Part shown: in pieces, positions 1-64,000 of the stretch | Layout of the letters: each line of letters starts with the position of its first letter | How positions within the stretch are numbered: position 1 is the stretch's first letter | Origin: Escherichia coli | GTDB taxonomy: Bacteria; Pseudomonadota; Gammaproteobacteria; Enterobacterales; Enterobacteriaceae | NCBI RefSeq assembly: GCF_003018255.1 | Contig: NZ_CP027440.1 | Length of the DNA: 64,000 nucleotides | Strand: one strand, 5' to 3' | Translations under genes and position numbers: made by a program | The notes under the pieces: generated by a model | What the model was told of the DNA's origin: nothing | What the model saw: only the letters and a program-made list of their open reading frames with translations | Databases searched by the model: none

Positions 1-1
1 G

Positions 2-2158
2 CAGGGCCATGAAACGCGGTATGAATACAACGCCGCCGGTGACCTGACCGCCGTCATTGCCCCGGACGGCAGCAGAAACGGGACACAGTACGATACGTGG
101 GGAAAGGCCATCCGTACCACGCAGGGTGGTCTGACGCGCAGTATGGAATACGATGCTGCCGGACGGGTCATCCGCCTGACCAGTGAAAACGGCAGCCACA
201 CCACCTTCCGTTACGATGTACTCGACCGGCTGATACAGGAAACCGGTTTTGACGGCCGCACACAGCGTTATCATCACGACCTGACCGGTAAACTTATCCG
301 CAGCGAGGATGAGGGGCTGGTCACCCACTGGCACTATGACGAAGCAGACCGCATCACGCACCGCACCGTGAAGGGTGAAACCGCAGAACAGTGGCGGTAC
401 GACGAACGCGGCTGGCTGACAGGCATCAGCCATCTCAGCGAAGGGCACCGGGTGACGGTGCATTACAGGTATGATGAGAAAGGCCGCCTGACCGGTGAGC
501 GCCAGACGGTGCATCACCCGCAGACGGAAGCACTGCTCTGGCAGCATGAGACCAGACATGCGTACAACGCGCAGGGGCTGGCGAACCGCTGTATACCGGA
601 CAGCCTGCCCGCCGTGGAATGGCTGACTTACGGCAGCGGCTGGCTGGCAGGCATGAAACTCGGCGACACACCGCTGGTGGATTTCACCCGTGACCGCCTG
701 CACCGGGAAACGCTGCGCAGCTTCGGCCGTTATGAACTCACCACCGCTTATACCTCTGCCGGGCAGTTACAGAGCCAGCACCTGAACAGCCTGCAGTATG
801 ACCGCGATTACACCTGGAACGACAACGGCGAACTCATCCGCATCAGCAGCCCGCGACAGACCCGGAGTTACAGCTACAGCGACTCCGGCAGGCTGACCGG
901 CGTCCACACCACCACCTCAAATCTGGATATCCGCATCCCGTATGCCACGGACCCGGCAGGTAACCGCCTGCCCGACCCGGAGCTGCACCCGGACAGCACC
1001 CTCAGCATGTGGCCGGATAACCGTATCGCCCGTGACGCGCACTATCTTTACCGGTATGACCGTCACGGCAGGCTGACAGAGAAAACCGACCTCATCCCGG
1101 AAGGGGTTATCCGCACGGATGATGAGCGGACTCACCGGTACCATTACGACAGCCGGCACCGGCTGGTGCACTACACGCGGACACAATATGCAGAGCCGCT
1201 GGTCGAAAGTCGCTATCTTTACGACCCGCTGGGCCGCAGGGTGGCAAAACGGGTATGGCGGCGTGAACGGGACCTGACGGGCTGGATGTCGCTGTCACGG
1301 AAACCGGAAGTGACCTGGTACGGCTGGGACGGCGACCGGCTGACCACGATACAGAACGACAGAACCCGCATCCAGACGGTTTATCAGCCGGGGAGCTTCA
1401 CGCCACTCATCAGGGTCGAAACCGCCACCGGAGAGCTGGCGAAAACGCAGCGCCGCAGCCTGGCGGATGCCCTTCAGCAGTCCGGCGGCGAAGACGGTGG
1501 CAGTGTGGTGTTCCCGCCGGTGCTGGTGCAGATGCTCGACCGGCTGGAAAGTGAAATCCTGGCTGACCGGGTGAGTGAGGAAAGCCGCCGCTGGCTGGCA
1601 TCGTGCGGCCTGACGGTGGAGCAGATACAAAACCAGATGGACCCGGTGTACACGCCGGCGCGAAAAATCCACCTGTACCACTGCGACCATCGCGGCCTGC
1701 CGCTGGCGCTTGTCAGCACGGAAGGGGCAACAGAATGGTGCGCAGAATACGATGAATGGGGCAACCTGCTGAATGAAGAGAACCCGCACCAGCTGCAGCA
1801 GCTCATCCGCCTGCCGGGTCAGCAGTATGATGAGGAGTCCGGCCTCTATTACAACCGCCACCGCTATTATGACCCGCTGCAGGGGCGGTATATCACTCAG
1901 GATCCGATTGGGCTTAAGGGGGGATGGAATTTTTATCAGTATCCGTTGAATCCGATCACTAATATAGATCCTTTAGGATTAGAAACACTAAAATGCATTA
2001 AGCCACTGCATTCAATGGGCGGAACTGGTGAAAGAAGCGGTCCAGATATATGGGGGAATCCGTTCTATCATCAATATCTTTGTGTCCCAGATGGTAAAGG
2101 GGACTATACTTGTGGTGGCCAAGACCAACGGGGAGAATCAAAAGGAGATGGTCTATAG
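2..2158 (+). CDS. rhsB: Rhs family protein, 3' part of core (YD repeats) through the DPxGL boundary plus a 57-aa C-terminal tip; 5' end lies upstream of the window
   Basis: Frame is open from position 2 with no stop until TAG at 2156-2158. Repeated YD/RYxYD motifs and the conserved core end [39 protein letters not shown] are present. Symbol assigned only from locus context (H-rpt yhhI and yhhJ-rbbA downstream). Confidence 0.85.
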
Positions 2159-2434
2159 GGGCCAGGTAAAGCAAGTAATGATACAAAAGAAGCTGCTGGC
2201 CGTTGTGACCTCGTTGAAACCGATAATAGTTGTGTGGAGAACTGTTTAAAAGGGAAGTTTAAAGAGGTAAGGCCGCGTTATTCTGTATTGCCTGATATAT
2301 TCACACCTATAAATTTAGGGCTATTTAAAAACTGCCAAGACTGGTCTAATGATTCTTTAGAAACATGTAAGATGAAGTGCTCCGGAAATAACATTGGACG
2401 TTTTATTAGATTTGTATTTACCGGAGTGATGTAA
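2159..2434 (+). other. In-frame continuation of the Rhs C-terminal region after a single amber codon; cysteine-rich 92-codon segment, possible distal half of a toxin domain
   Basis: Same reading frame as the rhs ORF; only TAG at 2156-2158 separates them, and the frame stays open to TAA at 2432-2434. AT-rich like typical Rhs-CT regions. Confidence 0.45.
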
Positions 2435-2760
2435 TGAAATGTATTATTTTTTTATTCAGAGCTATATGGCTGGCTTTATCGCTTTTAATACTATTCTTTT
2501 CCATGCATAGACTTTCACTATTAGACTCCACTCGTGATGTGAGCGAGTTAATTAGTCTCATGTCTTATGGAATGATGGTAATATGTTTTCCAACAGGCAT
2601 AGTATTCTTTATTGCTCTAATATTTATAGGGACTGTTTCAGACATTATTGGCGTAAGGATTGATAGTAAGTATATTATGGCGATAATAATATGGCTTTAT
2701 TTTCTGTCAGGAGGGTATATTCAATGGTTTGTATTAAGTAAGCGCATTATAAACAAATAA
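2434..2760 (+). CDS. Small predicted membrane protein (about 3 hydrophobic segments), candidate Rhs immunity protein
   Basis: 108-aa ORF whose ATG overlaps the preceding stop (TAATG); strongly hydrophobic stretches; position immediately after the Rhs-CT is typical for rhsI genes. Confidence 0.55.
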   Translation: MKCIIFLFRAIWLALSLLILFFSMHRLSLLDSTRDVSELISLMSYGMMVICFPTGIVFFIALIFIGTVSDIIGVRIDSKYIMAIIIWLYFLSGGYIQWFVLSKRIINK

Positions 2761-2805
2761 ATTAAGTTAATTGCTCTTGTTATTATATGTAACCTGGGCA
2801 TTGAT

Positions 2806-3275
2806 ATCCCGTATGCCACAGACCCGGCAGGCAACCGCCTGCCCGACCCGGAGCTGCACCCGGACAGCACCCTCAGCATGTGGCCGGATAACCGTATCGC
2901 CCGTGACGCGCACTATCTTTACCGGTATGACCGTCACGGCAGGCTGACAGAGAAAACCGACCTCATCCCGGAAGGGGTTATCCGCACGGATGATGAGCGG
3001 ACTCACCGGTACCATTACGACAGCCGGCACCGGCTGGTGCACTACACGCGGACACAATATGCAGAGCCGCTGGTCGAAAGCCGCTATCTTTACGACCCGC
3101 TGGGCCGCAGGGTGGCAAAACGGGTGTGGCGGCGTGAACGGGACCTGACGGGCTGGATGTCGCTGTCACGGAAACCGGAAGTGACCTGGTACGGCTGGGA
3201 CGGCGACCGGCTGACCACGATACAGAACGACAGAACCCGCATCCAGACGGTTTATCAGCCGGGGAGCTTCACGCC
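2806..3275 (+). pseudogene. Orphan rhs core fragment, near-identical duplicate of window positions about 938-1395
   Basis: Translation of 2878-3275 matches the rhs ORF almost residue-for-residue ([26 protein letters not shown]...[10 protein letters not shown]); homology breaks at 3275 where the H-rpt sequence starts. Confidence 0.85.
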
Positions 3276-4567
3276 CAGGGAAAGATCATCAGAAGTACAC
3301 TTTTTGTACTAAGTAATTCGCATTTTATGTTTAAAAATCGAGATATTCCTCATTACCTGAAGCTGTTTTTTATTGCGTATACATGATCAAATACTCCTTA
3401 CATAATTAAGGAGAACAAAATGGAACTTAAAAAATTGATGGAACATATTTCTATTATCCCCGATTACAGACAAGCCTGGAAAGTGGAACATAAATTGTCG
3501 GATATTCTACTGTTGACTATTTGTGCCGTTATTTCTGGTGCAGAAGGCTGGGAAGATATAGAGGATTTTGGGGAAACACATCTCGATTTTTTAAAACAAT
3601 ATGGTGATTTTGAAAATGGTATTCCTGTTCACGATACCATCGCCAGAGTTGTATCCTGTATCAGTCCTTCAAAATTTCACGAGTGCTTTATTAACTGGAT
3701 GCGAGATTGCCATACTTCAGATGATAAAGACGTCATCGCAATTGATGGAAAAACACTCCGGCATTCTTATGGCAAGAGTCGCCGCAGGGGAGCGATTCAT
3801 GTCATTAGTGCGTTCTCAACAATGCACAGTCTGGTCATCGGACAGATCAGGACGGATGAGAAATCCAATGAGATTACAGCTATCCCTGAACTTCTTAACA
3901 TGCTGGATATTAAAGGAAAAATAATCACAACTGATGCAATGGGTTGCCAGAAAGATATTGCAGAGAAGATACAAAAACAGGGCGGTGATTATTTATTCGC
4001 TGTAAAAGGAAATCAGGGGCGGCTAAATAAAGCCTTTGAGGAAAAATTCCCACTGAAAGAATTAAATAATCCAGAGCATGACAGTTACGCAATTAGTGAA
4101 AAGAGTCACGGCAGAGAAGAAATCCGTCTTCACATTGTTTGCGATGTCCCTGATGAACTTATTGATTTCACGTTTGAATGGAAAGGTCTGAAGAAATTAT
4201 GCGTGGCAGTCTCCTTTCGGTCAATAATAGCAGAACAAAAGAAAGAGCCAGAAATGACGGTCAGATATTATATCAGTTCTGCTGATTTAACCGCAGAGAA
4301 GTTCGCCATAGCAATCCGAAACCACTGGCACGTGGAGAATAAGCTGCACTGGCGTCTGGACGTGGTAATGAATGAAGACGACTGCAAAATAAGAAGAGGA
4401 AATGCAGCAGAATTATTTTCAGGGATACGGCACATTGCTATTAATATTTTGACGAATGATAAGGTATTCAAGGCAGGGTTAAGACGTAAGATGCGAAAAG
4501 CAGCCATGGACAGAAACTATCTCGCGTCAGTCCTTGCGGGGAGCGGGCTTTCGTAATCTTGCCCTGA
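3276..4567 (+). mobile_element. H-rpt (H-repeat, ISAs1-family) element, full-length copy
   Basis: About 1.3 kb unit containing a 378-aa transposase-like ORF; its 5' leader (3300-3420) and 3' end recur in the adjacent defective copy; boundaries approximate. Confidence 0.7.
3420..4556 (+). CDS. yhhI: H repeat-associated protein / ISAs1-family transposase
   Basis: 378-aa [35 protein letters not shown]... recognised as the H-rpt ORF; SD-like AAGGAG 8 nt upstream. Confidence 0.85.
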
Positions 4568-4613
4568 TCAGACCACCGTTGATCACCATATCCATGAGTT
4601 TATGAATAAAGGG

Positions 4614-5192
4614 CAGGGAAAGATCACGCAACGCTGCTTTTTTGTACTAAATAATTCGCACTAAATATTCAATAATTGAGATATTCCTTATTACCTAAAG
4701 CTGTTTTCCATTGCTTATACATGATCAAATACTCCTTACATAATTAAGGAGAACAAAATGGAACTTAAAAAATTGATGGAACATATTTCTATTATCCCCG
4801 ATTACAGACAAGCCTGGAAAGTGGAGCATAAATTGTCAGATATTCTACTGTTGACTATTTGTGCCGTTATTTCTGGTGCAGAAGGTTGGGAAGATATAGA
4901 GGATTTTGGGGAAACTCATCTCGATTTTTTGAAGCAATATGGTGATTTTGAAAATGGTATTCCTGTTCACGATACCATTGCCAGAGTTGTATCCTGTATC
5001 AGTCCTGAAAAATTTCACGAGTGCTTTATTAACTGGATGCGTGACTGCCATTCTTCAGATGATAAAGACGTCATTGTAATTGATGGAAAAACGCTCCGGC
5101 ACTCTTATGACAAGAGTCGCCGCAGGGGAGCGATTCATGTCATTTCTCGCGTCAGTCCTTGCGGGGAGCGGGCTTTCGTAATCTTGCCCTGA
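4614..5192 (+). mobile_element. Defective second H-rpt copy with large internal deletion
   Basis: Leader and first about 125 codons nearly identical to copy 1, then jumps directly to the last about 15 codons and 3' end of the element (junction near 5143). Confidence 0.7.
4758..5192 (+). pseudogene. Truncated yhhI-like transposase remnant (internal deletion)
   Basis: 144-aa ORF identical at the N-terminus to the 378-aa H-rpt ORF but lacking about 250 internal codons. Confidence 0.8.
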
Positions 5193-5209
5193 ATACCGGA
5201 CTGAGTATA

Positions 5210-5244
<35 letters not shown>

Positions 5245-5345
5245 TGGTCAGTTCATAAACGCCTTATCCGGCCTAAAAAAAACTAAAATTCAATAAATTG
5301 CACCAATGCGTAGACCCTATAAGCTTACGCATCGGGCAACTGTAA

Positions 5346-6473
5346 TTACGCCATTGTCCCAATTGTCTTCCTGAATCTCAACAGTGCGATGGTGAAAAAC
5401 GCGCCGCCAATTGCCATCAGTGTCAGGAACTGCGGCCAGACGATTTCGAATCCGGCACCACGGTAGAGAATGGCCTGCGCGAGGCTAACAAAGTGTGTCG
5501 TCGGCATGGTCAGCATAATGTCCTGCACCATCTGCGGCATACTTTCGCGCGGCGTGGAACCACCGGAAAGCATTTGCAGCGGCAGCAGCACCAGAATCAC
5601 CAGCAGCCCCAGTTGCGGCATTGAACGCGCTATCGTCCCCATAAAAATACCGATTGACGTGGTGGCAAACAGACTGAGCGCCACGCCCAGCATAAACAGC
5701 GGGATCGAGCCTTCTATCGGTACGCCCAGCACGCCTTTTACCATCAGCACCAGCGATAATCCCGACACCACCAGCACCACCAGCCCCATCGACCAGACCT
5801 TTGCCATCATGATCTCAAACGGCGTTATCGGCATCACCAGTAAGTGTTCCACCGTGCCGTGTTCACGCTCGCGGATCAGCGCCGATCCGGTCAATACAAT
5901 CGCCAGCATGGTAATGTTGTTGATGATCGCCATCACCCCGCCAAACCACGCGGGATCAAGGTTCGGGTTAAAGCGCATCCGTGTTTCCAGCGATACCAAC
6001 GGTTCGCTGTTATCACGGTAGCGCGCGACAAAGCTGTTCACTTCACCGTTGATAATATTCTGGATATACCCATTGCCGGTAAATGCCTGGCTCATGCGCG
6101 TGGCATCGACGTTCACCTGAATATCCGGCTGGCGTCCGGCGAGGACATCACGCTGAAAATTAGGCGGAATATTTATCGCGAAGGTATAACGTCCGGCGTC
6201 CAGCCCGGCATCCATCTCATCGGCGGTGATCATCTCCGGTGGCAAAAACCACGGGCGATAGAAGCTGTTAACGATCCGGTTCGATAACTGCGATTGATCC
6301 ATATCGGCAATGGCGATCGGCGCGAGGTTCAACGATCCTGGCGTAACGGTCGCTGACGAATACACCGACACCGTAAACGAGAAGACAATCAGCGTCAGCA
6401 TCGCTTTATCACCGAGCAGACTGCGCAACTCTTTGATACCCAGATTAAAAATATTACGTAAATGGCGCATCAT
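5346..6473 (-). CDS. yhhJ: ABC-2 type transporter permease
   Basis: Hydrophobic 375-aa product; start chosen at MMRHLRNIF, overlapping the rbbA stop; operon position after rbbA. Confidence 0.85.
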
Positions 6474-9205
6474 CCCTCCTGTTTTTTCAGCAGCAGGATG
6501 CTTAAGCCCATCACCAGCGGTATGGCTATCAGCAACGGGATAAAAAGTTGCCACAAATCAGTCAGATCCAGCGCTTTCGAGAACGTTCCGCGGGCGATAG
6601 TCAGAAAATGACTGGTCGGGTAAACCTCGCCGATCCAACGTCCTGGACCTTCCAGCGAAGCTACCGGATCGATCATCCCGGAAAACTGTGTCGCCGGGAT
6701 CAACGTGATAATTGCCGTACCAAAAATGGCGGCAATCTGGCTTTTCATAAAGGTGGAGATCAGCAGCCCCATTCCGGTGGCGATGATGATATACAGCAGC
6801 GCCGCCAGGGTGAGAGTCAGGAAACTGCCTTTATGCGGTACGCCAAATACAAATACCGACAGGGCGCAGAGCAGGAAAAAGTTCAGCATCCCCAGCGCGA
6901 TGTATGGCAGCTGTTTGCCAAGCAAAAATTCGCTACGGGTGGTGGGGGTCACGTAAAGGTTGATAATCGACCCTAGCTCTTTTTCCCGCACCACGCTAAG
7001 GGCGCTTAGCATTGACGGGATCATCATCAGCAGAAGCGGGATCACCGCCGGAACAATCGCCGGCAGGCTTTTTACGTCCGGGTTATAGCGATAGCGCGTC
7101 TCAATATTCATCAGCCCGCTTTGGCTGGCGGGTGTGGACTGTCGGCTCGCCACATCCTGTAGCCAGCTCTGGTGCATGGCCTGCACGTAGCCTTTTACCG
7201 TTTCGGCGCGGCTCGGCATCGCACCGTCGATCCAGACACCGAGTTCCACGGGCGTACCACGCGCGATATCGCGCCCGAAATTAGGAGGGATCTCAATTGC
7301 CACCGTGATATCGCCCGCACGCATCCGACGATCAAGCTCGTCATAACTGGTGAGCGGCGGCTGTTCGATAAAGTAACGGGAACCGGAGAGATTGAGCGTC
7401 CACGCCTGGCTACTGACGGTTTGATCGCGGTCAAGCACCGCAAAGCGCAGGTTTTCCACATCCATACTGATGCCGTAACCCATTATCAGCATCAGGATCA
7501 CCGTTCCCATCAGCGCCAGCGTCGAACGTACCGGATCGCGTCGCAGTTCCAGCGCTTCGCGGCGGCTGTAGCTAAACAGACGGCGCAGGCTAAATCCCTG
7601 ACGCGCCGCGTGGGTGGTGTCGTGTATCACGGGCGGCGCTTCGGCTTCGTTGCTCTGCCCTGCCGCTTCCTGCAAACAGGCGATAAATGCCTCTTCCAGA
7701 CTTGCGGCTCCGCGTTTCTCAACCAGTTCCTGCGGTGTCCCGCTGGCGAGCACTTTTCCGGCGTGCATCAGTGAGATACGGTCGCAACGTTCCGCTTCGT
7801 TCATAAAGTGGGTGGAGATGAAGATAGTCACTTTGTCCTGGCGCGAGAGATCGACCATCAACTGCCAGAACATATCCCTCGCCACCGGATCGACGCCAGA
7901 AGTAGGCTCATCGAGGATTAACATCTCCGGGCGATGAATCACCGCCACCGCCAGCGAAAGCCGCTGGCGAATGCCGAGCGGCAATGACTCCGGCAGAACA
8001 TCTTCAACGTCGTTGAGCTTAAAACGCTCGCTCATTTCAGCCACTCGCGCGGGAATTTCCGCTTCCGGGATGTGAAACAAACGGGCATGTAACTCAAGGT
8101 TTTGCCGCACGGTGAGTTCGTTATAGAGCGAAAACGCCTGCGACATATAGCCTACCCGACGGCGGGTATCGATATCTTTTGGATCAACCGGTTGCCCAAA
8201 CAGCCACGCCTCACCTTCGCTGGCGGGCAGCAGTCCGGTGAGCATTTTCATGGTGGTGGATTTACCGCAGCCGTTCGAACCGAGGAATCCAAAAATCTCC
8301 CCGCGTGGAATGCGGAAATTGACGTGATCAACGGCAACGAAGGAACCAAAACGCATGGTCAGATCGCGCGCTTCGATGGCAATCTCTGCGTTTTCAGGGT
8401 GATACGGTGGGATCACTACCGCCTGATGCGCCTGGCGTTGCGCTTGCGGTAACAGATTTATAAATGCTTCTTCCAGCGTGGCGCTTTGCGTTTGCTGCCG
8501 CAGCTCTTCGGCGCTGCCGGTTGCCAGCACTTCTCCGGCATTCATCGCTACCAGCCAGTCGAAGCGTTCGGCCTCTTCCATGTAGGCGGTGGCGACCAGC
8601 ACGCTCATATTGCTCTGCCGCTGGCGAATGCTGTCGATCAAATCCCAGAACTGGGCGCGGGAGAGCGGGTCAACCCCCGTTGTTGGCTCATCAAGAATCA
8701 ACAGTTCCGGGTCGTGGATTAACGCACAGCACAGCCCAAGTTTTTGCTTCATCCCGCCGGAGAGTTTCCCTGCCGGACGATCACGAAACGGTGCTAACCC
8801 GGTGCTGGTCAGCAGCTCATTGATTCGCACTTCCCGCTCCGCTTTGTCGTGACCGAACAGGCGAGCGAAAAAATCGACGTTTTCATACACCGACAAGGTG
8901 TGGTAGAGGTTTTTGCCCAGCCCCTGCGGCATCCAGGCGATGCGCGGGCAAACGTCGCGGCGATGCTTCGGGTCGCGCATATCGCCGCCCAGCACCATCA
9001 CGCTGCCCTGCTCAATGACGCGGGCACCGGAAATCAACGACAACAAGCTCGATTTACCGACACCATCCGGTCCAATCAGCCCGACCATGCAACGGGCCGG
9101 AATATCGAGTGTGATATTGTTCAGCGCAACGGTTTTTCCATAATGCTGGCTCACGCCCGCCAGTTGCGCGACAGGCGGGACGGGAACCAGTTCCAGATGC
9201 GTCAT
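6470..9205 (-). CDS. rbbA: Ribosome-associated ATPase, fused tandem ABC ATPase domains plus permease domain
   Basis: 911-aa ORF with two Walker A motifs ([18 protein letters not shown]) and ABC signature LSGGMKQK, C-terminal membrane domain. Confidence 0.9.
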
Positions 9206-10269
9206 TGCGGCAACCTCACCACCAGGTCGTCAGGCCACGGAAGTTCTTCATTCACCCGCACCCACGCTACGCCCGGCAATCCGGTTTTGACATATTCCAG
9301 ATGCTGCTGGAGTAATTCCGGTGGGATACGCGCTTTGACACGGAACATCAATTTCAGCCGCTCATCGCTGGTTTCGACGGTTTTTGGCGTGAACTGGGCG
9401 ACGCTGGCGACAAAACTGATGGTCGCGGGAATACGCAGATCTGGTGCAGCATCAAGAATCAAACGTGCTTCACCGCCCAGTTTCAGCGTGCCCGCCTGTT
9501 CGGTTGGCAGAAAGAAGGTCATATAGACGTCGCTGAGATCGACCATATTCAGCACCCGACCGCCTGCCGCCAGCACTTCGCCTGGCTCGGCAACCCGATA
9601 CTGCACGCGTCCGTCACGCGGGGCTTTCAGTTCGCTGTCATCGATATCTGCGGCAATGCGCCGTTCAGTGGCTTGTGCCGCTTCGACGCGAGTTTGCGCC
9701 TGAATGATATTGGTGCGTGCCGCCTCTATAGCGGCTTTAGAAGCAGAAACCTGAGCTTTTGCCGATTCCAGCGCAGCTCGGGCGCTCTCAGCGGCGGCGC
9801 GGTCGTCATCCAACTGTTGCGCAGAAATTGCCCCCCGTTGTGCCAGTGAGCGGGAACGCGTATGACGTTTTGCTACGGAGTCCAGTTCTGCCTGGCGTTG
9901 ATTAACCAGCGACTGTGCGGCACGAGTTTCGCTTTGGCGTTGCTCCAGCAAAGCCTGCGCGGCGGCAACGGCACTTTGTGCTTCTTTGATTTGCGCGATG
10001 GCTTCCAGTCGCTGTTCCTGCAACACGCGAGTATCCATCTTCGCCAGCACTTCACCTTCTCGAACAAACTGGCCTTCTTTCACCAGAATGGTGTCGATAC
10101 GCCCGGCAATTTTGCTGGCGATATCCACTTCCGTCGCTTCAATGCGCCCATTGCTGACAGCAAAGCCTTCCGGCACACCCGCCGGGCGCAACAGCCACCA
10201 CGCCACGACGGCAGCCACCGCCAGTGCCCCGACAACCCACCACGCCAGATGGCGCTTACTCTTATCCAT
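9202..10269 (-). CDS. yhiI: HlyD-family membrane fusion protein
   Basis: 355-aa ORF with N-terminal TM anchor and long coiled-coil region; stop overlaps the rbbA start (translational coupling). Confidence 0.85.
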
Positions 10270-11002
10270 AATCGATCCGCCATAATCCCTGTAAGCAATC
10301 GACGCGTGTTACAACTGCCACCGAACGATGTTCAGCGGATTCTTCCATCCGGGATAAGAAGGAAATGGCAAATACGACCAGCGCACAGAGCATTGAGCGC
10401 CAATGGGGAAGGCTTAGTGAAAACGGGTAGTAATGTTGTCATCATCAGCATTCCTGGCCGTAAATGAAACACGCATACTCATAAGTGAAATCAATTAAAT
10501 ACTAACAGTTATATTCATGTTGTCTATTTGATTGCCATCAACTTGTGATACATCGCGATGTTCTTCCGTTCGCTGGTGTTTTTTCCAAAAATATTCTGTA
10601 CAGGTTCACAGATTCTGTTGCACAGGTTTCCGTAACAGGGAAACCTGATGACTATCACATAGCGTTATTATCGCCTGATGTGCGAATAAATACCGAATAT
10701 AAAATAATTTATTCTGAAAAGATGATAGATGATAAAGGCTCGTGGGTTTAATAAAATATTCCCTAAAAGACTCATTTAAAACAACAAAATAAGATAAAGA
10801 TATTAATTCAGAGTTTATCTTAGGATAAATATTTATTTAATAGCATTAACTCACAGCTAAAAGTTGATCCCCATAACGCTAAATCCGATTATAGTGAAGT
10901 TACTTTTTTTAATTGATGGCATCTTATAGACATATTTAACTAACTGAAAAGACGAATCATATGTTTTTCGAAGTGTAGCAGAAAATATATATGGGGTTTA
11001 AA

Positions 11003-12055
11003 ATGAATATATATATCGGATGGTTGTTTAAATTAATTCCTTTACTGATGGGTATAATATGCATCGCATTAGGTGAGTTTGTATTAACCGGTTCTGGGCA
11101 AAGTGAATATTTCGTTGCAGGGCATGTTCTGATTTCTCTTTCTGCGATATGTCTGGCATTGTTCACTACCGCATTTATTATTATATCTCAGTTAACTCAC
11201 GGCATGAATAAATTCTACAACAGGTTATTTCCCGTTATTGGTTATGCCGGTTCTGCTACAACTATGATTTGGGGATGGTCACTGTTGGCAAGCAATAATG
11301 TGATGGCAGATGAATTTGTCGCCGGTCATGTTATTTTCGGCGTTGGCATGATTGCCGCTTGTGTATCAACCGTAGCGGCATCTTCCGGACATTTTCTGTT
11401 GATCCCCAAAAACGCCTCGGGCAGTAAGAGTGACGGTACGCCATTGCAGGCCTATTCTTCAACAATCGGTAATTGCTTAATTGCCGTTCCCGTTCTGCTT
11501 ACTCTCTTTGGTTTCATTTGGTCAGTCATACTGTTACGTAGTGCAGATATCACACCACATTATGTTGCAGGTCACGTACTAATGGGGTTAACGGCAATTT
11601 GCGCTTGTCTTATTGGCCTTGTCGCCACTATTGTCCATCAAACGCGGAATACGTTCTCAGTGAAAGAACATTGGCTGTGGTGCTATTGGGTTATTTTGCT
11701 TGGCTCACTTACCATTATTTTTGGTATCTACGTATTAATCAGTTCAGATGCAAGCGCCCGCCTGGCCCCCGGCATTATTCTCATTTGCCTGGGGATGATC
11801 TGCTACAGTATTTTCTCCAAAGTGTGGTTGTTAGCGCTGGTATGGCGACGCACCTGTTCGTTAGCCAACAGAATACCCATGATTCCGGTATTTACCTGTC
11901 TGTTTTGTCTGTTCCTTGCTGCGTTCCTGGCTGAAATTGCGCAAACCGATATGGCTTACTTTATTCCTTCGCGAGTTCTGGTTGGCTTAGGTGCAGTTTG
12001 TTTTACACTGTTTTCCATCGTTTCTATATTAGAAGCGGGTTCAGCGAAAAAATAA
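11003..12055 (+). CDS. yhiM: Inner membrane protein YhiM (acid resistance associated)
   Basis: Polytopic membrane protein with repeated FVAGHV motifs; start taken at MNIYIGWLF (ORF track begins 4 codons earlier). Confidence 0.8.
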   Translation: MNIYIGWLFKLIPLLMGIICIALGEFVLTGSGQSEYFVAGHVLISLSAICLALFTTAFIIISQLTHGMNKFYNRLFPVIGYAGSATTMIWGWSLLASNNVMADEFVAGHVIFGVGMIAACVSTVAASSGHFLLIPKNASGSKSDGTPLQAYSSTIGNCLIAVPVLLTLFGFIWSVILLRSADITPHYVAGHVLMGLTAICACLIGLVATIVHQTRNTFSVKEHWLWCYWVILLGSLTIIFGIYVLISSDASARLAPGIILICLGMICYSIFSKVWLLALVWRRTCSLANRIPMIPVFTCLFCLFLAAFLAEIAQTDMAYFIPSRVLVGLGAVCFTLFSIVSILEAGSAKK

Positions 12056-12067
12056 TAAAAAAGGCTT

Positions 12068-12099
12068 CAGATAAGGCGTTGGACGCCTTATCTGGTTTT
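12068..12099 (+). terminator. Intrinsic terminator hairpin between convergent yhiM and yhiN
   Basis: Perfect 11-bp stem CAGATAAGGCG/CGCCTTATCTG with 5-nt loop followed by GTTTT. Confidence 0.6.
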
Positions 12100-12141
12100 A
12101 TTCAGGTTAATCCCTCTGGTATCGAGAGCACATTTTGCTTC

Positions 12142-13335
12142 TTATTCTGCCACCAAATCCTGCGCACAAGCCCATGCACTCGACCACGCCCACTGGAAGT
12201 TATAGCCCCCCAGCCAGCCGGTGACGTCCATCACTTCGCCGATGAAGTACAGCCCAGGCACTTTGCGCGCTTCCATCGTCCGTGAAGAGAGTTCGTTGGT
12301 GTCCACGCCGCCGAGCGTCACTTCGGCAGTGCGATAGCCTTCAGTGCCGTTGGGTTGTACGCGCCAGTCGGTCAATGTGCTAATCAGTGCCTGTTGGTCA
12401 CGCACGTTGAGCTGTTTTAGCGAAACATCCGGGATTTGCCCGAGTTGTTGTAAACGTTCAACCAACCGCTTCGGTAGATGAACCGCCAGTGTGTTTTTCA
12501 GGCTCTGATTCGGATGTGCATTACGCTGCTCATTCAGGAAGGTTTCGAGGTCCACATCCGGTAGCAGATTGATACTGACAAATTCACCCGGTTGCCAGTA
12601 GCTGGAAATTTGCAACACCGCCGGTCCAGATAAGCCGCGGTGGGTGAAGAGTAAGTTCTCACGGAAAACGATGCCGTTTTCAGCGGTAATCACGGAAGGC
12701 ACCGCCACGCCCGCCAGCACCTGTAACTCTTCGAGCAACGGTTTATGCAGAGTGAATGGCACCAGGCCCGCGCGGGTCGGCAGCACGTTGAGGCCAAATT
12801 GTTCGGCAATCTTATAACCAAACGGCGACGCGCCCAGCCCTGGCATTGACAGTCCACCGGTCGCGATGACCAGCTTTTCGCAACCGGCAGTCATGCCGTT
12901 CAGTTCAAGCGTGAAGCCTGTTTCATCCTTCGCCACACTCAGCACTTCGCTACGCAATCTGAAGGTCACATTGCCCTTCTCGCACTCATCCACCAGCATG
13001 TCGACAATCTGCTGCGCGGAGTCATCGCAGAAGAGTTGCCCTAACGTTTTCTCGTGCCAGGTGATGCCGTGTTTATTGACCAGATCAATGAAATCCCACT
13101 GGGTAAAACGCGCGAGTGCAGACTTACAAAAATGCGGATTCTGGCTCAGATAAGCGCCCGGTTCGACATAAAGGTTGGTAAAGTTGCAGCGCCCACCGCC
13201 AGACATGAGGATTTTGCGCCCTGGTTTTTTACCATTATCGATCAGCAGAACCCGGCGTCCTGCCTGACCTGCCAGCGCAGAACAGAACATACCCGCCGCA
13301 CCAGCGCCTATAATAATGGCATCAAACCTTTCCAC
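12142..13335 (-). CDS. yhiN: FAD/NAD(P)-binding flavoprotein of the HI0933-like family
   Basis: N-terminal Rossmann motif IIGAGAAG; 397-aa ORF. Confidence 0.85.
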   Translation of the reverse strand: MERFDAIIIGAGAAGMFCSALAGQAGRRVLLIDNGKKPGRKILMSGGGRCNFTNLYVEPGAYLSQNPHFCKSALARFTQWDFIDLVNKHGITWHEKTLGQLFCDDSAQQIVDMLVDECEKGNVTFRLRSEVLSVAKDETGFTLELNGMTAGCEKLVIATGGLSMPGLGASPFGYKIAEQFGLNVLPTRAGLVPFTLHKPLLEELQVLAGVAVPSVITAENGIVFRENLLFTHRGLSGPAVLQISSYWQPGEFVSINLLPDVDLETFLNEQRNAHPNQSLKNTLAVHLPKRLVERLQQLGQIPDVSLKQLNVRDQQALISTLTDWRVQPNGTEGYRTAEVTLGGVDTNELSSRTMEARKVPGLYFIGEVMDVTGWLGGYNFQWAWSSAWACAQDLVAE

Positions 13336-13566
13336 GTTGCGCTCCTCTAAGAAAAAACGGGCGTGAATTGTAAAGATTCCTCAGTGGTCGCACCAGCATC
13401 AATATTACTAAAAGGAAGTATTTACCTGAATTATATAAGATAATTATTTTTTGAGTGAAATCCATACAGGAGGCAAATCAAAAAAAGTCTATATTTCACT
13501 TTGCCCGCGCCGCGAAAGTCACTGATAATGCGCCGCGTTCATGTCCTCAAAATGGCGTAACGTCCT

Positions 13567-15066
13567 ATGCTACATTTGTTTGCTGGCCTGGATTTGCATA
13601 CCGGGCTGTTATTATTGCTTGCACTGGCTTTTGTGCTGTTCTACGAAGCCATCAATGGTTTCCATGACACAGCCAACGCCGTGGCAACCGTTATCTATAC
13701 CCGCGCGATGCGTTCTCAGCTCGCCGTGGTTATGGCGGCGGTGTTCAACTTTTTGGGTGTTTTGCTGGGTGGTCTGAGTGTTGCCTATGCCATTGTGCAT
13801 ATGCTGCCGACGGATCTGCTGCTTAATATGGGATCGTCTCATGGCCTTGCCATGGTGTTCTCTATGTTGCTGGCGGCGATTATCTGGAACCTGGGTACCT
13901 GGTACTTTGGTTTACCTGCATCCAGCTCTCATACGCTGATTGGCGCGATCATCGGGATTGGTTTAACCAATGCGTTGATGACCGGGACGTCAGTGGTGGA
14001 TGCACTCAATATCCCGAAAGTATTAAGTATTTTCGGTTCTCTGATCGTTTCCCCTATTGTCGGCCTGGTGTTTGCTGGCGGTCTGATTTTCTTGCTGCGT
14101 CGCTACTGGAGCGGCACCAAGAAACGCGCCCGTATCCACCTGACCCCAGCGGAGCGTGAAAAGAAAGACGGCAAGAAAAAGCCGCCGTTCTGGACGCGTA
14201 TTGCGCTGATCCTTTCCGCTATCGGCGTGGCGTTTTCGCATGGCGCGAACGATGGTCAGAAAGGCATTGGTCTGGTTATGTTGGTATTGATTGGTGTCGC
14301 ACCAGCAGGCTTCGTGGTGAACATGAATGCCACTGGCTACGAAATCACCCGTACCCGTGATGCCATCAACAACGTCGAAGCTTACTTTGAGCAGCATCCT
14401 GCGCTGCTGAAACAAGCGACCGGTGCTGATCAGTTAGTACCGGCTCCGGAAGCTGGCGCAACGCAACCTGCGGAGTTCCATTGCCATCCGTCGAATACCA
14501 TTAACGCGCTCAACCGCCTGAAAGGCATGTTGACTACCGATGTGGAAAGCTACGATAAGCTGTCGCTTGATCAACGTAGCCAGATGCGCCGCATTATGCT
14601 GTGCGTTTCTGACACTATCGACAAAGTGGTGAAGATGCCTGGCGTGAGTGCTGACGATCAGCGCCTGTTGAAGAAACTGAAGTCTGACATGCTTAGCACC
14701 ATCGAGTATGCACCGGTGTGGATCATCATGGCGGTCGCGCTGGCGTTAGGTATCGGTACGATGATTGGCTGGCGTCGTGTGGCAACGACTATCGGTGAGA
14801 AAATCGGTAAGAAAGGCATGACCTACGCTCAGGGAATGTCTGCCCAGATGACGGCGGCAGTGTCTATCGGCCTGGCAAGTTATACCGGGATGCCGGTTTC
14901 CACTACTCACGTACTCTCCTCTTCTGTCGCGGGGACGATGGTGGTAGATGGCGGCGGCTTACAGCGTAAAACCGTAACCAGTATTCTGATGGCCTGGGTG
15001 TTTACCCTTCCGGCTGCGGTACTGCTTTCCGGCGGGCTGTACTGGCTCTCCTTGCAGTTCCTGTAA
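13567..15066 (+). CDS. pitA: Low-affinity inorganic phosphate transporter
   Basis: 499-aa polytopic membrane protein recognised as PitA. Confidence 0.9.
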
Positions 15067-15084
15067 TTGTACGCACCAAAACGA

Positions 15085-15113
15085 GCGGGTCAGTTTACTG
15101 GCCCGCTTTTTTT
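15085..15113 (+). terminator. Intrinsic terminator after pitA
   Basis: GCGGG...CCCGC stem followed by a run of 7 T. Confidence 0.7.
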
Positions 15114-15136
15114 ATGCGTCATTATTGCTGAAGTGC

Positions 15137-15472
15137 TTAATGCCAAATCATCAATGCAATCAGGCTGACCACCACCAGACCACACAATGCGCTGGTCAGA
15201 ATAAACTGCCGACGCACCCGCTCACAGCGGCGAATAAACTCATCATCGTGATGATCGCGATAACGTTGGGCATAGATATACCAAACGAGACGCACCTGTT
15301 TGTTGGGTTGGCCATGTGAGGTAAAAAAGCCCCCTCCATCAACATATTGATAGAGCAATGGATCGCAGTTACGCAGTACCACTAACAACGCGCGTAGTGA
15401 TGAGAAATAGCGCGCCATGTTAACAATGCAAACGACACATAAAGCCCAAAATAATGCGACGGTGCTTATCAT
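15137..15472 (-). CDS. uspB: Universal stress protein B
   Basis: 111-aa two-TM protein, divergent from uspA. Confidence 0.9.
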
Positions 15473-15862
15473 ACCTCCTCCCCGGCGACCTGCCCGCGGA
15501 GTTCCACCCCGGGGCTACCGCTCCCGATACGCTGCCAATCAGTTAACACCAGGTCCTGGAGAAACCGCTTTTGTGGTGACCAACATCCGAGCGGCTCTAT
15601 AGATAGTGTAGGAGATCAGGTTGTTTTTTTTCCAGAAGGTTAACCACTATCAATATATTCATGTCGAAAATTTGTTTATCTAACGAGTAAGCAAGGCGGA
15701 TTGACGGATCATCCGGGTCGCTATAAGGTAAGGATGGTCTTAACACTGAATCTTTACGGCTGGGTTAGCCCCGCGCACGTAGTTCGCAGGACGCGGGTGA
15801 CGTAACGGCACAAGAAACGCTAGCTGGCCAGTCATCGACAACTTTATGGAAGGAGTAACACT

Positions 15863-16297
15863 ATGGCTTATAAACACATTCTCATCGCGGTCGACCTCTC
15901 CCCGGAAAGCAAAGTTCTGGTAGAGAAAGCAGTCTCTATGGCTCGCCCCTATAATGCGAAAGTTTCTCTGATCCACGTAGATGTAAACTACTCTGACCTA
16001 TACACCGGGCTTATTGATGTGAATCTGGGTGATATGCAGAAACGCATCTCTGAAGAGACACATCATGCGCTGACCGAGCTTTCCACTAATGCAGGCTACC
16101 CAATCACTGAAACCCTGAGCGGCAGCGGCGACCTGGGCCAGGTTCTGGTCGATGCAATCAAGAAATACGATATGGATTTGGTGGTTTGTGGTCACCACCA
16201 GGACTTCTGGAGCAAACTGATGTCTTCCGCACGTCAGCTGATCAACACCGTTCACGTTGATATGCTGATTGTTCCGCTGCGCGACGAAGAAGAATAA
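15863..16297 (+). CDS. uspA: Universal stress protein A
   Basis: 144-aa [27 protein letters not shown]...; SD GGAG upstream. Confidence 0.95.
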
Positions 16298-16322
16298 TCT
16301 TCCCTCTACGACGTGTTCCTGA

Positions 16323-16346
16323 ACGCCCGCATATGCGGGCGTTTTG
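16323..16346 (+). terminator. Intrinsic terminator after uspA
   Basis: ACGCCCGC-ATAT-GCGGGCGT hairpin followed by TTTT. Confidence 0.7.
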
Positions 16347-16612
16347 CTTTTTGGCGCGCCTTGTTACCTTGCAGCGTAAACACCTTATCTGGCCTACGGT
16401 CTGCGTACGCAATCAAAATCCCCTGCCAATACAACATTTAACACCATCATATTTTCCATCATTAGTGTGATCAGCTGGTTATTTTCTGTTGTAATAGTGT
16501 ATCAATCTATTCACCGCATCAATATTAAGAATCTCTGACAGATGTAAACTTTTTCGCGCGTTATCCCTTACGCGTTCATACTTTTCAGGATGGTATTGGA
16601 AGGTTAATAAAT

Positions 16613-18082
16613 ATGAATACAACAACACCCATGGGGATGCTGCAGCAACCTCGCCCATTTTTCATGATCTTTTTTGTCGAGTTATGGGAGCGATTCGGCT
16701 ACTACGGCGTGCAGGGCGTACTGGCGGTTTTCTTCGTTAAGCAGCTTGGATTCTCGCAAGAACAGGCTTTTGTCACTTTTGGTGCTTTTGCTGCGCTGGT
16801 CTATGGCCTCATTTCCATTGGCGGCTATGTCGGCGACCACCTGCTGGGGACCAAACGCACCATTGTTCTCGGAGCACTTGTGCTGGCGATTGGCTACTTC
16901 ATGACCGGCCTGTCGCTACTTAAGCCTGACCTGATTTTCATCGCCCTGGGGACTATCGCTGTCGGTAACGGCCTGTTTAAAGCTAACCCAGCCAGCTTGC
17001 TTTCGAAGTGCTATCCGCCGAAAGATCCGCGGCTTGATGGCGCATTTACCCTGTTCTATATGTCGATCAACATCGGCTCGTTGATAGCGTTATCGCTGGC
17101 CCCTGTGATCGCTGATAGATTCGGCTATTCAGTCACCTACAACCTGTGCGGTGCGGGATTAATTATCGCGCTATTGGTTTACATCGCCTGTCGCGGAATG
17201 GTGAAAGACATTGGTTCTGAACCCGACTTCCGGCCGATGAGCTTCAGCAAACTGTTGTACGTGTTACTTGGCAGCGTGGTGATGATCTTCGTCTGTGCAT
17301 GGCTGATGCACAACGTAGAAGTCGCCAATCTGGTGCTGATTGTTCTCTCCATCGTCGTCACCATCATTTTCTTTCGTCAGGCATTCAAGCTGGATAAAAC
17401 CGGGCGCAATAAAATGTTTGTCGCCTTTGTCCTGATGCTCGAAGCGGTGGTGTTTTACATTCTCTACGCCCAGATGCCAACGTCGCTGAACTTCTTTGCT
17501 ATCAACAACGTGCATCATGAAATTCTCGGTTTTTCCATCAACCCAGTCAGCTTCCAGGCGCTTAACCCGTTCTGGGTGGTACTCGCCAGCCCAATACTGG
17601 CAGGCATTTACACGCATCTGGGTAACAAAGGCAAAGACCTCTCGATGCCGATGAAATTTACTCTCGGCATGTTTATGTGCTCGCTGGGCTTTCTTACAGC
17701 CGCCGCTGCGGGAATGTGGTTTGCGGATGCACAAGGACTGACATCGCCGTGGTTTATCGTGCTGGTTTACTTGTTCCAGAGCCTGGGTGAATTGTTTATT
17801 AGCGCCCTGGGTCTGGCGATGATTGCTGCCCTGGTGCCGCAGCATTTGATGGGCTTTATTCTCGGGATGTGGTTCCTGACGCAGGCTGCCGCGTTCTTGC
17901 TGGGCGGCTATGTGGCAACATTTACCGCAGTACCAGACAACATTACCGATCCGCTTGAGACGTTGCCCGTCTATACCAACGTGTTTGGTAAGATTGGCCT
18001 GGTTACGCTGGGCGTTGCGGTGGTGATGCTGCTGATGGTGCCGTGGCTGAAACGCATGATTGCGACGCCCGAAAGCCATTAA
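16613..18082 (+). CDS. dtpB: Proton-dependent di/tripeptide transporter (POT family)
   Basis: 489-aa MFS/POT transporter sequence. Confidence 0.9.
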
Positions 18083-18130
18083 TTATTCTTGCAGAAAGCA
18101 GGGTAGCGATAACGCTACCCTGCTTTACTT

Positions 18131-18883
18131 TTACACCGGCGTTCCGGCATAAATATCAAAGCGATGCCCTTTGGTCACTACCGCGTTTGGCGTGGCGACA
18201 TTCGCCAGCGGCGGCGCGTAGTCCGGGCGCTTTACCACCACGCGTTTGGTCGCCAGCAAGCGTGCAGGCTCCAGCAATCCATCGGCATCAAGATCCGGCC
18301 CCACCAGCGACTGAAAGACACGCATCTCTTTTTTCACCAACGCGCTTTTCTGCTTATGCGGGAACATCGGATCGAGATAGACAACCTGCGGGCGCGGAGT
18401 AATATCGGTCAGCGCCGTCAGGCTGGAAGCGTGAATTAACTGCAACCGCTCCTGCAACCAGCCGCCGATTTCCGCATCCGCATAACCACGCGCCAGGCCG
18501 TCGTCGAGCAATGCAGCAACCACCGGATTACGCTCCAGCATCCGCACGCGGCAGCCGACCGAAGCCAGCACAAAGGCATCGCGCCCCAGCCCTGCGGTGG
18601 CGTCCACCACATCCGGCAAATAATCGCCTTTAATGCCCACCGCTTTCGCCACCGCCTCTCCGCGACCACCGCCGAATTTGCGTCGGTGCGCCATCGCCCC
18701 GCCAACAAAATCAACAAAGATGCCGCCCAGCTTCGGCTCATCACGCTTGCGCAGTTCCAGGTGCTCCGGTGTTAACACCAGCGCCATCAGGTTGTCTTCA
18801 TCGTGCTCCAGCCCCCAGCGGGCCGCCAGAACAGATAAGGCGCCGTCTCCGGCGCCTGTTTCATCAATTAAGCAGATTTTCAC
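18131..18883 (-). CDS. rsmJ: 16S rRNA m2G1516 methyltransferase
   Basis: Start set at GTG giving (M)[24 protein letters not shown]..., 250 aa; the ORF track's longer ATG extension would overlap prlC. Confidence 0.8.
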
Positions 18884-18890
18884 TGAATGT

Positions 18891-20933
18891 TCAGCCCTTA
18901 ATGCCGTAATGCTCCAGCATCGCATCCAGCTGTGGTTCACGACCACGGAAGCGTTTGAACAGCTCCATCGGCTCTTCTGAACCGCCACGGATCAGAATGT
19001 TGTCGAGGAACGACTGCCCAGTTTCACGGTTGAAAATGCCCTCTTCCTCAAAACGCGAGAAGGCATCTGCCGCCAGCACGTCGGCCCACAGGTAGCTGTA
19101 GTAACCTGCGGCATAACCACCGGCGAAAATATGGCTGAAAGCGTGCGGGAAACGGCCCCAGGATGGAGACGGTACTACGGCAACCAGTTTCTTGATTTCT
19201 GCCAGAGTTTCGAGGATTTTCGCTCCCTGATCCGGGCGGAACTCGGCATGGAGGCGGAAATCAAACAGGCCGAACTCCAGTTGGCGCAGAATAAACAGCG
19301 CCGCCTGGTAGTTCTTAGCCGCCAGCATTTTATCCAGCAGCTCCTTCGGCAGCGGTTCGCCGGTTTCATAGTGACCGGAGATAAACGCCAGCGCCTCCGG
19401 CTCCCAGCACCAGTTTTCCATAAACTGACTCGGCAGTTCGACCGCATCCCACGGCACCCCGCTGATACCAGATACACCAGCAGTTTCAATGCGGGTCAGC
19501 ATATGGTGCAGGCCGTGACCGAATTCATGGAACAGGGTGATCACTTCGTCATGGGTAAACAGTGCCGGTTTACCATTTACCGGGCGGTTGAAGTTACAGG
19601 TCAGATACGCGACCGGTTTTTGCAGCGAACCGTCGGCTTTACGCATCTGGCCTACGCAGTCATCCATCCACGCCCCGCCGCGCTTGTTTTCACGGGCATA
19701 CAGGTCGAGGTAGAAGCTGCCGCGCAGTTCGTTGTTCTCGTCATACAGTTCGAAGAAACGTACATCCGGATGCCAGACATCAACATCTTTACGCTCTTTA
19801 GCGGTGATGCCGTAAATACGTTTCACCACTTCAAACAAGCCGTTAACCGCTTTGTTTTCCGGGAAGTACGGACGCAGCTGTTCGTCACTGATGCTGTAGA
19901 GATGCTGTTTTTGTTTTTCGCTGTAGTAAGCGATATCCCACGGCTGCAACTCATCGACGCCAAATTCGGCTTTAGCGAAGGCACGCAGTTGCGCCAGCTC
20001 TTTTTCACCTTGCGGACGCGCGCGTTTTGCCAGATCGGTTAAGAAATCAAGCACCTGCTGCGGATTTTCTGCCATTTTAGTGGCAAGGGATTTAAAGGCG
20101 TAGTTTTCAAAACCCAGCAGTTGCGCCAGTTCGTGACGCAGCGCGAGGATCTCTTCCATCACCTTGCTGTTGTCCCACTTACCGGCGTTCGGGCCTTGAT
20201 CGGAAGCGCGGGTGCTGTAAGCACGATACATCTCTTCACGCAAGGCCTGGTTGTCGCAGTAAGTCATTACCGGCAAGTAGCTTGGGATATCCAGCGTCAG
20301 CAAATAACCTTCCAGCTCTTTCGCTTCAGCCTGGGCTTTTGCCGCAGCCAGTGCGCTTTCTGGCATTCCTGCCAGTTCCGCTTCGTCGGTAACGAGTTTG
20401 GTCCAGCCCATTGTCGCATCGAGGACGTTGTTGCTGTACTGGTTGCCCAGCTCGGAAAGACGGGTGGCAATCTCACCGTAGCGTTGTTGTTTCTCTTTTG
20501 GCAGACCGATGCCAGAGAGTTCGAAGTCGCGCAGTGCGTTATCAACCGCTTTTTTCTGCGCCGTGTTCAGCGTGGCGTAATGATCGCCATCGCGCAGGTC
20601 GCGATACGCTTTATACAGCCCTTCATGTTGCCCTACCCAGGTGCTGTATTCTGACAGCAGCGGCAGGGTTTGTTCGTACGCTTCACGCAGTTCCGGGCTA
20701 TTTTTCACCGAGTTCAGGTGGCTGACCGGGGAGAAGATACGCCCCAGCACATCGTCTACTTCTGCCAACGGCTGGCAGAGATTTTCCCAGGTGTACGGTG
20801 CCCCTTGCGCTACTACGCGCTCCACGTTTTCGCGGCAGTCATTCAGCGCCTTAGTCACGGCTGGAACGACATGTTCCGGGAGAATTTTAGAAAACGGAGG
20901 CAATTCAAAGGGAGTCAGTAACGGATTCGTCAT
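18891..20933 (-). CDS. prlC: Oligopeptidase A (M3 metallopeptidase)
   Basis: HEFGH zinc motif present; start set at [17 protein letters not shown] (680 aa). Confidence 0.9.
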
Positions 20934-21135
20934 TAGCGCAGTCCTGGTTAAAGAGGTTAAGGAAGCGCTCAACAGGCGCTTTACATAATGTGTGTAGCAT
21001 GGGGTTAAGTGTAGTGAATTTCAATGAGAAACGTTACGCTTTCGCGGCGGCGGCCTCTTTTCGGTATACTGTCCTGATAGGCTTTTGTGCGCCCCGAATA
21101 CGGGCCGATTTTTACTTACCGGAACACCTTTACCC

Positions 21136-21978
21136 ATGCTCAGTTATCGCCACAGCTTTCACGCTGGCAACCACGCCGACGTCCTTAAACATACCGTTCA
21201 GAGCCTGATCATCGAGTCGCTGAAAGAGAAAGATAAACCGTTTCTCTATCTCGACACCCACGCAGGGGCCGGGCGTTATCAGTTAAGCAGCGAACATGCC
21301 GAGCGTACCGGCGAATATCTCGAAGGTATCGCCCGTATCTGGCAGCAGGACGATTTGCCTGCGGAGCTGGAGGCGTACATCAATGTGGTAAAACACTTCA
21401 ACCGTAGCGGGCAGTTGCGTTATTACCCCGGTTCGCCGTTGATTGCTCGCCAGCTACTGCGTGAACAGGACAGCCTGCAACTGACCGAGCTGCACCCGAG
21501 CGATTACCCGTTGCTGCGTTCTGAATTTCAGAAAGACAGCCGTGCGCGCGTCGAAAAAGCCGACGGTTTCCAGCAGCTTAAGGCCAAGCTGCCGCCGGTT
21601 TCCCGCCGTGGTTTAATCCTTATCGACCCGCCGTATGAAATGAAAACCGACTATCAGGCGGTGGTCAGCGGGATAGCAGAAGGTTACAAACGTTTCGCCA
21701 CTGGCACTTACGCATTGTGGTATCCAGTGGTGCTGCGCCAGCAAATTAAGCGCATGATCCACGACCTGGAAGCGACCGGCATTCGCAAAATTCTGCAAAT
21801 TGAACTGGCGGTGCTGCCAGACAGCGATCGCCGTGGCATGACCGCTTCCGGCATGATTGTGATTAATCCGCCGTGGAAGCTGGAACAGCAGATGAATAAC
21901 GTGCTGCCGTGGCTGCACAGCAAACTGGTTCCAGCTGGCACTGGGCACGCCACCGTAAGCTGGATCGTGCCGGAGTAA
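21136..21978 (+). CDS. rlmJ: 23S rRNA m6A2030 methyltransferase
   Basis: Start set at MLSYRHSFHAGNHADVLKH (280 aa); ORF track starts 17 codons upstream. Confidence 0.85.
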   Translation: MLSYRHSFHAGNHADVLKHTVQSLIIESLKEKDKPFLYLDTHAGAGRYQLSSEHAERTGEYLEGIARIWQQDDLPAELEAYINVVKHFNRSGQLRYYPGSPLIARQLLREQDSLQLTELHPSDYPLLRSEFQKDSRARVEKADGFQQLKAKLPPVSRRGLILIDPPYEMKTDYQAVVSGIAEGYKRFATGTYALWYPVVLRQQIKRMIHDLEATGIRKILQIELAVLPDSDRRGMTASGMIVINPPWKLEQQMNNVLPWLHSKLVPAGTGHATVSWIVPE

Positions 21979-22049
21979 TTGCAGCCATCGCTGGCACCTA
22001 TTACGTCTCGCGCTACAATCGCGGTAATCAACGATAAGGACAATATGTC

Positions 22050-23402
22050 ATGACTAAACACTATGATTACATCGCCATCGGCGGCGGCAGCGGCGGTATC
22101 GCCTCCATCAACCGCGCGGCTATGTACGGTCAGAAATGCGCGCTGATTGAAGCCAAAGAACTGGGCGGCACCTGCGTGAACGTCGGCTGCGTGCCGAAAA
22201 AAGTGATGTGGCACGCGGCGCAAATCCGTGAAGCGATCCACATGTACGGTCCGGATTATGGTTTCGATACCACTATCAATAAATTCAACTGGGAAACGTT
22301 GATCGCCAGCCGTACCGCCTATATCGACCGTATTCATACTTCCTATGAAAACGTGCTCGGTAAAAATAACGTTGATGTAATCAAAGGCTTTGCCCGCTTC
22401 GTTGATGCCAAAACGCTGGAGGTAAACGGCGAAACCATCACGGCCGATCATATTCTGATCGCCACCGGCGGTCGTCCGAGCCACCCGGATATTCCAGGCG
22501 TGGAATACGGTATTGATTCTGATGGCTTCTTCGCCCTTCCTGCTTTGCCAGAGCGCGTGGCGGTTGTTGGCGCAGGTTACATCGCCGTGGAACTGGCGGG
22601 CGTGATTAACGGCCTCGGCGCGAAAACGCATCTGTTTGTGCGTAAACATGCGCCGCTGCGCAGCTTCGACCCGATGATCTCTGAAACGCTGGTCGAAGTG
22701 ATGAACGCCGAAGGCCCGCAGTTGCATACCAACGCCATCCCGAAAGCAGTAGTGAAAAATGCTGATGGTAGCCTGACGCTGGAGCTGGAAGATGGGCGCA
22801 GTGAAACGGTGGATTGCCTGATTTGGGCGATTGGTCGCGAGCCTGCCAATGACAACATCAACCTGGAAGCCGCTGGCGTTAAAACTAACGAAAAAGGCTA
22901 TATCGTCGTCGATAAATATCAAAATACCAACGTTGAAGGTATTTACGCGGTGGGCGATAACACGGGTGCAGTGGAACTGACACCGGTGGCAGTTGCAGCG
23001 GGTCGCCGTCTCTCTGAACGCCTGTTTAATAACAAGCCGGATGAGCATCTGGATTACAGCAACATTCCGACCGTGGTCTTCAGCCATCCGCCGATTGGGA
23101 CTGTTGGTTTAACGGAACCGCAGGCGCGCGAGCAGTACGGCGACGATCAGGTGAAAGTGTATAAATCCTCTTTCACCGCGATGTATACCGCCGTCACCAC
23201 TCACCGCCAGCCGTGCCGCATGAAACTGGTATGCGTTGGACCGGAAGAGAAGATTGTCGGAATTCACGGCATTGGTTTTGGTATGGATGAAATGTTGCAG
23301 GGCTTCGCGGTGGCGCTGAAGATGGGCGCAACCAAAAAAGACTTCGACAACACGGTTGCCATTCACCCGACAGCGGCAGAAGAGTTCGTGACAATGCGTT
23401 AA
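22050..23402 (+). CDS. gor: Glutathione reductase
   Basis: 450 aa, FAD motif GGGSGG and redox-active CVNVGC. Confidence 0.95.
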
Positions 23403-23408
23403 ATGTTA

Positions 23409-23439
23409 AAGGGCTAAGAGTAGTGTGCTCTTAGCCCTT
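23409..23439. terminator. Hairpin between convergent gor and dinQ, possibly a bidirectional terminator
   Basis: 12-bp stem AAGGGCTAAGAG/CTCTTAGCCCTT with 7-nt loop; no strong T-run. Confidence 0.5.
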
Positions 23440-23455
23440 AGCTACGTTTCCGCTA

Positions 23456-23539
23456 TCAGTTCAGAAGCTGAAGCAGAAAGCGGATCAGTTCCAGCAGCGC
23501 AATTAACGCCCCAAGAACGATGATTGCTTTATCAATCAC
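23456..23539 (-). CDS. dinQ: DinQ membrane toxin peptide (27 aa, GTG start), type I toxin
   Basis: Reverse-strand translation gives (V/M)IDKAIIVLGALIALLELIRFLLQLLN with SD GGAG 8 nt upstream of GTG; a LexA box lies upstream. Confidence 0.8.
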   Translation of the reverse strand: MIDKAIIVLGALIALLELIRFLLQLLN

Positions 23540-23730
23540 CCGTTTTCTCCATGCGATGGAGTGAGAATGCATCCGCTTACTCATCCACTGCCTGTCACGG
23601 CGCATGCCCCATTGTTAGATGTGGGCATTCTCACTCCGGCCAGAGCATCAGTTAACGGCACCACCCGTACTTCTGACCAGGACTTTGAAAGCGTTTATGC
23701 GCATTGCCAGAGTGAAAATGTCTCAGAGCT

Positions 23731-23750
23731 AACTGGATAATCATACAGTA
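23731..23750 (-). promoter_or_regulatory. LexA box (SOS box) in the dinQ promoter region
   Basis: aaCTGgataatcataCAGta fits CTG-N10-CAG with an AT-rich spacer. Confidence 0.7.
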
Positions 23751-23809
23751 CTTGCGGGTTATAAAACCAGCATGTCCTTGCAATAGTTTCAGTATGGTAT
23801 TAGCATTGA

Positions 23810-23894
23810 TGCGTTAGATGATGGCTATCTCACTCCAGTCAGAGCCACCAACTCAGGGCTGGAAAGTAAAAAACCGACGCAAAGTCGGTTTTTT
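23810..23894 (+). ncRNA. agrA: agrA-like small RNA (dinQ-homologous antisense repeat)
   Basis: Repeat unit sharing GCTATCTCACTCC with dinQ (antisense) and ending in terminator CCGACGCAAAGTCGG plus TTTTTT; ends approximate. Confidence 0.65.
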
Positions 23895-24043
23895 ACATCC
23901 GGATTCGGACAAGGCCTGGTACGGCAGCGACCCGATGAAAGTATATAAATCCTCTTTCACCAACATGTATAGCAAACTGTCCCTCCGCCAGCTGAAGAAA
24001 TCGCTAACGCTTGCAATGTTAGCCACTGGCTAATAGTATTGAA

Positions 24044-24128
24044 CCGTTAGATGTGGGCATTCTCACTCCAGCCAGAGCCACCAACTCAGGGCTGGAAAGT
24101 AAAAAACCGACGCAAAGTCGGTTTTTTT
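24044..24128 (+). ncRNA. agrB: agrB-like small RNA (antisense regulator of dinQ)
   Basis: Second repeat unit; carries GCATTCTCACTCC exactly complementary to dinQ 23558-23570; same terminator hairpin plus T7. Confidence 0.65.
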
Positions 24129-24201
24129 ACGTCCTGATTCAGACCTCCTTTCAAATGAATACCCAACTCAAAATTCACACCTATTACCTTCCTCTGCACT
24201 T

Positions 24202-24233
24202 ACACATTCGTTAAACCATATGTGTTTTTGACT
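24202..24233 (+). promoter_or_regulatory. Putative ArsR operator (inverted repeat ACACAT-N12-ATGTGT) overlapping a -35-like TTGACT of the ars promoter
   Basis: Inverted repeat at 24202-24225 immediately followed by TTGACT at 24228-24233, about 50 bp upstream of arsR. Confidence 0.5.
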
Positions 24234-24280
24234 TATCCGCTTCGAAGAGAGACACTACCTGCAACAATCAGGAGCGCAAT

Positions 24281-24634
24281 ATGTCATTTCTGTTACCCAT
24301 TCAACTGTTCAAAATTCTTGCTGATGAGACCCGTCTGGGCATCGTTTTACTGCTTAGCGAACTGGGAGAGTTATGCGTCTGCGATCTCTGCACTGCCCTC
24401 GATCAGTCGCAGCCCAAGATATCCCGCCATCTGTCATTGCTGCGTGAAAGTGGGCTATTGCTGGATCGCAAGCAAGGTAAGTGGGTTCATTACCGCTTAT
24501 CACCGCATATTCCAGCATGGGCGGCGAAAATTATTGATGAGGCCTGGCGATGTGAACAGGAAAAGGTTCAGGTGATTGTCCGCAACCTGGCTCGACAAAA
24601 TTGTTCCGCAGACAGTAAGAACATTTGCAGTTAA
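24281..24634 (+). CDS. arsR: Arsenical resistance operon repressor
   Basis: 117 aa, metal-binding ELCVCDLC motif in the HTH region. Confidence 0.95.
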   Translation: MSFLLPIQLFKILADETRLGIVLLLSELGELCVCDLCTALDQSQPKISRHLSLLRESGLLLDRKQGKWVHYRLSPHIPAWAAKIIDEAWRCEQEKVQVIVRNLARQNCSADSKNICS

Positions 24635-24688
24635 AAAATTTAGCTAAACACATATGTATTTTCGCATGTGTTTTATCCGGGAGGCATT

Positions 24689-25978
24689 ATGTTACTGGCA
24701 GGCGCTATCTTTGTCCTGACCATTGTATTGGTTATCTGGCAGCCGAAAGGTTTAGGCATCGGCTGGAGTGCAACGCTCGGCGCAGTACTGGCGTTAGTTA
24801 CGGGCGTGGTCCATCCGGGTGATATTCCGGTGGTGTGGAATATCGTCTGGAACGCGACGGCGGCGTTTATTGCCGTCATTATCATCAGCCTGCTGCTGGA
24901 TGAGTCCGGCTTTTTTGAATGGGCGGCGCTGCACGTCTCACGCTGGGGCAATGGACGCGGTCGCTTGCTGTTCACCTGGATTGTCCTGCTCGGTGCTGCC
25001 GTTGCAGCTCTGTTTGCCAATGATGGCGCGGCGCTTATTTTGACACCGATTGTCATCGCCATGTTGCTGGCTTTAGGGTTCAGTAAAGGCACTACGCTGG
25101 CGTTCGTGATGGCGGCCGGATTCATTGCCGATACCGCCAGCCTGCCGCTTATTGTCTCCAACCTGGTGAATATCGTTTCCGCAGATTTCTTTGGCCTCGG
25201 CTTTCGCGAATACGCATCGGTGATGGTGCCGGTGGATATCGCCGCAATTGTTGCCACGCTGGTGATTTTGCATCTCTATTTCCGCAAAGATATTCCGCAG
25301 AACTACGATATGGCGCTGCTGAAATCTCCCGCAGAAGCGATTAAAGATCCTGCCACCTTCAAAACTGGCTGGGTTGTTTTACTGTTTCTGCTGGTGGGAT
25401 TTTTCGTCCTGGAACCGCTCGGCATTCCGGTCAGCGCCATTGCGGCAGTGGGCGCGTTGATATTATTTGTCGTCGCTAAACGCGGTCATGCGATTAATAC
25501 GAGTAAGGTGCTACGCGGTGCGCCCTGGCAGATTGTCATCTTCTCGCTCGGCATGTATCTGGTGGTTTATGGCCTGCGCAATGCCGGACTAACGGAATAT
25601 CTTTCTGGCGTACTCAACGTGCTGGCGGATAATGGCCTGTGGGCCGCGACGCTCGGCACCGGATTCCTCACCGCCTTCCTCTCTTCTATTATGAACAATA
25701 TGCCGACGGTACTGGTTGGCGCGTTGTCCATTGATGGCAGCACGGCATCTGGCGTTATCAAAGAAGCGATGGTTTATGCCAACGTAATTGGCTGCGATTT
25801 GGGGCCGAAAATTACCCCGATTGGTAGCCTGGCGACGCTGCTCTGGCTGCACGTACTTTCGCAGAAGAATATGACTATCAGCTGGGGATATTACTTCCGT
25901 ACAGGGATTATCATGACCCTGCCTGTGCTGTTTGTGACGCTGACTGCGCTGGCGCTACGTCTCTCTTTCACTTTGTAA
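24689..25978 (+). CDS. arsB: Arsenite/antimonite efflux pump
   Basis: Start set at [22 protein letters not shown] (429 aa); polytopic membrane protein. Confidence 0.9.
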
Positions 25979-25990
25979 TGAGATATTGAT

Positions 25991-26416
25991 ATGAGCAACA
26001 TTACCATTTATCACAACCCGGCCTGCGGCACGTCGCGTAACACGCTGGAGATGATCCGCAACAGCGGCACAGAACCGACCATTGTCTATTATCTGGAAAC
26101 CCCACCGACGCGTGATGAACTGGTCAAACTCATTGCCGATATGGGGATTTCCGTACGCGCGCTGCTGCGTAAAAACGTCGAGCCGTATGAGGAACTGGGC
26201 CTTGCAGAAGATAAATTTACTGACGATCGGTTAATCGACTTTATGCTTCAGCACCCGATTCTGATTAATCGCCCGATTGTGGTGACGCCGTTGGGAACTC
26301 GCCTGTGCCGCCCTTCAGAAGTCGTGCTGGAAATTCTGCCAGATGCGCAACAAGGCGCGTTCACCAAGGAAGATGGCGAGAAAGTGGTTGATGAAGCGGG
26401 TAAACGCTTGAAATAA
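25991..26416 (+). CDS. arsC: Arsenate reductase (glutaredoxin-coupled)
   Basis: 141 aa, MSNITIYHNPACGTSRNTLEMIR catalytic Cys12 motif. Confidence 0.95.
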   Translation: MSNITIYHNPACGTSRNTLEMIRNSGTEPTIVYYLETPPTRDELVKLIADMGISVRALLRKNVEPYEELGLAEDKFTDDRLIDFMLQHPILINRPIVVTPLGTRLCRPSEVVLEILPDAQQGAFTKEDGEKVVDEAGKRLK

Positions 26417-26462
26417 AGCGGCGATATCCACTGCCCATAGTTGGTAAAGTGCGCTTTGTTTA

Positions 26463-26500
26463 TGTCGGATGCGACGCTAACGCGTCTTATCCGACCTACA
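26463..26500. repeat. REP-like palindromic element downstream of arsC
   Basis: GTCGGATGCGACGCTAACGCGTCTTATCCGACCTAC resembles the REP consensus. Confidence 0.5.
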
Positions 26501-26538
26501 AAACCGTGCATGGCATGAAATCTGTAGCGCGTAGCGCA

Positions 26539-26835
26539 TCAGGCAATTTTGCTATTTACGCAGCACTCCTCGCGTAAGAATTCAATTATCGCTTCCAGCA
26601 TTGCGTATTGCGAAACACACATCAGCGTTCGACTCTCACGGTTTTGTTTGACCAGCCCTACCGATACCAGTGCTGAAATATGGTGACTGAGTGTAGAGCC
26701 GGGTATCCCAAGCTGCTTTTGCAACTCACCGACCGGCAACCCTTGTTCCCCGGCTTTGACAAGATGTTTAAATATGAACAAACGGGTCGGGTGACCTAGC
26801 TCTTTCAGCGCTTTAGCGACTTCTTCCAACTGCAT
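26539..26835 (-). CDS. ArsR/SmtB-family transcriptional regulator with C-terminal vicinal cysteines
   Basis: wHTH signature GIPGSTLSHHISALVSVGLVK; C-terminus ...EFLREECCVNSKIA; start set at MQLEEVAKALKEL with SD GAGGGGG about 6 nt upstream (ORF track gives a longer 119-aa form). Confidence 0.75.
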   Translation of the reverse strand: MQLEEVAKALKELGHPTRLFIFKHLVKAGEQGLPVGELQKQLGIPGSTLSHHISALVSVGLVKQNRESRTLMCVSQYAMLEAIIEFLREECCVNSKIA

Positions 26836-26941
26836 ATGATCCCCCTCTGTCTGGTTGATATTTCGATAATACCAGAAATATCTTGATCTGAATTTCATTT
26901 CGATTATTCTGGAAATATAGATTTATTCAATGAGGTTATGT

Positions 26942-27943
26942 ATGAGTAGTTGGCTTGCGATGCTGCAAGATGCCACAGAGATGTTTGTGTTTCTCGCCGT
27001 CGAGCTTTCTTTGCTGTTTATAGTGATTAGTGCCGGTGTGAGCCTGATAAGACAAAAGGTGCCAGACCATAAAATCCAGCAGATGATGGGGGCAAGAAAA
27101 GGGAAAGGCTATCTCCTGGCTGCTCTGTTGGGAGCCGTCACCCCGTTCTGTAGTTGCTCGACAATCCCTATGTTACGTGGATTGTTATCAGCGAAAGCCG
27201 GGTTTGGTCCGACCCTCACTTTTTTATTTGTTTCCCCATTACTTAATCCCATTATCGTCGGGTTAATGTGGGTGACCTTTGGCTGGAAAGTTACCTTGTT
27301 GTATGCGATTATCGCCGCCGGCGTCTCCGTACTTGCCAGTATTATCCTCGATTCTCTGGGATTTGAACGTCATATCATTGCCAGTAAAAGCTCATCAGCA
27401 AATTGTTGTGCTCCAGCCAAAACTTCGCCGGGGACGACATATACGCCAATAAAAGTGAGTTGCTGTAGTCCAGCGGCTAAAGCCATTGAGAAACCTGTAG
27501 TAAACTGTTGCAGTACCAAAGCTGTGGTAAGTATTAATCCCATAAAACTAGCCACCAAAGATGCGTTGCAACAGTTTAAAGATGTACTGCCATATCTTTT
27601 GTTAGGGGTATTAATAGGCTCTTTTATTTATGGCTTTATTCCCTCAGAGTGGATTGCCGCTCATGCAGGGGCAGATAATCCCTTCGCCATCCCATTGAGC
27701 GCCGTTGTCGGTATTCCGCTATATATCCGGGCAGAGGCGGTTATCCCTCTGGCATCTGTTCTGATGACAAAAGGAATGGGTCTGGGAGCATTAATGGCAT
27801 TAATCATCGGCAGTGCCGGCGCAAGCCTGACGGAAGTGATATTACTTAAATCAATGTTCAGAATACCGATGATAGTTGCATTCCTGACGGTTATATTAGG
27901 TATGGCTATCTTGATGGGCTATTTGACTCAAATGCTATTTTAA
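26942..27943 (+). CDS. ArsP-like permease (DUF318/COG0701 family) with TPFCSCS motif and a cysteine-rich central loop
   Basis: Polytopic membrane protein; motif GAVTPFCSCSTIP; central loop with three CC pairs (NCCAPAK, SCCSPAAK, NCCSTK); start set at MSSWLAML preceded by GAGGT (ORF track starts 4 codons earlier). Confidence 0.7.
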   Translation: MSSWLAMLQDATEMFVFLAVELSLLFIVISAGVSLIRQKVPDHKIQQMMGARKGKGYLLAALLGAVTPFCSCSTIPMLRGLLSAKAGFGPTLTFLFVSPLLNPIIVGLMWVTFGWKVTLLYAIIAAGVSVLASIILDSLGFERHIIASKSSSANCCAPAKTSPGTTYTPIKVSCCSPAAKAIEKPVVNCCSTKAVVSINPIKLATKDALQQFKDVLPYLLLGVLIGSFIYGFIPSEWIAAHAGADNPFAIPLSAVVGIPLYIRAEAVIPLASVLMTKGMGLGALMALIIGSAGASLTEVILLKSMFRIPMIVAFLTVILGMAILMGYLTQMLF

Positions 27944-28523
27944 ATAGATGCCAGCAGTAAACTATAAGGAGCATTGTGAGTGCCTTATCCTTCTGAGTAG
28001 AAAATCATAGATAGGATAATCCTTAAAAATCACAAATAACTTAACTAATGCTTTGAGAATGATGACGGATCCGTCAGTAAGTTATCAATCGACAATCACC
28101 ACGCAATCATGCTTCTCTGACATTTTATCGGAGAAGCAATGTCTCTTTGTTTCAGTGCTATCCCCCCTTTTAAAGGGCAGATTTCAGTCGCCAATACAAC
28201 ACATTTTTAAATACACTTTAACCTGGTTCATTATTACACATCTAAAACATCACAAAAATATCACTTCACACACTATCGGTGAACATCATAACTTTTTAAA
28301 ATGAGCGCTTTTTGATAGTTGTTAACGTTTTCCTTTACGATACTATCACTGCCCTTTTTTTATACACAAATATTACCGGGTGGAAATGAAAGGGAAGTTA
28401 AAGGTAATTATATCAGGAAGATATGACGCATTGTGTTTATTTCCGCGTAGAAGAAAATCCATTCCTGCTCTAATTCTCCGATTTACAAAAATTTAGCGAA
28501 ATAGATGAACAATAAGGAATGTT

Positions 28524-29747
28524 ATGTCAATTGACTTTACCCCATGTATGATAAATACATATCACGGCGATATTTATAACCGCACAACAGATACCGACAA
28601 TGTTAAAACACCAGACACACCGAAGTGGCCTTGCGATAATTGGGAAGAACAACAACCCATTAATTCCACATTCTCTGGAGAAGGATATACCTCTGATCAA
28701 TATGATTTAGCGCAATACCAACTTCAACAAATTAATGCGTGCCACACGAACACTACATATACAAATGCAGACTACTCAAAAGTTGTGGCTCAACTTGTAA
28801 GTCTTATTACTAACATTGAAACGATAAGTTCGACACAACTTACGCAACAGACACAATCAATACTTAATCAGATTAATAACATTAGATACGAAAAAAACAA
28901 AAGTGCTGAATATCGAATCATTGTTGTCGCTAATCCTAAACCCGACAAGGCAATCATAACTAAAATTAGCGTAGAAGAGGGAATACCAGTAAGATTCAGT
29001 GTCCAAACCATGTTTTCAGATACTAATTTTATTACTGAACAACGAGCTGACTTACCGACTAATATAAAAGATATTCAAAGCCTGTATCAAAAAATGACGA
29101 AGTTATATATTGAACACAGTGAAAATAAAAACAGGATGAAAGTCTTTGCTGGAACCAACTTTATTGATTTCAATGTGACAGGACAGGACCTTTCCGGGTT
29201 CGTTCTAACCTTGTCAAGGTTTTATTTCGAAGATCTACTTAATATAAATTTCACTGACGCAAATTTAGGTGACACTATTTTTTCACATAAAGAACACCCT
29301 ACCCCAAAATTATATAAAGACGAACAATATCTTGACAAACAAATCGAAGGTTTATTTTCAACATTATTAACCATTAATGACAACTTTTTACGAGCAAAAG
29401 CGGAAATTGCTTCGACAATAATTAAATTCTTAGAGGCCAGGATAACCAATATTTCATACAATGACATATTAAAATATCAGCAAGAATTCAAAAAACAATG
29501 TTATAAGCAAGTTAAAGCCTTTACGACACTCTCCCGATACAATAAAATTCAAACATGGGCAGAAATGTCTGAATATCAATTCGAAGTATTTCAATACGAG
29601 ACGCTTAACCCAAAAAAAATGTCATACGCACCTTATTTAAAGAGATCGCTACCTGATGAAAAAACTATAAATTATGGGGTGGAAATAGAAACACCAACTG
29701 GCAAAAGAATTCGCTTATTAAATCATTACCAGAATATAATCCCATAA
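28524..29747 (+). CDS. yhiS: YhiS-like hypothetical protein, intact
   Basis: 407-aa AT-rich ORF immediately upstream of slp; call rests on position and product size, not on motif recognition. Confidence 0.6.
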
Positions 29748-29992
29748 TATTGAACATTAGCACTTTATAATCATTGAATAAAAATAGATTTTATGTACCT
29801 TTAAAAAAAGGCTATTTTATGGGGCGATGGATACTCATGTCACGCCCCAAAATTAACAGAATTAAACTAAACAGAAGGGATATAAACATCAGACAGGTTT
29901 ACGTTACTATCAGGCATATCGCCTCAGAATCAGATGAAAACTATAAAGAAATATCTATTATGGTTTTAATATTTGTTGATAAGGATAGTAAC

Positions 29993-30559
29993 ATGAACAT
30001 GACAAAAGGTGCACTCATCCTCAGCCTTTCATTTTTGCTTGCCGCATGTAGTTCAATTCCGCAAAATATCAAAGGCAATAACCAACCTGATATTCAAAAA
30101 AGTTTTGTTGCTGTTCATAACCAGCCGGGGTTATATGTTGGTCAACAAGCGCGCTTTGGCGGGAAGGTTATCAACGTTATCAATGGCAAAACGGATACGT
30201 TGTTAGAAATCGCTGTATTACCGTTGGATAGCTATGCGAAGCCTGATATTGAAGCCAACTATCAGGGCCGACTGCTCGCCAGACAAAGCGGCTTCCTTGA
30301 TCCAGTGAACTATCGTAATCACTTTGTTACCATCCTCGGTACCATTCAGGGTGAACAACCTGGCTTTATCAATAAAGTCCCGTATAACTTCCTGGAAGTG
30401 AATATGCAGGGCATCCAGGTGTGGCATTTGAGAGAAGTGGTTAATACCACCTATAACCTGTGGGATTACGGCTATGGTGCATTCTGGCCGGAACCGGGCT
30501 GGGGCGCGCCTTACTACACCAATGCGGTGAGTCAAGTAACACCTGAGCTGGTCAAATAA
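29993..30559 (+). CDS. slp: Outer membrane starvation lipoprotein
   Basis: Start set at MNMTKGALILSLSFLLAACSS (lipobox LAAC), 188 aa; the ORF track's 261-aa form has an implausible N-terminal extension. Confidence 0.9.
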   Translation: MNMTKGALILSLSFLLAACSSIPQNIKGNNQPDIQKSFVAVHNQPGLYVGQQARFGGKVINVINGKTDTLLEIAVLPLDSYAKPDIEANYQGRLLARQSGFLDPVNYRNHFVTILGTIQGEQPGFINKVPYNFLEVNMQGIQVWHLREVVNTTYNLWDYGYGAFWPEPGWGAPYYTNAVSQVTPELVK

Positions 30560-30711
30560 CACCACCGAGAGATGCAGATGCTTTCTCAGCATCTGCATCA
30601 TGCATTACATCAAATTAATACACAGCCAGCTAACTATTATTATAAGCCCTGTCCTGTTAATTACCTTTGGCAAACTGATTATAAAGTTAATGTCCGCACC
30701 AGGAGTCGGTT

Positions 30712-31242
30712 ATGTTTCTTATAATTACCAGGGATACGATGTTCTTCACTGCGATGAAAAACATTCTGAGTAAAGGTAATGTCGTTCATATACAGAACGA
30801 AGAAGAGATCGACGTAATGTTGCATCAGCATGCCTTCGTCATTATTGATACATTAATGAATAATGTATTTCATTCTAATTTGCTCACTCAGATTGAACGA
30901 TTAAAACCTGTCCATGTGATTATTTTCTCTCCCTTTAATATTAAACGCTGCCTGGGGAAAGTACCGGTGACCTTTGTTCCGCGAACTATCACCATCATCG
31001 ACTTTGTCGCACTCATCAATGGCAGTTACTGCTCTGTGCCTGAAGCGGATGTGTCCCTTTCGCGCAAGCAGCATCAGGTTCTGAGCTGCATTGCGAATCA
31101 AATGACAACGGAAGATATTCTGGAGAAACTGAAAATATCGCTAAAAACGTTCTACTGCCATAAACACAATATCATGATGATCCTCAATCTTAAGCGGATC
31201 AATGAGTTGGTACGCCATCAGCATATTGATTATCTGGTGTGA
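30712..31242 (+). CDS. dctR: LuxR-family transcriptional regulator
   Basis: 176 aa with C-terminal HTH; position after slp. Confidence 0.85.
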   Translation: MFLIITRDTMFFTAMKNILSKGNVVHIQNEEEIDVMLHQHAFVIIDTLMNNVFHSNLLTQIERLKPVHVIIFSPFNIKRCLGKVPVTFVPRTITIIDFVALINGSYCSVPEADVSLSRKQHQVLSCIANQMTTEDILEKLKISLKTFYCHKHNIMMILNLKRINELVRHQHIDYLV

Positions 31243-31302
31243 ACGATTGATCAATATAAAGAGGCCCAGCAATAAATAGCCAGACCTCCCGTTAATTATA
31301 CG

Positions 31303-32331
31303 TTATGCAGTAACGACTTCCGGTATCAGCGAAGCAATTTGCTTACGCCATTGCGCTTGCTCCTGTTCGCCTTCTGTACGTTGACCATAAAGTTGCGCTA
31401 TCTGCGTACCATCATGGGCAAACAATTCCAGACTGGTTACGTAGCCATCGCTGGTCGGTTTACGGGTAACCCAGGCTTCAGCAATGCTCTCTTCTAATAG
31501 ATGAAGAGTAAACGTCGGGTTGAAAATATTCAGCCAACCTTTCATTGGCACCACTTTTTCTACCACACCAGTGAAAATCTGTACGCAGCCACGGTTGCCA
31601 ACAAACACCATGATTTCATTGCCATCCTGCTGTGCAGATTCAAGAATTTGCGCCAACGCACTGTTGGATACTTTGCAGGCCAAATCATCTGCCACCAGAT
31701 TGAACGCCTGTTGGCGCGTCAGGTTGTGGCGCTTGAGCAACGTAAAAAACTGATGAACGTCGGTCATCGCCCGCCACTCTTGCTCGACCACACTGGCATC
31801 GGCTCGCGTTTGAACAACTGGCGCATCAACGGCTTTTAACTCAAGCGGCATATTCTCATCGGCGATAAACCGTGCCAGAAGCTCACTCCATGCCGCCATA
31901 TCGGTATTGTCGGTGGCATAAACTTTTAGTAATGCATCGCCCTGATGATCAAAGAACTGAATACTCTGGCGTTCGCCACGAGTCGTATTTTCTTTAATGT
32001 GAAAAACACTGGCCCATTGATTGAGAAACAGACGCAAATCCAGCGCGCGTGGATTGAGGATCAATCCGGCATGTCCGTTCAAATGCTGGTTTGTGAACGC
32101 ACCAACTTGCTCATGGACTGCATATTCATTACGACAAATACATTTGGTCTCGCCAACACTTTCGAGCGCCGCCAGAATTTCACGGATATCGCCGCGCATC
32201 CGCCACGCATCGTGCGTGACGCGCGCAAATGCCAGTTCTGCTTCGCTAATATTCATTAAACCTGCGATGTCACGCGCGTACTTTCCGGGATTTTGTTCTT
32301 TTAACTCAAGCCAGCGTGTGTAGTGGTTCAT
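31303..32331 (-). CDS. chuS: Haem oxygenase / haem-degrading protein
   Basis: 342-aa ORF recognised as ChuS/HemS family; downstream of chuA on the same strand. Confidence 0.85.
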   Translation of the reverse strand: MNHYTRWLELKEQNPGKYARDIAGLMNISEAELAFARVTHDAWRMRGDIREILAALESVGETKCICRNEYAVHEQVGAFTNQHLNGHAGLILNPRALDLRLFLNQWASVFHIKENTTRGERQSIQFFDHQGDALLKVYATDNTDMAAWSELLARFIADENMPLELKAVDAPVVQTRADASVVEQEWRAMTDVHQFFTLLKRHNLTRQQAFNLVADDLACKVSNSALAQILESAQQDGNEIMVFVGNRGCVQIFTGVVEKVVPMKGWLNIFNPTFTLHLLEESIAEAWVTRKPTSDGYVTSLELFAHDGTQIAQLYGQRTEGEQEQAQWRKQIASLIPEVVTA

Positions 32332-32379
32332 TGTCTCTCTTCCTTCCAGATAAATGCCCCGAAATATCGGGGCAGATGA

Positions 32380-34362
32380 TTACCATTGATAACTCACGAA
32401 AATTTTTCCATTACGACCATCCTGTGGGATGCCTTGTGGCGACCAGTACTCTTTGTCGAAAGCGTTACCCAACACCAAAGTAGTGGTCATACCTTTGAGC
32501 GCCTGTTGTCCTTGATAACTGACGTAGAAATCATTCACGCCATAGCCTGGTTGTTTGCTGTAACTGCTGCTGATATGTGTTGAGCGATCGGCAAACGTAC
32601 CAACCCACCCAACAGAGAAGCCACTGTGAGCGATCGGAATATTCAGGGTGCTGGTAACGGTATCCGGGTTAATACTGGAGATATATTCGCCGGTATCGGT
32701 GTCTTTGCCGCGGGTACGGTTATAGGCCACATCAAGGCTAAACAGATCAGTGGTATATTTCGTCATCACATCCCAACCCCAGATTTTGGCGTTCGGGACG
32801 TTATACGACATAGTTGTCGCCGCCGCGAAATCGACGGTCGTGGAGATGTAATCCTTCGCTTTGGTATCAAAGTAGCTGGCTTTAAATTCCAGAGCATCAT
32901 TGGACAACATCAGGTCATCAAAACGCAGCCCAAAACCGTACTCCTGAGTTTCGTTAGTTTCCGGACGTAAGTTCGGGTTTGGCACCCAATAGTTGGTATA
33001 GAAGCGACCAATCGAGAAGTGCTTAGAATCGTTATACATTTCGCCCATCGTCGGGGCGCGGAATGCCTGAGCATATGAGCCAAATAACATCAGCCAGTTA
33101 GTCGGGTTGATAGTCATCCCCGCGCGAGATGACCATTTGTCGGCATCAACATCTTTGTAGCCGTCGCTGCTACCGCGATAACTGTCATAGCGGGTTCCGC
33201 CAAGCAGGGTAATCGGCAGATCGCGTAAGGTGATCTCATCTTGTAGCCAGCCAGAGCTAAAATCGATTTTTGCTTGCGGGAAGCCCGTCGTCGCGCCACC
33301 CGGATGTTGTTCCTGACGATAATACTCACCGCCATATGTCAGTAAGTGAGAAGCGAAACTGTCGGCAAATAGAGTGGAACGGTTCTCCAGCCTTGCTCCT
33401 TTTGTTATCTGTTCACGATACTCGCCGGAACTCCCCGTGTTTTGCGCATTAATACGGACTTCCGACCAGTAAATTTTTGCATCTGCATTTAACCAGTCGT
33501 TACCCTGCGGGGCGAGTTTATAAGAAAGCTGCGCATCGCGTTGAATTGTTGAACGATCGACCATCGGGTTGCTGCTATCAGAAGCTTCAACGGTCTGCGG
33601 ATTTTTTGGTTCACGCGCGTCGTTGTTGTAGTAACGCACTAAACCGCTCAGAGACTGAGCTGAATCAATTTGCCAGGTCCCTTTCGCCAGCATGTTATTA
33701 ATGGATTCGTCATTCGGCGCGGTTTCACCATTGCTCTGGCGTAAATCACCCCGATCGCGACTGGACCAGGCCACAATACCATCCAGATTTTCAGTTCGCC
33801 CAAACGCGCTCGCGCCTAATCCCAGGCTATGGTCCCCCGTGCCGCCAGTACCAAAGACACGAAAACCACTGCTTTGTCCTTCCTGCAATAAATCTTTTGC
33901 ATCGACCGTATCGTAGGAGATCACTCCACCCAGCGCGCCACTGCCATACAGTAATGCTGAAGGTCCGCGAACAATCTCAACACGCTTGATCAGCGCCGGA
34001 TCGAGAAAAGTGCCATTCAGGTGTCCGGTATCCGTTCCCTGGCGAACACCATCGACAAGAACCAGCACGCCGCGATGATCATAGCCACGCATATTTACAT
34101 CCTGACCGTTGGTTCGTCCGGTACCATCAAGAGTAATTCCAGGAACATGACGCAGCAGATCGGTGGCTGAAGTAGCCGTTTGATTTTCAGGAGCGGAAGT
34201 GTCGATGACGCTGACCATCATAGGCGCTTCGAAGGAACTACGGGCATTCCCCGTTGCCGTAACGGTCATGGTTTCAGTAGCAAAAGCAAACGTTGGCAAG
34301 GTGGCAGAAACAGCCAAAGCCAACAAACTCAAACGCAACGAGGTAAATTGCGGACGTGACAT
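32380..34362 (-). CDS. chuA: TonB-dependent outer membrane haem/haemoglobin receptor
   Basis: 660 aa; signal peptide, plug domain, C-terminal beta-barrel ending in aromatic residue (...YQW); SD GGAG 8 nt upstream of ATG. Confidence 0.9.
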   Translation of the reverse strand: MSRPQFTSLRLSLLALAVSATLPTFAFATETMTVTATGNARSSFEAPMMVSVIDTSAPENQTATSATDLLRHVPGITLDGTGRTNGQDVNMRGYDHRGVLVLVDGVRQGTDTGHLNGTFLDPALIKRVEIVRGPSALLYGSGALGGVISYDTVDAKDLLQEGQSSGFRVFGTGGTGDHSLGLGASAFGRTENLDGIVAWSSRDRGDLRQSNGETAPNDESINNMLAKGTWQIDSAQSLSGLVRYYNNDAREPKNPQTVEASDSSNPMVDRSTIQRDAQLSYKLAPQGNDWLNADAKIYWSEVRINAQNTGSSGEYREQITKGARLENRSTLFADSFASHLLTYGGEYYRQEQHPGGATTGFPQAKIDFSSGWLQDEITLRDLPITLLGGTRYDSYRGSSDGYKDVDADKWSSRAGMTINPTNWLMLFGSYAQAFRAPTMGEMYNDSKHFSIGRFYTNYWVPNPNLRPETNETQEYGFGLRFDDLMLSNDALEFKASYFDTKAKDYISTTVDFAAATTMSYNVPNAKIWGWDVMTKYTTDLFSLDVAYNRTRGKDTDTGEYISSINPDTVTSTLNIPIAHSGFSVGWVGTFADRSTHISSSYSKQPGYGVNDFYVSYQGQQALKGMTTTLVLGNAFDKEYWSPQGIPQDGRNGKIFVSYQW

Positions 34363-34651
34363 AGCGATTCTCCATGAGGAAAATAAAAAATGCTGGCTGC
34401 CTGGGTTAATACCGGGGTGGCTGGCGAAAAATAAATTTATTTAAAATTCAGAGCGATAATATTCGCCGGGTGAGTTTACAGGCGTTTATATCCCATGAAA
34501 TTGCCTGGTATCTCGGCAAATACGCAAAAGCACGCCCTCTTTGTCAGGCAAACCGATATGCCCCATCAGGAGTGAAGAGCGCTGTGCGTTACCCCTTGTA
34601 AATGATATGGCTTTGTTATCCATATGGCCGTATTTTGTTAAATGCAAACGT

Positions 34652-34670
34652 GATAATGAGAATTATTATC
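34652..34670 (-). promoter_or_regulatory. Fur box upstream of chuA
   Basis: GATAATGAGAATTATTATC, close match to the Fur consensus GATAATGATAATCATTATC; about 290 bp upstream of the chuA ATG, implying a long 5' UTR. Confidence 0.7.
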
Positions 34671-35003
34671 GATCAATTTTTTATGATCAAGCTTTTTTTT
34701 AACCGCCATTAACACAATAAACAGGGGGTTATGAAACTTATCCTGCGCCCTGGAAACCACTTTGCTTTTATGGTTATTCCCCCATGACCTCATCACTAAA
34801 CTTTGTCGTTAACAGTGATAATTTTCTCTTCTCTTTGCTCTGCAAGCCGCGATATCTCTGGGTTCTCAGCTTTTTCCCGCGCTGAAATTTAGTCGGTAAC
34901 AAGAACGTTAGCTGACGAAGCATCTTGATAAAAATCAAAAATAAATACGCTTGTAACGCCGTGCGTATTGAATCGACGGTTGTATTTCATATATAACTCA
35001 AAT

Positions 35004-35022
35004 GATAATCATGATCATTCTC
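35004..35022 (+). promoter_or_regulatory. Fur box upstream of chuT
   Basis: GATAATCATGATCATTCTC immediately upstream of the proposed chuT start. Confidence 0.65.
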
Positions 35023-35045
35023 AATTTGATAAGAGTTCTCATATT

Positions 35046-35960
35046 ATGCCAAGGATCATCACCAGGCCGTTTCTTTTTTCCCCACTGACGTTATGTATTT
35101 CAGCCGTGGCCTCTGCCGCGAAGACCGCGGTAAAACGAAAAAAATTGTTTACGGCAGTACTGGCTCTTAGCTGGGCTTTTAGCGTAACGGCTACCGAACG
35201 TATCGTGGTCGCAGGAGGATCGCTGACGGAGCTAATCTACGCGATGGGCGCTGGCGAACGCGTGGTTGGTGTCGATGAAACGACATCTTATCCACCAGAA
35301 ACCGCCAAACTGCCGCATATTGGTTACTGGAAACAACTCAGCAGCGAAGGCATTTTGTCACTTCGCCCGGATAGCGTAATTACCTGGCAGGATGCAGGAC
35401 CGCAAATTGTGCTCGACCAACTGCGGGCGCAAAAAGTCAACGTCGTCACTCTGCCGCGTGTACCAGCCACCCTTGAGCAGATGTACGCCAACATTCGCCA
35501 ACTGGCAAAAACGTTACAGGTTCCTGAACAAGGCGAGGCGCTGGTGACACAGATCAACCAACGCCTGGAGCGAGTACAGCAAAACGTGGCGGCCAAAAAA
35601 GCCCCGGTTAAAGCCATGTTTATTCTCTCCGCAGGCGGAAGTGCGCCACAGGTTGCCGGTAAAGGCAGCGTCGCGGACGCCATTCTTTCGCTTGCCGGAG
35701 CAGAAAACGTCGCTACCCACCAGCAGTACAAAAGCTACAGCGCGGAATCGCTGATTGCGGCTAACCCTGAAGTGATTGTCGTCACCTCACAAATGGTCGA
35801 TGGCGATATTAATCGGCTACGTTCTATTGCCGGAATTACCCACACTGCCGCATGGAAAAACCAGCGCATTATCACCGTTGATCAAAACCTGATTCTGGGA
35901 ATGGGTCCGCGTATTGCTGATGTCGTTGAGTCTTTACACCAGCAGCTTTGGCCGCAATAA
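35046..35960 (+). CDS. chuT: Periplasmic haem-binding protein
   Basis: Class III periplasmic binding protein sequence; start is uncertain. The ORF track begins at 34968, but that ATG lies upstream of the Fur box, so the second ATG at 35046 is chosen. Confidence 0.7.
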   Translation: MPRIITRPFLFSPLTLCISAVASAAKTAVKRKKLFTAVLALSWAFSVTATERIVVAGGSLTELIYAMGAGERVVGVDETTSYPPETAKLPHIGYWKQLSSEGILSLRPDSVITWQDAGPQIVLDQLRAQKVNVVTLPRVPATLEQMYANIRQLAKTLQVPEQGEALVTQINQRLERVQQNVAAKKAPVKAMFILSAGGSAPQVAGKGSVADAILSLAGAENVATHQQYKSYSAESLIAANPEVIVVTSQMVDGDINRLRSIAGITHTAAWKNQRIITVDQNLILGMGPRIADVVESLHQQLWPQ

Positions 35961-35979
35961 ATGGATTTAAATCAGACGA

Positions 35980-37317
35980 ATGAACACAAATAACACCCTG
36001 GATCTCACGCCACATTTTGCTTTAGACGGTGATCAGCCATTTAAAGACAGGCGCGCCATGATGCCGTTTCGTGGGGCCATTCCAGTTGCCAAAGAGCAAC
36101 TGACACAGACCTGGCAAGAGATGCTCAATCAAACGGTATCACCACGTAAGCGACTGGTTTATCTACACATTCCTTTTTGTGCGACACACTGCACGTTTTG
36201 TGGTTTTTATCAGAACCGTTTTAATGACGATGCGTGTGCTCATTATACCGACGCCCTGATTCGTGAAATAGAAATGGAAGCAGACAGCGTATTGCATCAG
36301 TCTGCCCCCATCCACGCGGTCTATTTCGGTGGCGGTACGCCTTCCGCGCTTTCAGCACACGATTTGGCCAGAATCATCACCACATTACGAGAAAAGCTGC
36401 CACTGGCCCCTGATTGTGAAATCACTATTGAAGGCCGGGTACTGAATTTTGACGCTGAGCGAATCGATGCTTGCCTTGATGCTGGAGCAAACCGCTTCTC
36501 AATTGGTATTCAGTCGTTTAACAGCAAAATCCGCAAGAAAATGGCCCGCACCTCGGATGGCCCAACCGCTATTGCGTTTATGGAAAGCCTGGTCAAACGC
36601 GACCGTGCCGCGGTGGTCTGTGACCTGCTGTTTGGTCTGCCGGGTCAGGATGCGCAAACCTGGGGAGAAGATCTGGCTATTGCCCGCGATATCGGTCTCG
36701 ACGGCGTCGATCTCTATGCGCTCAATGTCCTGCCCAATACACCGCTGGGCAAAGCCGTGGAAAATGGGCGTACTACCGTGCCCTCTCCGGCAGAACGTCG
36801 CGATCTTTACCTGCAAGGGTGTGATTTTATGGACGATGCCGGTTGGCGCTGCATCAGTAACAGCCACTGGGGCCGTACCACACGCGAACGCAATCTCTAT
36901 AACCTGCTGATTAAACAAGGTGCCGATTGTCTGGCCTTTGGTTCCGGAGCCGGCGGTTCGATTAATGGTTACTCCTGGATGAACGAACGCAATCTTCAGA
37001 CCTGGCATGAATCCGTCGCAGCAGGTAAAAAACCGCTGATGATGATCATGCGTAACGCCGAACGTAACGCGCAGTGGCGTCATACCTTGCAGTCGGGCAT
37101 TGAAACGGCGCGTGTACCGCTGGACGAACTTACGCCACATGCCGAAAAACTCGCGCCGTTACTGGCCCAGTGGCACCAAAAAGGCTTAAGCCGCGATGCG
37201 TCAACGTGTCTGCGGTTGACCAATGAAGGTCGTTTCTGGGCAAGCAACATTTTGCAGTCTCTTAATGAACTGATTCAGGTACTTAATGCGCCAGCAATTG
37301 CGCTTGAAAAACCATAA
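35980..37317 (+). CDS. chuW: Radical SAM haem-degrading methyltransferase (anaerobilin synthase)
   Basis: 445 aa with radical SAM motif CATHCTFC. Confidence 0.85.
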   Translation: MNTNNTLDLTPHFALDGDQPFKDRRAMMPFRGAIPVAKEQLTQTWQEMLNQTVSPRKRLVYLHIPFCATHCTFCGFYQNRFNDDACAHYTDALIREIEMEADSVLHQSAPIHAVYFGGGTPSALSAHDLARIITTLREKLPLAPDCEITIEGRVLNFDAERIDACLDAGANRFSIGIQSFNSKIRKKMARTSDGPTAIAFMESLVKRDRAAVVCDLLFGLPGQDAQTWGEDLAIARDIGLDGVDLYALNVLPNTPLGKAVENGRTTVPSPAERRDLYLQGCDFMDDAGWRCISNSHWGRTTRERNLYNLLIKQGADCLAFGSGAGGSINGYSWMNERNLQTWHESVAAGKKPLMMIMRNAERNAQWRHTLQSGIETARVPLDELTPHAEKLAPLLAQWHQKGLSRDASTCLRLTNEGRFWASNILQSLNELIQVLNAPAIALEKP

Positions 37318-37329
37318 CAGGAGTGATTT

Positions 37330-37824
37330 ATGAGCCATGTCTCGTTACAGGAATTTTTGAAAACGGAGCCAGACGGTACGCTGGAGGCGATCGCCGAACA
37401 ATACAACACCACGCTGCTGGAGGTAGTGAAAAATCTGCCCTCTCCGACTGTTGTGTCAGGTGATAAATTCGATACTGTCTGGGATACCGTCTGCGAATGG
37501 GGCAACGTCACCACGTTAGTACATACTACCGATGTAATACTCGAATTTAGCGGCGAACTGCCTTCGGGTTTCCATCGCCACGGCTATTTCAACCTACGCG
37601 GAAAGCACGGCATGTCCGGGCATATCAAAGCAGAAAACTGCACGCATATTGCCTTGATCGAACGTAAATTTATGGGCATGGATACCGCCTCTATTCTCTT
37701 TTTCAATAAGGAAGGCAGCGCAATGCTGAAAATCTTCCTCGGTAGGGATGATCATCGTCAGCTCCTGAGCGAACAAGTCAGTGCCTTCCATGCTCTGGCA
37801 GCATCGTTAAAGGAACACGCCTGA
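37330..37824 (+). CDS. chuX: Haem utilisation protein ChuX
   Basis: 164-aa ORF in the chuTWXY cluster. Confidence 0.8.
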   Translation: MSHVSLQEFLKTEPDGTLEAIAEQYNTTLLEVVKNLPSPTVVSGDKFDTVWDTVCEWGNVTTLVHTTDVILEFSGELPSGFHRHGYFNLRGKHGMSGHIKAENCTHIALIERKFMGMDTASILFFNKEGSAMLKIFLGRDDHRQLLSEQVSAFHALAASLKEHA

Positions 37825-38447
37825 TGACACCGTGGCTACTCTTTGGCGCAGGCGGAAAAGGTGTGGGTGCCAGAACGCTTGAACTGGCGCTGGCGGAACA
37901 ACGTCCGGTCGTTGCTGTCATTCGTCATGCCGATGCCGCCACGAAACTGGCGCAACAAGGCGTACAGGTTTTTACAGGCGACGCCTGTGATGCCAGCGTA
38001 GTCGCGGCTGCTTGCCGCGCAGCTGGCCCGGATGCGCTTATCATCTCAACAATGGGCGGAGCTCAGGATTATCTGGCGCACAGAACAGTGATTGACGAGG
38101 CCGAGAAAGCAGGCATCACACGCATGATTCTGGTGACGTCACTGGGATGCGGCGATAGCTGGCCGTTTTTATCAGAGCGGGCAAAGGCTGCGTTTGGTCA
38201 GGCGGTACGGGAAAAAACGCTGGCGGAAAGCTGGTTGCAAACCAGCCAGCTTGATTATGCCATTCTCCGCCCTGGCGGTCTGCTTGATGGTGCGGCAACG
38301 GGCAAAGCACAACGGATACAAAATCAGGAGTGTCATGGTTTTATTAACCGTGCTGATGTCGCCGCACATATCCATGAACTGGCAAATGCGCCAGCACTTA
38401 ACCAGCAGGTCTACAGTCTGATTGAACCGGACCTGAAACCGGCGTGA
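37824..38447 (+). CDS. chuY: NAD(P)H-dependent anaerobilin reductase
   Basis: 207 aa with N-terminal Rossmann-like glycine motif; start overlaps the chuX stop. Confidence 0.8.
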   Translation: MTPWLLFGAGGKGVGARTLELALAEQRPVVAVIRHADAATKLAQQGVQVFTGDACDASVVAAACRAAGPDALIISTMGGAQDYLAHRTVIDEAEKAGITRMILVTSLGCGDSWPFLSERAKAAFGQAVREKTLAESWLQTSQLDYAILRPGGLLDGAATGKAQRIQNQECHGFINRADVAAHIHELANAPALNQQVYSLIEPDLKPA

Positions 38448-38495
38448 TCCCCCGGCGCGGCATGTCCGCGCCGTAATGTCGTAACGGAGTTTTGC

Positions 38496-39488
38496 GTGCT
38501 CAAGGATTCACTCTCTTCCGCCAGGGTCTTTATGGGGCTATCACTATTATTGCTAGCTCTGGTGCTGTTTGGTGCCAGTCAGGGAGCGTTAAAGATCAGT
38601 TTTGATGCCCTTTTTGATGAGGAATACCGCGATATCTGGCTCAATATTCGTCTACCACGGGTTTTGCTGGCGGTGCTGGTAGGTGCAGCGTTGGCAACCG
38701 CCGGGGTAATTATGCAGGGGCTTTTTCGCAACCCAATGGCTGACCCTGGATTACTTGGCGTCAGTAGCGGTTCTGCATTAATGGTTGGCGTTGCTATTGT
38801 GCTGCCCTTCTCCTTCCCAGTGGTGCTGGTGCTCTATGAGCAAATGGTGTTTGCCATTGCCGGAAGTTTAGTGGTCTGCACCATCATTTTTCTCATCACG
38901 CAGCGCCATCGCGATGGCAGCATGATGCAATTATTACTCGCCGGTATCGCCATCAATGCCCTGTGCGGCGCAGCGATCGGCATCCTGAGCTATATCGGCG
39001 ATGAGCAGCAGCTACGACAACTCACATTGTGGATGATGGGCAATCTTGGACAGGCGCAATGGCCGACGTTATTGGTTGCCAGTTCATTCATCCTACCGGC
39101 CATTATCGCAACAACTTGTCTCGCCGGAACGCTGAATTTACTGCAGCTCGGTGATGAAGAAGCCCATTACCTCGGCGTGAACGTTAAGCGTAAACGCCAG
39201 CAATTACTGTTAGTGAGCTCACTGCTCGTTGGTGCCGCCGTATCGGTAAGCGGCATTATCGGCTTTATTGGCCTGGTGATCCCGCATCTGATTCGCATGA
39301 CTACCGGAGCAAATCACCGCTGGCTAATCCCTTGCTCCGCCCTCGCCGGAGCCTGTTTATTGCTGATGGCAGACACGCTTGCCCGCACGCTGGTACAGCC
39401 AGCAGAAATGCCCGTGGGATTATTAACCAGCCTGCTTGGTGGTCCTTATTTTATGTGGTTGATTCTGCGCAACCGGAGGATCACATGA
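38496..39488 (+). CDS. chuU: Haem ABC transporter permease (FecCD family)
   Basis: 330 aa, GTG start, polytopic. Confidence 0.85.
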
Positions 39489-40255
39489 TCAGCGCCCAGA
39501 ATCTGGTTTATAGCCTTCAGGGGCGGCGTCTGACTGATAATGTCTCGCTGACTTTTCCCGGTGGGGAAATTGTTGCCATTCTCGGCCCTAATGGTGCGGG
39601 AAAATCTACGCTGCTTCGCCAGTTAACCGGCTATCTTCAACCTGATAGCGGCGAATGTCGGTTGTTTAATAAGCCATTAAATGAATGGTCGATTACTGAA
39701 CTGGCGAAACACCGGGCCGTGATGCGTCAAAATAGCCACATGGCGTTTCCATTCAGCGTACAAGAAGTTATCCAGATGGGGCGGCATCCGCATCGCACTG
39801 GTAATCAGGATAATGAAACAGCACAAATAATGGCGTTATGTGACTGTCAGGCGTTAGCAAACCGCGACTATCGGCAATTATCCGGTGGTGAACAACAGCG
39901 CGTACAATTAGCGCGCCTGCTGGTGCAACTCTGGGAACCAACTCCCTCACCGAAATGGTTATTTCTTGATGAACCAACTTCGGCGCTGGATATTCACCAT
40001 CAGCAGCACTTGTTCCGTTTATTACGCCAGTTAGTTCACGAACGGCAGTTCAATGTTTGCTGCGTATTGCACGATCTAAATCTTGCCGCGCGTTATGCAG
40101 ACCGTATTGTATTAATGCAAAAAGGAAAGGTTATCGCAAATGGTAAACCACAGGACGTATTGACACAGCAGGCGCTGACCATGCTTTACGGCGCGGATAT
40201 TACCGTACTTAAAGATCCTGCCAACCATTCACCCCTGATCGTCCTCGATCATTAA
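39485..40255 (+). CDS. chuV: Haem ABC transporter ATP-binding protein
   Basis: Start set at [16 protein letters not shown] overlapping the chuU stop (ATGA); Walker [10 protein letters not shown] and signature LSGGEQQR. Confidence 0.85.
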
Positions 40256-40306
40256 AACCAACAGGAGTACCGCACTGGTACTCCTGCGAATAAATAACTA
40301 TACAGA

Positions 40307-40954
40307 TTAGCTAATTGAAACGCCTTTCACCCCTGCCATACCTTTTAATAATCGCAACAGATCTTCTATCGACGTCGTGGCATGAAGCTGGATATCAATG
40401 GCGACCACTTCATGATCTTCATTTTCCTGCAACGAAACTAAATCCGTTTTTATTTTTTGCTGCTTAAACCAGTCGAGCATTGATACCGTATTACCGTTCA
40501 CTAATGTCAGCTGTAAATGGTAATTTTTGTTCATCAGGCGGAAGGTTAATTGATGGAAGACTTCCAGCACCAGCAAGGTCATCACTGAACCATAAATACC
40601 CAGTTCGTACATACCGCTGCCAATAACCATACCAATGGCGGCGGTCACCCAGATATCCGCTGCCGTCGTCAGACCTACAATATTTTGGTTACGAACGAGA
40701 ATGTTACCTGCACCGATAAACCCGACGCCCGTCACAACCTGAGCAGCAATACGGCTGGGGTCCAGTCCGACGTGACCTAAAGACAGCACGTCAGCAAAAC
40801 CATATTTCGAAACAATCATAAACAGGGCGCTTCCCATGCCAATTAATACATGTGTGCGTAACCCTGCTCCTTTGCCGCGCATTTGCCTTTCCATGCCAAT
40901 AGCGCCACAGGCAATTACCGCAAGTATAAGTCGTATAATAAATTCTGCTGTCAT
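40307..40954 (-). CDS. yhiD: MgtC-family inner membrane protein
   Basis: Start set at MTAEFIIRLILAVIACGAIGMERQ (215 aa). Confidence 0.85.
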   Translation of the reverse strand: MTAEFIIRLILAVIACGAIGMERQMRGKGAGLRTHVLIGMGSALFMIVSKYGFADVLSLGHVGLDPSRIAAQVVTGVGFIGAGNILVRNQNIVGLTTAADIWVTAAIGMVIGSGMYELGIYGSVMTLLVLEVFHQLTFRLMNKNYHLQLTLVNGNTVSMLDWFKQQKIKTDLVSLQENEDHEVVAIDIQLHATTSIEDLLRLLKGMAGVKGVSIS

Positions 40955-41017
40955 ATAAAAATGCAAAAAGGAGCAGCAAGATGGCTCAACTTGCTACTCC
41001 TTTTTACTTGTACCTCA

Positions 41018-41344
41018 TTAATTCGGCAAGTCATTAGATGCTTGATTTTTGAAGGTATACAAATTTTTCTGCGGGTTTTTCTTGCAGTATTCGATCACTT
41101 TAGGAATTTGAGTGAGATCGGTTTCATTTAAAGTAACGGTATCGCCACCTTTATATACTGTTTCTTCATGCAGCATCCACCACGCAACTGGTGTCATTGC
41201 TTTTGGATTCAGATCAATAAATTCCTGGCAGGTCATATCTTTAGCGGATTCATTGGCTGCCAGCGCAGATTGTGCGTTCACCAGTGACAAAGCCGCTACA
41301 GCGCCCATAAAAATAAACGCTTTACGGAGAGATGAAATGTTCAT
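41018..41344 (-). CDS. hdeB: Acid stress periplasmic chaperone HdeB
   Basis: Start set at MNISSLRKAFIFMGAVAALSLVNA (108 aa). Confidence 0.9.
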   Translation of the reverse strand: MNISSLRKAFIFMGAVAALSLVNAQSALAANESAKDMTCQEFIDLNPKAMTPVAWWMLHEETVYKGGDTVTLNETDLTQIPKVIEYCKKNPQKNLYTFKNQASNDLPN

Positions 41345-41459
41345 TTTGTAACCCATTCAATATAGAGATTATATACAAACAGGAGGAATAGCTGCTTTTA
41401 AAGAAGATATTCCGGCCTGTTCAATATGCAAGGAAATACGATGTAACGCATTCCCGGAA

Positions 41460-41792
41460 TTACATATCTTTCTTAATTTTGTCCCATTCGCCTTTAACTT
41501 TATCTTTAAAGCTGGCTTTTTTATCCTGAGTACAAGCCTGAACGATAGCTGGGGTTACGGTTGCAATACCCTGAACATCTAAAACCGCATCTTCTGGTTT
41601 ATCTTTGTTGTTCAGTGCTTCAGCAAAACCAACTGCAGTTGGCTGGAAGGATTCGTCCACAGCCAGGAAATCTTCACAGGTCCAGGAGTTGACCGGTTTT
41701 TTGTTATCAGCTGCTTTTTGTGCATCCGCTGCATTGCTCACTACTGGCAGAAGAAGCAGACCACCAAGAATAACGCCTAATACTTTTTTCAT
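41460..41792 (-). CDS. hdeA: Acid stress periplasmic chaperone HdeA
   Basis: 110 aa, signal peptide then ADAQKAADNKKPVNSWTCEDFL. Confidence 0.95.
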   Translation of the reverse strand: MKKVLGVILGGLLLLPVVSNAADAQKAADNKKPVNSWTCEDFLAVDESFQPTAVGFAEALNNKDKPEDAVLDVQGIATVTPAIVQACTQDKKASFKDKVKGEWDKIKKDM

Positions 41793-42046
41793 CGTAATAT
41801 CCTCAACTATAAAGTGAAAGAGCCGTCACGAATCAATTTCGACACTGAGGTTATAACCTGGTTTTCTGTATATGTCATGTTGATGGAAAATATCAAAATC
41901 AGATATTTTTATTTCAATACAATGAGTTACAGACGCATCAGATACTGTAATTAGGAAATTTTTATTAAATCGACTGCATTCTTACACGCGTTTTTGGCAT
42001 AGATTGATAGCAGGGGATTTTCTTCTTAATTTTATAGGGTGGTTCT

Positions 42047-42619
42047 ATGTTATATATAGATAAGGCAACAATTTTGAAGTTTGATCTGGAGATGCTTAAA
42101 AAACATCGCAGAGCAATCCAGTTTATTGCCGTGCTGCTGTTTATCGTCGGGTTGCTGTGTATCAGTTTTCCGTTCGTCTCTGGCGACATTTTAAGCACAG
42201 TAGTGGGTGCATTATTAATCTGCTCGGGCATTGCGCTTATTGTCGGGCTATTCAGCAACCGCAGTCATAATTTCTGGCCGGTATTATCCGGTTTCCTCGT
42301 CGCAGTCGCCTATTTATTGATCGGCTATTTCTTCATCCGCGCACCAGAGCTGGGCATTTTTGCCATTGCGGCATTTATTGCCGGTTTGTTCTGTGTGGCA
42401 GGGGTTATTCGCCTGATGAGTTGGTATCGTCAGCGTTCAATGAAAGGCAGTTGGCTACAGCTCGTTATTGGTGTGCTGGATATCGTCATTGCCTGGATAT
42501 TCCTTGGTGCTACGCCGATGGTGTCGGTAACGCTGGTTTCCACACTGGTGGGAATTGAACTGATATTTAGCGCCGCCAGTCTGTTCAGCTTCGCCAGTTT
42601 GTTCGTTAAAAAGCAATAA
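42047..42619 (+). CDS. hdeD: Acid-resistance membrane protein HdeD
   Basis: 190 aa multi-TM protein divergent from hdeAB. Confidence 0.9.
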   Translation: MLYIDKATILKFDLEMLKKHRRAIQFIAVLLFIVGLLCISFPFVSGDILSTVVGALLICSGIALIVGLFSNRSHNFWPVLSGFLVAVAYLLIGYFFIRAPELGIFAIAAFIAGLFCVAGVIRLMSWYRQRSMKGSWLQLVIGVLDIVIAWIFLGATPMVSVTLVSTLVGIELIFSAASLFSFASLFVKKQ

Positions 42620-43417
42620 TTATCCCTATTTCCACCTGGATCATAGTCACATTAAGTGACTATGATCCAGTTAATACTCTCTTAGCTATACAGTGTTTCA
42701 GTTCAATTACGCACTATCATTGAAACAATTGCCTGCTGTTGATTATTTCAACCTACTGAATTTAATCTGATTTTTTTCGTTCCATGGCAAATTAGCCATT
42801 TCAAACATTATCATGGCTGATATTTTCCGTGGTCAGGTTTAATGTTTTAAAAGTGCTGTGGGAAAGTGAACAAAGAGTTCCGTAAGCGTTGATGCTATGG
42901 GCGGTTAAATAAGTAATCCGGGTTCATTTTTTTGCAACTGGCGTTGATTACATTGCATAAATATCCGTGTCTCCAGACGCTATATAAAAACCTGAAGACA
43001 TGAATGAGTTATTTAATCAGGTAATTTCAATGCGTTAAAAGAAAGCTGGCAATCCAATTGCCAGCCTAAGTCGAAACAAGGAGACTCGATATTTAAATCG
43101 GATTACATTTTAACTTTAGTAATATTCTTCAGAGATCACAAACTGGTTATTGATAACTTATTCTTGGGCAGTAATCCGCAAAAGTTAACCTTTTGTTTAC
43201 TAGTTACAAACTGATAACAACCAGGAATCTTACTTAGGACCAATATATGGAGTGCGTGATGGATAAATCTGAAGTATTGATTAGTGTTAATAGACGTATT
43301 AGTTCACGAAGGGCAAAGTTCTTATAGGCGTTTACTATATTGAACAACGATTCGGACAAGGATGTAAATAATGAAAAGGATGACATGTTCGAAACGATAA
43401 CGGCTAAGGAGCAAGTT

Positions 43418-43945
43418 ATGATTTTTCTCATGACGAAAGATTCTTTTCTTTTACAGGGCTTTTGGCAGTTGAAAGATAATCACGAAATGATAAAAATCAA
43501 TTCCCTGTCAGAGATCAAAAAAGTAGGCAATAACCCCTTCAAGGTTATCATTGATACCTATCACAATCATATCCTTGATGAAGAAGCGATTAAATTTCTG
43601 GAGAAATTAGATGCCGAGAGAATTATTGTTTTGGCACCTTATCACATCAGTAAACTAAAAGCTAAAGCGCCTATTTATTTTGTCAGCCGCAAAGAAAGTA
43701 TCAAAAATCTTCTTGAGATTACTTATGGTAAACACTTGCCCCATAAGAATTCACAATTATGTTTTTCACATAATCAGTTCAAAATTATGCAACTGATTCT
43801 GAAAAATAAAAATGAAAGCAATATCACGTCGACGCTCAATATTTCGCAACAAACATTAAAGATTCAGAAATTCAACATTATGTACAAACTGAAACTAAGA
43901 CGTATGAGCGACATCGTCACCCTGGGTATCACATCTTATTTTTAG
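43418..43945 (+). CDS. gadE: LuxR-family acid resistance activator GadE
   Basis: Start set at MIFLMTKDSFLLQGFWQL (175 aa); the ORF track's 201-aa form carries a 26-codon extension. Confidence 0.9.
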   Translation: MIFLMTKDSFLLQGFWQLKDNHEMIKINSLSEIKKVGNNPFKVIIDTYHNHILDEEAIKFLEKLDAERIIVLAPYHISKLKAKAPIYFVSRKESIKNLLEITYGKHLPHKNSQLCFSHNQFKIMQLILKNKNESNITSTLNISQQTLKIQKFNIMYKLKLRRMSDIVTLGITSYF

Positions 43946-44283
43946 TCAGGACATAAGCAACTGAAATTGATGGCTGGCATGACGAGGGATGCAGATGCTG
44001 ATTTCATTACCCCCGGTGATTACTAAAGGAGAGGCGAAAACGACTTTATTCCCCTGGTATATGTATCCACCAGTAGAACCCTTCGTTGCCCGAATGCTGG
44101 CAGGAACTGTTGGCAGAACGGCAACATTTTTTTTGTCGTTGACCTCACCATGTCGATCACTGTGCCTGTATCCCACCTTACTGGCTGACAACCCCACTAT
44201 GCCGCTGGTCTGTAAATCCCTCATATCTCTCCTCGCGCGCAATTTAAAGAACCGTTATTTCTCAAGAATTTTCAGGGACTAAA

Positions 44284-45441
44284 ATGAACAGAAGAAGAAA
44301 GCTGTTAATACCGTTGTTATTCTGCGGCGCGATGCTCACCGCCTGCGATGACAAATCGGCGGAAAACGCCGCCGCCATGACGCCTGAGGTCGGTGTCGTC
44401 ACACTCTCCCCCGGTTCGGTCAATGTGTTGAGCGAATTGCCTGGTAGAACCGTTCCTTATGAAGTTGCCGAGATACGTCCCCAGGTGGGCGGTATTATCA
44501 TTAAACGCAACTTTATCGAAGGCGATAAAGTGAACCAGGGCGATTCGCTGTATCAGATTGATCCTGCGCCTTTACAGGCAGAGCTGAACTCCGCCAAAGG
44601 CTCGCTGGCGAAAGCGCTCTCTACCGCCAGCAATGCCCGCATCACCTTTAACCGCCAGGCATCGTTGCTGAAGACCAACTACGTTAGCCGTCAGGATTAC
44701 GACACCGCGCGCACCCAGTTGAATGAAGCAGAAGCCAATGTCACCGTCGCCAAAGCGGCTGTTGAACAGGCGACTATCAACCTGCAATACGCAAATGTCA
44801 CCTCGCCGATTACGGGCGTCAGCGGGAAATCGTCGGTGACCGTCGGCGCACTCGTTACCGCTAATCAGGCAGATTCGCTGGTTACCGTACAACGTCTGGA
44901 CCCGATTTATGTCGATCTCACGCAGTCGGTGCAGGATTTCTTGCGCATGAAAGAAGAGGTCGCCAGTGGGCAAATCAAACAGGTTCAGGGCAGTACGCCA
45001 GTACAGCTCAATCTGGAAAATGGTAAACGTTACAGCCAGACCGGCACGCTGAAATTCTCCGACCCGACGGTGGATGAAACCACGGGCTCCGTGACGTTAC
45101 GGGCGATTTTCCCCAACCCAAATGGTGACTTGCTGCCTGGCATGTACGTCACGGCATTAGTGGATGAAGGTAGCCGCCAGAATGTATTACTGGTGCCGCA
45201 GGAAGGCGTCACCCACAACGCCCAGGGTAAAGCAACGGCGCTCATTCTGGATAAAGACGATGTTGTGCAGCTACGCGAAATTGAAGCCAGCAAAGCCATC
45301 GGCGACCAGTGGGTTGTCACCTCTGGCTTGCAGGCTGGCGATCGGGTGATCGTTTCCGGTTTGCAACGCATTCGTCCGGGTATCAAAGCACGAGCAATTT
45401 CCTCCAGCCAGGAAAACGCCAGCACCGAATCGAAACAATAA
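44284..45441 (+). CDS. mdtE: RND efflux membrane fusion protein
   Basis: 385 aa, lipoprotein signal (LTAC). Confidence 0.9.
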   Translation: MNRRRKLLIPLLFCGAMLTACDDKSAENAAAMTPEVGVVTLSPGSVNVLSELPGRTVPYEVAEIRPQVGGIIIKRNFIEGDKVNQGDSLYQIDPAPLQAELNSAKGSLAKALSTASNARITFNRQASLLKTNYVSRQDYDTARTQLNEAEANVTVAKAAVEQATINLQYANVTSPITGVSGKSSVTVGALVTANQADSLVTVQRLDPIYVDLTQSVQDFLRMKEEVASGQIKQVQGSTPVQLNLENGKRYSQTGTLKFSDPTVDETTGSVTLRAIFPNPNGDLLPGMYVTALVDEGSRQNVLLVPQEGVTHNAQGKATALILDKDDVVQLREIEASKAIGDQWVVTSGLQAGDRVIVSGLQRIRPGIKARAISSSQENASTESKQ

Positions 45442-45465
45442 CGTTGCAGGCTTAAGGGGACTTTC

Positions 45466-48400
45466 ATGGCTAACTATTTTATTGATCGCCCGGTTTTTGC
45501 CTGGGTACTTGCCATTATTATGATGCTTGCAGGTGGTCTGGCGATCATGAACTTACCGGTTGCGCAGTATCCGCAGATTGCGCCACCGACCATTACCGTC
45601 AGCGCAACCTATCCGGGTGCCGATGCGCAAACGGTAGAAGACTCGGTCACTCAGGTGATTGAGCAAAATATGAATGGGCTTGATGGCCTGATGTACATGT
45701 CTTCAACCAGTGATGCGGCGGGTAATGCCTCTATCACTCTGACCTTCGAGACTGGGACATCTCCTGATATCGCACAGGTTCAGGTGCAAAATAAACTGCA
45801 GCTCGCTATGCCTTCATTACCTGAAGCGGTGCAGCAGCAGGGGATTAGCGTCGATAAGTCGAGCAGTAATATCCTGATGGTAGCGGCATTTATTTCTGAT
45901 AACGGCAGCCTCAACCAGTACGATATCGCGGACTATGTAGCGTCTAATATCAAAGACCCGCTAAGCCGTACCGCGGGCGTTGGTAGCGTACAGCTCTTTG
46001 GTTCCGAGTACGCCATGCGTATCTGGCTGGACCCGCAAAAACTCAATAAATATAACCTGGTACCTTCCGATGTTATTTCCCAGATTAAGGTGCAAAATAA
46101 CCAGATTTCCGGTGGTCAACTGGGTGGCATGCCACAGGCGGCAGACCAGCAACTGAACGCCTCGATCATTGTGCAGACGCGTCTGCAAACGCCGGAAGAA
46201 TTTGGCAAAATCCTGTTGAAAGTTCAGCAAGATGGTTCGCAAGTACTGCTGCGTGATGTCGCCCGCGTCGAACTTGGGGCGGAAGATTATTCCACCGTGG
46301 CGCGCTATAACGGCAAACCTGCTGCCGGGATCGCCATCAAACTGGCTACCGGAGCAAACGCCCTGGATACCTCGCGAGCGGTGAAAGAGGAGCTGAACCG
46401 TTTATCGGCTTATTTCCCTGCAAGCCTGAAGACGGTTTATCCTTACGACACCACACCGTTTATCAAAATTTCTATTCAGGAAGTTTTCAAAACGCTGGTT
46501 GAGGCTATCATCCTCGTCTTCCTGGTCATGTATCTGTTTTTGCAGAATTTCCGCGCCACAATCATCCCGACGATTGCCGTACCGGTGGTTATTCTCGGGA
46601 CGTTTGCGATCTTGTCGGCGGTCGGTTTCACCATCAACACGTTAACTATGTTCGGGATGGTGCTGGCGATAGGGTTACTGGTGGATGACGCCATCGTGGT
46701 GGTGGAGAACGTCGAGCGTGTCATTGCGGAAGATAAGCTACCGCCGAAGGAAGCGACGCATAAATCGATGGGGCAGATCCAACGTGCGCTGGTCGGGATT
46801 GCCGTTGTTCTTTCCGCAGTGTTTATGCCGATGGCCTTTATGAGCGGTGCAACCGGGGAGATCTACCGCCAGTTCTCCATCACGCTGATCTCCTCCATGC
46901 TGCTTTCAGTATTTGTGGCAATGAGCCTGACCCCTGCCCTGTGCGCCACCATTCTGAAAGCCGCGCCGGAAGGCGGTCACAAACCTAACGCCCTGTTCGC
47001 ACGCTTCAACACGCTGTTTGAAAAATCAACTCAGCACTATACCGATAGCACCCGCTCGCTGTTGCGTTGTACCGGTCGCTACATGGTGGTCTACCTGCTG
47101 ATTTGCGCCGGGATGGCGGTGCTGTTCCTGCGTACGCCGACCTCTTTCTTACCAGAAGAGGATCAGGGGGTATTTATGACCACCGCGCAGTTACCTTCCG
47201 GTGCCACCATGGTTAACACCACGAAAGTGCTGCAACAGGTGACGGATTATTATCTGACTAAAGAGAAAGATAATGTTCAGTCGGTGTTTACCGTTGGCGG
47301 CTTTGGCTTCAGCGGCCAGGGGCAAAACAACGGCCTGGCGTTTATCAGTCTCAAGCCGTGGTCTGAACGTGTCGGTGAGGAAAACTCGGTTACCGCGATC
47401 ATTCAGCGGGCAATGATTGCGTTAAGCAGTATCAATAAAGCCGTCGTCTTCCCGTTCAACTTACCCGCGGTGGCTGAACTGGGTACCGCGTCAGGTTTTG
47501 ATATGGAACTGCTGGACAACGGCAATCTGGGGCACGAAAAACTGACCCAGGCGCGAAACGAGCTGTTATCACTGGCAGCGCAATCACCGAATCAGGTCAT
47601 CGGGGTACGCCCGAACGGCCTGGAAGATACGCCGATGTTCAAAGTGAACGTCAACGCTGCGAAAGCCGAGGCTATGGGGGTGGCGCTGTCTGATATCAAC
47701 CAGACAATTTCCACCGCCTTCGGCAGCAGCTACGTGAACGACTTCCTCAACCAGGGGCGGGTGAAAAAAGTGTATGTCCAGGCAGGCACGCCGTTCCGTA
47801 TGTTGCCGGATAACATCAACCAATGGTATGTACGCAACGCCTCTGGCACGATGGCACCGCTTTCTGCCTATTCGTCTACCGAATGGACCTATGGTTCACC
47901 GCGACTGGAACGCTACAACGGCATCCCGTCAATGGAGATTTTAGGTGAAGCGGCGGCCGGGAAAAGTACCGGTGACGCCATGAAATTTATGGCAGACCTG
48001 GTCGCTAAACTTCCGGCAGGCGTCGGCTACTCATGGACCGGACTGTCGTATCAGGAAGCGTTATCCTCAAATCAGGCTCCCGCGCTGTATGCCATTTCAC
48101 TGGTCGTGGTGTTCCTCGCCCTCGCCGCACTTTATGAGAGCTGGTCAATTCCGTTCTCGGTGATGTTGGTTGTACCGTTAGGCGTCGTTGGCGCATTAAT
48201 GGCCACCGATCTACGCGGCTTAAGTAATGACGTCTACTTCCAGGTTGGTTTGCTGACCACCATCGGGCTTTCCGCCAAAAACGCCATCCTGATTGTCGAA
48301 TTTGCCGTTGAGATGATGCAGAAAGAAGGGAAAACGCCGATAGAGGCAATCATCGAAGCGGCGCGGATGCGTTTACGCCCAATCCTGATGACCTCTCTGG

Positions 48401-48579
48401 CCTTTATTCTCGGCGTGCTGCCGCTGGTTATCAGTCATGGTGCCGGTTCTGGCGCGCAAAACGCGGTAGGTACCGGCGTGATGGGCGGGATGTTTGCCGC
48501 AACAGTGCTGGCAATTTACTTCGTTCCGGTCTTTTTCGTTGTAGTGGAACATCTCTTTGCCCGCTTTAAAAAAGCGTAA
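45466..48579 (+). CDS. mdtF: RND multidrug efflux transporter
   Basis: 1037 aa, AcrB-like 12-TM protein. Confidence 0.95.
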
Positions 48580-48591
48580 CGTGTAAATGAG

Positions 48592-48623
48592 AGTAAGGTT
48601 GAACGTGAGGGTTCAGCCTTACT
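48592..48623 (+). terminator. Hairpin terminator after mdtF
   Basis: 13-bp stem AGTAAGGTTGAAC / GTTCAGCCTTACT with one G-U pair, followed by a T-rich stretch. Confidence 0.55.
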
Positions 48624-48941
48624 CTTTCCTGCTAACCATTCACCACTCAACAACCAGCTAACCGTCAGGAATACCAGGCTTAGTACACAGCACTGAAAGT
48701 AGAAACCACTCCAGCCATTCGTCATCAATTTAAACAACACAATACTGACCCACATTCCCGTAATCGTATGAATTGTCAGCTTAATAATCCCAAACATGCC
48801 GAGTCTTTTCCTCCTGAAAATACCTATACCGCCTGGCAAACTGCGAAAGAGAACTAGCCGGTAGCCCGGCAGAAATCATCAGGGAAGAGTTTCACATGAA
48901 GCAGGTGTGAGATCCTGACCAATATTCAAATGCAAAATATG

Positions 48942-49670
48942 TCAGGAAAAGGTACCTGGCGAATGTTGCGCAAACTGATGTGGCGTTACACCATAATATT
49001 GTCGAAATGTGTTTATAAAGTACGACGTACTGCTATAGCCACATTTTTCCGCAATAGTATGCAGAGGAATTTGACGTAACTCGAGTAATCGTCTGGCCAT
49101 CGACATCCTGGAGGCGAGTAATATTTTACTGAAACAGGTATTTTCATCCTGCAACTTTTTTTTGATGAGACTCTCGCTGGTATACATTCTTTCCGCAATA
49201 TCGCGCAGATACCAACGTTTGGCGATATCAAAGCTAATAAGGCGTTCAACTTTTCCTGAAACAGTACTGATACTATTGAAAAGTAAGGGGATCAGTTCTT
49301 TCTTATGAGAAAACATCGATAAACAGGAAAGATAGAGCATTTTGCTCAATATCGGCGAATTTACCCCGGAGTCATTGAAACTATCAAAAATCGCCGTCAC
49401 CAGCGGCATGGGGGGTGACTGGTTAATTAACAGACGGTCTTTGCTATGTAACCCTAAATTGCGTGGTATCTGACGAATATTTTGTAAGTAATGGCAAACT
49501 GTCAGCTCATCGATATCCAGTCGTCGTGTATCCGGTGAACAAAACGCAAAATCGTCTGCCAAATTTTTATCCAGTAACAGGATACTCTCGTTATGCAACG
49601 ATATTTTTTGCTGTTCATGATGAATATCGAATGAACGACGAACGAGGATCACCGAGCAGACATGAGTCAT
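48942..49670 (-). CDS. gadW: AraC-family regulator GadW
   Basis: 242 aa, C-terminal AraC-type HTH. Confidence 0.9.
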   Translation of the reverse strand: MTHVCSVILVRRSFDIHHEQQKISLHNESILLLDKNLADDFAFCSPDTRRLDIDELTVCHYLQNIRQIPRNLGLHSKDRLLINQSPPMPLVTAIFDSFNDSGVNSPILSKMLYLSCLSMFSHKKELIPLLFNSISTVSGKVERLISFDIAKRWYLRDIAERMYTSESLIKKKLQDENTCFSKILLASRMSMARRLLELRQIPLHTIAEKCGYSSTSYFINTFRQYYGVTPHQFAQHSPGTFS

Positions 49671-49916
49671 GACTATCCCTTATATTTCATTGCTGCGATT
49701 ATTTCAATTTCAGTATACTAATGAAATGATGCCTGACTGTTTCTTAGCGCAAAAACTGCCAGATTTGGTAGGACCAAAATTTATCCACAAAGTAGTTTTG
49801 CATAACAGTTAATTGATAATAAGTAAATGCAACACGAATATATTTTCGCACAGCGTATAGCTTATGTTTATAAAAAAATGGCTGATCTTATTTCCAGTAA
49901 AAGTTATATTTAACTT

Positions 49917-50021
49917 ACTGAGAGCACAAAGTTTCCCGTGCCAACAGGGAGTGTTATAACGGTTTATTAGTCTGGAGACGGCAGACTATCCTCTTCCCGG
50001 TCCCCTATGCCGGGTTTTTTT
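49917..50021 (+). ncRNA. gadY: GadY small RNA, cis-antisense to the gadX 3' UTR
   Basis: Sequence ACTGAGAGCACAAAGTTTCCCGTGCCAACAGGGAG... matches GadY as recalled and ends in terminator CCCGG-N10-CCGGG plus TTTTTTT. Confidence 0.8.
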
Positions 50022-50037
50022 ATGTCTGAGTAAAACT

Positions 50038-50862
50038 CTATAATCTTATTCCTTCCGCAGAACGGTCAGTGCCGTAAAAATTCCCTTGCGCAGCCATACT
50101 TGCCGCCGGGCCACAGTTCGGTAATTCCTGCGCCGATCGCTCCTGATACTCTGTGGGCGTCATCCCATAATAATTTCGAAAAACGTAAATGAAATACGAC
50201 ACGCTGTGATATCCACAGGATACTGCAACTCGCTTAATTGAAACCCCATATATAACAATAAGTTGTAAAGCACGCTGCATCCTACACTCAGTAAGCAACT
50301 GTGAATATGACGTACCTTCTTCGCGCAATTTTTTCTTTAACAGGCTTGGACTCATCAACAATTCGCTAGCGATTCGGGCTAATGTCCACTCATGGGCGAT
50401 ATTATTATTGATGACCGTACAAACTCGTGTTCGCATATTCGGTTGCAACACGTTCAGAAGTAACGGTATAAACTGCGTATCCTCAAGAAAAACAGATAAC
50501 AACGCAAAGATTAATGCCCTTTTACGTAGCATTTCTGCATAGCGAAGATTCTTATTCTGCGACAGTTGCGCAACTTCCTGAAAAACAGGAATATCTCTGG
50601 TACAGTGATGAACGAGTAATGAAGGAACTTTTTTATGTGCATGAAGTTTTAATGCCTCCTCCTTGAGCATCGGGAGAAATAATGAAAGCGTGTCTCTTGA
50701 AACTAATACGAAATTCTCAACACACTTATCCACTTGAATTTGGCTTGCATCCGCAAAAACCAGATCACCGCCATTAAAATAGCGATATTCACCATTAACC
50801 ATGGTGAGAATATATTTATGTCTTGCGTACGCAATTAGACAATTACCATGTAGTGGTTGCAT
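50038..50862 (-). CDS. gadX: AraC-family regulator GadX
   Basis: 274 aa, paralog of GadW, position upstream of gadA on the same strand. Confidence 0.9.
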   Translation of the reverse strand: MQPLHGNCLIAYARHKYILTMVNGEYRYFNGGDLVFADASQIQVDKCVENFVLVSRDTLSLFLPMLKEEALKLHAHKKVPSLLVHHCTRDIPVFQEVAQLSQNKNLRYAEMLRKRALIFALLSVFLEDTQFIPLLLNVLQPNMRTRVCTVINNNIAHEWTLARIASELLMSPSLLKKKLREEGTSYSQLLTECRMQRALQLIVIYGVSIKRVAVSCGYHSVSYFIYVFRNYYGMTPTEYQERSAQELPNCGPAASMAAQGNFYGTDRSAEGIRL

Positions 50863-51230
50863 AGTTGACTTAATATTACATAAACATATTACTGTTTATT
50901 AATGTAGCACGCCGCCCTCTTAAGTCAAATTGATTGATAAATAAATTTAAACGAAGCGGGAGAACAGGATGATAATGTGTGATGTTCTACGGGCAGGATG
51001 ACTGGATTTATAATACAAAAACGCGTTTAAGAACGCAGGGAAATTAATAGTAAGCAAATAATCCCTTTTCGTTACATTAAATATAATCGCTACATTTAAT
51101 AAACATTCATATAACATATATCTTATCAACACGATGAATAGACAGCCAATATATTATTGCGATTAATAAGCAACCGAATGCCCAGCTGTTTTTTAAAGGT
51201 TGGGCATTCGGTTTTTACAACGTTATGTTA

Positions 51231-52631
51231 TCAGGTATGTTTAAAGCTGTTCTGCTGGGCAATACCCTGCAGTTTCGGGTGGTCGCTGAGATATTTCAGG
51301 GAGGCTTTGTAGTCTTCCAGCAACAGTTCAGCAAAGTCCATTTCGAAGCCGCGACGACACATAATGCGCATCACCACGATGTCAGTGGCTTCACCGCCGA
51401 GAGTGAAGGCCGGAACCTGCCAGCCGCGCAGACGCAGACGTTCAGAGAGGTCGTAGAGGGTGTATCCTGGATCTTCACCATCTTTCAGTTTGAAGCAAAC
51501 CGCCGGGATGCCTTCGTCCGGGCGACCGGTACAGATGAACTCATACGGCCCCAGTTTGGCGATTTCATCCGCCAGATAAGCGGCAACCTGGTAGGAAGCG
51601 TTCTGTACTTTGGTATAGCCTTCACGACCGAGGCGCAGGAATTCATAGTACTGTGCAATCACCTGACCCGCCGGGCGGGAGAAGTTGATGGCGAAAGTAC
51701 CAATCTGACCGCCGAGGTAGTCAACGTTGAACACCAGTTCCTGCGGCAGCGCTTCTTCATCACGCCAGATAACCCAGCCGCAGCCCAGCGGAGCCAGACC
51801 GAATTTATGGCCTGAAGCACTGATCGATTTCACACGCGGCAGGCGGAAGTCCCAGACGATATCCGGGGCGACGAACGGTGCCAGGAAGCCACCGCTGGCG
51901 GCGTCGATGTGCATGTCGATGTCGATACCGGTGTCGGCCTGGAATTTATCCAGCGCATCGTGCAGCGGCTGCGGGAACTCATAGTTACCGGTGTAGGTCA
52001 CGCCGAAAGTCGGCACCACGCCGATGGTATTTTCGTCGCAGGCTTCAATCATGCGTTTCGGGTCCATAAACAACTGACCGGGGCGCATAGGGATCTCACG
52101 CAACTCCACATCCCAGTAGCGGGCGAATTTATGCCAGCAGATTTGTACCGGACCGCACACCAGGTTTGGTTTATCCGTTGGTTTGCCTGCGGCTTCCATA
52201 CGCTTGCGCCAACGCCATTTCATCGCCATCCCGCCGAGCATACAGGCCTCGGAAGAACCAATGGTGTTGGTGCCAACGGCCTGACCATTTTTCGGTGCAG
52301 GCGCATGCCACAGATCGGCAACCATGTTTACGCAACGCAGGTCGATTGCAGCGGATTGCGGATATTCTTCTTTGTCGATCCAGTTTTTATTGATCGACAA
52401 ATCCATCAATTTATGGACGTTTTCGTCGTCCCAGGTCTGGCAGAAAGTGGCCAGGTTCTGACGAGCGTTGCCATCAAGATATAATTCATCATTGATAATC
52501 TGAAATGCAACATCATCGCGCATTTCGTGCAGCGGAAATCGTTTTGACTCCGCGATAGTAGAAATGGCCTTTGCACCAAAACGTGAATCGAGTAGTTCTG
52601 AGCGGAAATCCGTTAACAGCTTCTGGTCCAT
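51231..52631 (-). CDS. gadA: Glutamate decarboxylase alpha
   Basis: Start set at [20 protein letters not shown] (466 aa); PLP-binding [10 protein letters not shown] motif. Confidence 0.9.
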
Positions 52632-52710
52632 TTCGAACTCCTTAAATTTATTTGAAGGCAATAAAAAAGTAGGATTTATCCGCAATGGAAGCAAGGCATT
52701 ACAGGCTTAA

Positions 52711-52730
52711 TTTAAATAACAAAATCCTAA
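52711..52730 (-). promoter_or_regulatory. GAD box (GadE/GadX binding site) upstream of gadA
   Basis: Plus strand reads TTTAAATAACAAAATCCTAA, the reverse complement of the 20-bp GAD box TTAGGATTTTGTTATTTAAA, 80-100 bp upstream of the gadA ATG. Confidence 0.85.
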
Positions 52731-52805
52731 GCAGAAAAACGACCTTTTATAATATAAACATTTAATATGATAATATTAAAAACAGACTTTATTATCGTAA
52801 TAAAA

Positions 52806-52833
52806 ATCGCCCAAACACTCCTGTTCGGGCGAT
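52806..52833 (-). terminator. Intrinsic terminator after ccp (yhjA)
   Basis: ATCGCCC...GGGCGAT stem followed on the minus strand by TTTTT. Confidence 0.6.
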
Positions 52834-52841
52834 CAAATTAA

Positions 52842-54239
52842 TTATTGTTTATCCTGCATATACGGCGTGTAAACCCCGTTCAGACTGTGCAGGAAAGCTA
52901 CGATATCATCCACATCCTCCTGCGGCAGCTCTTTGCCTACCTGATAGCGCAGCATCAGTTTCACCGCCCCGTCCAGCGTCGGCACGTCACCGCGATGGAA
53001 GTACGGTGCCGTTAAAGCAACGTTACGTAAACCGGGTACTTTCTGACGCAATTTATCACGCTCTTCTTTAGTAACATTCATACGACCAATATCCGCCGCC
53101 GTAATTTCACCAAAGTTAAAGTCTTTTTTCAGCCCCAACGGTTCAAAGGAACGTCCGCCGAGAATAATACCACCATGACAAGTTGCACATTTATTATCTT
53201 TAAATAATTGATAGCCTTTTTTCTGTTGCGCCGTCAGAGCATTCTCATCTCCACGCAACCATTTATCAAATGGGGAATCCGGCGTAATTAATGTTTTCTC
53301 AAATTCAGCAATGGCATCAGTAATATTTTCGCCACTGAAACCTTGCGGATAGACTTCGAGGAACTGCGCTTTAAGCTGCGGATCTTTTTCCAGCTTAGCA
53401 ATAATTTCGTCCCAGGATTTCGACGCCATTTCAATCGGGTTCAACGGCGGTCCACCAGCCTGATCCTGCAATGTTGCCGCACGACCATCCCAGAACTGCT
53501 CAACGTTAAATACTGAGTTAAATACCGTCGGCGCGTTAATCGGCCCCACTGCGCCACCAACACCAATCGATGTTTTTCTGCCATCGACGCCCCCCGCATT
53601 CAACGCATGGCAATGAGCGCATGAAATGGTGCTATCAGCCGATAAACGGGGATCGTGATACAGCGCAAAACCCAACGCCACTTTTTGCGCATCGGTAGGC
53701 AGTTTTTGCGGGATGGGCTGCACCGGTTCATTGCGATGCTCCGGAGCAGTATCATTGCTGGCGTAATATTCCGCGCGCTGTTTTGCAATCCAGGCCAGTA
53801 TTTCCGCCCGCTCTTCATCACTCACCTTACCCGCCCAGTGTAGCGCGGTATAACGCGTTGGCGGCATAGTTTCATACTGCATCACCCATTCAATCTTATT
53901 CAGATCGCTTTGCGAAACGGGTTTATTAGCCAGCAGAGCCGCACGCACGGCCTCGAGGTTAAAAGATTTATATCCAAGCTTTATGTCGTAATCCATCAAC
54001 TGTTTCGCGCCGGGAATATAATAATAGGCGGGTAATTCTGCCGAAGGTGTATGGCAATAGTCGCATCCTTTTTCACGGAGAAAGCCTAAAACCTTATTAT
54101 TTTCACTGACAGCAGATGCCTGAACATCGGCCTGTTTACTGCGTTTATTATCGTGGTACCACACATAACCAGATAACCCTAAATAGCAAATCGCGACGCC
54201 AGCCAGGCCGATCGCGGTAATACGTGAGACCATTTTCAT
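52842..54239 (-). CDS. ccp: Cytochrome c peroxidase (di/tri-haem)
   Basis: 465 aa with CxxCH haem-binding motifs (CDYCH, CAHCH, CATCH). Confidence 0.9.
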   Translation of the reverse strand: MKMVSRITAIGLAGVAICYLGLSGYVWYHDNKRSKQADVQASAVSENNKVLGFLREKGCDYCHTPSAELPAYYYIPGAKQLMDYDIKLGYKSFNLEAVRAALLANKPVSQSDLNKIEWVMQYETMPPTRYTALHWAGKVSDEERAEILAWIAKQRAEYYASNDTAPEHRNEPVQPIPQKLPTDAQKVALGFALYHDPRLSADSTISCAHCHALNAGGVDGRKTSIGVGGAVGPINAPTVFNSVFNVEQFWDGRAATLQDQAGGPPLNPIEMASKSWDEIIAKLEKDPQLKAQFLEVYPQGFSGENITDAIAEFEKTLITPDSPFDKWLRGDENALTAQQKKGYQLFKDNKCATCHGGIILGGRSFEPLGLKKDFNFGEITAADIGRMNVTKEERDKLRQKVPGLRNVALTAPYFHRGDVPTLDGAVKLMLRYQVGKELPQEDVDDIVAFLHSLNGVYTPYMQDKQ

Positions 54240-54613
54240 TATTCTTCCCTCACGGTGGTGAGTTATTGTGACCCAGAAAATTTTCCAGAATGCTGCAAAC
54301 GTCTCTGCGAGACAAAGCCATCATAAAAAACAGGGAGATATGCTTTTTGATAGGAATCAATCAATTACATGAATATAAACTATCAATAAGATAGCCAGTG
54401 CCTATTACCCAGATCAGGAATGGCATATCATGATTGCGGCGAGAGCAGGATTGAATGTTCTGAAAATGAAAAACAACACGAAATCCGTATTTTTATAAAT
54501 TCCATTGATATTAGTGCGTTATATTTTTTGGCAGGTTAATAAACGTGATCCACCGCACGCTTTGTCGCCCACCAGGCGGAGCGAATGACTACCCTTAAAG
54601 AAAAGCCCGATAA

Positions 54614-56293
<1,680 letters not shown>

Positions 56294-56300
56294 TATTTTT

Positions 56301-56330
56301 ACAGCCAGCCGCTAACTTCCTGCTGGCTGT
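56301..56330. terminator. Bidirectional hairpin between convergent treF and yhjB
   Basis: ACAGCCAGC...GCTGGCTGT stem with T-runs on both sides. Confidence 0.6.
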
Positions 56331-56343
56331 AAAATTATCCTCT

Positions 56344-56946
56344 TCAGGAGGAGATATTTAACATCATTGCCGCCTGGGTGCGATTTTTCACTTCCAGACG
56401 GCGATACAGGGATTCCAGATGCGCTTTTACCGTTCCGGTACTGATATTCAGCGCCCTGCCGATCTCCTTATTTGATTCGCCCGCCGCTAACATGGTTAAA
56501 ATCTCCCGCTGGCGGGCGCTTAACGATTTGAGATCTTTAATGTCCTTTTCCGGCGTCGTCCGCCAGTCTCCAGGCAGAAACATCATCCCCATCGCCGCAC
56601 TATTTACCGCCAACGCAAATGTCTCGACGGTTGAATCACGAGGCACAATGGCCAGCACATTAAAATGGATAACTTCCTGTAACCACCGTTTATTGCAATC
56701 CGTCGCCGTAATTAACACCTTAACCTCAGGAAATTGCACCACGGTTTTTTGCAGCAACCAGTAACAAAACTCACCATCCTGATCGCCATCGAGCATCACT
56801 AAGGCTTCAGGGTAACTTTCCAGCTTTTGCCATAACTCGTCTGCCTGACTGGCCCCCTGAATACTCACTCCTGGAATACGTTGCTGTAAACTGATTTTCA
56901 TTCCATGAATAAATATTGACTGCCTGTCAAACATGACTATTTGCAT
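56344..56946 (-). CDS. yhjB: LuxR-family response-regulator-like protein
   Basis: 200 aa, C-terminal LuxR HTH. Confidence 0.85.
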   Translation of the reverse strand: MQIVMFDRQSIFIHGMKISLQQRIPGVSIQGASQADELWQKLESYPEALVMLDGDQDGEFCYWLLQKTVVQFPEVKVLITATDCNKRWLQEVIHFNVLAIVPRDSTVETFALAVNSAAMGMMFLPGDWRTTPEKDIKDLKSLSARQREILTMLAAGESNKEIGRALNISTGTVKAHLESLYRRLEVKNRTQAAMMLNISS

Positions 56947-57465
56947 AACTGAATCTCCACCTGAATACGTTAAAAAGACTTAAGTAGTGGAAGGGTATTA
57001 CCCGCGAGAAAAAATAAGAATTCGCCATTTGGCGGTGGCCATTCTACAGAGATGACGCGTAGAAAATAGTTACCGATATAAATAGTTACAGCTAAACGCC
57101 TGAAATTACATGTCGAGGGCACTATTTAAAACAATTTTGAGGATTTCCTTATATTAGTGGTTAGTACGCATGCAATTAAAAATGAAATTCCGCGACCACA
57201 AGCCAAAATAACAAATGGCAATGAGACAAAAATAAGCACAAATAGCCAATACGTCCTCTATTCACTTTAAAGGGAATCGCTGAAAAATACGCTCTGTTTA
57301 AGGGGATTCACCTTTCTAAGAAAGCTATTCCTCCCTTTTCCTACTGAGAAATCGCCACATTCGTCATGACAACATTGTGAAACCCGGCTTTAGGTGTTAG
57401 AAAAAACAATAAACAATGCGATATGCGCGTTACTGTTTCGTTGTGAACAACAATCGGTCAAAGAA

Positions 57466-58365
57466 ATGGATAAAATTCACGCAATGCAGTTGTTCATCAA
57501 AGTCGCGGAGCTGGAAAGTTTTTCTCGCGCGGCGGATTTCTTTGCTTTGCCAAAGGGAAGTGTTTCGCGCCAGATACAGGCACTGGAACATCAACTTGGC
57601 ATCCAGCTTCTCCAGCGCACCACGCGGCGAGTCAAACTCACGCCAGAAGGCATGACCTATTATCAACGGGCAAAAGATGTGTTGAGTAATCTCAACGAAC
57701 TGGACGGTCTGTTTCAACAGGATGCCACCAGTATCAGCGGTAAATTACGCATCGACATCCCGCCAGGAATCGCGAAAAGCCTGTTACTGCCGCGTCTGTC
57801 GGAATTTCTCTATCAGCATCCGGGAATTGAGCTGGAGCTGAGTAGCCATGACCGTCCGGTAGATATTCTTCACGATGGTTTTGATTGCGTGATACGCACT
57901 GGCGCGTTACCGGAAAATGGCGTTATCGCCCGTCCCCTCGGCAAACTGACCATGGTCAACTGTGCCAGTCCGCACTATCTGACGCGCTTTGGTTATCCGC
58001 AAAGCCCCGACGATCTGACTTCGCACGCAATAGTGCGTTACACACCGCACCTGGGTGTACATCCGTTAGGTTTTGAGGTTGCCAGCGTTAATGGCGTCCA
58101 GTGGTTTAAGTCTGGCGGCATGTTGACGGTAAACAGTCGCGAAAACTATCTCGCCGCCGGTCTTGCCGGTCTGGGGATTATTCAGATCCCGCGCATTGCC
58201 GTGCGCGAAGCCCTGCGTGCCGGGAGGCTTATTGAAGTATTACCTGGCTACCGTGCCGAGCCGCTCTCCCTTTCGCTGATTTATCCGCAGCGTCGGGAGC
58301 TTTCCCGGCGTGTAAACCTGTTTATGCAGTGGCTGGCTGGCGTAATGAAAGAGTACCTGGACTGA
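57466..58365 (+). CDS. yhjC: LysR-family transcriptional regulator
   Basis: N-terminal HTH MDKIHAMQLFIKVAELESFSRAAD; start chosen at MDKIH (the ORF track's 323-aa form begins 24 codons upstream). Confidence 0.8.
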   Translation: MDKIHAMQLFIKVAELESFSRAADFFALPKGSVSRQIQALEHQLGIQLLQRTTRRVKLTPEGMTYYQRAKDVLSNLNELDGLFQQDATSISGKLRIDIPPGIAKSLLLPRLSEFLYQHPGIELELSSHDRPVDILHDGFDCVIRTGALPENGVIARPLGKLTMVNCASPHYLTRFGYPQSPDDLTSHAIVRYTPHLGVHPLGFEVASVNGVQWFKSGGMLTVNSRENYLAAGLAGLGIIQIPRIAVREALRAGRLIEVLPGYRAEPLSLSLIYPQRRELSRRVNLFMQWLAGVMKEYLD

Positions 58366-58413
58366 CCGACTATACTTTTTAAGAATGACCACGACAGAAG
58401 GACAAAAGAGCGG

Positions 58414-59427
58414 ATGACGCAGGAAAACGAGATCAAACGTCCCACCCAGGATCTGGAGCACGAGCCGATTAAGCAGTTGGATAATAGCGAGAAAGGCGGC
58501 AAAGTTAGCCAGGCGCTGGAAACCGTCACCACCACGGCCGAGAAAGTCCAACGCCAACCGGTTATTGCGCACCTGATTCGCGCAACAGAGCGCTTTAACG
58601 ATCGGCTGGGTAACCAGTTTGGTGCGGCTATCACCTATTTCTCATTTTTATCGATGATCCCGATTTTGATGGTGTCGTTTGCCGCAGGGGGCTTTGTGCT
58701 GGCCTCCCATCCGATGTTGCTACAGGATATCTTCGACAAAATTCTGCAAAACATCAGCGATCCGACGCTAGCCGCCACGTTGAAAAACACCATCAACACC
58801 GCCGTTCAGCAGCGTACGACTGTAGGGCTTGTCGGCCTGGCGGTGGCGCTTTATTCCGGCATCAACTGGATGGGTAACCTGCGTGAAGCGATTCGCGCCC
58901 AGTCGCGCGATGTCTGGGAACGCTCGCCGCAAGATCAGGAGAAGTTCTGGGTAAAATATCTGCGTGATTTTATTTCGCTGATTGGTTTGTTGATTGCACT
59001 GATTGTGACGCTTTCGATCACCTCGGTTGCCGGTTCGGCGCAGCAAATGATTATTAGCGCCCTGCACCTGAACAGCATTGAGTGGCTGAAACCGACGTGG
59101 CGGTTGATTGGCCTGGCGATTTCCATCTTCGCCAACTATCTGCTTTTCTTTTGGATCTTCTGGCGCTTGCCGCGCCACCGTCCGCGCAAAAAAGCCCTGA
59201 TTCGCGGAACATTTCTGGCTGCGATTGGTTTTGAAGTGATTAAAATCGTGATGACCTACACCCTGCCATCGCTGATGAAATCCCCCTCTGGCGCAGCATT
59301 TGGTTCCGTGCTGGGACTGATGGCATTTTTCTACTTCTTCGCCCGTTTGACGCTGTTTTGCGCGGCGTGGATTGCCACCGCCGAATATAAAGACGACCCG
59401 CGAATGCCGGGGAAAACGCAGCCTTAA
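58414..59427 (+). CDS. yhjD: Inner membrane protein YhjD (YihY/virulence factor BrkB family)
   Basis: 337-aa polytopic membrane protein. Confidence 0.85.
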   Translation: MTQENEIKRPTQDLEHEPIKQLDNSEKGGKVSQALETVTTTAEKVQRQPVIAHLIRATERFNDRLGNQFGAAITYFSFLSMIPILMVSFAAGGFVLASHPMLLQDIFDKILQNISDPTLAATLKNTINTAVQQRTTVGLVGLAVALYSGINWMGNLREAIRAQSRDVWERSPQDQEKFWVKYLRDFISLIGLLIALIVTLSITSVAGSAQQMIISALHLNSIEWLKPTWRLIGLAISIFANYLLFFWIFWRLPRHRPRKKALIRGTFLAAIGFEVIKIVMTYTLPSLMKSPSGAAFGSVLGLMAFFYFFARLTLFCAAWIATAEYKDDPRMPGKTQP

Positions 59428-59431
59428 AATA

Positions 59432-59507
59432 GGCCGGATGCGGCGTACGAATTTATTCGGCCTGGCTCCCCGTAGGCCGGATAAGATGCGCCAGCATCGC
59501 ATCCGGC
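59432..59507. repeat. BIME: two inverted REP elements between yhjD and yhjE
   Basis: GGCCGGATGCGGCGTA... and ...AGGCCGGATAAGATGCGCCAGCATCGCATCCGGC are REP-like palindromes in opposite orientation. Confidence 0.7.
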
Positions 59508-59819
59508 TATAATGCGCACATAACCTCTTGAAACTCTTTCCCAGAGCCTCTTTAGCCATCTATTCAGGAGCAAACAATTTCATACCAACTCATAACCCCA
59601 GCATATAAATCCAGTTGGTAACTTTTATTTAACCTGAAACCAGTTTTATCCACTATTTATAAAATTATGTGAAGCATTTCATAGAAGAAAAATCACTGGC
59701 CTAAACATTATCCCCTTTTTGCCTGGTTTTTGACCATTTCCGCGATTTGTTACACATTGAAATATCACTTTTGCTGTGCGTAATATGGCTATTCGTTAGC
59801 CAAAAAATAAGAAAAGATT

Positions 59820-61142
59820 ATGCAAGCAACAGCCACAACACTCGACCACGAGCAAGAATACACGCCGATCAACTCGCGTAATAAAGTCCTTGTCGCCTCT
59901 CTCATTGGCACGGCCATTGAGTTCTTCGACTTTTACATTTACGCCACTGCGGCCGTTATTGTGTTTCCGCATATCTTCTTCCCGCAGGGCGATCCTACGG
60001 CAGCAACGCTACAGTCGCTCGCCACCTTTGCCATCGCCTTCGTCGCGCGCCCCATTGGCTCTGCCGTTTTTGGTCATTTTGGCGATCGCGTTGGGCGTAA
60101 AGCGACGCTGGTCGCCTCGTTGCTAACGATGGGGATTTCGACCGTGGTGATTGGCCTGCTGCCAGGCTATGCCACGATTGGTATTTTCGCCCCGCTGCTG
60201 CTGGCGCTGGCTCGATTTGGTCAGGGTCTGGGCTTAGGTGGTGAATGGGGCGGCGCGGCTCTGCTGGCGACTGAAAACGCCCCACCGCGCAAACGTGCAT
60301 TGTACGGCTCCTTCCCGCAGCTGGGCGCACCGATTGGCTTCTTCTTTGCCAACGGCACTTTCTTGCTGCTTTCCTGGCTACTGACCGACGAGCAGTTTAT
60401 GAGCTGGGGCTGGCGTGTGCCATTTATCTTCTCGGCGGTGCTGGTCATTATCGGCCTGTATGTTCGCGTGTCGCTGCATGAGTCGCCGGTGTTTGAGAAA
60501 GTCGCTAAAGCGAAAAAACAGGTGAAGATCCCGCTGGGTACGCTGCTGACCAAACATGTTCGCGTAACCGTACTGGGTACGTTCATTATGCTGGCAACCT
60601 ATACGCTGTTTTACATCATGACGGTCTACTCTATGACCTTTAGTACCGCCGCCGCGCCCGTTGGGCTTGGCCTGCCGCGTAACGAAGTGTTGTGGATGCT
60701 GATGATGGCAGTTATTGGTTTTGGCGTGATGGTGCCAGTCGCCGGATTACTGGCTGATGCCTTTGGTCGCCGTAAAAGCATGGTAATCATCACCACGCTG
60801 ATCATCCTGTTCGCGCTGTTCGCCTTTAACCCGTTGCTCGGTTCTGGCAACCCGATTCTGGTTTTTGCCTTCCTGCTGCTGGGGTTAAGTCTGATGGGGC
60901 TGACCTTCGGTCCGATGGGCGCGCTGTTACCAGAGCTGTTCCCGACAGAAGTGCGTTACACCGGAGCATCGTTCTCTTACAACGTAGCGTCGATTCTCGG
61001 GGCTTCCGTTGCGCCGTATATCGCAGCCTGGTTGCAGACTAACTACGGGTTAGGTGCGGTGGGGTTATATCTGGCGGCGATGGCTGGCTTGACGTTAATC
61101 GCCCTGCTGCTGACCCATGAGACGCGACATCAGTCGTTGTAA
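59820..61142 (+). CDS. yhjE: MFS transporter (metabolite:H+ symporter family)
   Basis: 440-aa 12-TM protein. Confidence 0.85.
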   Translation: MQATATTLDHEQEYTPINSRNKVLVASLIGTAIEFFDFYIYATAAVIVFPHIFFPQGDPTAATLQSLATFAIAFVARPIGSAVFGHFGDRVGRKATLVASLLTMGISTVVIGLLPGYATIGIFAPLLLALARFGQGLGLGGEWGGAALLATENAPPRKRALYGSFPQLGAPIGFFFANGTFLLLSWLLTDEQFMSWGWRVPFIFSAVLVIIGLYVRVSLHESPVFEKVAKAKKQVKIPLGTLLTKHVRVTVLGTFIMLATYTLFYIMTVYSMTFSTAAAPVGLGLPRNEVLWMLMMAVIGFGVMVPVAGLLADAFGRRKSMVIITTLIILFALFAFNPLLGSGNPILVFAFLLLGLSLMGLTFGPMGALLPELFPTEVRYTGASFSYNVASILGASVAPYIAAWLQTNYGLGAVGLYLAAMAGLTLIALLLTHETRHQSL

Positions 61143-61154
61143 TAAGAGTGAAAA

Positions 61155-61316
61155 GCCTGATGCGCTACGCTTATCAGGCCAGAATTTCCATACAATATAT
61201 TGAATTAGCAAGGATTTGTAAGCCGGAGGCGTTCACGCCGCATCCGGCATGAACAAAGCACACTTTGCCAACAATCTAAATCTGTTTAATTGCCGGATGT
61301 CAGACATCCGGCAATT
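61155..61316. repeat. REP-like palindromes and hairpin between convergent yhjE and yhjG
   Basis: GCCTGATGCGCTACGCTTATCAGGC, GGCGTTCACGCCGCATCCGGC and GCCGGATGTCAGACATCCGGC palindromes. Confidence 0.55.
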
Positions 61317-61320
61317 ATCA

Positions 61321-63381
61321 TCACTTCTTCATCTGCGACAAAATTGTCCTGCACTGATTAGCCTCCCCTTCGGAAGGTGAGATCAGCGCCAGTAACGCCG
61401 CCGCCGGTGTTACCAGCGTTGCCAGTGCCGCCGCAACGGCTCCGCGAGCAATCAACGGCCCGGCTTTCACCCCAGCCTGCGGATTTTTAAACGTCCCACG
61501 TACATACAGCGGCGAACGCAATGTGATAATCCGAATCCCTTTACTCTCCGGATCAATAGTCAAATCCAGCTGTTCCGAAGCAAAACTTGCCGTACCGGTA
61601 ACGTTAATCAACGCGTTCTCAGTATCGAAAGCAAAAATCTGCGGGCGCGCCACGCCGTTGGCAATATCCAGATTCGCCGCCGCACAGTTCACCCGCACCT
61701 CATCATCACCAAATATCGCACCGACAATGTAGTTACCGACATTCAGCCCGACAATCTCCATCAGGTTGCGGCTCACCAGCCCGTCATTCATCAGCAGTTT
61801 CAGGTTGCCGTTACTGTTGCCTAAAAGCGCCGCCACCGAGTTACCGCTACCGCGTAGTTCCGCGTCACCGTTCATTTCCCCCAGCGTCTTCTGCATCAGT
61901 TCTACATCGGGCATCAGTTCTTTCAGTTTCAGTCGACGAGCCTGAATATCTGCCCGCCCTTGCATCGGTTTTTTATCACCTTCCAGATGAATATTCGCCG
62001 CAATGCTGCCGCCTGCCATGCCAAATTTCAGCGGTTGCAGGCGCAGGTCAGCATTTTTGAGGATGATATGAGTAGAAAGATCGCTAATCGGCAGGCTACT
62101 GCCATGCTCAATGCGCCGCCCTTTGAAGCGAACATCGGCATCCATGACGTCCCATTTATCGGTTTCGAAGCGGTCATAAGGCAGCACTTTGCCCGCAGGC
62201 TGAACGCTTTTTTCACCCTTCTTCTGTTCAGACCGTTTCGACTTTTCAGCTCCTTTCCCGGAATCAACGCCAATTAACGGCCCTAAATCTGCCAGCCGCA
62301 ATTGCCGCGACTCAACATCACCTTCCAGTTTTGGTCGTGGCTTGCCGGTGGTGTAGACCAGAGAACCGTGGATATCGCTATCGCCAATTCGCCCATTAAA
62401 ACCGCGATAATCAAAGACCGACGATTTTTCAGTGTCGATTTTCGCTACCAGCCGACCATCCGTTTCAAACGGCGGGGTATCGGGCAGCAGAACGCCCGTC
62501 AGTTCATAGAGATCACCCAGCGAATCGCCAGAAAATTTAAGCCGTAAATCGACACCACCCATCTTCATTGGGTCATTCACAACGCCATCAAAAGCAACAC
62601 GGGTGTTACCAGAGCGAAAATCAGCCTGTACAGGAAATGGCGTCCCTTCGCCACGCAGCGCCAGCATACCGCCTATTTTTCCCGTACCAGTGAGCGGCTC
62701 TCCGTTATAACGTCCCTGCGCCTTCAGGCCAAAAACGTAATCGCCCACCTTTTCTTTATCCGCTTTACCTTTCGATCCAGTAACTTCGCTGAACGGCAGC
62801 GGCTTGCCTAACGGATCGACAAAAATTTCTAGATCCGCTTTGCTTACTTTGTCATCAATGGCGATCCGCCCTTGATCGAACAGAATATTATCCAGCCGAA
62901 ACGACCATGCCGACGGCTTTGCATTCGTGTCTTTGTTGTCATCGCTGGCGAGATTAAATGTCCAGTTGTTGTTCTTTTCTGAGAGGCGAATCAGGCGTGC
63001 GTCGGGCTTTTCGAGCTTGATCCACGGCAACCAGACCGTTTTGGTCAGCAGCGCCAGCGGGGCCAGCGTCGCTTCTACTCGCGGCAAATGCACCATTGTG
63101 ACTTCGGGAATATCCGGTGGATTGCCAAGAATGATGTCTTCCGCGTGTACATGGGGCCACGGCACCCAGCTGCGCCAGCCAGTTTCTTGTTTTTGCCGCT
63201 CCCACACCACGCCCAGATCGCCACGGATAGCGAACGGACGATTCAACTCCGCAGAGACTTTCTGGTTGATGGTCGGTTTGAGTCGATTCCAGTCAAAAGT
63301 TGCAATCAAAATGATCGCCACGACAATCAACAACAAGAAAGCCCCTGAAATCGCAGCGGTTATTTTGCCTGCCTTGCTCAT
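61321..63381 (-). CDS. yhjG: AsmA-family protein
   Basis: Start set at MSKAGKITAAISGAFLLLIV (686 aa), N-terminal TM anchor. Confidence 0.85.
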   Translation of the reverse strand: MSKAGKITAAISGAFLLLIVVAIILIATFDWNRLKPTINQKVSAELNRPFAIRGDLGVVWERQKQETGWRSWVPWPHVHAEDIILGNPPDIPEVTMVHLPRVEATLAPLALLTKTVWLPWIKLEKPDARLIRLSEKNNNWTFNLASDDNKDTNAKPSAWSFRLDNILFDQGRIAIDDKVSKADLEIFVDPLGKPLPFSEVTGSKGKADKEKVGDYVFGLKAQGRYNGEPLTGTGKIGGMLALRGEGTPFPVQADFRSGNTRVAFDGVVNDPMKMGGVDLRLKFSGDSLGDLYELTGVLLPDTPPFETDGRLVAKIDTEKSSVFDYRGFNGRIGDSDIHGSLVYTTGKPRPKLEGDVESRQLRLADLGPLIGVDSGKGAEKSKRSEQKKGEKSVQPAGKVLPYDRFETDKWDVMDADVRFKGRRIEHGSSLPISDLSTHIILKNADLRLQPLKFGMAGGSIAANIHLEGDKKPMQGRADIQARRLKLKELMPDVELMQKTLGEMNGDAELRGSGNSVAALLGNSNGNLKLLMNDGLVSRNLMEIVGLNVGNYIVGAIFGDDEVRVNCAAANLDIANGVARPQIFAFDTENALINVTGTASFASEQLDLTIDPESKGIRIITLRSPLYVRGTFKNPQAGVKAGPLIARGAVAAALATLVTPAAALLALISPSEGEANQCRTILSQMKK

Positions 63382-63450
63382 CGTTCGCTTCCTCATATTC
63401 TTCCTGTGCCAGTCCTAAAGATAGTCCAGCCAGGCGGAAAATGAGGCAGC

Positions 63451-64000
63451 TTATAGCGCCAGAACCGCCGTATTCAGCGTTTCTATCGGTGCCGGGCGTG
63501 AAAGAAACCAGCCTTGTGCGGCGAATGCGGGCGAGTTCTGAACATCACGCCACTCTTCTGGTGTTTCTACGCCCTCGACAATCACCCCGCGACAATAGCG
63601 ATTCATTAGATGTAAAAGCTGAGAAAAGAGTGTGCGTCCTTCCGGTGACTGACGCAGCATCACAAACAGTTCTCGCGCGATTTTGATGTAGTCATAACGC
63701 ACTTCACTTAGTGCAGAGAAATTTGCCATCCCGGTACCAAAATCATCCAGCCACAGCGGGCCAAATTCACACATCGAGGCAAAGGTTGAATCTTTCGGCA
63801 GACGGATATGCTCCACCAGTTCGAAACGCAGCCAGGGAAGACGCTCAATCTGGCGCAGGATTTTTGGTTGCTGACGCAGGGCGATGAGCGTAGGGCCGTC
63901 AATATTGACCGATGCCAACAGGCCGTGCTCTACAAAGAAGTCGGCTTTTTGCGCCAGCAAATCAATCTGCTCTTTCACAACCTCCATCCGATGGCTAACG
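63451..64000 (-). CDS. pdeH: c-di-GMP phosphodiesterase (EAL domain), 3' part only; start lies beyond the window
   Basis: Partial ORF open to the window edge; sequence recognised as the EAL-domain protein YhjH/PdeH. Confidence 0.8.
   Translation of the reverse strand, partial: VSHRMEVVKEQIDLLAQKADFFVEHGLLASVNIDGPTLIALRQQPKILRQIERLPWLRFELVEHIRLPKDSTFASMCEFGPLWLDDFGTGMANFSALSEVRYDYIKIARELFVMLRQSPEGRTLFSQLLHLMNRYCRGVIVEGVETPEEWRDVQNSPAFAAQGWFLSRPAPIETLNTAVLAL

Follow-up and report, generated by a model that had tools for sequence, protein, structure and literature searches.

Two 26-bp pseudo-palindromic sites as candidate operators of an SpArsR-type regulator and an ArsP-type permease in Escherichia coli

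Described ArsR and ArsP systems and the pair beside arsRBC

The operators of SmtB, CzrA, CadC, and NmtR are 12-2-12 imperfect inverted repeats that lie over core promoter elements, and they are often duplicated. Chen, Nadar, and Rosen reportedly described, in 2017, the SpArsR protein of Shewanella putrefaciens 200 as an MAs(III)-selective ArsR repressor. SpArsR binds methylarsenite via Cys101-Cys102 and is unresponsive to arsenite (PMC11868830, PMC13236881). In a biosensor containing the arsP promoter fragment and SpArsR, induction by MAs(III) was far greater than that by As(III), and the authors described the arsP promoter as being under the control of its ArsR (PMC12124457). The 222-bp S. 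putrefaciens arsP promoter and a codon-optimized SpArsR were printed in the supplement of that study (Sallet et al. 2025; PMC12124457). Another characterized repressor, AfArsR of Acidithiobacillus ferrooxidans (6J05), senses inorganic As(III) (PMC11868830). Among the papers that we could search, we found none citing the accessions of the E. coli proteins examined here, no paper printing the operator sequences, and no paper on a chromosomal arsP of E. coli.

Here, we analyzed a regulator/permease pair within a 64-kb stretch of E. coli DNA (hereafter, the window). The gene starts agree with those annotated by PGAP in an E. coli genome of identical sequence; E. coli strain 200164 was 100% identical to the window chromosome over 1.7 kb. 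In the PGAP annotation, the gene order was gorA-dinQ-arsR-arsB-arsC, the regulator/permease pair, a frameshifted hypothetical gene, slp, and dctR; the pair thus directly follows arsRBC in E. coli. The regulator gene (positions 26,539–26,835, minus strand; WP_001175589.1) encodes a 98-aa ArsR/SmtB-family protein of the SpArsR type, and the permease gene (26,942–27,943, plus strand; WP_001562250.1) encodes a 333-aa protein with a PF03773 (ArsP_1) domain. The spacer between them is 106 bp long (26,836–26,941), bounded by the regulator ATG at 26,835 on the minus strand and the permease ATG at 26,942. The sequence-only reading had described a divergent ArsR-like/ArsP-like pair separated by a 106-bp spacer, and both the PGAP starts and the domain matches agreed with this description. 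Good ribosome-binding sites were read in the sequence for both genes: GAGGGGGA for the regulator (26,840–26,847, minus strand, 4 nt 5' of the ATG) and GAGG for the permease (26,932–26,935, plus strand, 6 nt 5' of the ATG). A 119-aa ORF starting at 26,898 would cross the candidate operator region, but we rejected this start in favor of MQLEEV, which is the start used by PGAP and by every homolog and which has a strong ribosome-binding site. The same window contains the canonical arsR (motif ELCVCDLC) 2 kb upstream, at 24,281–24,634.

The regulator matched HTH_20 (PF12840, E = 1.5e-14) and HTH_5 (PF01022, E = 5.3e-07) in Pfam, and it scored 61.9 bits against a cut-off of 55 for NCBIfam NF033788 (ArsR/SmtB metalloregulator). 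Its AF2 model (pLDDT 93) showed the helix-strand order typical of ArsR/SmtB, with helices at residues 3–13, 16–31, 35–42, 46–58, and 77–92 and strands at 62–67 and 70–75, giving the predicted alpha1-alpha2-alpha3-alpha4-beta1-beta2-alpha5 fold. Nearly all of the best 50 PDB fold matches of this model were named as ArsR/SmtB-family proteins. Cys73, Cys91, and Cys92 were invariant in an alignment of 21 homologs; in the model, the second wing strand contains Cys73, and alpha5 ends with Cys91-92. No Cys occurs before residue 73, and the type-1 Cys32-X-Cys34-X2-Cys37 site is therefore missing from the protein. In this respect the regulator differs from the canonical E. coli ArsR (R773 and chromosomal arsRBC), which is likewise an ArsR/SmtB repressor tied to arsenic resistance but carries a CVC-type metalloid site (Cys32-Cys34-Cys37) in the DNA-binding region.

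For the comparison with SpArsR, we used a sequence reconstructed from a PDF-extracted construct with dropped bases (PMC12124457). The reconstructed protein has 105 aa with Cys83, Cys101, and Cys102, of which Cys101 and Cys102 agree with the published numbering. The window regulator shared 57.6% identity with this reconstructed sequence over 92 aa (E = 3e-41). Its C73, C91, and C92 correspond to C83, C101, and C102 of SpArsR, with the CC pair offset by 10, and SpArsR has a 10-residue N-terminal extension that is absent from the E. coli protein. AfArsR, which has a type-2 As(III) site, was the best match in the PDB by both sequence (E = 4.7e-10) and fold (TM 0.89), and the vicinal CC pair that closes alpha5 of the window regulator aligned with Cys95 and Cys96, As(III) ligands of AfArsR. 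However, the two proteins share only 30% identity, and AfArsR has a third ligand, Cys102, whereas the window protein ends six residues past its CC pair. The C-terminus of the latter (...EECCVNSKIA) contains no Cys after the pair; later Cys residues past the pair are present in some Vibrio and Photobacterium homologs. A CC pair lacking a third Cys is the signature reported for SpArsR.

ArsP permeases are reported to export MAs(III) and Rox(III) but not As(III), and Chen et al. are said to have found, in 2015, that two conserved cysteines are required for ArsP transport. The window permease matched PF03773 (ArsP_1) over residues 9–330 (E = 1.5e-52, 179 bits), and its TPFCSCST segment, including C70 and C72, was invariant among 49 permease homologs. 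It belongs to the same PF03773 fold family as the organoarsenical efflux permease ArsP of Campylobacter jejuni (TC 2.A.119), SO_0444, and SaoE, and a conserved Cys-Ser-Cys is probably common to all of them; the CSC motif has been described as a signature common to SO_0444 and SaoE (bioRxiv 10.1101/2022.07.06.499078). SO_0444 (Cu/Zn efflux; 109.3 bits against a cut-off of 300) and SaoE (85.7 bits against 325) were the sole NCBIfam equivalogs matched by the permease, both below threshold, and filing the permease under either was rejected because the scores fall far under the cut-offs. The central loop of the permease is variable and Cys-rich, with three CC pairs in E. coli, a feature that sets the E. 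coli pair apart from the Shewanella pair. This loop is missing from many members of the permease family and is therefore not a defining feature.

Two 26-bp sites in the spacer and their conservation

A repeated motif in the spacer had been pointed out in the sequence-only reading. Both of its strings were located (CGATAATACCAGAAATATC at 26,864–26,882 and CGATTATTCTGGAAATATAG at 26,901–26,920), and a repeat search recovered the repetition as a 22-nt direct repeat (26,860–26,881 and 26,897–26,918) with 82% identity at a distance of 37 bp. The same search found a perfect 8-10-8 inverted repeat within the first copy (GATATTTC-N10-GAAATATC, 26,857–26,882). The motif is better read as two co-oriented copies of one 26-bp imperfect palindrome, 37 bp apart, each with the half-sites ATATTTCGA and nnGAAATAT. 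The site consensus is TATATTTCGATAATAcTaGAAATATA (approximately 32 bits), and the site matrix had a correlation of 0.84 with its own reverse complement. Candidate operator site 1, GATATTTCGATAATACCAGAAATATC (26,857–26,882, plus strand), has perfect 8-nt arms 10 nt apart, scored 32.1–35.3 bits, and ends 21 nt from the regulator start codon. Candidate operator site 2, TTCATTTCGATTATTCTGGAAATATA (26,894–26,919, plus strand), was found by both the repeat search and the matrix and scored 30.1–32.0 bits. Like the classical 12-2-12 operators, these sites are 26-bp imperfect inverted repeats lying over promoter elements, which are here inferred ones. In contrast to the classical operators, their half-sites are TTTCGA / TCGAAA rather than of the TGAA / TTCA types, and their AT-rich centers appear to double as -10 elements.

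The motif is not explained by chance, and it was specific to the spacer within the window. The pattern ATTTCGA-N8-GAAAT occurred exactly twice in the 64 kb, both times in the spacer. When a 26-nt scoring matrix was trained solely on loci from distant genera, in which the regulator was <72% identical, site 1 scored 32.1 bits and site 2 scored 30.1 bits, and no further match of ≥8 bits was found on either strand of the 64-kb window. In 50 shuffled versions, the top match of each had a mean score of 2.7 bits and a maximum of 19.5 bits. With the same matrix, no copy of the motif was found near the promoter of the arsR gene of arsRBC in the window.

Regulator homologs are numerous in Gammaproteobacteria and beyond. 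We surveyed 80 loci, one genome per species, with regulators 59–91% identical to that of the window, from Aeromonas, Citrobacter, Photobacterium, Shewanella, Vibrio, Endozoicomonas, Pseudovibrio, and other genera. The permease was divergent from the regulator in approximately 42 of the 80 loci; in a few, it was downstream or farther off, and approximately 30 loci had none within 2.5 kb. Every divergent spacer contained at least two copies of the motif (three in Vibrio), with a uniform orientation in which the ATTTCGA half faces the regulator gene. When a site was called at ≥15 bits with its end ≤100 bp from the regulator start, 72/80 loci had one upstream of the regulator gene, the commonest end distance being 16–21 nt from the start. 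Regulators without an adjacent permease retained one complete site. There were 18 other matches in approximately 375 kb, all but two of which were directly upstream of relocated permease homologs; the two exceptions were upstream of a Cys-rich ORF (L070) and a glutathione synthase gene (L075). The sites thus accompany both the regulator gene and the permease gene, even at loci in which the two are separated.

At closer range, we compared 13 sequences (alignment A2: E. coli alleles, plasmid paralogs, Citrobacter, Aeromonas, Buttiauxella, and Limnobaculum). The majority fraction was 0.99 for site 1, with 22 of its 26 columns invariant, and 0.88 for site 2 (11/26 invariant). It was 0.49–0.63 in the untranslated stretches, each of which had 0–1 invariant columns, and 0.78–0.87 in the adjacent coding ends (8/30 and 16/30 invariant). 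No other part of the spacer is as well conserved as the two sites, which form a textbook phylogenetic footprint. The distance between the sites, 37 bp in the window, ranged from 25 to 66 bp among lineages, and this lack of a conserved helical phase suggests independent occupancy of the two sites rather than obligatory looping.

These data also bear on how the symmetry of the spacer should be understood. The sequence-only reading had taken ACCAGAA (26,871–26,877) and TTCTGGA (26,907–26,913) as near reverse complements that form a binding dyad. Their complementarity was confirmed at six of the seven positions, but the dyad did not hold up: the heptamers fall in the right halves of the two copies, toward the inside, and their complementarity is a by-product, since each copy has the true dyad axis within it. 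A long-range dyad, in which the two heptamers would be the arms of a single repressor unit, could also draw on the 25-nt arms (26,858–26,882 and 26,902–26,926) that the repeat search found to be 72% complementary. However, the arms are approximately 36 bp apart, which is too far for one winged-helix dimer, and the central bases vary with no covariation between the copies. We rejected this reading, which we regard as extremely unlikely, because each copy has its own palindrome (with perfect 8-10-8 arms in site 1), the spacing of the copies is variable among lineages, and single complete sites occur at regulators with no adjacent permease.

Promoter elements and the Shewanella counterpart

The inferred permease promoter was bracketed by two sites in 39 of the 42 two-site loci. 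In these 39 loci, a TTG(A/C)nn hexamer began 3–7 nt past the core of the upstream site, and in every locus with that -35 (39/39), TAnnnT followed at a spacing of 16–18 nt. The corresponding elements in the window are a putative -35, TTGATC (26,883–26,888, plus strand), which abuts site 1, and a putative -10, TATTCT (26,905–26,910, plus strand), which is 16 nt past the -35 and in the center of site 2. Loci of the Enterobacterales/Aeromonas type have the -10 within the center of the downstream site, and in 11/11 cases its first base is +7 or +8 of the downstream core, whereas most other genera have the -10 (TATATT or TATAAT) as the left boundary of that site. On the opposite strand, the sequence contains a putative extended -10 for the regulator, TGGTATTAT (26,866–26,874, minus strand), in the center of site 1 and approximately 30 nt upstream of the regulator start codon. 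Its CCA and ATAATA columns were conserved throughout, or almost throughout, the 13 sequences of alignment A2, in which we saw no conserved -35 for the regulator. Therefore, in each operator the AT-rich center seems also to serve as the -10 of one divergent promoter. The departure of the right half-sites CCAGAAAT and CTGGAAAT from the ideal TCGAAAT would follow from this double use.

A generic promoter scan of the spacer returned TTGATA-18-TATCTT on the plus strand and TTGAAT-16-AATAAT on the minus strand, each matching at 9/12 positions. The -35 hexamers of both were unconserved in alignment A2 beyond E. coli and its plasmids, and these candidates were set aside as main promoters and considered only as possible secondary promoters.

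The conserved blocks might themselves be core promoter or UP-element sequences, or a global regulator or some other factor, for example the canonical ArsR encoded in arsRBC, might bind them; the blocks are indeed AT-rich and contain -10-like hexamers. However, the most informative columns, TTTCGA and GAAA, fall outside the -10 hexamers, and Vibrio has, ahead of the -35, a site that is a perfect 8-4-8 palindrome (ATTTCGAT-N4-ATCGAAAT) at a position where no hexamer is needed. Furthermore, the sites are tied to regulator loci in many genera, with none elsewhere in the 375 kb, and the promoter of arsR in the window has no site nearby. A promoter function alone, or recognition by a factor other than the adjacent regulator, is thus very unlikely.

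The palindromes could instead work as RNA, that is, as hairpins in the 5'-UTR, an attenuator, or a small RNA. A short hairpin is possible at each site, and site 1 would be part of the predicted 5' end of the regulator transcript only with a transcription start farther upstream. Against this, a search of Rfam over 26,400–27,100 gave no match in the spacer, the arms are A/T-rich and just 7–8 nt long, and the inferred promoters place most of each site upstream of or at the start point. Half-sites have also decayed with no compensating change in the partner half-site. An RNA function is barely credible on these grounds, and we favor DNA sites recognized by a protein.

Rfam also gave a sub-threshold match to the REP-type naRNA4 at 26,458–26,496.

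The S. putrefaciens SpArsR/arsP genes (Sput200_1227 / Sput200_1226) are likewise a divergent regulator-permease pair, and the printed arsP promoter contains sites of the same kind. The first, AGTAATTCGATAATACCAGAAATATC (29.1 bits), ends 19 nt from the arsR start, in a position matching that in E. coli, and the second, AATATTTCCATAATTCCAGAAATTAA (25.6 bits), directly precedes the -35 of a TTGAAA-17-TATTAT promoter, again as in E. coli. In Shewanella, a spacer of 222 bp has its sites far apart and a degenerate third site past the -10, whereas the E. coli spacer of 106 bp has two sites 37 bp apart, with the permease -10 inside site 2. The shared sites, together with the use of the Shewanella region in an MAs(III) biosensor, suggest that the E. 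coli spacer is a compact version of that regulatory region.

The Noviherbaspirillum arsRM promoter from the same supplement, whose PDF text drops bases, gave no match to the matrix. It contains ATTTCCAGTATTTTGAAAT, in which similar half-sites are one base closer together.

Proposed regulation, effector, and distribution

We consider it likely that the spacer holds two operators of the adjacent ArsR-type repressor, a homolog of SpArsR, through which both genes would be controlled. The sequence-only reading had proposed that the spacer motif could be the operator for autoregulation and permease control, and the conservation of the sites, their linkage to the two genes, their overlap with the inferred promoters, and the Shewanella sites all argue in favor of this. 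The arrangement, with duplicated pseudo-palindromic operators at the two promoters of a divergent SpArsR/ArsP-type pair, would be an ordinary one for a repressor. In the proposed mechanism, a dimeric winged-helix repressor encoded by the left-hand gene would occupy both 26-bp operators. Site 1 would cover the regulator extended -10 and abut the permease -35 TTGATC, and site 2 would cover the permease -10 TATTCT and the likely start point. The bound repressor would keep RNA polymerase off both divergent promoters, resulting in autorepression and repression of the permease gene. Binding of an effector to Cys91-Cys92 at the end of alpha5 would release the repressor from the DNA; both genes would then be expressed, and the permease would export the toxicant.

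The effector is probably a trivalent organoarsenical such as methylarsenite. We infer this, by analogy, from the kinship with SpArsR, the CC pair with no third ligand, the link to arsH, and the adjacency to arsRBC; the readings of the effector and the substrate are less certain than that of the operators. The arsH link comes from Hafnia and Pantoea, in which arsH (TIGR02690, 402 and 406 bits) directly follows the regulator homolog and its start overlaps the regulator 3' end. Elsewhere, the neighbors of regulator homologs include genes for a heavy-metal P-type ATPase, a eukaryote-type glutathione synthase, MAPEG, and SigZ, and the glutathione synthase, MAPEG, and SigZ neighbors suggest that the family may sense thiol-reactive toxicants more broadly. 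An invariant Cys73 without an assigned role likewise calls for caution over the effector.

With the operators and repressor as described above, the effector and substrate might be a soft metal (Cu, Zn, Cd, or Hg) or another thiol-reactive toxicant. Besides these neighbors, including the P-type ATPase, such a reading is consistent with the sub-threshold matches to SO_0444 Cu/Zn efflux and SaoE as the only NCBIfam matches of the permease, the three CC pairs in its central loop in E. coli, and the extra Cys past the CC pair in some Vibrio homologs. However, SpArsR, the closest relative to have been characterized, is reported as selective for MAs(III) (PMC11868830, PMC13236881), and the arsP-promoter biosensor responds to MAs(III) much more than to As(III) (PMC12124457). 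Moreover, the regulator keeps the CC pair while the equivalent of AfArsR Cys102 is missing, homologs are associated with arsH, the E. coli pair is located beside arsRBC, and many family members lack the Cys-rich loop. We therefore regard an effector other than an organoarsenical as a minor possibility that deserves to be kept in mind. Somewhat more doubtful is the related proposal that the E. coli module, with its Cys-rich loop, answers to a toxicant other than methylarsenite and would represent a new specificity in the SpArsR clade; the toxicant in that case may be a soft metal or a thiol-reactive compound from the host or the microbiota. The repressor family to which the module belongs has its conserved operator ahead of arsH, glutathione synthase, and further adjacent genes in other bacteria as well.

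If the organoarsenical reading is true, many E. coli strains, including commensal, pathogenic, and plasmid-bearing strains, would own a self-regulated module devoted to sensing and exporting trivalent organoarsenicals, in addition to arsRBC for inorganic arsenic. This would bear on arsenic methylation in the gut and soil and on roxarsone-type additives formerly used in feed. Being compact, the 106-bp region and the small repressor could then provide E. coli-native parts for biosensors, as compared with the Shewanella parts. The 26-nt, approximately 32-bit operator model is usable for annotating the regulon in Gammaproteobacteria.

The locus merits attention for a clean operator model and for the wide yet patchy occurrence of the module in E. 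coli and its plasmids. The chromosomal pair was present in 2225 of 5426 complete E. coli genomes, such that approximately 40% of E. coli genomes appear to carry this accessory, putative sensor-exporter module beside arsRBC, to which plasmid copies are added; strain K-12 is without the pair. The spacer itself was found in 2385 genomes, including 364 plasmid copies of a paralog with approximately 82–84% identity.

Putative operator sites in a plasmid paralog and a similar sequence in a second promoter

A plasmid-borne paralog of the entire pair, comprising the ArsR/SmtB-family regulator gene (WP_001175594.1) and the divergent permease gene, was found directly adjoining IS26 (L002:4063-6431), and such paralogs occupied 364 plasmid places among the E. 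coli plasmid records. When the two putative 26-bp operators of the window were compared with this paralog, site 1 (26857-26882) was unchanged, and the right half of site 2 (26894-26919) was changed to GAATAAT; a perfect TTGACA was present on the minus strand, pointing at the regulator. Another ArsR that responds to MAs(III), from Noviherbaspirillum denitrificans, has ATTTCCAGTATTTTGAAAT in its promoter (Nd-ars-gBlock, PMC12124457 supplement). The half-sites of this sequence are like those of the window operator but lie one base nearer each other, a spacing that is uncertain because the PDF text of the supplement drops bases. The operator matrix built from the comparison loci gave no match in this promoter as read from the same incomplete text.

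A mechanical ORF list placed a 119-aa regulator at 26539-26898 (minus strand), beginning at an ATG (26898) that falls within the operator region. The longer form was rejected as an artefact because 26835, preceded by a strong RBS, is the start in PGAP and in all homologs.

Genes adjoining regulator homologs

In Hafnia psychrotolerans and Pantoea septica, whose regulator homologs are 65–66% identical, the homolog is followed by arsH (L056:2770-3546 and L076:2770-3552; TIGR02690, 402 and 406 bits), the start of which overlaps the regulator gene at its 3' end; in Pantoea septica, a heavy-metal P-type ATPase gene also lies just upstream. Eukaryote-type glutathione synthase genes (PF03917 / PF03199) adjoin the homologs in Moritella and Thalassotalea (L075:2956-4529 and L043:652-2163), and the glutathione synthase gene at L075 is preceded by two operator-like sites, scoring 24.4 and 19.8 bits. 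The regulator homolog of Vibrio lentus and the gene downstream of it, encoding a sigZ-type ECF sigma factor, overlap (L024:324-938). In at least one other Vibrio, a gene for a MAPEG-family membrane protein comes after the homolog, with Pfam confirmation covering this locus (L035:2844-3230); the downstream ORFs of L030, L051, and L054 resemble that of L035, the one scanned against Pfam.

Permease loop and flanking sequences

The central loop of the permease (27404-27514, residues ~155–190) contains three vicinal Cys pairs, NCCA, SCCS, and NCCS. Such pairs abound in the permease homologs of Enterobacterales, Aeromonas, and Vibrio, and are absent from the ~300-aa forms of Shewanella and Photobacterium; C156 is the sole widely conserved Cys of the loop.

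The gap separating arsC from the regulator's 3' end holds a REP-type palindromic element (26458-26496), which matched naRNA4 at 29.7 bits, below the gathering score of 59.5. In many E. coli genomes that do not carry the pair, a 38-nt stretch of this element was matched at sites that bear no annotation. On the other side, 3' of the permease gene, there is a 407-aa ORF (28524-29747), and the annotation of an identical RefSeq genome gives the matching stretch as a hypothetical protein with a frameshift.

Follow-up and report, generated by a model that had tools for sequence, protein, structure and literature searches.

Intact yhiS upstream of slp in Escherichia coli: a weakly constrained, dispensable and apparently genus-restricted gene with a putative pentapeptide-like repeat core

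The locus described here lies in a 64,000-nucleotide stretch of Escherichia coli DNA (referred to as the window), which matches E. coli JNE23-011 (NZ_AP045067.1) with 100% identity. Between the ars operon and slp-dctR, and on the same strand as slp, is an open reading frame (ORF) that runs from an ATG start to a TAA stop and encodes 407 amino acids, in the position and orientation of the orthologues of K-12 yhiS (b3504). The original prediction had placed a 407-aa ORF directly upstream of slp with no insertion sequence between the two, and both parts were confirmed: the ORF is found at 28524-29747 on the plus strand, and no insertion sequence was found in the yhiS-slp interval of the window. 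The interval initially assigned to the gene (27944-29760) is wider, and consists of the ORF, the 580-bp spacer upstream of it, and 13 nt beyond the stop codon. The features of the locus are as follows.

Upstream neighbours: arsB, arsC, an ArsR/SmtB-type regulator gene (26539-26898, minus strand) and a permease gene
Ending at 27943: the permease gene (337 aa), directly upstream of the yhiS spacer
27944-28523, no strand: AT-rich spacer from the permease gene to yhiS, 580 bp, GC 0.347
28110-28138, within the spacer: terminator-like hairpin of the upstream permease gene
28215-28523: spacer segment homologous to the K-12 arsC-yhiS spacer, from sequence comparison with K-12
28514-28518, plus strand: Shine-Dalgarno-like AAGGA read from the sequence, 5 nt ahead of the yhiS ATG
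28524-29747, plus strand: intact yhiS ORF, ATG to TAA, 407 aa
29001-29483, plus strand: best-conserved core, codons ~160-320 (omega 0.16-0.42, sliding-window dN/dS against alleles L006 and L009)
29139-29288, plus strand: ten pentapeptide-like repeats, residues 206-255 (shuffle test)
29265-29268, plus strand: unoccupied IS5 target TTAG, which in K-12 is duplicated on either side of IS5T
29609-29619, plus strand: C3A8 homopolymer tract inside the ORF, where one-base losses give the 371-aa form (O157:H7 and others)
29748-29992, no strand: AT-rich yhiS-slp spacer, GC 0.298, in which between-strain divergence ends at ~29906
29993-30559, plus strand (as yhiS): slp, the downstream neighbour, followed by dctR, chuS and chuA

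An 83-aa ORF at 28053-28304 was treated as spurious because it straddles the boundary of an indel absent from K-12. An Rfam search of the locus returned a single match, a partial REP-like element after arsC, and a promoter scan gave 13 sites where 9.6 were expected, which is uninformative in DNA this AT-rich. The gene itself has a GC content of 0.337 (GC3 0.299), compared with 0.40-0.54 in the neighbouring genes and 0.493 in the whole window, so the marked AT-richness noticed at first holds on direct comparison; the two spacers flanking yhiS are similarly AT-rich. At the base composition of yhiS, a run of 407 codons would be free of stops by chance with a probability of 6e-14.

In MG1655, yhiS is annotated as a pseudogene of two fragments split by IS5T/insH11. 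When the K-12 fragments were joined without IS5, they gave 1224 nt and a 407-aa ORF that is 96.2% identical to the window ORF at the nucleotide level and 93.1% identical at the amino acid level, a similarity clear enough to settle the proposed kinship with K-12 yhiS. The MG1655 annotation and the restored ORF also agree with the statement in the original prediction that the K-12 gene is interrupted by IS5. The K-12 gene has been described as an IS5-disrupted pseudogene holding one of eleven IS5 copies (PMC11677980, PMC8170033), and its IS5 drives deletions and duplications during laboratory evolution (bioRxiv 10.1101/063271, PMC7260982). A protein identical to that of the window is entered in UniProt as YhiS (A0A1Q4P9C1) and occurs on 299 contigs. 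It is virtually certain that the window ORF is the orthologue of K-12 yhiS and a real gene; intact yhiS is already catalogued, and its uninterrupted state is common rather than peculiar to the window strain.

Comparison of intact alleles shows selection on the encoded protein. Relative to the window, dN/dS was 0.39 for the L006 allele, which differs at 14.5% of nucleotides (Fisher p = 8e-8), and 0.36 for the L009 allele, which differs at 24% (Fisher p = 2e-12), with a range of 0.36-0.58 across comparisons. In-frame pN/pS was 0.45-0.57, while shifted-frame controls in the same alignments gave 0.85-0.92 and 1.19-1.31. Every allele class retains 407-410 open codons despite nucleotide differences of 15-24%, whereas in simulations of random mutation with 177 substitutions only a fraction of 5e-5 of the replicas preserved the ORF, and with 285 changes none of 20,000 did. 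The N-terminal MSIxFTP is invariant among yhiS alleles, and outside the core listed above the sliding window gave near-neutral omega values of 0.6-1.2 for codons 80-180 and 320-400. We conclude that yhiS is a genuine protein-coding gene under weak purifying selection.

Allelic diversity at the locus is high. Among 16 intact copies there were 15 distinct alleles (piS 0.175, piN 0.081), and their mosaic patterns need a recombination minimum of Rm >= 21. By protein identity to the window, the alleles form classes at about 92-95%, 82-87%, 76-77%, and 61%, which do not track phylogroup. The divergent block covers ~28427-29906 and breaks off abruptly ahead of slp, where the same comparisons give 99.3-100% identity; synonymous divergence between the E. 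coli classes of yhiS is 0.32, against 0.115 in dctR and 0.033 in slp. The 61% class belongs to cryptic-clade Escherichia, in which gor and ars share 93-96% identity with their E. coli counterparts. In this class, dN is 0.217 in yhiS and 0.013 in arsC, and dS is 0.60 and 0.32 respectively, so that the excess is mostly non-synonymous. The divergence may stem from polymorphism of long standing, from alleles imported out of other Escherichia lineages, or from a mutation rate that is raised locally.

Of 5426 complete E. coli genomes, 5417 have the gene, as a single copy, and this holds whatever the pathotype. We sampled 30 complete genomes at even steps down the ranking of the 5,417 matches, and found intact yhiS (406 or 407 aa) in 15 of them and lesions of at least six kinds in the other 15. 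Five genomes share a one-base deletion at 29284; in four the product ends at 281-282 aa, while the fifth (L005) has three further frameshifts, four in all, and a first open frame of 371 aa. A one-base loss in the C/A tract, giving a 371-aa product, occurs in three genomes, as C4A6 in two of O157 type and as C3A7 in PSS-12. The remaining lesions are an IS5 insertion (one genome), an internal deletion of ~0.9 kb (five genomes), and near-total loss (one genome). Because half of the sampled genomes carry such varied lesions, we consider yhiS dispensable and repeatedly inactivated in different lineages. The 407-aa form is the ancestral one, and no other form reads through the last 30 residues, which are strongly conserved, in the proper frame. 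A gene drifting to loss would, however, also be expected to show an overall omega of ~0.46, termini that evolve almost neutrally, and disruption in half of the genomes.

A HMMER scan of 1.84 billion representative proteins returned one full-length YhiS cluster, and the remaining matches were nearly all fragments from E. coli, apart from four long pentapeptide-repeat proteins of unrelated origin, which match YhiS residues ~205-285 (E = 1.5e-5 to 1.5e-4). All named YhiS homologues come from E. coli, Shigella, or cryptic-clade Escherichia isolates, and none of the phage genomes searched carries yhiS. Three "plasmid" matches were rejected as 4.8-4.9 Mb chromosomes mislabelled as plasmids. From the single full-length cluster, the Escherichia and Shigella origin of every named homologue, and the lack of copies on phages and plasmids, we class yhiS as a chromosomal orphan confined to the genus Escherichia (with Shigella and the cryptic clades as well as E. 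coli). The only match in a peptide-pattern scan of species genomes, in an Ensifer assembly, proved to be a 409-bp contaminant contig at 0.77x coverage, and is uninformative on other Escherichia species.

The encoded protein is soluble, with neither a signal peptide nor a transmembrane segment (maximum Kyte-Doolittle 19-residue score 0.90). Its first ~55 residues are predicted to be unstructured and are rich in T, N, I, and S. The likeness to pentapeptide repeats, described in the original prediction as faint, turned out to be real, though short and degenerate. The repeat run of residues 206-255 (50 residues) falls in the best-conserved part of the protein and includes the 11-residue motif that had first drawn attention (residues 243-253). 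The repeats are tandem and of the A(D/N)LXX type: all 10 have a hydrophobic residue at the centre, 6 of 10 have N or D just ahead of it, and the period-5 score is 16 of 20, compared with a maximum of 14 and a mean of 9.1 in 20,000 shuffles. In a PDB search, the only matches with any consistency were the pentapeptide proteins 2f3l (E = 0.0057, profile) and 3n90. Similarly, hhalign gave 79% probability against P0040 and 8-15% against two other pentapeptide proteins, and P0039, one of the four non-Escherichia matches, was confirmed as a pentapeptide-repeat protein by Pfam (8e-12). These results support pentapeptide-type repeats in YhiS, which is a putative rather than a formal member of the family.

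Profile and structure searches of YhiS itself had been suggested as checks; they yielded the pentapeptide matches, but no Pfam pentapeptide score and no usable model. None of the pentapeptide models (PF00805, PF13599, and PF13576) scores YhiS even at E <= 10, and Pfam gave merely three unrelated matches, all above E = 0.03. The lone NCBIfam match is QnrB, at residues 209-254 (E = 0.12; 12.3 bits against a cut-off of 460). AlphaFold2 with the full alignment modelled the whole protein at a pLDDT of 33, and on residues 178-272 it reached 54; the models, too poor in quality for use, show helices and no beta-helix. A role as an anti-phage defence or phage protein was rejected, with no family match for YhiS in PADLOC, a single PHROGs tape-measure match (E = 0.048) put down to chance, and no phage genome carrying the gene.

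What has been published on yhiS concerns IS5 rearrangements, H-NS and StpA binding, and its status as an "unknown gene," and no functional data were found in it. The H-NS, StpA, and YdeO data all come from K-12, where yhiS is broken. The arsC/yhiS and IS5/slp spacers are "promoter islands," bound by H-NS and linked to horizontally acquired genes (PMC3661553, Table 1), and at arsC/yhiS H-NS binding was seen in all of the ChIP studies compared (PMC3661553). One study cites yhiS among the sites that StpA binds with high affinity (bioRxiv 10.64898/2026.02.10.705075). YdeO binds the yhiS-slp interval in K-12, and its over-expression induces slp-dctR but not yhiS (PMC4222967). The O157 counterpart Z4907 has been described as an "unknown gene" at the border of the acid fitness island (PMC9729726), and no phenotype has been reported for K-12 yhiS mutants or clones (PMC8170033).

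Taken together, we favor, as the probable account, that the window carries the intact ancestral form of yhiS, a weakly constrained, mosaic, and dispensable Escherichia orphan with a conserved repeat core. How such a protein might work is a more tentative matter, and the following mechanism is possible but doubtful. The repeats would fold into a right-handed quadrilateral beta-helix of ~2.5 turns with helical caps, and this may serve as a rigid protein-binding scaffold rather than as an enzyme. H-NS and StpA may keep the AT-rich gene and its promoter region mostly silent, and yhiS would not be driven by the YdeO/Gad circuit that controls the adjoining slp. YhiS may then be made rarely from a dispensable gene, and rare production and dispensability would explain its frequent loss. 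Weighing against the beta-helix are the silence of Pfam, the low-confidence AlphaFold2 models with their helices, and the number of repeats, as ten is short for a stable beta-helix.

Several other explanations were weighed against this account. In RefSeq, PGAP marks the window-identical copy (NZ_AP045067.1, ACXDC2_RS20825) as a frameshifted pseudogene, which could suggest that the frame is open by chance or that an assembly error masks a frameshift. However, three intact copies, including that of the window, are flagged "frameshifted," and the flagged span is always 1117 nt. The 371-aa O157 gene is 1116 nt with its stop, 1 nt less than this span, and therefore the O157 form was the PGAP reference. 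The flag is thus an annotation artefact that uses a truncated form as its yardstick, and not a lesion. Further, the annotations of many genomes list the 407-aa form as intact (e.g., WP_000020615.1 and WP_000029732.1), the 30 conserved C-terminal residues are in frame solely in that form, and the probability of the ORF by chance is 6e-14; we regard this explanation as refuted and give it practically no credence. A DNA-mimic pentapeptide protein of the Qnr/MfpA/McbG type that shields gyrase is hardly more credible. It would rely on the sole NCBIfam match, to QnrB, which lies far below the curated cut-off of 460 bits, and proteins of the Qnr type consist almost entirely of repeats, spanning ~200 residues, while YhiS has ~10 repeats, or ~2.5 coils, and about 350 of its 407 residues are non-repeat.

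Two readings of the fate of the gene deserve more attention. Typical core genes have a piN/piS about tenfold below the 0.46 of yhiS, and this value, together with termini at omega 0.6-1.2, could mean that yhiS is a functionless remnant drifting to loss, and that the window copy has merely not yet been hit. The independent lesions in half of the sampled genomes (IS5, 29284, two homopolymer losses, and two deletions), the four frameshifts of L005, and the absence of a reported K-12 phenotype (PMC8170033) point the same way. Nevertheless, omega is significantly below 1 in the annotated frame alone, the core at codons 160-320 stays at 0.16-0.42, and 15 distinct intact alleles occur among 16 intact copies. 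Alleles 15-24% apart also keep 407-410 codons, which random mutation almost never does, and we consider such decay unlikely. Alternatively, YhiS may act at an antagonistic interface, for example as a secreted effector resembling EspX, NleL, or PipB2, with deep allele classes kept by diversifying or balancing selection and recurrent loss in lineages where the gene would be a liability. Effector genes are frequently pseudogenised, and the synonymous divergence (0.32 between E. coli classes and 0.60 to the cryptic clade, with slp 250 bp away 99.3-100% identical), the mosaic alleles (Rm >= 21) with classes independent of phylogroup, the GC of ~33% and mid-protein repeats with helical flanks like those of O157 Sakai EspX1, and the predicted unstructured, T/N/I/S-rich N-terminus would all suit this idea. 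On the other hand, hhalign gave 1.7% against Sakai EspX1, i.e., no detectable similarity, and no effector was found in the searches of the PDB or of 1.84e9 proteins. No window showed a convincing omega above 1 (1.22 was reached once, on the basis of 5 synonymous changes), and the gene is present in 5417 of 5426 E. coli genomes irrespective of pathotype. This possibility is therefore improbable in our judgment, and we retain the reading of an intact, weakly constrained orphan.

With this reading, the finding of an intact yhiS is real but ordinary, as it represents the normal ancestral state, found in roughly every second complete E. coli genome. A modest point of interest is that the gene is, as far as the database searches go, a clean Escherichia-only orphan in the best-studied bacterium, coding and yet without a homologue or a usable structure prediction. 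By-products of the analysis are the recognition of the RefSeq mislabelling, the proof of coding, statistical support for the pentapeptide segment, and the local excess of allelic divergence. The mislabelling of intact 407-aa copies distorts pseudogene counts at yhiS, and the allelic divergence, far above that of the flanks, is the sole notable extra of the locus.

Among known systems, the type III effectors of the EspX/NleL kind (NleL structure, PMC3013003) resemble yhiS in that their genes are AT-rich (EspX1 GC ~0.32), chromosomal, and comparable in size, and in that a short and degenerate run of pentapeptides is set between unique regions. Unlike them, YhiS has no similarity to EspX1 and no HECT-like ligase domain, and its secretion would be putative. 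With the pentapeptide-repeat proteins of the PF00805 clan (Rfr23, 2f3l; TL15, 3n90), YhiS shares the period-5 pattern; it differs in that ~50 repeat residues are set in an otherwise unique 407-aa protein that no Pfam pentapeptide model scores, and its beta-helix is putative. In O157:H7, Z4907 (WP_001303709.1, 371 aa) is the positional orthologue and ~92% identical over the common part, but one A is lost from its C/A tract (C4A6), and the conserved last 36 residues give way to "CHARLI" and a stop. The closest counterpart is K-12 yhiS (b3504, UniProt P37635), which has the same position between arsC and slp and, after removal of IS5T, the same length of 1224 nt. In K-12, IS5T sits at TTAG in codons 248-249, inside the repeat region, whereas the window copy is whole, and the window has an extra pair of genes, encoding an ArsR-type regulator and a permease, between arsC and yhiS that K-12 lacks.

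Features of the yhiS neighbourhood that vary among strains include one within the gene itself and one between it and arsC:

26539-28214, an ArsR/SmtB-type regulator gene (on the minus strand) and a gene for a 337-aa Cys-rich permease
29609-29619, a C3A8 homopolymer tract within yhiS

The yhiS tract has lost single bases independently on two backgrounds, giving C4A6 in O157 and C3A7 in strain PSS-12, and is therefore a recurrent slippage hotspot. Its A-run also contains a candidate in-frame slippery heptamer (A_AAA_AAA). The O157 loss has affected annotation as well. In NZ_AP045067.1 (E. coli JNE23-011, identical to the window), the intact 407-aa yhiS (ACXDC2_RS20825, flagged over window 28524-29640) is labeled "frameshifted" by RefSeq/PGAP, as is an intact yhiS in each of two further sampled genomes (H2 and H14), because the PGAP reference is the truncated 371-aa O157 protein WP_001303709.1.

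An 89% identical yhiS C-terminus is encoded on a 409-bp contig with 0.77x coverage in the assembly of Ensifer sp. MPMI2T (NZ_SRXN01000179.1), which is almost certainly E. coli contamination. Between strains, window 28427-29906 is very highly divergent, with 74-93% identity per 100 bp against the divergent loci L006 and L009, and this block ends sharply about 90 bp upstream of slp, which is 99-100% identical. A mechanical ORF list offered a 261-aa TTG-initiated frame (29774-30559), which was rejected as slp; the true slp gene encodes 188 aa and begins at 29993, in agreement with the RefSeq annotation.

The regulator and permease genes form a presence/absence polymorphism of about 1.6 kb between arsC and yhiS, found in the window and in about 40% of the sampled genomes. 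Neither K-12 nor O157 has the pair, and it is also missing from the internal-deletion type and from the cryptic-clade locus L009. The permease is distantly related to the SO_0444/SaoE efflux families, scoring under their cut-offs. Directly 3' of arsC lies a REP-like palindromic element (26458-26496) that matches part of Rfam naRNA4, with E = 0.019 and a score under the gathering threshold.

Further upstream, two direct repeats of about 113 bp (23798-23910 and 24031-24144; 86-89% identity in cross-match) lie between dinQ and arsR, and correspond to the small-RNA pair annotated as agrA/agrB in K-12. Immediately 3' of dctR is a heme-uptake cluster beginning with chuS and chuA (31303 to about 40300), which is the known chu island, an insertion that non-A/B1 strains carry within their acid fitness island. 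In K-12, the position next to dctR is occupied by yhiD-hdeBA.

Follow-up and report, generated by a model that had tools for sequence, protein, structure and literature searches.

The segment from 31244 to 40301 of the window, the 64-kb stretch of Escherichia coli DNA analysed here, is the canonical Escherichia/Shigella chu (shu) haem-utilisation locus, O-island 140 of O157:H7, at its standard site between dctR and yhiD (probability about 97%), and no observation speaks against this identification. The locus is already known and ordinary, and nothing in it departs from the descriptions available since the late 1990s.

Identity and extent of the chu locus

Alignment with K-12 gave a span of 9,058 bp, in which chuS and chuA lie on the minus strand and chuT, chuW, chuX, chuY, chuU and chuV on the plus strand. 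An earlier note, made from the sequence alone, had placed the limits at 31250 and 40300, within a few bases of these values. It had also described the cluster as complete and intact and as located in the acid fitness island (AFI), and both descriptions held. All eight reading frames are open, with lengths divisible by three and no internal stops, and the encoded proteins have the same lengths as those of Sakai and CFT073, with 0 to 10 substitutions per protein. ChuA, ChuX, ChuY and ChuU are identical to the CFT073 proteins, and the other four carry 1 to 10 conservative substitutions. The location is supported by alignments, by annotation and by the published finding that the AFI of both O157:H7 Sakai and EAEC 042 contains O-island 140 with chuA (PMC10540162). 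E. coli JNE23-011 matches the window with 100% identity from 29000 to 42500, and the RefSeq annotation of that record names exactly these genes, with the chu genes alone annotated within the locus.

Curated family-model cut-offs were exceeded by ChuA, ChuW, ChuX and ChuV. The NCBIfam search returned no model above its cut-off for ChuS, ChuT, ChuU and ChuY, and therefore these four were assigned by their identity to PDB and RefSeq entries. The solved structures of ChuS, ChuA/ShuA, ShuT, ChuX and ChuY are matched near-perfectly by the proteins of the window, and catalytic residues, ligand residues and motifs are kept.

The left flank is formed by dctR (yhiF; 30712-31242, plus strand), an intact and annotated reading frame of 176 aa in the AFI with 97.2% nucleotide identity to dctR of K-12. 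The right flank, also part of the AFI, is the annotated yhiD (40307-40954, minus strand) of the MgtC/SapB family, whose product reaches 398 bits against NF007431 (cut-off 214). The alignment of the window with Sakai, CFT073 and K-12 puts the left junction at 31243/31244, where K-12 homology stops one base past the dctR stop codon. It resumes at 40301/40302, five bases before the yhiD stop codon, and this right junction is common to Sakai, CFT073 and the divergent Escherichia loci. Both junctions thus fall in the dctR-chuS and chuV-yhiD spacers, as the earlier note had proposed. The alignment to K-12 that it had asked for also confirms that K-12 lacks the island: where the window has 9,058 bp, MG1655 has an unrelated spacer of 35 bp, whose resemblance to the island is not significant, its score being reached by 171 of 200 shuffles.

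Gene content of the two units

The minus-strand unit begins with chuA (32380-34362), which encodes the TonB-dependent outer-membrane haem/haemoglobin receptor of 660 aa. It scores 588.3 bits against TIGR01785 (cut-off 316.85), 1446.9 bits against the ChuA structure 9DHE and 1430.3 bits against the ShuA structure 3FHH. The protein carries His86 and His420 of ShuA (mature numbering). Downstream of chuA lies a haem-degrading gene of the HemS/ChuS family, chuS (31303-32331, minus strand), named 'hematinate-forming heme oxygenase ChuS' in RefSeq. Its cytoplasmic product of 342 aa matches the ChuS structures 4CDP and 1U9T with 755 and 752 bits over residues 1-341 and retains His193 and Arg100. The two genes are described as bicistronic in the literature (PMC9002310). 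Their 48-nt spacer contains a G+C-rich hairpin (32355-32374, minus strand) that a scan for terminator-like structures reported with eight pairs, six of them G-C, followed by TTTATCTGGA; it is a candidate partial terminator or mRNA stabiliser. A second, terminator-like hairpin follows chuS (31259-31290, minus strand), with a 12-bp stem including G-U pairs and then a U-rich tail. The fold of the surrounding minus-strand region (31240-31305) has an energy of -20.5 kcal/mol (z = -3.97; 1 of 200 shuffles as good), and this hairpin may act as a terminator.

The plus-strand unit starts with chuT (shuT; 35046-35960), which is annotated in RefSeq and encodes the periplasmic haem-binding protein of 304 aa and matches the ShuT structure 2R7A with 541 bits over residues 49-304. 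The exact start of chuT is uncertain because the ribosome-binding site of the ATG at 35046 is weak and because 48 residues, an unusually long N-terminus, precede the mature ShuT sequence. Next is chuW (hutW; 35980-37317), whose product of 445 aa is a radical-SAM methyltransferase of anaerobic haem degradation (570.6 bits against TIGR04107, cut-off 400) with a CxxxCxxC motif at residue 67. It is followed by chuX (hutX; 37330-37824), encoding a cytoplasmic haem carrier of 164 aa (209.8 bits against TIGR04108, cut-off 110; 353.9 bits against the ChuX structure 2OVI), and by chuY (37824-38447), encoding an anaerobilin reductase of 207 aa that matches the ChuY structures 5GUY and 5FFQ with 451.5 and 446.4 bits. 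The anaerobic module ChuW-ChuX-ChuY is thus located within the transporter operon, in the order T-W-X-Y-U-V.

The transporter consists of the binding protein ChuT, the permease ChuU and the ATPase ChuV. The haem ABC transporter permease gene chuU (shuU; 38496-39488) has a GTG start and encodes 330 aa identical to ShuU/ChuU of CFT073 (WP_000910402.1); its matches to BtuC/FecCD-type permeases all fall short of the equivalog thresholds, which is normal for a paralogue. The ATPase gene chuV (39485-40255) encodes 256 aa with a Walker A motif GPNGAGKS and an LSGG signature (395.5 bits against NF010068, cut-off 261). The overlaps reported in the earlier note are present, with 1 nt between the chuX stop and the chuY start (TGATG) and 4 nt between the chuU stop and the chuV start (ATGA), and they suggest translational coupling of both gene pairs. 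Between the convergent chuV and yhiD, a perfect 10-bp hairpin (40262-40286), reported with 11 pairs in the scan, folds with -17.9 kcal/mol (z = -5.78; none of 200 shuffles as good) and is likely a bidirectional terminator.

Regulatory sites

Fur boxes had been proposed in front of both units, and two sequence matches were found at these places. They are the only matches in the 64 kb, with 0.02 expected by chance per window. The predicted box of the chuA promoter, GATAATGAGAATTATTATC (34652-34670), agrees with the Fur consensus at 17 of 19 positions (2 mismatches) and overlaps both the -10 hexamer of a promoter-like site (34690..34662, minus strand) and the inferred transcription start. That of the chuT promoter, GATAATCATGATCATTCTC (35004-35022), agrees at 16 of 19 positions (3 mismatches) and lies 24 nt upstream of the chuT ATG. 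Both are invariant across five Escherichia sequences, and the block around the chuT box is 93-99% conserved across Escherichia.

A FourU RNA thermometer of the shuA/chuA type (34360-34391, minus strand) covers the Shine-Dalgarno sequence and the start codon of chuA. It matches the full-length Rfam model RF02597 with 60.1 bits (gathering score 58, E = 6.8e-7); in its fold, UUUUCCU pairs with GGAGAAU, and the block is 100% conserved in comparison with Sakai and CFT073. In Sakai, chuA is transcribed from position 4,391,862, which is 291 nt upstream of the ATG, and its control comprises Fur, the FourU thermometer, sRNAs and Rho (PMC9002310). Mapping this start onto the window via a gap-free alignment would give chuA of this strain a 5' untranslated leader of 291 nt (34363-34653, minus strand).

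Age of the locus at the dctR/yhiD site

The earlier note had called the island inserted. The word implies a direction, and the data do not establish gain or loss; in this strain the locus is not a recent insertion. No tRNA was found in the window and no terminal direct or inverted repeats at the locus, and going by annotation the locus contains no integrase. The G+C content of the island is 0.47-0.55, with an E. coli genome average of about 0.51, and it is the AT-rich AFI flanks (0.31-0.45) that deviate instead. The features by which mobile islands are recognised, namely an integrase or transposase, a tRNA target, direct repeats and deviant base composition, are therefore missing. Furthermore, three divergent Escherichia lineages with 85-97% nucleotide identity hold chu at the same site, and across them the divergence of the island is about equal to that of the flanks. 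Since the shared site and flank-like divergence coincide with a lack of mobile hallmarks, the locus is old at the dctR/yhiD site in Escherichia and inherited together with its flanks, and not a recent acquisition in this strain.

One explanation, to which we give even odds, goes further and regards chu as ancestral at this site, with K-12 and the other members of phylogroups A, B1 and C being chu-negative by secondary loss or allelic replacement, so that 'inserted' would describe the wrong direction. It agrees with the observations above, including the identical site and junctions in the window, Sakai, CFT073 and the three Escherichia species representatives. It is also consistent with the occurrence of chu in phylogroups B2, D, E, F and G and its absence from A, B1 and C (PMC8281228). 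The locus is present in 2,234 of 5,421 complete E. coli genomes, and across about 3,175 genomes the K-12-type empty site with its 35 bp is nearly uniform, which is what one event would produce. Loss is demonstrable in the L007 lineage, which kept only chuA-chuS and lost chuTWXYUV by deletion. However, the 35 bp of K-12 are unlike the island, and a simple deletion would not create them. A separate chu-negative lineage of six genomes (N96 type) has a 36-bp filler, diverged but homologous to that of K-12, which suggests that the empty allele itself is old. Moreover, chuA-chuS homologues of other Enterobacteriaceae lie in a different context and architecture, and the locus must therefore have entered the AFI at some point.

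Another possibility, which we consider rather doubtful, is that the dctR/yhiD site carries an ancient two-allele polymorphism of Escherichia, chu being present or absent, in place of a plain insertion or deletion. An old empty allele would then have reached phylogroups A, B1 and C by homologous recombination and made them chu-negative without any deletion. Of the two alleles concerned, the one with the island occurs, with a divergence like that of the flanks, in lineages down to 85-90% nucleotide identity, and the empty one has at least two diverged homologous versions, the 35-bp and the 36-bp type.

Proposed function and lineage

For the canonical chu locus identified here, the mechanism can be drawn from the established knowledge of these proteins, from which we infer expression, regulation and haem use in this strain. 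Under iron limitation, Fur would leave the two operators, allowing transcription of the divergent chuAS and chuTWXYUV transcripts. The FourU hairpin over the ribosome-binding site would melt at host temperature, and only then would ChuA be translated. ChuA would obtain haem from host haemoproteins and bring it through the outer membrane with the help of TonB, ChuT would carry it through the periplasm, and ChuU with ChuV would pump it into the cytoplasm. There, the porphyrin ring would be opened and the iron released by ChuS with oxygen and by ChuW, ChuX and ChuY without oxygen. It is very improbable that the cluster has instead decayed or lost its function, as it has in some lineages of Shigella or Escherichia: partial loss is known in relatives such as L007, but here all eight frames are full length and free of stops, the proteins equal those of CFT073 or differ conservatively, and neither the key residues nor the two regulatory regions are damaged.

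The cluster matters as annotation only. As the earlier note had suggested, and in agreement with the phylogroup distribution cited above, it places the strain in a chu-positive lineage (phylogroup B2, D, E, F or G), and its alleles are closest to those of the B2-type CFT073. It also predicts that the strain can draw iron from host haem, which in extraintestinal and enterohaemorrhagic E. coli is recognised as a trait of fitness and virulence.

Comparison with known systems

The hemRSTUV/hmuRSTUV systems of Yersinia, Citrobacter, Enterobacter and Kluyvera resemble chu in their receptor and HemS, which are homologous (66-88% identity), and in their overall transport logic, which combines a TonB-dependent receptor with a periplasmic binding protein and an ABC importer. 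In contrast to chu, they form one co-directional operon without chuWXY, except in Yersinia, where homologues lie upstream, and their chromosomal context differs. A locus of this Yersinia/Enterobacter type can be dismissed. Identities of 80-88% do link ChuA and ChuS to the receptor and HemS proteins of Citrobacter, Enterobacter and Kluyvera, but these genera have receptor-hemS-hmuT-hmuU-hmuV in one direction without AFI genes nearby and an HmuT only 31-36% identical to ChuT, and the gene order of the window, two divergent units with chuWXY, refutes it.

The likeness to the shu locus of Shigella dysenteriae type 1 (shuS, shuA, shuTWXYUV) applies at the level of proteins (ShuA 3FHH, 1430 bits; ShuT 2R7A, 541 bits) and of the Rfam shuA thermometer, which is present in the window. 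Among the closest known systems are also those of Sakai (ECs_4379-ECs_4387) and of UPEC CFT073, and the comparison with O157:H7 and CFT073 that the earlier note had recommended found the same eight genes, order, strands, dctR/yhiD junctions, Fur boxes and thermometer. The differences are allelic only: gene by gene, nucleotide identity is 94-99% with Sakai and 98-100% with CFT073. In the central part of the chuA leader (34444-34635) the window resembles Sakai (93.8%) but not CFT073 (71.5%), and in chuT-chuV it resembles CFT073. Hence the locus of the window combines known alleles in a recombinant mosaic.

Gene content and integrity of the chu locus

The analysis was based on an ORF list of the window and a megablast search against 5,426 complete E. 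coli genomes, among which E. coli JNE23-011 is 100 % identical across window 29000-42500. The RefSeq annotation of that genome gives the order slp, dctR, chuS(-), chuA(-), shuT/chuT(+), hutW/chuW(+), hutX/chuX(+), chuY(+), shuU/chuU(+) and a haem ABC ATPase gene, chuV(+), followed by yhiD(-), hdeB, hdeA, hdeD, gadE and mdtEF. In the window, chuS (31303-32331) and chuA (32380-34362) lie on the minus strand, and chuT (35046-35960), chuW (35980-37317), chuX (37330-37824), chuY (37824-38447), chuU (38496-39488) and chuV (39485-40255) on the plus strand. All eight ORFs are in frame and free of internal stops, and each is as long as its counterpart in O157:H7 Sakai and in the UPEC strain CFT073. The earlier note had described chuS-chuA and chuTWXYUV as complete and intact, and this description is borne out.

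ChuA, ChuX, ChuY and ChuU show no difference from their CFT073 counterparts, while the remaining chu proteins carry 1-10 substitutions. NCBIfam models were exceeded at their curated cut-offs by ChuA (TIGR01785, 588 vs 317), ChuW (TIGR04107, 571 vs 400), ChuX (TIGR04108, 210 vs 110) and ChuV (NF010068, 396 vs 261); no NCBIfam model scored over its cut-off for ChuS, ChuT, ChuU or ChuY. PDB matches were found for ChuS (1U9T/4CDP, structures of the same protein), ChuA (ChuA 9DHE and ShuA 3FHH), ChuT (ShuT 2R7A), ChuX (2OVI) and ChuY (5GUY/5FFQ), and ChuU was assigned because of its identity to CFT073 ChuU. His193 and Arg100 of ChuS are kept, as are the ShuA positions His86 and His420 in ChuA, and a CxxxCxxC motif in ChuW and Walker A and LSGG motifs in ChuV were found; these residues and motifs are functionally important. 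An alternative chuT start closer to the signal peptide was considered, but codon 29 is GTA and no start codon, and the annotated ATG was retained.

Regulatory elements

The 683-bp chuA-chuT spacer contains the only two Fur-consensus matches of the 64 kb, compared with 0.02 expected by chance. These predicted Fur boxes lie on the chuA side (34652-34670) and, at 35004-35022, 24 nt before the chuT start codon, in agreement with the proposal that Fur boxes precede both transcription units. The former shares bases with the -10 hexamer of a promoter-like minus-strand site and also, by gap-free alignment, with the window equivalent of the Sakai chuA transcription start, which has been mapped 291 nt ahead of the start codon (PMC9002310). 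The shuA/chuA FourU thermometer was detected by Rfam above the gathering score at 34360-34391 on the minus strand, and its fold pairs a U-run with the Shine-Dalgarno sequence. The reported control of chuAS involves Fur, the thermometer, sRNAs and Rho (PMC9002310).

Stop and start codons overlap as TGATG at chuX/chuY and as ATGA at chuU/chuV. Thus, the overlaps noted earlier are present, and the translational coupling derived from them is compatible with these arrangements, which are no proof of it. Strong hairpins close both ends of the locus, one after chuS (31259-31290, minus strand) and one between chuV and yhiD (40262-40286). In the 48-nt chuA-chuS spacer, a G+C-rich 8-bp hairpin (32355-32374, minus strand) is followed by TTTAT; the operon is described as bicistronic, and this hairpin could serve as a partial terminator or have a part in processing or stability of the transcript. 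The RfaH ops element GGCGGTAG is absent from the chu region, and the only four copies in the window sit elsewhere. An 18-codon ORF in the chuA-chuT spacer (34732-34788, plus strand) with a good ribosome-binding site was rejected as a gene because its start and stop codons vary in divergent Escherichia loci and it falls in the least conserved block of the spacer.

Junctions and the empty site

Alignment to K-12 MG1655, where the gap between dctR and yhiD is 41 bp, places the junctions in the dctR-chuS and chuV-yhiD spacers, as had been anticipated. Similarity to K-12 stops one base past the dctR stop codon (31243/31244) and returns five bases ahead of the yhiD stop codon (40301/40302). The claimed absence of the island from K-12 was likewise verified, since an unrelated 35 bp stands there in place of the 9,058 bp of the window. 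In Sakai and CFT073, with which a comparison had been suggested, junctions and gene order agree with those of the window. Among the 5,421 complete E. coli genomes with a match, the island is found in 2,234 and the empty site in about 3,180.

A second type of empty site, with a 36-bp filler that is about two-thirds identical to the 35 bp of K-12 and hence homologous but diverged, occurs in E. coli N96 (locus L087, 3131-3168) and five other complete genomes; all six are chu-negative and belong to another lineage, the N96 type. This filler folds as a 9-bp hairpin, and the flanks of these genomes resemble chu-positive strains (about 97 % identity) slightly more than K-12 (about 95 %). Because a diverged homologous filler exists in this lineage, the empty allele also looks old.

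Age of the locus and possible directions of the event

The chu locus lacks all the usual signs of a mobile island. No tRNA genes were found in the window, no terminal direct or inverted repeats at the locus, and no integrase in its annotation. The G+C content of the island is 0.47-0.55 compared with 0.31-0.45 in the flanks within the acid fitness island (AFI), so that the AT-rich part is the flanks.

When a single genome of each bacterial species was scanned with ChuS and synteny was then mapped by tblastn, chu was located at exactly the same site in three non-K-12 Escherichia representatives. Nucleotide identities to the window per gene are 89-96 % for the island and 85-94 % for flanking genes in E69, 89-93 % and 90-95 % in SCPM-O-B-8794, and about 95-96 % and about 95-97 % in MOD1-EC7003. 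As island and flanks are about equally similar at a shared site, both have long been inherited together. On these identities, the locus is no recent insertion in this strain.

Loss of the island from the K-12 lineage was considered as well. Local alignment of the 35-bp filler to the island gave no sign of a deletion scar, the best score of 11 being equalled by 171 of 200 shuffles. When only 240 bp of the island ends were used, 14 of 500 shuffles equalled the score, and this marginal match was set aside. The event separating this strain from K-12 may have been either a gain or a loss, and the word "inserted" in the earlier note names one of these two directions.

In MOD1-EC7003, chuA-chuS is kept and chuTWXYUV is lost (the equivalent of window 34793-40298); the deletion scar bears an 82-bp ERIC-like repeat, and the chuA leader contains an insertion of a second, inverted ERIC-like copy (about 120 bp).

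Allelic mosaic

The central chuA 5' leader (34444-34635), to which Hfq, CyaR and Rho sites have been assigned (PMC9002310), is 93.8 % identical to Sakai and only 71.5 % to CFT073, whereas chuT-chuV (35046-40255) matches CFT073 at 98-100 % and Sakai at 94-98 %. By these identities, the chu locus is an allelic mosaic. Two very different leader haplotypes therefore circulate, with a recombination breakpoint in the spacer. Identity to JNE23-011 is 99.88 % across 1-30011 and drops to 99.13 % across 40211-64000, with small indels. The window is not from JNE23-011 itself, and these values suggest a recombination boundary somewhere to the right of the chu locus. Annotation transfer from JNE23-011 by coordinates is approximate outside 29000-42500.

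Other features of the window

Between arsC and a yhiS-like gene, window 26539-27943 encodes a 98-aa ArsR/SmtB-family regulator on the minus strand and a permease of 333 aa, a distant relative of SO_0444/SaoE-type efflux transporters. This pair is missing from K-12, Sakai and CFT073 but present in about 2,222 of 5,421 complete E. coli genomes, and is thus a common variable segment. The yhiS-like hypothetical gene (28524-29747) lies where the sequence is very rich in A+T (G+C 0.31-0.35); it is annotated by RefSeq as frameshifted in the near-identical genome (28524-29640), forms an uninterrupted ORF of 407 aa in the window, and is split by IS5 in K-12. Rfam matches comprise two tandem AgrB-type antisense RNAs beside dinQ (23814-24130), where RefSeq has a 71-aa hypothetical CDS in a related genome, ES205 downstream of gadE (44063-44134) and GadY (49914-50026), all standard K-12-like features here. 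Window 1-5160, with coordinates transferred approximately from the 99.9 %-identical JNE23-011 record, holds the end of an rhsC element, an Rhs fragment, ISAs1/ISEc1-family transposase genes (one partial) and internal repeats of 470-530 bp.

Comparison with known systems

The chu system is already known. O-island 140 with chuA sits inside the AFI of O157:H7 Sakai and EAEC 042 (PMC10540162), haem genes are counted among the AFI genes in STEC (PMC9144400), and phylogroups B2, D, E, F and G are chu-positive while A, B1 and C are negative (PMC8281228). In view of these descriptions, the earlier note identified a known system correctly: the observation is confirmed and the interpretation supported, apart from the unproven direction that "inserted" implies. 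The shu locus of S. dysenteriae was compared through the PDB protein sequences of ShuA and ShuT.

Citrobacter, Enterobacter, Kluyvera, Buttiauxella and others encode ChuA/ChuS homologues with 66-88 % identity. Unlike in Escherichia, hmuTUV trails the receptor and ChuS homologues co-directionally in these genera, chuWXY is lacking and AFI genes are not nearby. Across these loci, Yersinia included, HmuT shares 31-36 % identity with ChuT, HmuU about 60 % with ChuU and HmuV about 50 % with ChuV. Compared with these relatives, the Escherichia chu locus looks as if it was assembled from two modules with different histories.

Follow-up and report, generated by a model that had tools for sequence, protein, structure and literature searches.

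The chuA promoter and leader

The window analysed here, a stretch of 64,000 nucleotides of Escherichia coli DNA, carries on its minus strand the gene for the heme receptor ChuA, which begins with an AUG at 34362..34360. The leader region is 100% identical in strain 104, in which RefSeq labels the gene product TonB-dependent heme/hemoglobin receptor ChuA/ShuA. The gene and its promoter comprise the following features.

32380..34362, minus strand: chuA coding sequence, TonB-dependent heme/hemoglobin receptor of 660 aa (from the list of open reading frames)
34690..34662, minus strand: predicted sigma-70-like promoter, TTGATC-17-AATAAT (consensus scan, 9 of 12 matches)
34670..34652, minus strand: Fur box GATAATAATTCTCATTATC, overlapping the -10 element and +1
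34653 (within ~2 nt), minus strand: transcription start +1, transferred from dRNA-seq of O157 Sakai

A first-pass annotation of this DNA had placed a Fur box about 290 bp upstream of the chuA ATG and had deduced a leader of 250–300 nt, and both statements hold. The Fur box lies 290–308 nt 5′ of the ATG, at the promoter, and differs at 2–3 positions from the 19-bp consensus GATAATGATAATCATTATC (0.02 matches are expected by chance per 64-kb window). Its position is retained in nearly all orthologous loci, at a distance of 300–320 nt. A 19-bp Fur box overlapping the core promoter is the arrangement of a Fur-repressed promoter; Fur dependence itself is taken from the literature. The chuA 5′ UTR is 291 nt long in E. 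coli O157 Sakai, in which the start was mapped by dRNA-seq (Sy and Tree, 2022; PMC9002310), and the leader alignment between O157 and the window is free of indels, so that the coordinates can be transferred directly (+n = 34654 - n), giving a leader of ~291 nt here also. In this numbering, U273 of Sy and Tree corresponds to position -19 of Kouse et al. and to window position 34381.

The Shine–Dalgarno hairpin and its response to temperature

The 3′ end of the leader contains three nested features.

34391..34360, minus strand: shuA/chuA FourU RNA thermometer (Rfam RF02597, cmscan), start codon included
34384..34367, minus strand: hairpin with 5′ arm AUUUUCC (34384..34378), loop UCAU (34377..34374) and 3′ arm GGAGAAU (34373..34367)
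34373..34370, minus strand: Shine–Dalgarno (SD) core GGAG, read from the sequence, its final G 7 nt before the AUG

The U-rich/SD sequence quoted in the first-pass annotation is found on the minus strand within 34391..34360, which reads AUUUUUUAUUUUCCUCAUGGAGAAUCGCUAUG. This segment matches RF02597 ("shuA/chuA 5′ UTR thermoregulator") and, at 60.1 bits, exceeds the curated gathering threshold of 58, all 32 residues being identical over model positions 1–32 (E = 9.5e-9 in a 901-nt search; E = 6.8e-7 in the whole window). The stem consists of three outer pairs (A34384-U34367, U34383-A34368, U34382-A34369) and four inner pairs (U34381.G34370, U34380-A34371, C34379-G34372, C34378-G34373). Thus, the four uridines U34383–U34380 are paired with A34368, A34369, G34370, and A34371 in a hairpin just 5′ of the AUG, as is characteristic of a FourU element. 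Structure prediction confirms the suggested pairing of the U-run with the SD, the hairpin being both the minimum-free-energy (MFE) structure and the centroid in the 32-mer as well as in the 321-nt leader. The stretch originally proposed to pair, UUUUCCUC, does so, but its extent was slightly overlong, as the final UC forms part of the loop. At 37°C the 32-mer folds with -6.1 kcal/mol (z = -2.83), which 5 of 200 shuffles match, and the stability of the whole 321-nt leader is no greater than that of shuffles (z = 0.22).

Among the 2234 complete E. coli genomes that carry chuA, none falls below 97.7% identity over the last 88 nt of the leader, whereas the mid-leader, the fastest-diverging segment of the locus, shows only 66–86% identity between alleles. 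The mid-leader of the window belongs to the EHEC/Shigella-like allele (96.3% identity to O157, 86% to B2 strains); the two alleles do not differ in the thermometer segment. Across genera, RNAalifold gave no consensus SD stem for 54 orthologous leader ends in the raw alignment, because indels shift the register of the stem between genera. Stems were therefore tabulated from folds of each individual sequence, counted from the SD side. In these MFE folds, A+2, G+3, and A+4 of the SD are paired with U in 58–60 of 62 unique orthologous leaders, and the next stem position is C-G in 40, U-A in 6, A-U in 5, and U.G in 7. Chance complementarity between a U-rich and a purine-rich stretch, functionless in this strain, would also yield a paired SD: when the upstream arm is shuffled with its composition kept, the mean SD pairing probability is still 0.62, compared with 0.90 observed, and this null discriminates poorly because U-/C-rich composition by itself pairs with the purine-rich SD. 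However, the Rfam match over all 32 positions and the essential invariance of the segment in the 2234 genomes argue against chance, which is already contradicted by published mutagenesis of the identical sequence, and we regard this explanation as having almost no probability.

The hairpin loses stability as the temperature rises: -8.4 kcal/mol at 25°C, -6.1 at 37°C, and -5.1 at 42°C. In a nearest-neighbor model that omits ribosome competition, the SD is nevertheless paired with a probability of >0.99 and unpaired with one of ≤0.01 throughout 15–45°C, and the melting simulation did not reproduce opening at 37–45°C: the hairpin weakens with temperature and stays closed. Because the model shows weakening without melting, the claim of thermosensing rests on published experiments. 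Temperature control of shuA and chuA was demonstrated with reporters and point mutants by Kouse et al. (2013; PLoS One 8:e63781; PMC3660397), who used foreign promoters in E. coli DH5alpha. The shuA and uropathogenic (UPEC) chuA leaders are translated more strongly at 37°C than at 25°C, with the mRNA level unchanged. The stabilizing mutation U-19C lowers expression at 37°C, and the destabilizing mutations U-19A and, in shuA, C-17A raise it at 25°C (PMC3660397). U273A in EHEC chuA increases expression 2.6-fold at 25°C (PMC9002310). The hairpins tested in the published shuA, UPEC chuA, and EHEC chuA work are identical to that of the window, and the temperature control proposed in the first-pass annotation by analogy with the FourU element of shuA thus agrees with reporter fusions compared at 25 and 37°C and with point mutants (PMC3660397; PMC9002310). 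In silico, U-19C gives a stronger hairpin (-8.7 kcal/mol at 37°C) and U-19A disrupts the stem, in agreement with the phenotypes of the published mutants (PMC3660397; PMC9002310); forced-structure energies of mutant stems from the melting run are meaningless, since non-canonical pairs were imposed. A hairpin alone is no proof of thermosensing, because one such structure, the FourU-like hairpin upstream of hemR1 in Yersinia enterocolitica, shows no thermoregulation (PMC6158557).

The same leader is subject to control by CyaR and Rho (Sy and Tree, 2022; PMC9002310), and the relevant sites are located as follows.

34414..34386, minus strand: predicted CyaR pairing site, with a core at 34400..34387 pairing with CyaR nt 20–33
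34383, minus strand: +271, published site of Rho-dependent termination, sensitive to bicyclomycin (position carried over from O157 Sakai)
34477..34437, minus strand: +177 to +217, segment reported to repress strongly and to be required for sensitivity to Rho (truncation data, PMC9002310)
34550..34523, minus strand: small hairpin followed by a U-tract (terminator-like scan), inside a 30-nt block

Activation of chuA by CyaR is independent of the hairpin and uses a site ~15 nt 5′ of the SD (PMC9002310). The predicted site has the lowest windowed RNAduplex energy along the leader (-20.1 kcal/mol; CyaR sequence verified as RF00112) and agrees with the published one; RNAduplex with full-length CyaR and the whole leader returned unrealistic long-range duplexes, and the windowed search was used instead. 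RyhB and Esr41 repress at the chuA ribosome-binding site, where Hfq crosslinking peaks (PMC9002310). Farther upstream, a published Term-seq 3′ end at +129 (34525; PMC9002310) falls in the U-tract of the 34550..34523 hairpin, and the surrounding 30-nt block (34552..34523) is identical between the two otherwise divergent E. coli leader alleles.

These data can also be read to mean that the SD-occluding hairpin serves chiefly as a platform for Hfq and small RNAs (RyhB, Esr41, CyaR) and for coupling of translation to Rho, the temperature effect being a minor by-product. Repression by RyhB and Esr41 under the Hfq peaks, Rho termination at the 5′ edge of the hairpin (+271), and hairpin-independent activation by CyaR (PMC9002310) accord with such a role, as do the thermodynamic model without melting in the physiological range and the related Yersinia hairpin that is not thermoregulated. 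However, point mutations that alter nothing but stem stability shift expression as predicted at both 25 and 37°C, with foreign promoters and in DH5alpha (PMC3660397), and U273A acts at 25°C in the same sense; moreover, the platform and thermometer roles can coexist. A primarily small-RNA role with incidental temperature effects is therefore judged very improbable. The preferred reading, to which we assign a probability of roughly 0.93, is that the region 34363..34680 (minus strand) consists of a Fur-repressed promoter and a ~291-nt chuA leader that ends in the published FourU thermometer. The thermometer is already known; its recovery here is a correct re-derivation of published knowledge, with nothing new in it.

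In the mechanism proposed for the thermometer, Fur would leave 34652..34670 when iron is scarce, allowing transcription of the leader, the last 25 nt of which would fold into a 7-bp hairpin with UUUU and CC (34384..34378) paired with GGAGAAU (34373..34367). At ~25°C the closed hairpin would keep the ribosome off the SD; at 37°C the weak U-A and U.G pairs would open so frequently that the 30S subunit can take hold of the SD, and ChuA is made. Published controls would operate besides the thermometer, namely activation by CyaR 5′ of the hairpin, repression by RyhB and Esr41 at the ribosome-binding site, and Rho termination at +271. The heme receptor would thus be produced only when two host cues meet, low iron (via Fur) and body temperature, and the chuA thermometer can be viewed as a textbook example of layered RNA control.

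The leader interval, hemP and the C-rich motifs

The role of the other shuA leader sequences "remains unknown" according to Wei et al. (2017; PMC5458455). Upstream of the hairpin, three further features were identified in the leader.

34623..34486, minus strand: 45-codon open reading frame (ORF) MDNKAISF...QFHGI, interpreted as a decayed hemP relic
34425..34412, minus strand: C-rich motif 1, GCCAGCCACCCCGG, similar to the HmuP-responsive element (HPRE-like) and near-invariant across genera
34405..34392, minus strand: C-rich motif 2, CCCAGGCAGCCAGC, HPRE-like and near-invariant, overlapping the predicted CyaR site

In 70 of 74 orthologous loci, an intact hemP gene occupies the same ~300-nt interval, flanked by the same Fur box and C-rich motifs, and the loci without hemP are exclusively those of Escherichia. 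Both C-rich motifs are near-invariant in an alignment of 74 rows (the window and 73 orthologous leaders from >15 genera). The 34623..34486 ORF runs colinear with intact hemP, whose Enterobacter copy matches PF10636 at E = 8.7e-18, and the repressive segment 34477..34437 aligns opposite the 3′ end of hemP of other genera, ...GCCGGAAAACTGATCCTGACTAAATAA, which encodes GKLILTK followed by a stop (alignment A4). Pairwise DNA similarity between the leader and hemP regions reached z = 3.7–5.7 in 4 of 10 tests. At the protein level, a HemP HMM built from 66 orthologues did not score the E. coli leader, translated in three frames, above shuffles, and an NCBIfam search with the leader ORF gave no match; lacking significant similarity to the HemP profile with its C-terminal motif H..G..Y.LR.T..GKLILTK, the ORF is accordingly not a member of the HemP (PF10636) family. 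An nhmmer DNA profile was marginal (0.9–4.5 bits against a shuffle maximum of 1.4, the alignment behind the profile having been trimmed loosely). Judged by synteny and DNA similarity, the ORF may be regarded as at most a decayed hemP relic.

The opposing view sees in the long leader a purpose-built multi-hairpin regulatory RNA, or the coding sequence of a functional leader peptide, and no gene remnant. It draws on the presence of the 45-codon ORF, on published data (Hfq peaks, the effects of truncations, and three 3′ ends from Term-seq) that show the mid-leader to be regulatory, on the block shared by the divergent alleles, and on HemP HMM and nhmmer scores that are not significant. However, the ORF has no SD, its length (45, 53, and 34 aa) and frame vary across Escherichia alleles, and its codon differences are mostly non-synonymous (10 versus 2 synonymous), which speaks against selection on the peptide, and a functional leader peptide was consequently rejected. 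The rapid divergence of the mid-leader, an overall fold at the level of shuffles, intact hemP between the same borders in most loci, and the DNA similarity to hemP regions likewise speak against a leader designed from the outset for regulation, and this view appears unlikely. We infer instead, from comparative sequence evidence, that hemP has probably decayed in Escherichia and Shigella, and that the HPRE-like motifs and SD-occluding U-run of the spacer have been kept. The leader would then be so long because it fills the place of hemP and of the hemP–receptor spacer, a dead gene providing the evolutionary reason for its unusual length.

HPREs are known from Ensifer meliloti shmR and from chuR/vbuA of Chromobacterium violaceum (Amarelle et al., 2019, cited by PMC9131926 and PMC9241770), and motif 2 resembles the HPRE of C. 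violaceum chuR, ...GCCAGCCGACAGCCAGCCAGCG at -26 (PMC9131926). According to one secondary source, gammaproteobacteria lack HPREs. The chuA leader has the repeated GCCAGCC-type motif in a heme-receptor 5′ UTR that typifies an HPRE, the comparison covering the two C. violaceum examples only (PMC9131926). In most orthologous leaders, motif 2 ends 26–32 nt before the ATG, and a 34-nt element with both motifs is conserved from Escherichia to Budviciaceae and looks similar to the target of HemP/HmuP/ChuP regulators. The combination GCCAGCC-N(0-30)-CAGCCAGC occurs once in the 64-kb window, and no second copy of the C-rich element was found elsewhere in E. coli genomes. We know of no convincing complementarity of the C-rich motifs with CsrA, OmrA/B, ArcZ, or RyhB, and readings as sigma-54 or ECF promoters were dropped too. 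HPRE-like motifs and hemP are adjacent in 70 of the 74 loci; in Escherichia the adjacent copy is lost, and an unlinked hemP homologue, ydiE, is retained and is preceded by a Fur box.

It is conceivable, though doubtful, that the long leader combines a decayed hemP with an intact HPRE-like motif that is read in trans by the Fur-regulated YdiE, leading to heme-responsive post-transcriptional activation of chuA atop the thermometer. The predicted CyaR pairing overlaps motif 2, and competition or cooperation of YdiE and CyaR at one site could explain the activation by CyaR. If YdiE acts on the element, an uncharacterized protein of the Fur regulon would gain a function and chuA a heme-sensing input, and these side results (the hemP relic and the HPRE-like element) could matter more than the thermometer.

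Comparison with known systems

The closest known system is the RF02597 shuA/chuA thermoregulator (Kouse et al., 2013), which shares with the window the same 32 nt, the UUUUCC/GGAGAA hairpin with its UCAU loop, the position before the AUG, and a Fur-controlled long leader; there is no detectable difference between the two. The RF02597 threshold was reached by none of 16 non-Escherichia loci. In hemP-linked chuA orthologues (Citrobacter, Enterobacter, Kluyvera, Lelliottia, Leclercia, and others), a U-run is similarly predicted to pair with GGAGA(G/A/U), and the same CAGCCAGC motif precedes the SD stem as in E. coli. These orthologues differ in that a distal run, AGCGCUUUUC, is the predicted anti-SD and would pair with GGAGAGUUGCU, in a predicted stem of ~11 bp with a bulge, a 7–9 nt loop, and an energy of -9 to -11 kcal/mol.

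Salmonella agsA is the founding FourU element (Waldminghaus et al., 2007). It resembles chuA in its four U's paired with the SD, in its short weak hairpin, and in its higher translation at ≥37°C, and the chuA study used it as a positive control (PMC3660397). It has an unrelated sequence and belongs to a heat-shock gene with a short two-hairpin leader, whereas chuA is a virulence/iron gene with a 291-nt leader, in which the 3′-most hairpin alone senses temperature. The Rfam FourU family gave no match in the window.

The FourU-like hairpin of Y. enterocolitica hemR1 that is reported not to be thermoregulated (Jaworska et al., 2018; PMC6158557) precedes an orthologous receptor (69% identity to ShuA) and has a U-run predicted to pair with the SD. 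It lies in the hemP–hemR spacer, which corresponds by homology to the 3′ part of the chuA leader, but differs from chuA in having an unpaired G-G in the stem and an intact hemP.

The HPREs of E. meliloti and C. violaceum resemble the C-rich motifs in having GCCAGCC/CAGCCAGC repeats that lie in a 5′ UTR, upstream of a gene for a TonB-dependent heme receptor, and end ~26–32 nt before the ATG. The motifs described here are ~17 nt apart and form a mirror repeat, whereas those of C. violaceum are adjacent, and in Escherichia the neighboring hemP has been lost.

The divergent promoter of the same locus carries a second temperature-responsive leader within the window, the shuT/chuT RNA thermometer at 35004..35045 (plus strand). 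Like chuA, shuT/chuT is controlled by both Fur and temperature (Wei et al., 2017; PMC5458455), but its leader is a 42-nt single hairpin of the hsp17-like class and not a FourU element.

The chuA Promoter and Leader

A megablast search of 5426 complete E. coli genomes finds the chuA region in 2236, and every match is annotated as "TonB-dependent heme/hemoglobin receptor ChuA/ShuA". In a strain with a 100%-identical 381-nt leader region, the gene order is yhiD, chuVUYXWT, chuA–chuS, dctR, slp. The locus includes three elements:

32380..34362, minus strand: chuA, an ORF of 660 codons with its AUG starting at 34362
34670..34652, minus strand: Fur box GATAATAATTCTCATTATC, with 2–3 mismatches to the 19-bp consensus
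34690..34662, minus strand: promoter-like TTGATC-17-AATAAT, sharing bases with the Fur box

Only 0.02 Fur-box matches of such quality are expected by chance in the window. The first-pass annotation had placed this box about 290 bp upstream of the ATG, and it lies 290–308 nt upstream of the AUG. The leader of 250–300 nt proposed there likewise agrees with the 291-nt UTR whose start was mapped by dRNA-seq in O157 Sakai (Sy and Tree 2022, PMC9002310). The window leader aligns to an O157 leader without indels, and therefore leader position +n corresponds to 34654 − n; as a cross-check, U273 falls at 34381, which is position −19 from the AUG, where Kouse et al. introduced their mutations.

The 42-nt leader of the divergent gene chuT (shuT; ATG at 35046, plus strand) opens with a separate Fur box (35004..35022, 3 mismatches). 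This leader (35004..35045, plus strand) agrees with the published shuT RNA thermometer, which is a single hsp17-like hairpin, not a FourU element (PMC5458455). Elsewhere in the window, Rfam matches at gathering level are GadY (49914..50026), ES205 (44063..44134) and two AgrB copies (23814..23897 and 24047..24130), all on the plus strand, in keeping with the arsR–dinQ/agrAB ... gad acid-fitness island that forms the surroundings of the chu locus.

The FourU Thermometer and Orthologous Leaders

The minus strand 5′ of the chuA AUG reads ...AGCAUUUUUUAUUUUCCUCAUGGAGAAUCGCUAUG, as quoted in the first-pass annotation, which proposed that a U-rich segment could bind the Shine–Dalgarno (SD) element by base pairing. 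Such pairing is found in the predicted folds, except that the final "UC" of the quoted "UUUUCCUC" is located in the loop:

34384..34367, minus strand: 7-bp hairpin in which AUUUUCC (34384..34378) pairs with GGAGAAU (34373..34367), with the loop UCAU

This hairpin is both the minimum-free-energy and the centroid structure of the isolated 32-mer (−6.1 kcal/mol, z = −2.83; equalled by 5 of 200 shuffles), and is kept in both folds of the full 321-nt leader. An Rfam scan identifies the segment 34391..34360 (minus strand) as RF02597, "shuA/chuA 5′ UTR thermoregulator" (60.1 bits, gathering threshold 58; E = 9.5e-9), agreeing with the model in its stem and with the consensus at 32 of 32 positions; the match is recovered again when the whole window is scanned. 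The feature is thus the already known shuA/chuA FourU thermometer of the Fur-controlled chuA leader: the first-pass observation is confirmed, and its FourU-type interpretation is supported by this match and by the temperature control seen in published reporters (PMC3660397, PMC9002310).

The RF02597 family comes from Kouse et al. 2013 (PMC3660397). ShuA and ChuA are produced at 37°C but poorly at 25°C with unchanged mRNA levels, and gfp and bgaB reporters show that the leader by itself is enough for temperature control (PMC3660397). U-19C, which converts a U·G to a C–G pair, lowers expression at 37°C, and C-17A in shuA and U-19A in chuA raise expression at 25°C (PMC3660397). The thermometer was confirmed by U273A, which causes a 2.6-fold rise at 25°C (PMC9002310). 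In the same leader, CyaR activates chuA through a site some 15 nt upstream of the SD, the ribosome-binding site is where RyhB and Esr41 act, Rho terminates transcription at +271, and +177..+217 is strongly repressive (PMC9002310).

The computed hairpin energy is −8.4, −6.1 and −5.1 kcal/mol at 25, 37 and 42°C, respectively; the modelled stem becomes stronger with U-19C (−8.7 at 37°C) and is broken by U-19A. The thermodynamic model fits a stem that is weak and tunable, but does not itself demonstrate thermosensing: the partition function gives no SD melting up to 45°C, with the SD >99% paired, and the case for thermosensing therefore depends on published experiments in which the identical sequence was used. 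With 12 nt more context, the optimum (−8.2 kcal/mol) gains a 4-bp outer helix between GCAU (34393..34390) and AUGU (34362..34359), which is predicted to cover the start codon as well.

The comparison drew on 80 chuA-orthologue loci from other species. RF02597 reaches threshold only in the four Escherichia loci, E. albertii among them, and in 0 of 16 loci of other genera. When 62 unique leader ends are folded individually, the minimum-free-energy structures pair SD positions A+2, G+3 and A+4 with U in 58–60; the next stem position is C–G in 40, U–A in 6, A–U in 5 and U·G in 7. A composition-preserving shuffle gives pairing of 0.62 vs 0.90 observed, and RNAalifold on the raw alignment returned no consensus stem. 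In these predicted folds, SD occlusion by a U-run is general among the orthologues. Most genera have a longer stem (AGCGCUUUUC with GGAGAGUUGCU, −9 to −11 kcal/mol), the short arm AUUUUCC being a variant of Escherichia. Because a FourU-like hairpin upstream of Yersinia hemR1 is reported to lack thermoregulation (PMC6158557), the orthologous stems are not to be assumed thermometers. In one Citrobacter koseri locus (NCTC10786, L072), an in-frame ATG is missing from the N-terminal part of the receptor and the upstream frame is shifted, which may reflect a pseudogene or a sequencing frameshift.

The Mid-Leader as a Putative hemP Relic

All 2234 chuA-positive genomes share at least 97.7% identity over the final 88 leader nucleotides. 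When the window is compared with a B2 strain (APEC O18, L002), mid-leader identity (34670..34421) is 66–86% per 50-nt interval, and the promoter, thermometer and chuA coding sequence are 98–100% identical. These two chuA leader alleles are known from the literature; the mid-leader divergence exceeds what neutral drift alone would give, which suggests an old recombined haplotype. A 30-nt block (CUUUGCCUGACAAAGAGGGCGUGCUUUUGC; 34523..34552, minus strand) is the same in both divergent alleles and contains a small hairpin and a U-tract; a published Term-seq 3′ end, +129 (34525), falls within this U-tract, and the block may act as a weak attenuator or mark where a leader-derived RNA ends.

In nearly all orthologous loci, a Fur box lies 300–320 nt upstream of the receptor ATG. 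The distance is 419–509 nt (vs about 305) in Escherichia sp. MOD1-EC7003 (L005) and five Buttiauxella loci (L040, L043, L044, L053, L071), implying insertions of about 110–200 nt in the leader or hemP region. In non-Escherichia genera, a gene occupies the Fur box–ATG interval. That of Enterobacter cloacae (L047, 937..1125) encodes MSPTDNSTATQ..., a protein matching Pfam hemP PF10636 (E = 8.7e-18) and NCBIfam NF007559 (91 bits, cutoff 77). hemP is intact in 70 of 74 loci, and the four loci lacking it are all Escherichia. In the alignment of orthologous leaders and hemP regions, the leader of E. coli runs colinear with hemP and retains the ATGGATAAC start (34623) and the ...CTGA...AAATAAA end. 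It contains:

34623..34486, minus strand: 45-codon ORF that has lost the HemP C-terminal motif

This ORF varies in length and frame among alleles (45, 53 and 34 aa), with 10 non-synonymous and 2 synonymous codon differences; searched with a HemP HMM, its translation does not outscore shuffles. The nhmmer match of the leader to hemP is marginal; pairwise DNA alignment to hemP regions of ten genera gives z = 3.7–5.7 for four of them, 2.5 for two, and values of no more than about 1 for the other four. Synteny with intact hemP and the residual DNA similarity thus suggest, rather than prove, that the mid-leader is a decayed hemP relic. We infer that such decay would explain the leader length in Escherichia; the relic reading fits the fast mid-leader divergence and the Rho sensitivity, as well as the literature description of the Shigella locus as lacking a hemP homologue (PMC6158557). 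A homologue of hemP, unlinked to chuA and carrying the annotation hemP (ydiE), is retained in E. coli between aroH and selO; in strain FDAARGOS_1277 (L085, 2252..2574), it encodes 63 aa and has a Fur-box-like GATAATAAGAATCATTGTT upstream.

C-Rich Motifs Resembling the HmuP-Responsive Element

In the stretch from the hemP stop to the SD stem, two motifs, GCCAGCCACCC(A/C)GG and CCCAGGCAGCCAGC, are almost invariant in all genera, reaching Budviciaceae, in which the receptor is just 57–59% identical. In the window they are located as follows:

34425..34412, minus strand: motif 1
34405..34392, minus strand: motif 2

Together, the two motifs are found a single time in the 64 kb and a single time in each chuA-positive E. 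coli genome, and motif 2 ends 26–32 nt from the ATG in most loci. The motifs form a mirror repeat (34392..34425, minus strand; also upstream of the receptor ATG in loci L006–L084). ViennaRNA folds them into a hairpin of four 2-bp G–C blocks separated by tandem C·A/A·C mismatches; as its two arms do not vary, covariation lends this hairpin no support. The best predicted duplex of CyaR (sequence verified as RF00112) in the leader is 34414..34386 (core 34400..34387, −20.1 kcal/mol), and it overlaps motif 2 as well as GCAU in the predicted outer helix. YdiE, CyaR or another factor may account for the motif conservation. In E. coli O16:H6 CU37RT-2 (L003, 1501..1835), a 48-nt leader deletion between short AT-rich direct repeats removes both motifs and the predicted CyaR site and retains the thermometer hairpin; this allele also has U-to-C at position −5, in the closing A–U pair of the stem.

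Only the putative hemP relic and an HmuP-responsive element (HPRE)-like element, both inferred from sequence comparison, may extend past what the consulted literature reports. A secondary source describes gammaproteobacteria as being without HPREs (PMC9241770). Motifs 1 and 2 resemble the HPRE of Chromobacterium violaceum chuR, CCCGCAAGCCAGCCGACAGCCAGCCAGCG at −26, as quoted in PMC9131926.

Follow-up and report, generated by a model that had tools for sequence, protein, structure and literature searches.

The chuT gene of the window (the whole 64,000-nt stretch of E. coli DNA analysed here) most probably starts at the ATG at position 35046, a start set by the Fur operator shortly upstream of it, and the 330-aa open reading frame (ORF) that runs through this operator is best read as an artefact of a long open frame (rough probability 0.85). 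Both elements are already known, the Fur operator lying at a mapped chuT transcription start and ATG 35046 being the annotated start codon. The result is mainly one of annotation hygiene, as longest-ORF calling would yield a 330-aa ChuT whose first codon lies in an apparent -35 element. In addition, the correct start ties chuT to two published controls, Fur/iron and temperature, acting on a virulence-associated haem-uptake operon.

The chu/shu locus for haem uptake lies in the window, with genes assigned from ORF sizes and order (chuA and chuW are also annotated in the matching RefSeq genomes, where chuA and chuW/hutW flank shuT/chuT in the same arrangement):
31303-32331, minus strand: chuS
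32380-34362, minus strand: chuA
35046-35960, plus strand: chuT/shuT coding sequence, 304-aa periplasmic haem-binding precursor (PGAP annotation in three genomes)
35980-37317, plus strand: chuW (hutW)
downstream of chuW, plus strand: chuX, chuY and chuU

The longest chuT ORF does open at 34968 (a TTG, 330 aa), as the earlier note had it, and an in-frame ATG follows at 35046-35048. RefSeq/PGAP uses this ATG in all three genomes inspected, and the corresponding ShuT/ChuT proteins (WP_001562253.1, WP_001363063.1 and WP_001400450.1; 304 aa) share start codon, length and neighbours (chuA and chuW/hutW) with the window protein, from which they differ by allelic variation only. The 304-aa form dominates a cluster of 2700 proteins, and at least five gene models coexist publicly for chuT (330, 304, 278, 271 and 238 aa), the 271-aa models including S. 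dysenteriae 1617. NCBIfam holds no ShuT/ChuT-specific model giving a curated length, sub-threshold matches to BtuF and IsdE being the only ones returned. Across the six Escherichia lineages compared, ATG 35046 is the sole candidate start conserved in all, and the frame is kept from this ATG onward, with a single indel of 9 nt. Upstream of it, one divergent Escherichia lineage (L005) carries a 1-nt insertion between the Shine-Dalgarno (SD) region and the ATG that breaks the frame of the long ORF, and none of the homologues compared conserves the longer N-terminus. The public 330-aa models include a metagenome-assembled genome labelled Bacteroides heparinolyticus and a locus labelled Collinsella, probably through E. 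coli contamination of bins.

Transcription of S. dysenteriae shuT begins 42 nt ahead of its start codon, as mapped by RT-PCR walking and 5'-RACE (Wei, Kouse & Murphy, 2017, MicrobiologyOpen 6:e00442, PMC5458455). This geometry fits the window exactly, since 42 nt upstream of 35046 is 35004, the first base of the Fur box. The shuT promoter insert in the same study was 62 nt long, beginning 26 nt ahead of the promoter and ending at -1, so that the promoter spans -36 to -1, and -36 counted from 35004 is position 34968. The region upstream of the ATG would thus be organised as follows:
34968-34973, plus strand: likely -35 hexamer TTGAAT (placed from the -36 limit)
34992-34997, plus strand: likely -10 hexamer TATAAC (read from the sequence using the published start site)
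35004, plus strand: chuT transcription start (+1), transferred from the S. dysenteriae 5'-RACE
35004-35022, no strand assigned: Fur operator, 16/19 consensus match, equal to +1 to +19 by the published start site

The exact hexamers TTGAAT and TATAAC are likely, and are our own assignment from the letters of the window. TATAAC follows the -35 hexamer after an 18-nt spacer and ends 6 nt before +1; it is invariant in six Escherichia lineages, and the -35 hexamer (TTGAAT or TTGAAC) is conserved across Escherichia. A promoter scan overlooked TATAAC because it demands a T at the sixth position of the hexamer. From the -35 hexamer through the ATG, the window is identical to eight loci whose encoded ShuT is the same as the S. 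dysenteriae crystal protein in its mature part, and no stretch is better conserved out to E. albertii than the block made of promoter, Fur box and SD, which is nearly invariant. Every stated feature of the S. dysenteriae shuT promoter and 5' UTR (Wei, Kouse & Murphy, 2017) fits the window, and no differences were found in the regulatory region. We infer that the published results carry over to the window; they were obtained in S. dysenteriae, on what appears to be the same sequence. Near the box the promoter scan gave a single plus-strand match, TTCTCA-18-TATTAT (35018-35047), from which the transcript would begin beyond the ATG; it was rejected because the region held three matches against 2.4 expected and because the RT-PCR/5'-RACE start contradicts it.

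The Fur box, GATAATCATGATCATTCTC, lies at exactly the position that the earlier note had claimed for it (35004-35022) and matches 16 of the 19 positions of the palindromic consensus used here (GATAATGATAATCATTATC, 19 bp; three mismatches), with the same score on both strands. With at most three mismatches to GATAATGATAATCATTATC, the whole 64 kb window contains two sites, 35004-35022 and 34652-34670, both in the chuA-chuT intergenic region and each matched on both strands, the motif being palindromic. Shuffled sequences gave an expectation of 0.02 sites per window, and the observed count was reached in 0 of 100 shuffles. In E. albertii, 18 of the 19 bases of the box are retained. For S. dysenteriae shuT, a 19-nt Fur site with three mismatches is published at +1 to +19, purified Fur binds the 42-nt leader specifically by EMSA, the promoter alone confers no iron regulation, the leader suffices for fur-dependent iron regulation, and removal of the first 5 nt of the site abolishes regulation (Wei, Kouse & Murphy, 2017); in uropathogenic E. 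coli CFT073, ChIP work lists chuTWXYU in the direct Fur regulon. The 35004-35022 site is a real Fur operator of chuT, one already published for shuT of the E. coli/Shigella haem-uptake system. Transcription would begin at 35004 from TTGAAT (34968-34973) and TATAAC (34992-34997), and under plentiful iron Fe-Fur would bind +1 to +19 and repress it. The Fur box of the earlier note is borne out, with its placement refined: the box adjoins the promoter, its first base lying 6 nt beyond the end of the -10 hexamer, and sits at the transcription start rather than over the -35 and -10 hexamers. Fur sites usually overlap the -35 element, and a position downstream of the promoter is unusual.

This unusual position, together with the AT-richness of the intergenic region, could be taken to mean that the match is chance AT-rich sequence without regulatory role. 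We regard this as vanishingly improbable given two sites where 0.02 are expected, both between chuA and chuT, the published EMSA and deletion data (Wei, Kouse & Murphy, 2017) and a near-invariance out to E. albertii (18/19 bases). Very improbable as well is that the 330-aa ORF opening at TTG 34968 is the real gene, transcribed from a promoter further upstream, with the Fur box acting as an intragenic roadblock. The frame is indeed open from 34968, a few public records annotate 330 aa, and Fur sites within coding regions are known (discussed in Wei, Kouse & Murphy, 2017); against this, RT-PCR and 5'-RACE detected no transcript upstream of the position equivalent to 35004 (same study), no SD precedes TTG 34968 (dG +0.6 kcal/mol), PGAP uses another start, and the 1-nt insertion in L005 breaks the frame. 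The 26 extra residues are moreover hydrophilic and acidic, unlike the n-region of a signal peptide (MNRRLYFIYNSNDNHDHSQFDK is a peptide segment belonging to this long form). The earlier note had named a transcription start mapped upstream of 34968, and homologues consistently carrying the longer N-terminus, as findings that would count for the long form; the mapped S. dysenteriae start is the equivalent of 35004, downstream of 34968, which leaves TTG 34968 outside the mRNA and the longest ORF unusable, and the longer N-terminus is conserved in none of the homologues. Being at -36, TTG 34968 also coincides with the first bases of the likely -35 hexamer, so that the "start" of the long ORF would sit, untranscribed, in the promoter. 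Mapped start site, RefSeq annotation and conservation thus agree with the earlier preference for ATG 35046 over 34968.

The leader between +1 and ATG 35046 is expected to respond to temperature as well as to iron. The 42-nt shuT leader is an RNA thermometer, from which gfp fused at the ATG gave more translation at 37°C than at 25°C while its mRNA stayed unchanged; in RNase T1 probing, the guanines of the SD opened as the temperature rose (both G residues open at 37°C), and a mutant construct, pD-UTR (U15A/U16C, Figure 7 legend), was designed to destabilise the hairpin (Wei, Kouse & Murphy, 2017). The corresponding features of the window are:
35004-35048, plus strand: 42-nt 5' UTR plus ATG, predicted to form a single weak hairpin (hsp17-like RNA thermometer; from our fold and the published description)
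35031-35035, plus strand: Shine-Dalgarno-like AAGAG, 10 nt before the ATG, with weak anti-SD pairing (-2.4 kcal/mol)

Folding of 35004-35048 gave one hairpin, with A14-U18 paired to A29-U33 (the SD region) and a dG of -5.8 kcal/mol. It contains exactly two G-C pairs, pairs U15/U16 with the SD and leaves G25 in the loop, in agreement with the published description; G25, G30 and G32 of the window equal G27, G32 and G34 of the paper, assuming that the probed RNA has two extra 5' bases. Its stability is that of shuffled sequence (z 0.14), a lack of extra stability that is expected for a thermometer. The leader has been likened to the Synechocystis hsp17 thermometer, in which all of a short UTR goes into one hairpin that pairs the SD fully with an anti-SD and has an internal loop and few G-C pairs (Wei, Kouse & Murphy, 2017). 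Our fold agrees with features of this type (whole short UTR in a single hairpin, SD paired, few G-C pairs), although the two leaders share no sequence homology and belong to different genes in different organisms. AAGAG is conserved in all Escherichia lineages. The leader would accordingly be a weak hairpin that masks AAGAG at 25°C and opens at 37°C, and the opened form would allow translation from ATG 35046 into the 304-aa precursor. No Rfam family covers the shuT leader, and a hammerhead HH9 match further downstream (35099-35174) scored 20 bits against a threshold of 52 bits and was dismissed as chance.

A separate ATG within the Fur box opens a 25-codon ORF (35011-35088, plus strand) in a frame other than that of chuT; it starts 7 nt from the 5' end of the transcript, without an SD, and is probably meaningless. 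In L005, the 1-nt insertion joins this frame to chuT.

For S. dysenteriae, then, the transcription start, Fur binding, iron and temperature control, and leader-driven reporter translation at the ATG are all published (Wei, Kouse & Murphy, 2017). As we read them, the reporter data indicate that the leader can initiate translation at the ATG position, the native N-terminus of ChuT being a separate matter for which ATG 35046 is the best-supported candidate. Among the points against this ATG are its weak SD (AAGAG at 10-nt spacing) and the length of the presequence that it implies. The ShuT crystal structure (2R7A) aligns to residues 75-330 of the long ORF over 256 residues (E = 8e-162), with two residue differences from the window protein (T76 for A and E189 for D), and PF01497 (Peripla_BP_2, a type III periplasmic binding protein) is precomputed for the homologues. 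As the first residue of the crystal chain aligns to A75, the 304-aa precursor would have a presequence of ~48 aa, which is unusually long and atypical against the 18-19 aa found in 91 of the 120 homologues listed. Mature ChuT is predicted to begin at about A75/T76 of the long ORF, and the mature periplasmic haem-binding protein would thus start near residue 75, after this presequence of ~48 aa.

Hydropathy divides the presequence into two hydrophobic segments, codons 38-48 and 62-71 (numbered from 34968), separated by KTAVKRKK:
35046-35138, plus strand: Escherichia-specific N-terminal extension MPRIITRPFLFSPLTLCISAVASAAKTAVKR, lacking in non-Escherichia homologues and weakly constrained (hydropathy peak at codons 38-48)
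35139-35192, plus strand: ancestral signal-peptide core KKLFTAVLALSWAFSVTA, with a V-T-A cleavage motif (hydropathy peak at codons 62-71)

Immediately before the first residue of the crystal chain stands an n-h-c core (KRKK, LFTAVLALSWAF, SVTA), with cleavage expected after A75 (SVTA|TE). A protein begun at ATG 35046 would carry two hydrophobic segments before its mature domain, the first with a candidate cleavage motif, A-S-A|A, at codons 48-51. The hydrophobic export segment LFTAVLALSWAFSVTA (codons 60-75) is retained whichever of the two starts is used, as previously noted. E. coli alleles are ~99% identical over the segment compared and so are uninformative for codon-level constraint. Comparison with E. 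albertii and two divergent Escherichia lineages gave dN/dS ratios of 0.38-0.75 for the N-terminal extension (31 codons; the counts are small and this value is indistinguishable from 1), 0.05-0.14 for the signal-peptide core (17 codons) and 0.03-0.06 for the mature domain (255 codons). The high ratio suggests that the amino-acid sequence of the extension hardly matters, and with an extension that is nearly neutral, coding constraint gives no proof of its translation.

Homologues from other genera place the start differently. HmuT/ChuT-type proteins of Citrobacter, Kluyvera, Raoultella, Klebsiella, Providencia and Proteus (274-279 aa) have a mature domain 57-88% identical to that of ChuT and share with it the downstream chuW/hutW, the signal-peptide core and the cleavage region, but their start is a conserved MKK that lies 54 nt ahead of the mature end. 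The earlier statement that ChuT is shorter than the longest ORF is therefore true yet understated, since the 304-aa form still extends ~27-30 aa beyond these homologues at its N-terminus. Outside Escherichia, the T gene lies directly after, and on the same strand as, a gene for a TonB-dependent haem receptor, whose stop codon is 2 nt before the ATG. Within 400 nt upstream of the T gene in these loci, no Fur box with at most four mismatches was found except for one four-mismatch match, in L024, which overlaps the MKK start codon and is taken as chance. Judging from the loci compared, Escherichia/Shigella alone have the divergent promoter, the Fur box, the thermometer and the upstream ATG.

The upstream receptor of the non-Escherichia loci (L008-L038, positions ~266-1447) is a TonB-dependent haem/haemoglobin receptor of another family than ChuA, and tblastn of ChuA against these loci returned no match. 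In L010 the receptor ORF has 392 aa and matches profile positions 296-660; it may be interrupted.

The position of the MKK start gives substance to a real but weaker rival to ATG 35046, in which the mRNA begins at 35004 and ChuT is made mainly, with a signal peptide of normal length, from GTG 35106 (284 aa, beginning MASAAKTAVKRKKLF) or from TTG 35145 (271 aa), ATG 35046 being an in-frame leader-peptide start or a minor start. We consider this unlikely. Such a start fits the homologues of other genera, which have an 18-aa signal peptide and begin 54 nt ahead of the mature end, and it fits the dN/dS of 0.4-0.75 across the 31-codon extension; GTG 35106 would give a textbook n-h-c signal peptide (29 aa, net charge +5), and some submitters annotate the 271-aa form, S. 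dysenteriae 1617 included. In contrast, no SD-like sequence precedes GTG 35106 (dG +0.3 kcal/mol), the SD of TTG 35145 is marginal and badly spaced and its product would have a signal peptide without a charged n-region, and other Escherichia keep neither the GTG nor the TTG (they have GCG or ATA at codon 47 and CTG at codon 60). The published leader furthermore drives regulated translation from the ATG position (Wei, Kouse & Murphy, 2017), and ribosomes starting at 35046 would read in frame through the GTG and TTG anyway.

Residue numbering in the ShuT literature also speaks for a downstream start. A paper citing the ShuT structure work gives Tyr67 as the haem ligand, as if structural biologists had assumed such a start. 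In the long ORF, the Tyr of HIGYWKQ is number 120, and Tyr67 therefore counts from codon 54 and not from codon 27 (ATG 35046). The ligand would presumably be Tyr94 when numbered from ATG 35046, a number that our literature searches did not support. Codon 54 (35127-35129) is polymorphic, being GCG (Ala) in the window, ACG in O145 and ATG in a B2-type allele (S88). In the B2-type allele this ATG would begin a canonical 22-aa signal peptide (MVKRKKLF...SVTA), matching the Tyr67 numbering, and the exact S88-type 60-mer containing it occurs in at least 424 complete E. coli genomes. In loci for a ShuT of the S. dysenteriae type, codon 54 is ACG, and codons 53-54 differ from those of the window. Exact look-up in a large protein collection found S. 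dysenteriae-type full-length variants with TA and with ST at codons 53-54, and for this ShuT neither TM at these codons nor a 277-aa form; exact look-up of the 271-aa protein of S. dysenteriae 1617 gave no match. A difference in the start used would explain residue numbers in the ShuT literature that do not seem to count from the annotated ATG.

With ATG 35046 as the preferred start in Escherichia, the two arrangements might be related through migration of the start codon. The upstream ATG and the ancestral MKK ATG occur together in E. albertii and two divergent Escherichia lineages (L005-L007), the MKK ATG having been removed in E. coli, the window included, by a deletion:
35138-35139, plus strand: site of a 9-nt deletion (from alignment with E. 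albertii and two divergent lineages; placement within an A-run is ambiguous)

The ribosome-binding site of the ancestral MKK ATG is a weak GGA with stop-start coupling in other genera, and nothing clear is seen in Escherichia. One tentative reading, somewhat less likely than not, is that the chuT start codon moved upstream and that E. coli/Shigella then lost the ancestral start. Ancestrally, the T gene would have followed the receptor gene on the same strand; in Escherichia, chuT would have come to head a divergent operon with a new promoter, Fur operator, thermosensing leader and upstream ATG, former leader sequence becoming a nearly neutral N-terminal extension of ~30 aa. The 9-nt deletion would then lock ChuT to the temperature-gated upstream start and its two-part presequence of ~48 aa, and B2-type alleles would later have gained the codon-54 ATG, which might permit initiation that bypasses the thermometer. 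We met no description of the start migration or of the 9-nt loss of the ancestral ATG, with literature searches that were not aimed specifically at either. If correct, this comparative detail would be a small, tidy example of a start codon migrating after locus rearrangement, and a modest evolutionary footnote.

The deletion abuts a homopolymer of seven A (35138-35144). Two single metagenomic contigs (P0008 and P0012) encode frameshifted N-termini, the shift of P0008 being read in or near the A-run; these may be sequencing errors.

In one locus with S. dysenteriae-type ShuT (L040), the downstream chuW/hutW is called in two pieces (154 and 258 aa, from position 1935 onward), and no chuW gene is called in L043 and L046, which suggests a disrupted radical-SAM haem-degradation gene in this lineage.

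On the chuA side, the second Fur box, GATAATGAGAATTATTATC at 34652-34670, has two mismatches and is thus a better match than the chuT box. It overlaps a promoter-like site on the minus strand (TTGATC-17-AATAAT, 34690-34662), ~290 nt upstream of the chuA start, and the two together presumably form the chuA/shuA promoter, with a long 5' UTR. In S. dysenteriae, shuT is divergent from shuA/chuA and more than 300 nt separate the two transcription starts (Wei, Kouse & Murphy, 2017), a spacing that the 34652-34670 site fits, at ~350 nt from the chuT start. Rfam places a match to shuA_thermo (RF02597, the FourU thermoregulator of the shuA/chuA 5' UTR) right at the chuA start codon (34360-34391, minus strand), scoring 60.1 bits against a gathering score of 58 (E = 9.5e-9).

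Follow-up and report, generated by a model that had tools for sequence, protein, structure and literature searches.

Canonical intrinsic terminators place a stable hairpin just past a stop codon and yield a sharp RNA 3' end near the stem, and E. coli RNA polymerase normally requires a U-tract for this mode of termination. The extragenic palindromes known as REP/BIME elements fold once transcribed and act as blocks to 3' exonucleases, often after Rho-terminated genes, and REPs form a multi-copy, G+C-rich family. A third precedent comes from Dar and Sorek (2018), who set intrinsic and Rho-dependent ends apart as two classes and described 144 Rho-dependent termini. At these sites the RNA has a precise end just after a stable stem-loop, with low U content and a mild excess of C over G downstream, while the transcript terminates beyond this point and is then trimmed to the stem by PNPase and RNase II.

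Here, we describe a long, perfect palindrome downstream of hdeD in the acid fitness island of Escherichia coli, within a stretch of 64,000 nucleotides (hereafter the window, to whose positions all coordinates refer unless K-12 is named). An earlier reading of the sequence alone (the original prediction) had proposed either a protein-binding dyad or an RNA hairpin at the hdeD 3' end. The element resembles canonical intrinsic terminators in its stable hairpin just past a stop codon and in the sharp RNA 3' end near its stem, but it differs from them in that the stem is unusually long, with 7 of 15 pairs being G-C, and is followed by no U-tract in eight lineages. It shares with REP/BIME elements its extragenic position and its capacity to fold in the transcript, but is single-copy and A+T-rich. 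At a probability of roughly 0.7, we favour the reading that the hairpin protects the 3' end of an hdeD mRNA whose termination is probably Rho-dependent, as in the class of stem-loops described by Dar and Sorek (2018).

The palindrome and its setting

The acid fitness island runs through the window in the order yhiD (-), hdeB (-), hdeA (-), hdeD (+), a 798-bp spacer, gadE (+) and mdtE/mdtF, with the TAA stop codon of hdeD at 42617-42619 and the gadE ATG at 43418 (+). The features on which the analysis turns are listed here.

42047-42619 (+): hdeD coding sequence, 190 aa, from the open reading frame list; RefSeq annotates the acid-resistance protein HdeD on identical or orthologous DNA
42620-42635 (+): 16-nt spacer from the stop codon to the stem, of low conservation, with K-12 different at 5 of 16 positions
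42636-42650 (+): 5' stem arm, CTGGATCATAGTCAC, from complementarity, with pairing kept via compensatory changes
42651-42655 (+): loop, ATTAA, varying freely among lineages
42656-42670 (+): 3' stem arm, GTGACTATGATCCAG, from complementarity, with pairing likewise kept
42671-42675 (+): expected steady-state 3' end of the hdeD mRNA, transferred from K-12
42671-42770 (+): AT-rich, U-tract-free tract with C over G (C 20, G 12), a putative Rho loading (rut) region

The window contains the 31-mer GGATCATAGTCAC-ATTAA-GTGACTATGATCC a single time, at 42638-42668. The original prediction had correctly recognized this palindrome as perfect, but had placed it at 42637-42667, one base off, and had given it a perfect stem of 13 bp; complementarity in fact continues for two more pairs on each side, and the full element spans 35 bp, with perfect 15-bp arms around a 5-nt loop. 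Its position was as described, just past hdeD and in the part of the gadE upstream region most distant from gadE: the stem begins 16 nt past the hdeD stop, and the centre of the palindrome lies at -765 relative to the gadE ATG. The absence of a following T-run was also borne out, the bases right after the stem being TTAATACTCTCT. The upstream spacer, TTATCCCTATTTCCAC, has no A-tract before the stem, and carries an insertion of 15-16 nt in other Escherichia species. In E. coli, the arms hold two symmetrically placed GATC sites. We assign the hairpin to the 3' untranslated region of hdeD; no named feature is annotated at this position in any record examined.

Departure from chance and copy number

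The palindrome is real and lies far above chance. No other perfect inverted repeat in the 64-kb window (loop of 3-10 nt) is as long, and when the window was simulated 100 times with a first-order Markov model the longest stems measured 8-13 bp, with 13 bp reached only once, in agreement with the earlier statement that the stem is longer than chance. Folded as RNA, a 44-nt segment gave -25.7 kcal/mol (z = -8.8 against shuffles) and a 121-nt context gave -28.7 kcal/mol (z = -4.6), and every orthologous hairpin folds at -18 to -26 kcal/mol.

A 601-bp segment spanning the site had matches in 5412 of the 5426 complete E. coli genomes, in every case chromosomal and adjoining hdeD. Two main haplotypes were found, one, of B2 type, in about 1300 genomes that are at least 99% identical to the window, the other in about 4100 genomes, K-12 included, at about 94%. 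A 51-nt query returned exactly one locus in each of the 5412 genomes, the two "places" reported per genome being both strands of one palindrome. No copies were found on phages, and there were none on plasmids, since three "plasmid" matches proved to be mislabelled chromosomes of 4.8-4.9 Mb; within the window, the arm is unique except for one chance match with three mismatches. A search for the palindrome elsewhere in the genome, which the original prediction had suggested, thus yielded no second locus. REP/BIME membership, which implies many dispersed copies, failed on this result. An Rfam E-value scan of 40000-46000 found no family at the hairpin; its sole credible match was ES205/GadF at 44063-44134, just downstream of gadE (105 bits, E = 2e-18), which coincides with the K-12 gadF sRNA.

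Two records deserve mention in their own right. In E. coli NR1430, whose haplotype is otherwise identical, an IS1 element lies in the hdeD-gadE spacer, about 350-1100 nt past the hdeD stop. An 8.6-kb contig filed under Flavobacterium paronense CECT 8460 has an hdeA-hdeD-gadE region of K-12 type, with single-base indels scattered through it, and is almost certainly E. coli contamination of that assembly.

Conservation of base pairing

Past the hdeD stop, the window and K-12 differ at 5 of the 16 positions ahead of the stem, at 3 of the 5 loop positions and at 17 of the 113 that follow the stem, compared with 2.1% in hdeD and 1.9% in the remaining hdeD-gadE spacer. At the 26 core stem positions, the two are identical. 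Three differences fall in the arms: those at 42637 and 42669 form a compensatory pair (T-A in the window, C-G in K-12), and that at 42670 gives the window a 15th pair, the K-12 stem being 14 bp. The region of about 165 nt at 42620-42783 is a hot spot of haplotype divergence, at 15-30% outside the stem against about 2% around it, and it overlaps the start of the first GadX/W site (42764-42799) and stops before the gadE T3 promoter.

A search at the species level, with HdeD as query, yielded cryptic Escherichia lineages as well as E. whittamii and E. albertii, each of which preserves the hdeA/hdeD/gadE synteny. In lineage E69, E. whittamii, lineage E1V33 and E. albertii, GGATC...GATCC at the outer arms is replaced by GCCTC...GAGGC, such that two adjacent pairs are swapped on both sides, within flanks that are barely alignable. 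The loop reads TTGAT, TTTAT, TTAAT, TCATA, TTGTG, TTGTA or GCACA in other lineages. In a set of 14 distinct sequences, drawn from E. coli haplotypes and from the cryptic lineages, E. whittamii and E. albertii, standard pairs make up 91.8% of cells; sliding the 3' partner lowers this share to 20-46%. Four base pairs are altered on both sides in this set, giving a covariation score that was reached by none of 500 shuffles, with the independent compensatory events numbering few, roughly 3-5. RNAalifold, unprompted, predicted the same helix.

Taken at the level of aligned orthologues, these comparisons show that pairing in the stem is under selection, and because the outer arms are replaced while pairing is kept, it is the helix rather than a recognition sequence that appears to be preserved. 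Wobble pairs do not single out which strand folds: G-U pairs on the plus strand occur in lineages E69 and LR-60, and plus-strand A-C mismatches, equivalent to G-U on the minus strand, occur in E. whittamii, E1V33 and E. albertii. A metagenome scan with a pattern from the hdeD 3' end returned 52 loci, of which roughly half were fortuitous hits to unrelated DNA; together with additional genomes, it contributed only a few new Escherichia variants.

Two further hairpins were noted in passing. In E. coli SCU-316, a single anecdote, hdeD is a frameshifted pseudogene and a small deletion shortens the base of the hairpin to leave a 12-bp stem. In Kluyvera cryocrescens, an unrelated 11-bp hairpin, ACGATCTACCC-GAGC-GGGTAGATCGT (positions 3088-3113 of the locus examined; -19 kcal/mol, no T-run), lies about 20 nt past the stop of an hdeD of 57% identity, where the gadE-like gene is convergent and not co-directional.

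The 3' end of the hdeD mRNA

In K-12 MG1655, hdeD occupies 3656995-3657567 and the hairpin (14-bp stem, loop TTGAT) occupies 3657585-3657617. A Term-seq 3' end at 3657621 (+), with flanking sequence ...GTGACTATGATCCGATTA / ...GGATCATAGTCACTTGATGTGACTATGATCCGATTA, is recorded in supplementary file 1 of Adams et al. 2021 (PMC7815308); this end is 4 nt past the K-12 stem and 54 nt past the hdeD stop. That study classed the end as "orphan"; its "primary" class requires a distance of no more than 50 bp from a gene end, and we ascribe the label to the 54 nt exceeding this cut-off. The end is present in one of three growth-condition sheets, probably M63-glucose as judged from its position in the file (PMC7815308). 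A TRS re-analysis (Supplementary Data 2 of PMC10687069) lists 3657617-3657627, with a peak at 3657621, as "Primary hdeD", in a table that re-analyses published libraries and may not be independent of the Term-seq study. The published K-12 maps, which supply the 3' end mapping suggested in the original prediction, show that the K-12 hdeD 3' end is located 4 nt after the hairpin. By coordinate transfer, K-12 3657621 corresponds to 42673 in the window, 3 nt past the 15-bp stem.

The Term-seq table contains no minus-strand 3' ends near the hairpin, the only one in the spacer being that of ArrS at 3657984/5 (PMC7815308), and we rejected a minus-strand function on this basis. A separate Term-seq end lies inside hdeD, at K-12 3657126 (+), 131 nt into the open reading frame and equivalent to about 42178 in the window; it could represent premature termination or a decay intermediate, possibly tied to the known control by CyaR/RprA. 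The 3' end is not discussed in the paper on sRNA control of hdeD (PMC5861431), and the YdeO paper has nothing on it. In the literature searched, no paper combined hdeD with bicyclomycin (BCM), and the arm sequence retrieved no relevant paper, its matches being human CEACAM1 primers.

Sequence downstream of the stem and the Rho signal

A consensus terminator scan made no call at the hairpin. The eight nucleotides after the stem contain four T in the window and three in K-12, and none of the eight lineages has a U-tract, their tails including TTAATACT, CTAACACC, ATAACACT and GTCATACT; U content is lower still in CTAACACC, ATAACACT and GTCATACT from the other lineages, where the stem is conserved nonetheless. 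A canonical intrinsic terminator, which the original prediction had also set aside, was rejected on the absence of both a scan call and a U run (at least about 5 of 8 after a G+C-rich stem). A canonical example is present in the same region, on the minus strand at 43067-43043, where the hairpin AGGCTGGCAATTGGATTGCCAGCTT followed by TCTTTT forms the 3' end of ArrS, an antisense sRNA of the K-12 annotation that has a very strong Term-seq end and no Rfam match.

Over the first 100 nt past the stem, C exceeds G by 1.7-2.9 fold in all eight lineages, and the bias flips to G over C at +101 to +200. The primary sequence of this downstream tract, 66-68% A+T, has diverged with its C-over-G bias kept. 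In the BCM experiment of Adams et al., a Rho termination region on the plus strand peaks at 3657733, with a Rho score of 6.8 and p = 2e-20 (supplementary file 2, PMC7815308). The peak falls at about 42785 in the window, about 110 nt downstream and just beyond the C-over-G tract at 42671-42770. Reads upstream and downstream numbered 101 and 28 without BCM, and 251 and 475 with it (PMC7815308), within a downstream counting window (800 nt) that spans all gadE promoters. Because the downstream reads (475) then exceed the upstream reads (251), part of the rise must reflect new initiation at de-repressed gadE promoters. The BCM signal, in which any read-through is confounded with such new initiation, would fit the Rho model.

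Proposed mechanism

In the mechanism that we propose, the palindrome would encode the 3'-terminal stem-loop of the hdeD mRNA. RNA polymerase would pass through the hairpin, because no U-tract follows the stem, and Rho would load on the untranslated C-over-G stretch (about 42671-42770) and end transcription diffusely, about 100-200 nt past the stop and ahead of the GadX/W sites as well as of T3 (about 42852), the most distal gadE promoter. The 3'-to-5' exonucleases PNPase and RNase II would digest the tail as far as the 14-15 bp stem, which would block them and leave a sharp, stable 3' end a few nucleotides past its base. The position of the K-12 end is measured; the exonuclease block by the hairpin and Rho as the maker of the primary end are what we infer. 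The hairpin past the Kluyvera hdeD stop, which likewise lacks a T-run, also speaks for this reading.

By its proposed working mode and its testable sequence features, the hdeD hairpin would join the Dar and Sorek class. A stable stem-loop lies directly upstream of the dominant 3' end as measured in K-12, with no U-rich tract after the stem and no A-tract before it, and C exceeds G just downstream (20 to 12 in the window, with the same bias in 8 of 8 lineages). A published BCM-sensitive region lies downstream and may correspond to the read-through of that class, its signal at hdeD being confounded by the adjacent gadE promoters. Exonuclease trimming at hdeD may be presumed by analogy with that class.

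A more elaborate version, which we consider decidedly improbable, would make the site a regulated gate at which acid or stationary phase relieves termination and lets GadE-activated hdeD transcription run into gadE-mdtEF. We keep it in view because BCM strongly raises the downstream plus-strand signal and the composition of the region is conserved.

Alternative explanations

Apart from a protective stem-loop on a Rho-terminated mRNA, two other origins of the RNA end were weighed. It is fairly unlikely that the element is a U-poor intrinsic terminator, whose hairpin alone, maybe with NusA/NusG, stops polymerase and leaves Rho to mop up read-through. Such a terminator would account for the very stable stem (-25 kcal/mol), the sharpness of the K-12 3' end only 4 nt past it, and the four T among the first eight nucleotides after the window stem, and the gadE promoters confound the Rho signal that speaks for the favoured reading. 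However, the consensus scan passes over the site, tails in other lineages are even poorer in U though the stem is conserved, what is conserved downstream is the C-over-G bias and not U richness, and the dependence of E. coli polymerase on a U-tract weighs against it in general. Quite unlikely, in turn, is a processing end made independently of Rho, in which an endonuclease such as RNase E cleaves transcripts heading toward gadE within the AU-rich spacer, after which they are trimmed to the hairpin. The conserved excess of C over G right after the stem is predicted by Rho loading and is not needed for RNase E, the published Rho region peaks at the matching place, and the SMRT-Cappable-seq supplements contain no hdeD entry, hence no hdeD-gadE co-transcript to look up; still, the downstream sequence is AU-rich (66-68% A+T), the hairpin would be an exonuclease barrier whatever makes the entry site, and the evidence for Rho is ambiguous.

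An element that acts at the DNA level on gadE or hdeD transcription, be it a regulator's dyad operator, a Dam (GATC) pair, a cruciform or a boundary, is very improbable. The perfect dyad symmetry, the two symmetric GATC sites in the E. coli arms and the location within the 798-bp region treated in the literature as the gadE control region are what such an element would lead one to expect, and the wobble and mismatch evidence points to neither RNA strand. Nevertheless, arms of 15 bp far exceed typical half-sites, the central 5 bp vary freely, the sequence goes unmentioned in the literature searched, and in four other lineages the outer arms, including both GATC, have become GCCTC/GAGGC with pairing kept. 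Published GadE/GadW/GadX ChIP-exo data, in U00096.2 coordinates (an offset of 1977, checked by the gadE site positions reproducing the -566 start site), have no site at the hairpin. The nearest ChIP-exo sites are at 42764-42799 (GadX/W) and 42848-42872, the first starting about 95 bp downstream of the hairpin, and the most distal gadE start, T3 at -566 (42852), is 199 bp downstream. A GadE/W/X operator was rejected on the lack of a ChIP-exo site and on the replacement, with compensation, of the outer half-site, and a Dam/GATC switch on the loss of both GATC in E69, E. whittamii, E1V33 and E. albertii with the helix kept. Inspection also dismissed a CRP-like site, the centre TCAC-N5-GTGA having the everted order relative to TGTGA-N6-TCACA. 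That the palindrome has no function, as a chance event or as the scar of a mobile element or repeat of REP or MITE type, is extremely improbable: for all that it bears no annotated name and no Rfam match, it is far above chance, is single-copy per genome with none on plasmids or phages (on which ground a repeat or mobile-element origin was rejected), and forms an island of conservation with compensatory changes in a fast-diverging spacer.

Of the two functions named in the original prediction, it is accordingly the RNA hairpin at the hdeD 3' end that the compensatory changes across Escherichia and the K-12 end 4 nt past the stem sustain. The protein-binding dyad fares poorly, with its outer half-site replaced while pairing is kept, and the proposed look at ChIP data for acid-resistance regulators found GadE, GadW and GadX without a site there.

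Other hairpins in the window

Several other features of the window came to light. Two 14-bp perfect hairpins, AAAGCAGGGTAGCG-ATAA-CGCTACCCTGCTTT at 18095-18126 and TAATTGCCGGATGT-CAG-ACATCCGGCAATTA at 61287-61317, are probably bidirectional terminators or 3' barriers, because each lies between convergent open reading frame ends (18082+/18131- and 61142+/61321-, respectively). An ABC-ATPase open reading frame (39332-40286) adjoins yhiD where K-12 has dctR, which suggests an island insertion in this strain type, presumably the chu haem-uptake cluster; past the stop codon of this open reading frame lies a 10-bp hairpin (40262-40286). Near-identical terminator hairpins, AAAAAACCGACGCAAAGTCGGTTTTTT, at 23866-23896 and 24101-24127, about 235 bp apart, look like the agrA/agrB pair, and the Term-seq table ties the same sequence to the sRNA agrB.

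Implications

The K-12 3' end was already present in supplementary tables, and we did not find the hairpin, its covariation or the terminator-zone reading described in the literature searched. Our analysis would assign a function to the most conspicuous palindrome of the acid fitness island, and would explain a K-12 end listed as "orphan" as the terminus of the hdeD mRNA. Within the 798-bp "gadE promoter/sensory integration region" that reporter fusions have employed, the first ~165 bp are probably better read as an hdeD 3' UTR and terminator zone, which bears on the design of gadE promoter constructs and on how phylogroup divergence in this region is read. Were termination here regulated, read-through would add a positive-feedback arm to GadE control, and the first ~165 bp of the "gadE promoter" would be an hdeD terminator/insulator whose strength tunes the circuit. 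On the reading that we favour, of a protective stem-loop at the end of a probably Rho-terminated mRNA, the hdeD hairpin would be an ordinary case that changes no concept, while offering a clean instance from nature of compensatory evolution in a protective stem-loop of the Rho type.
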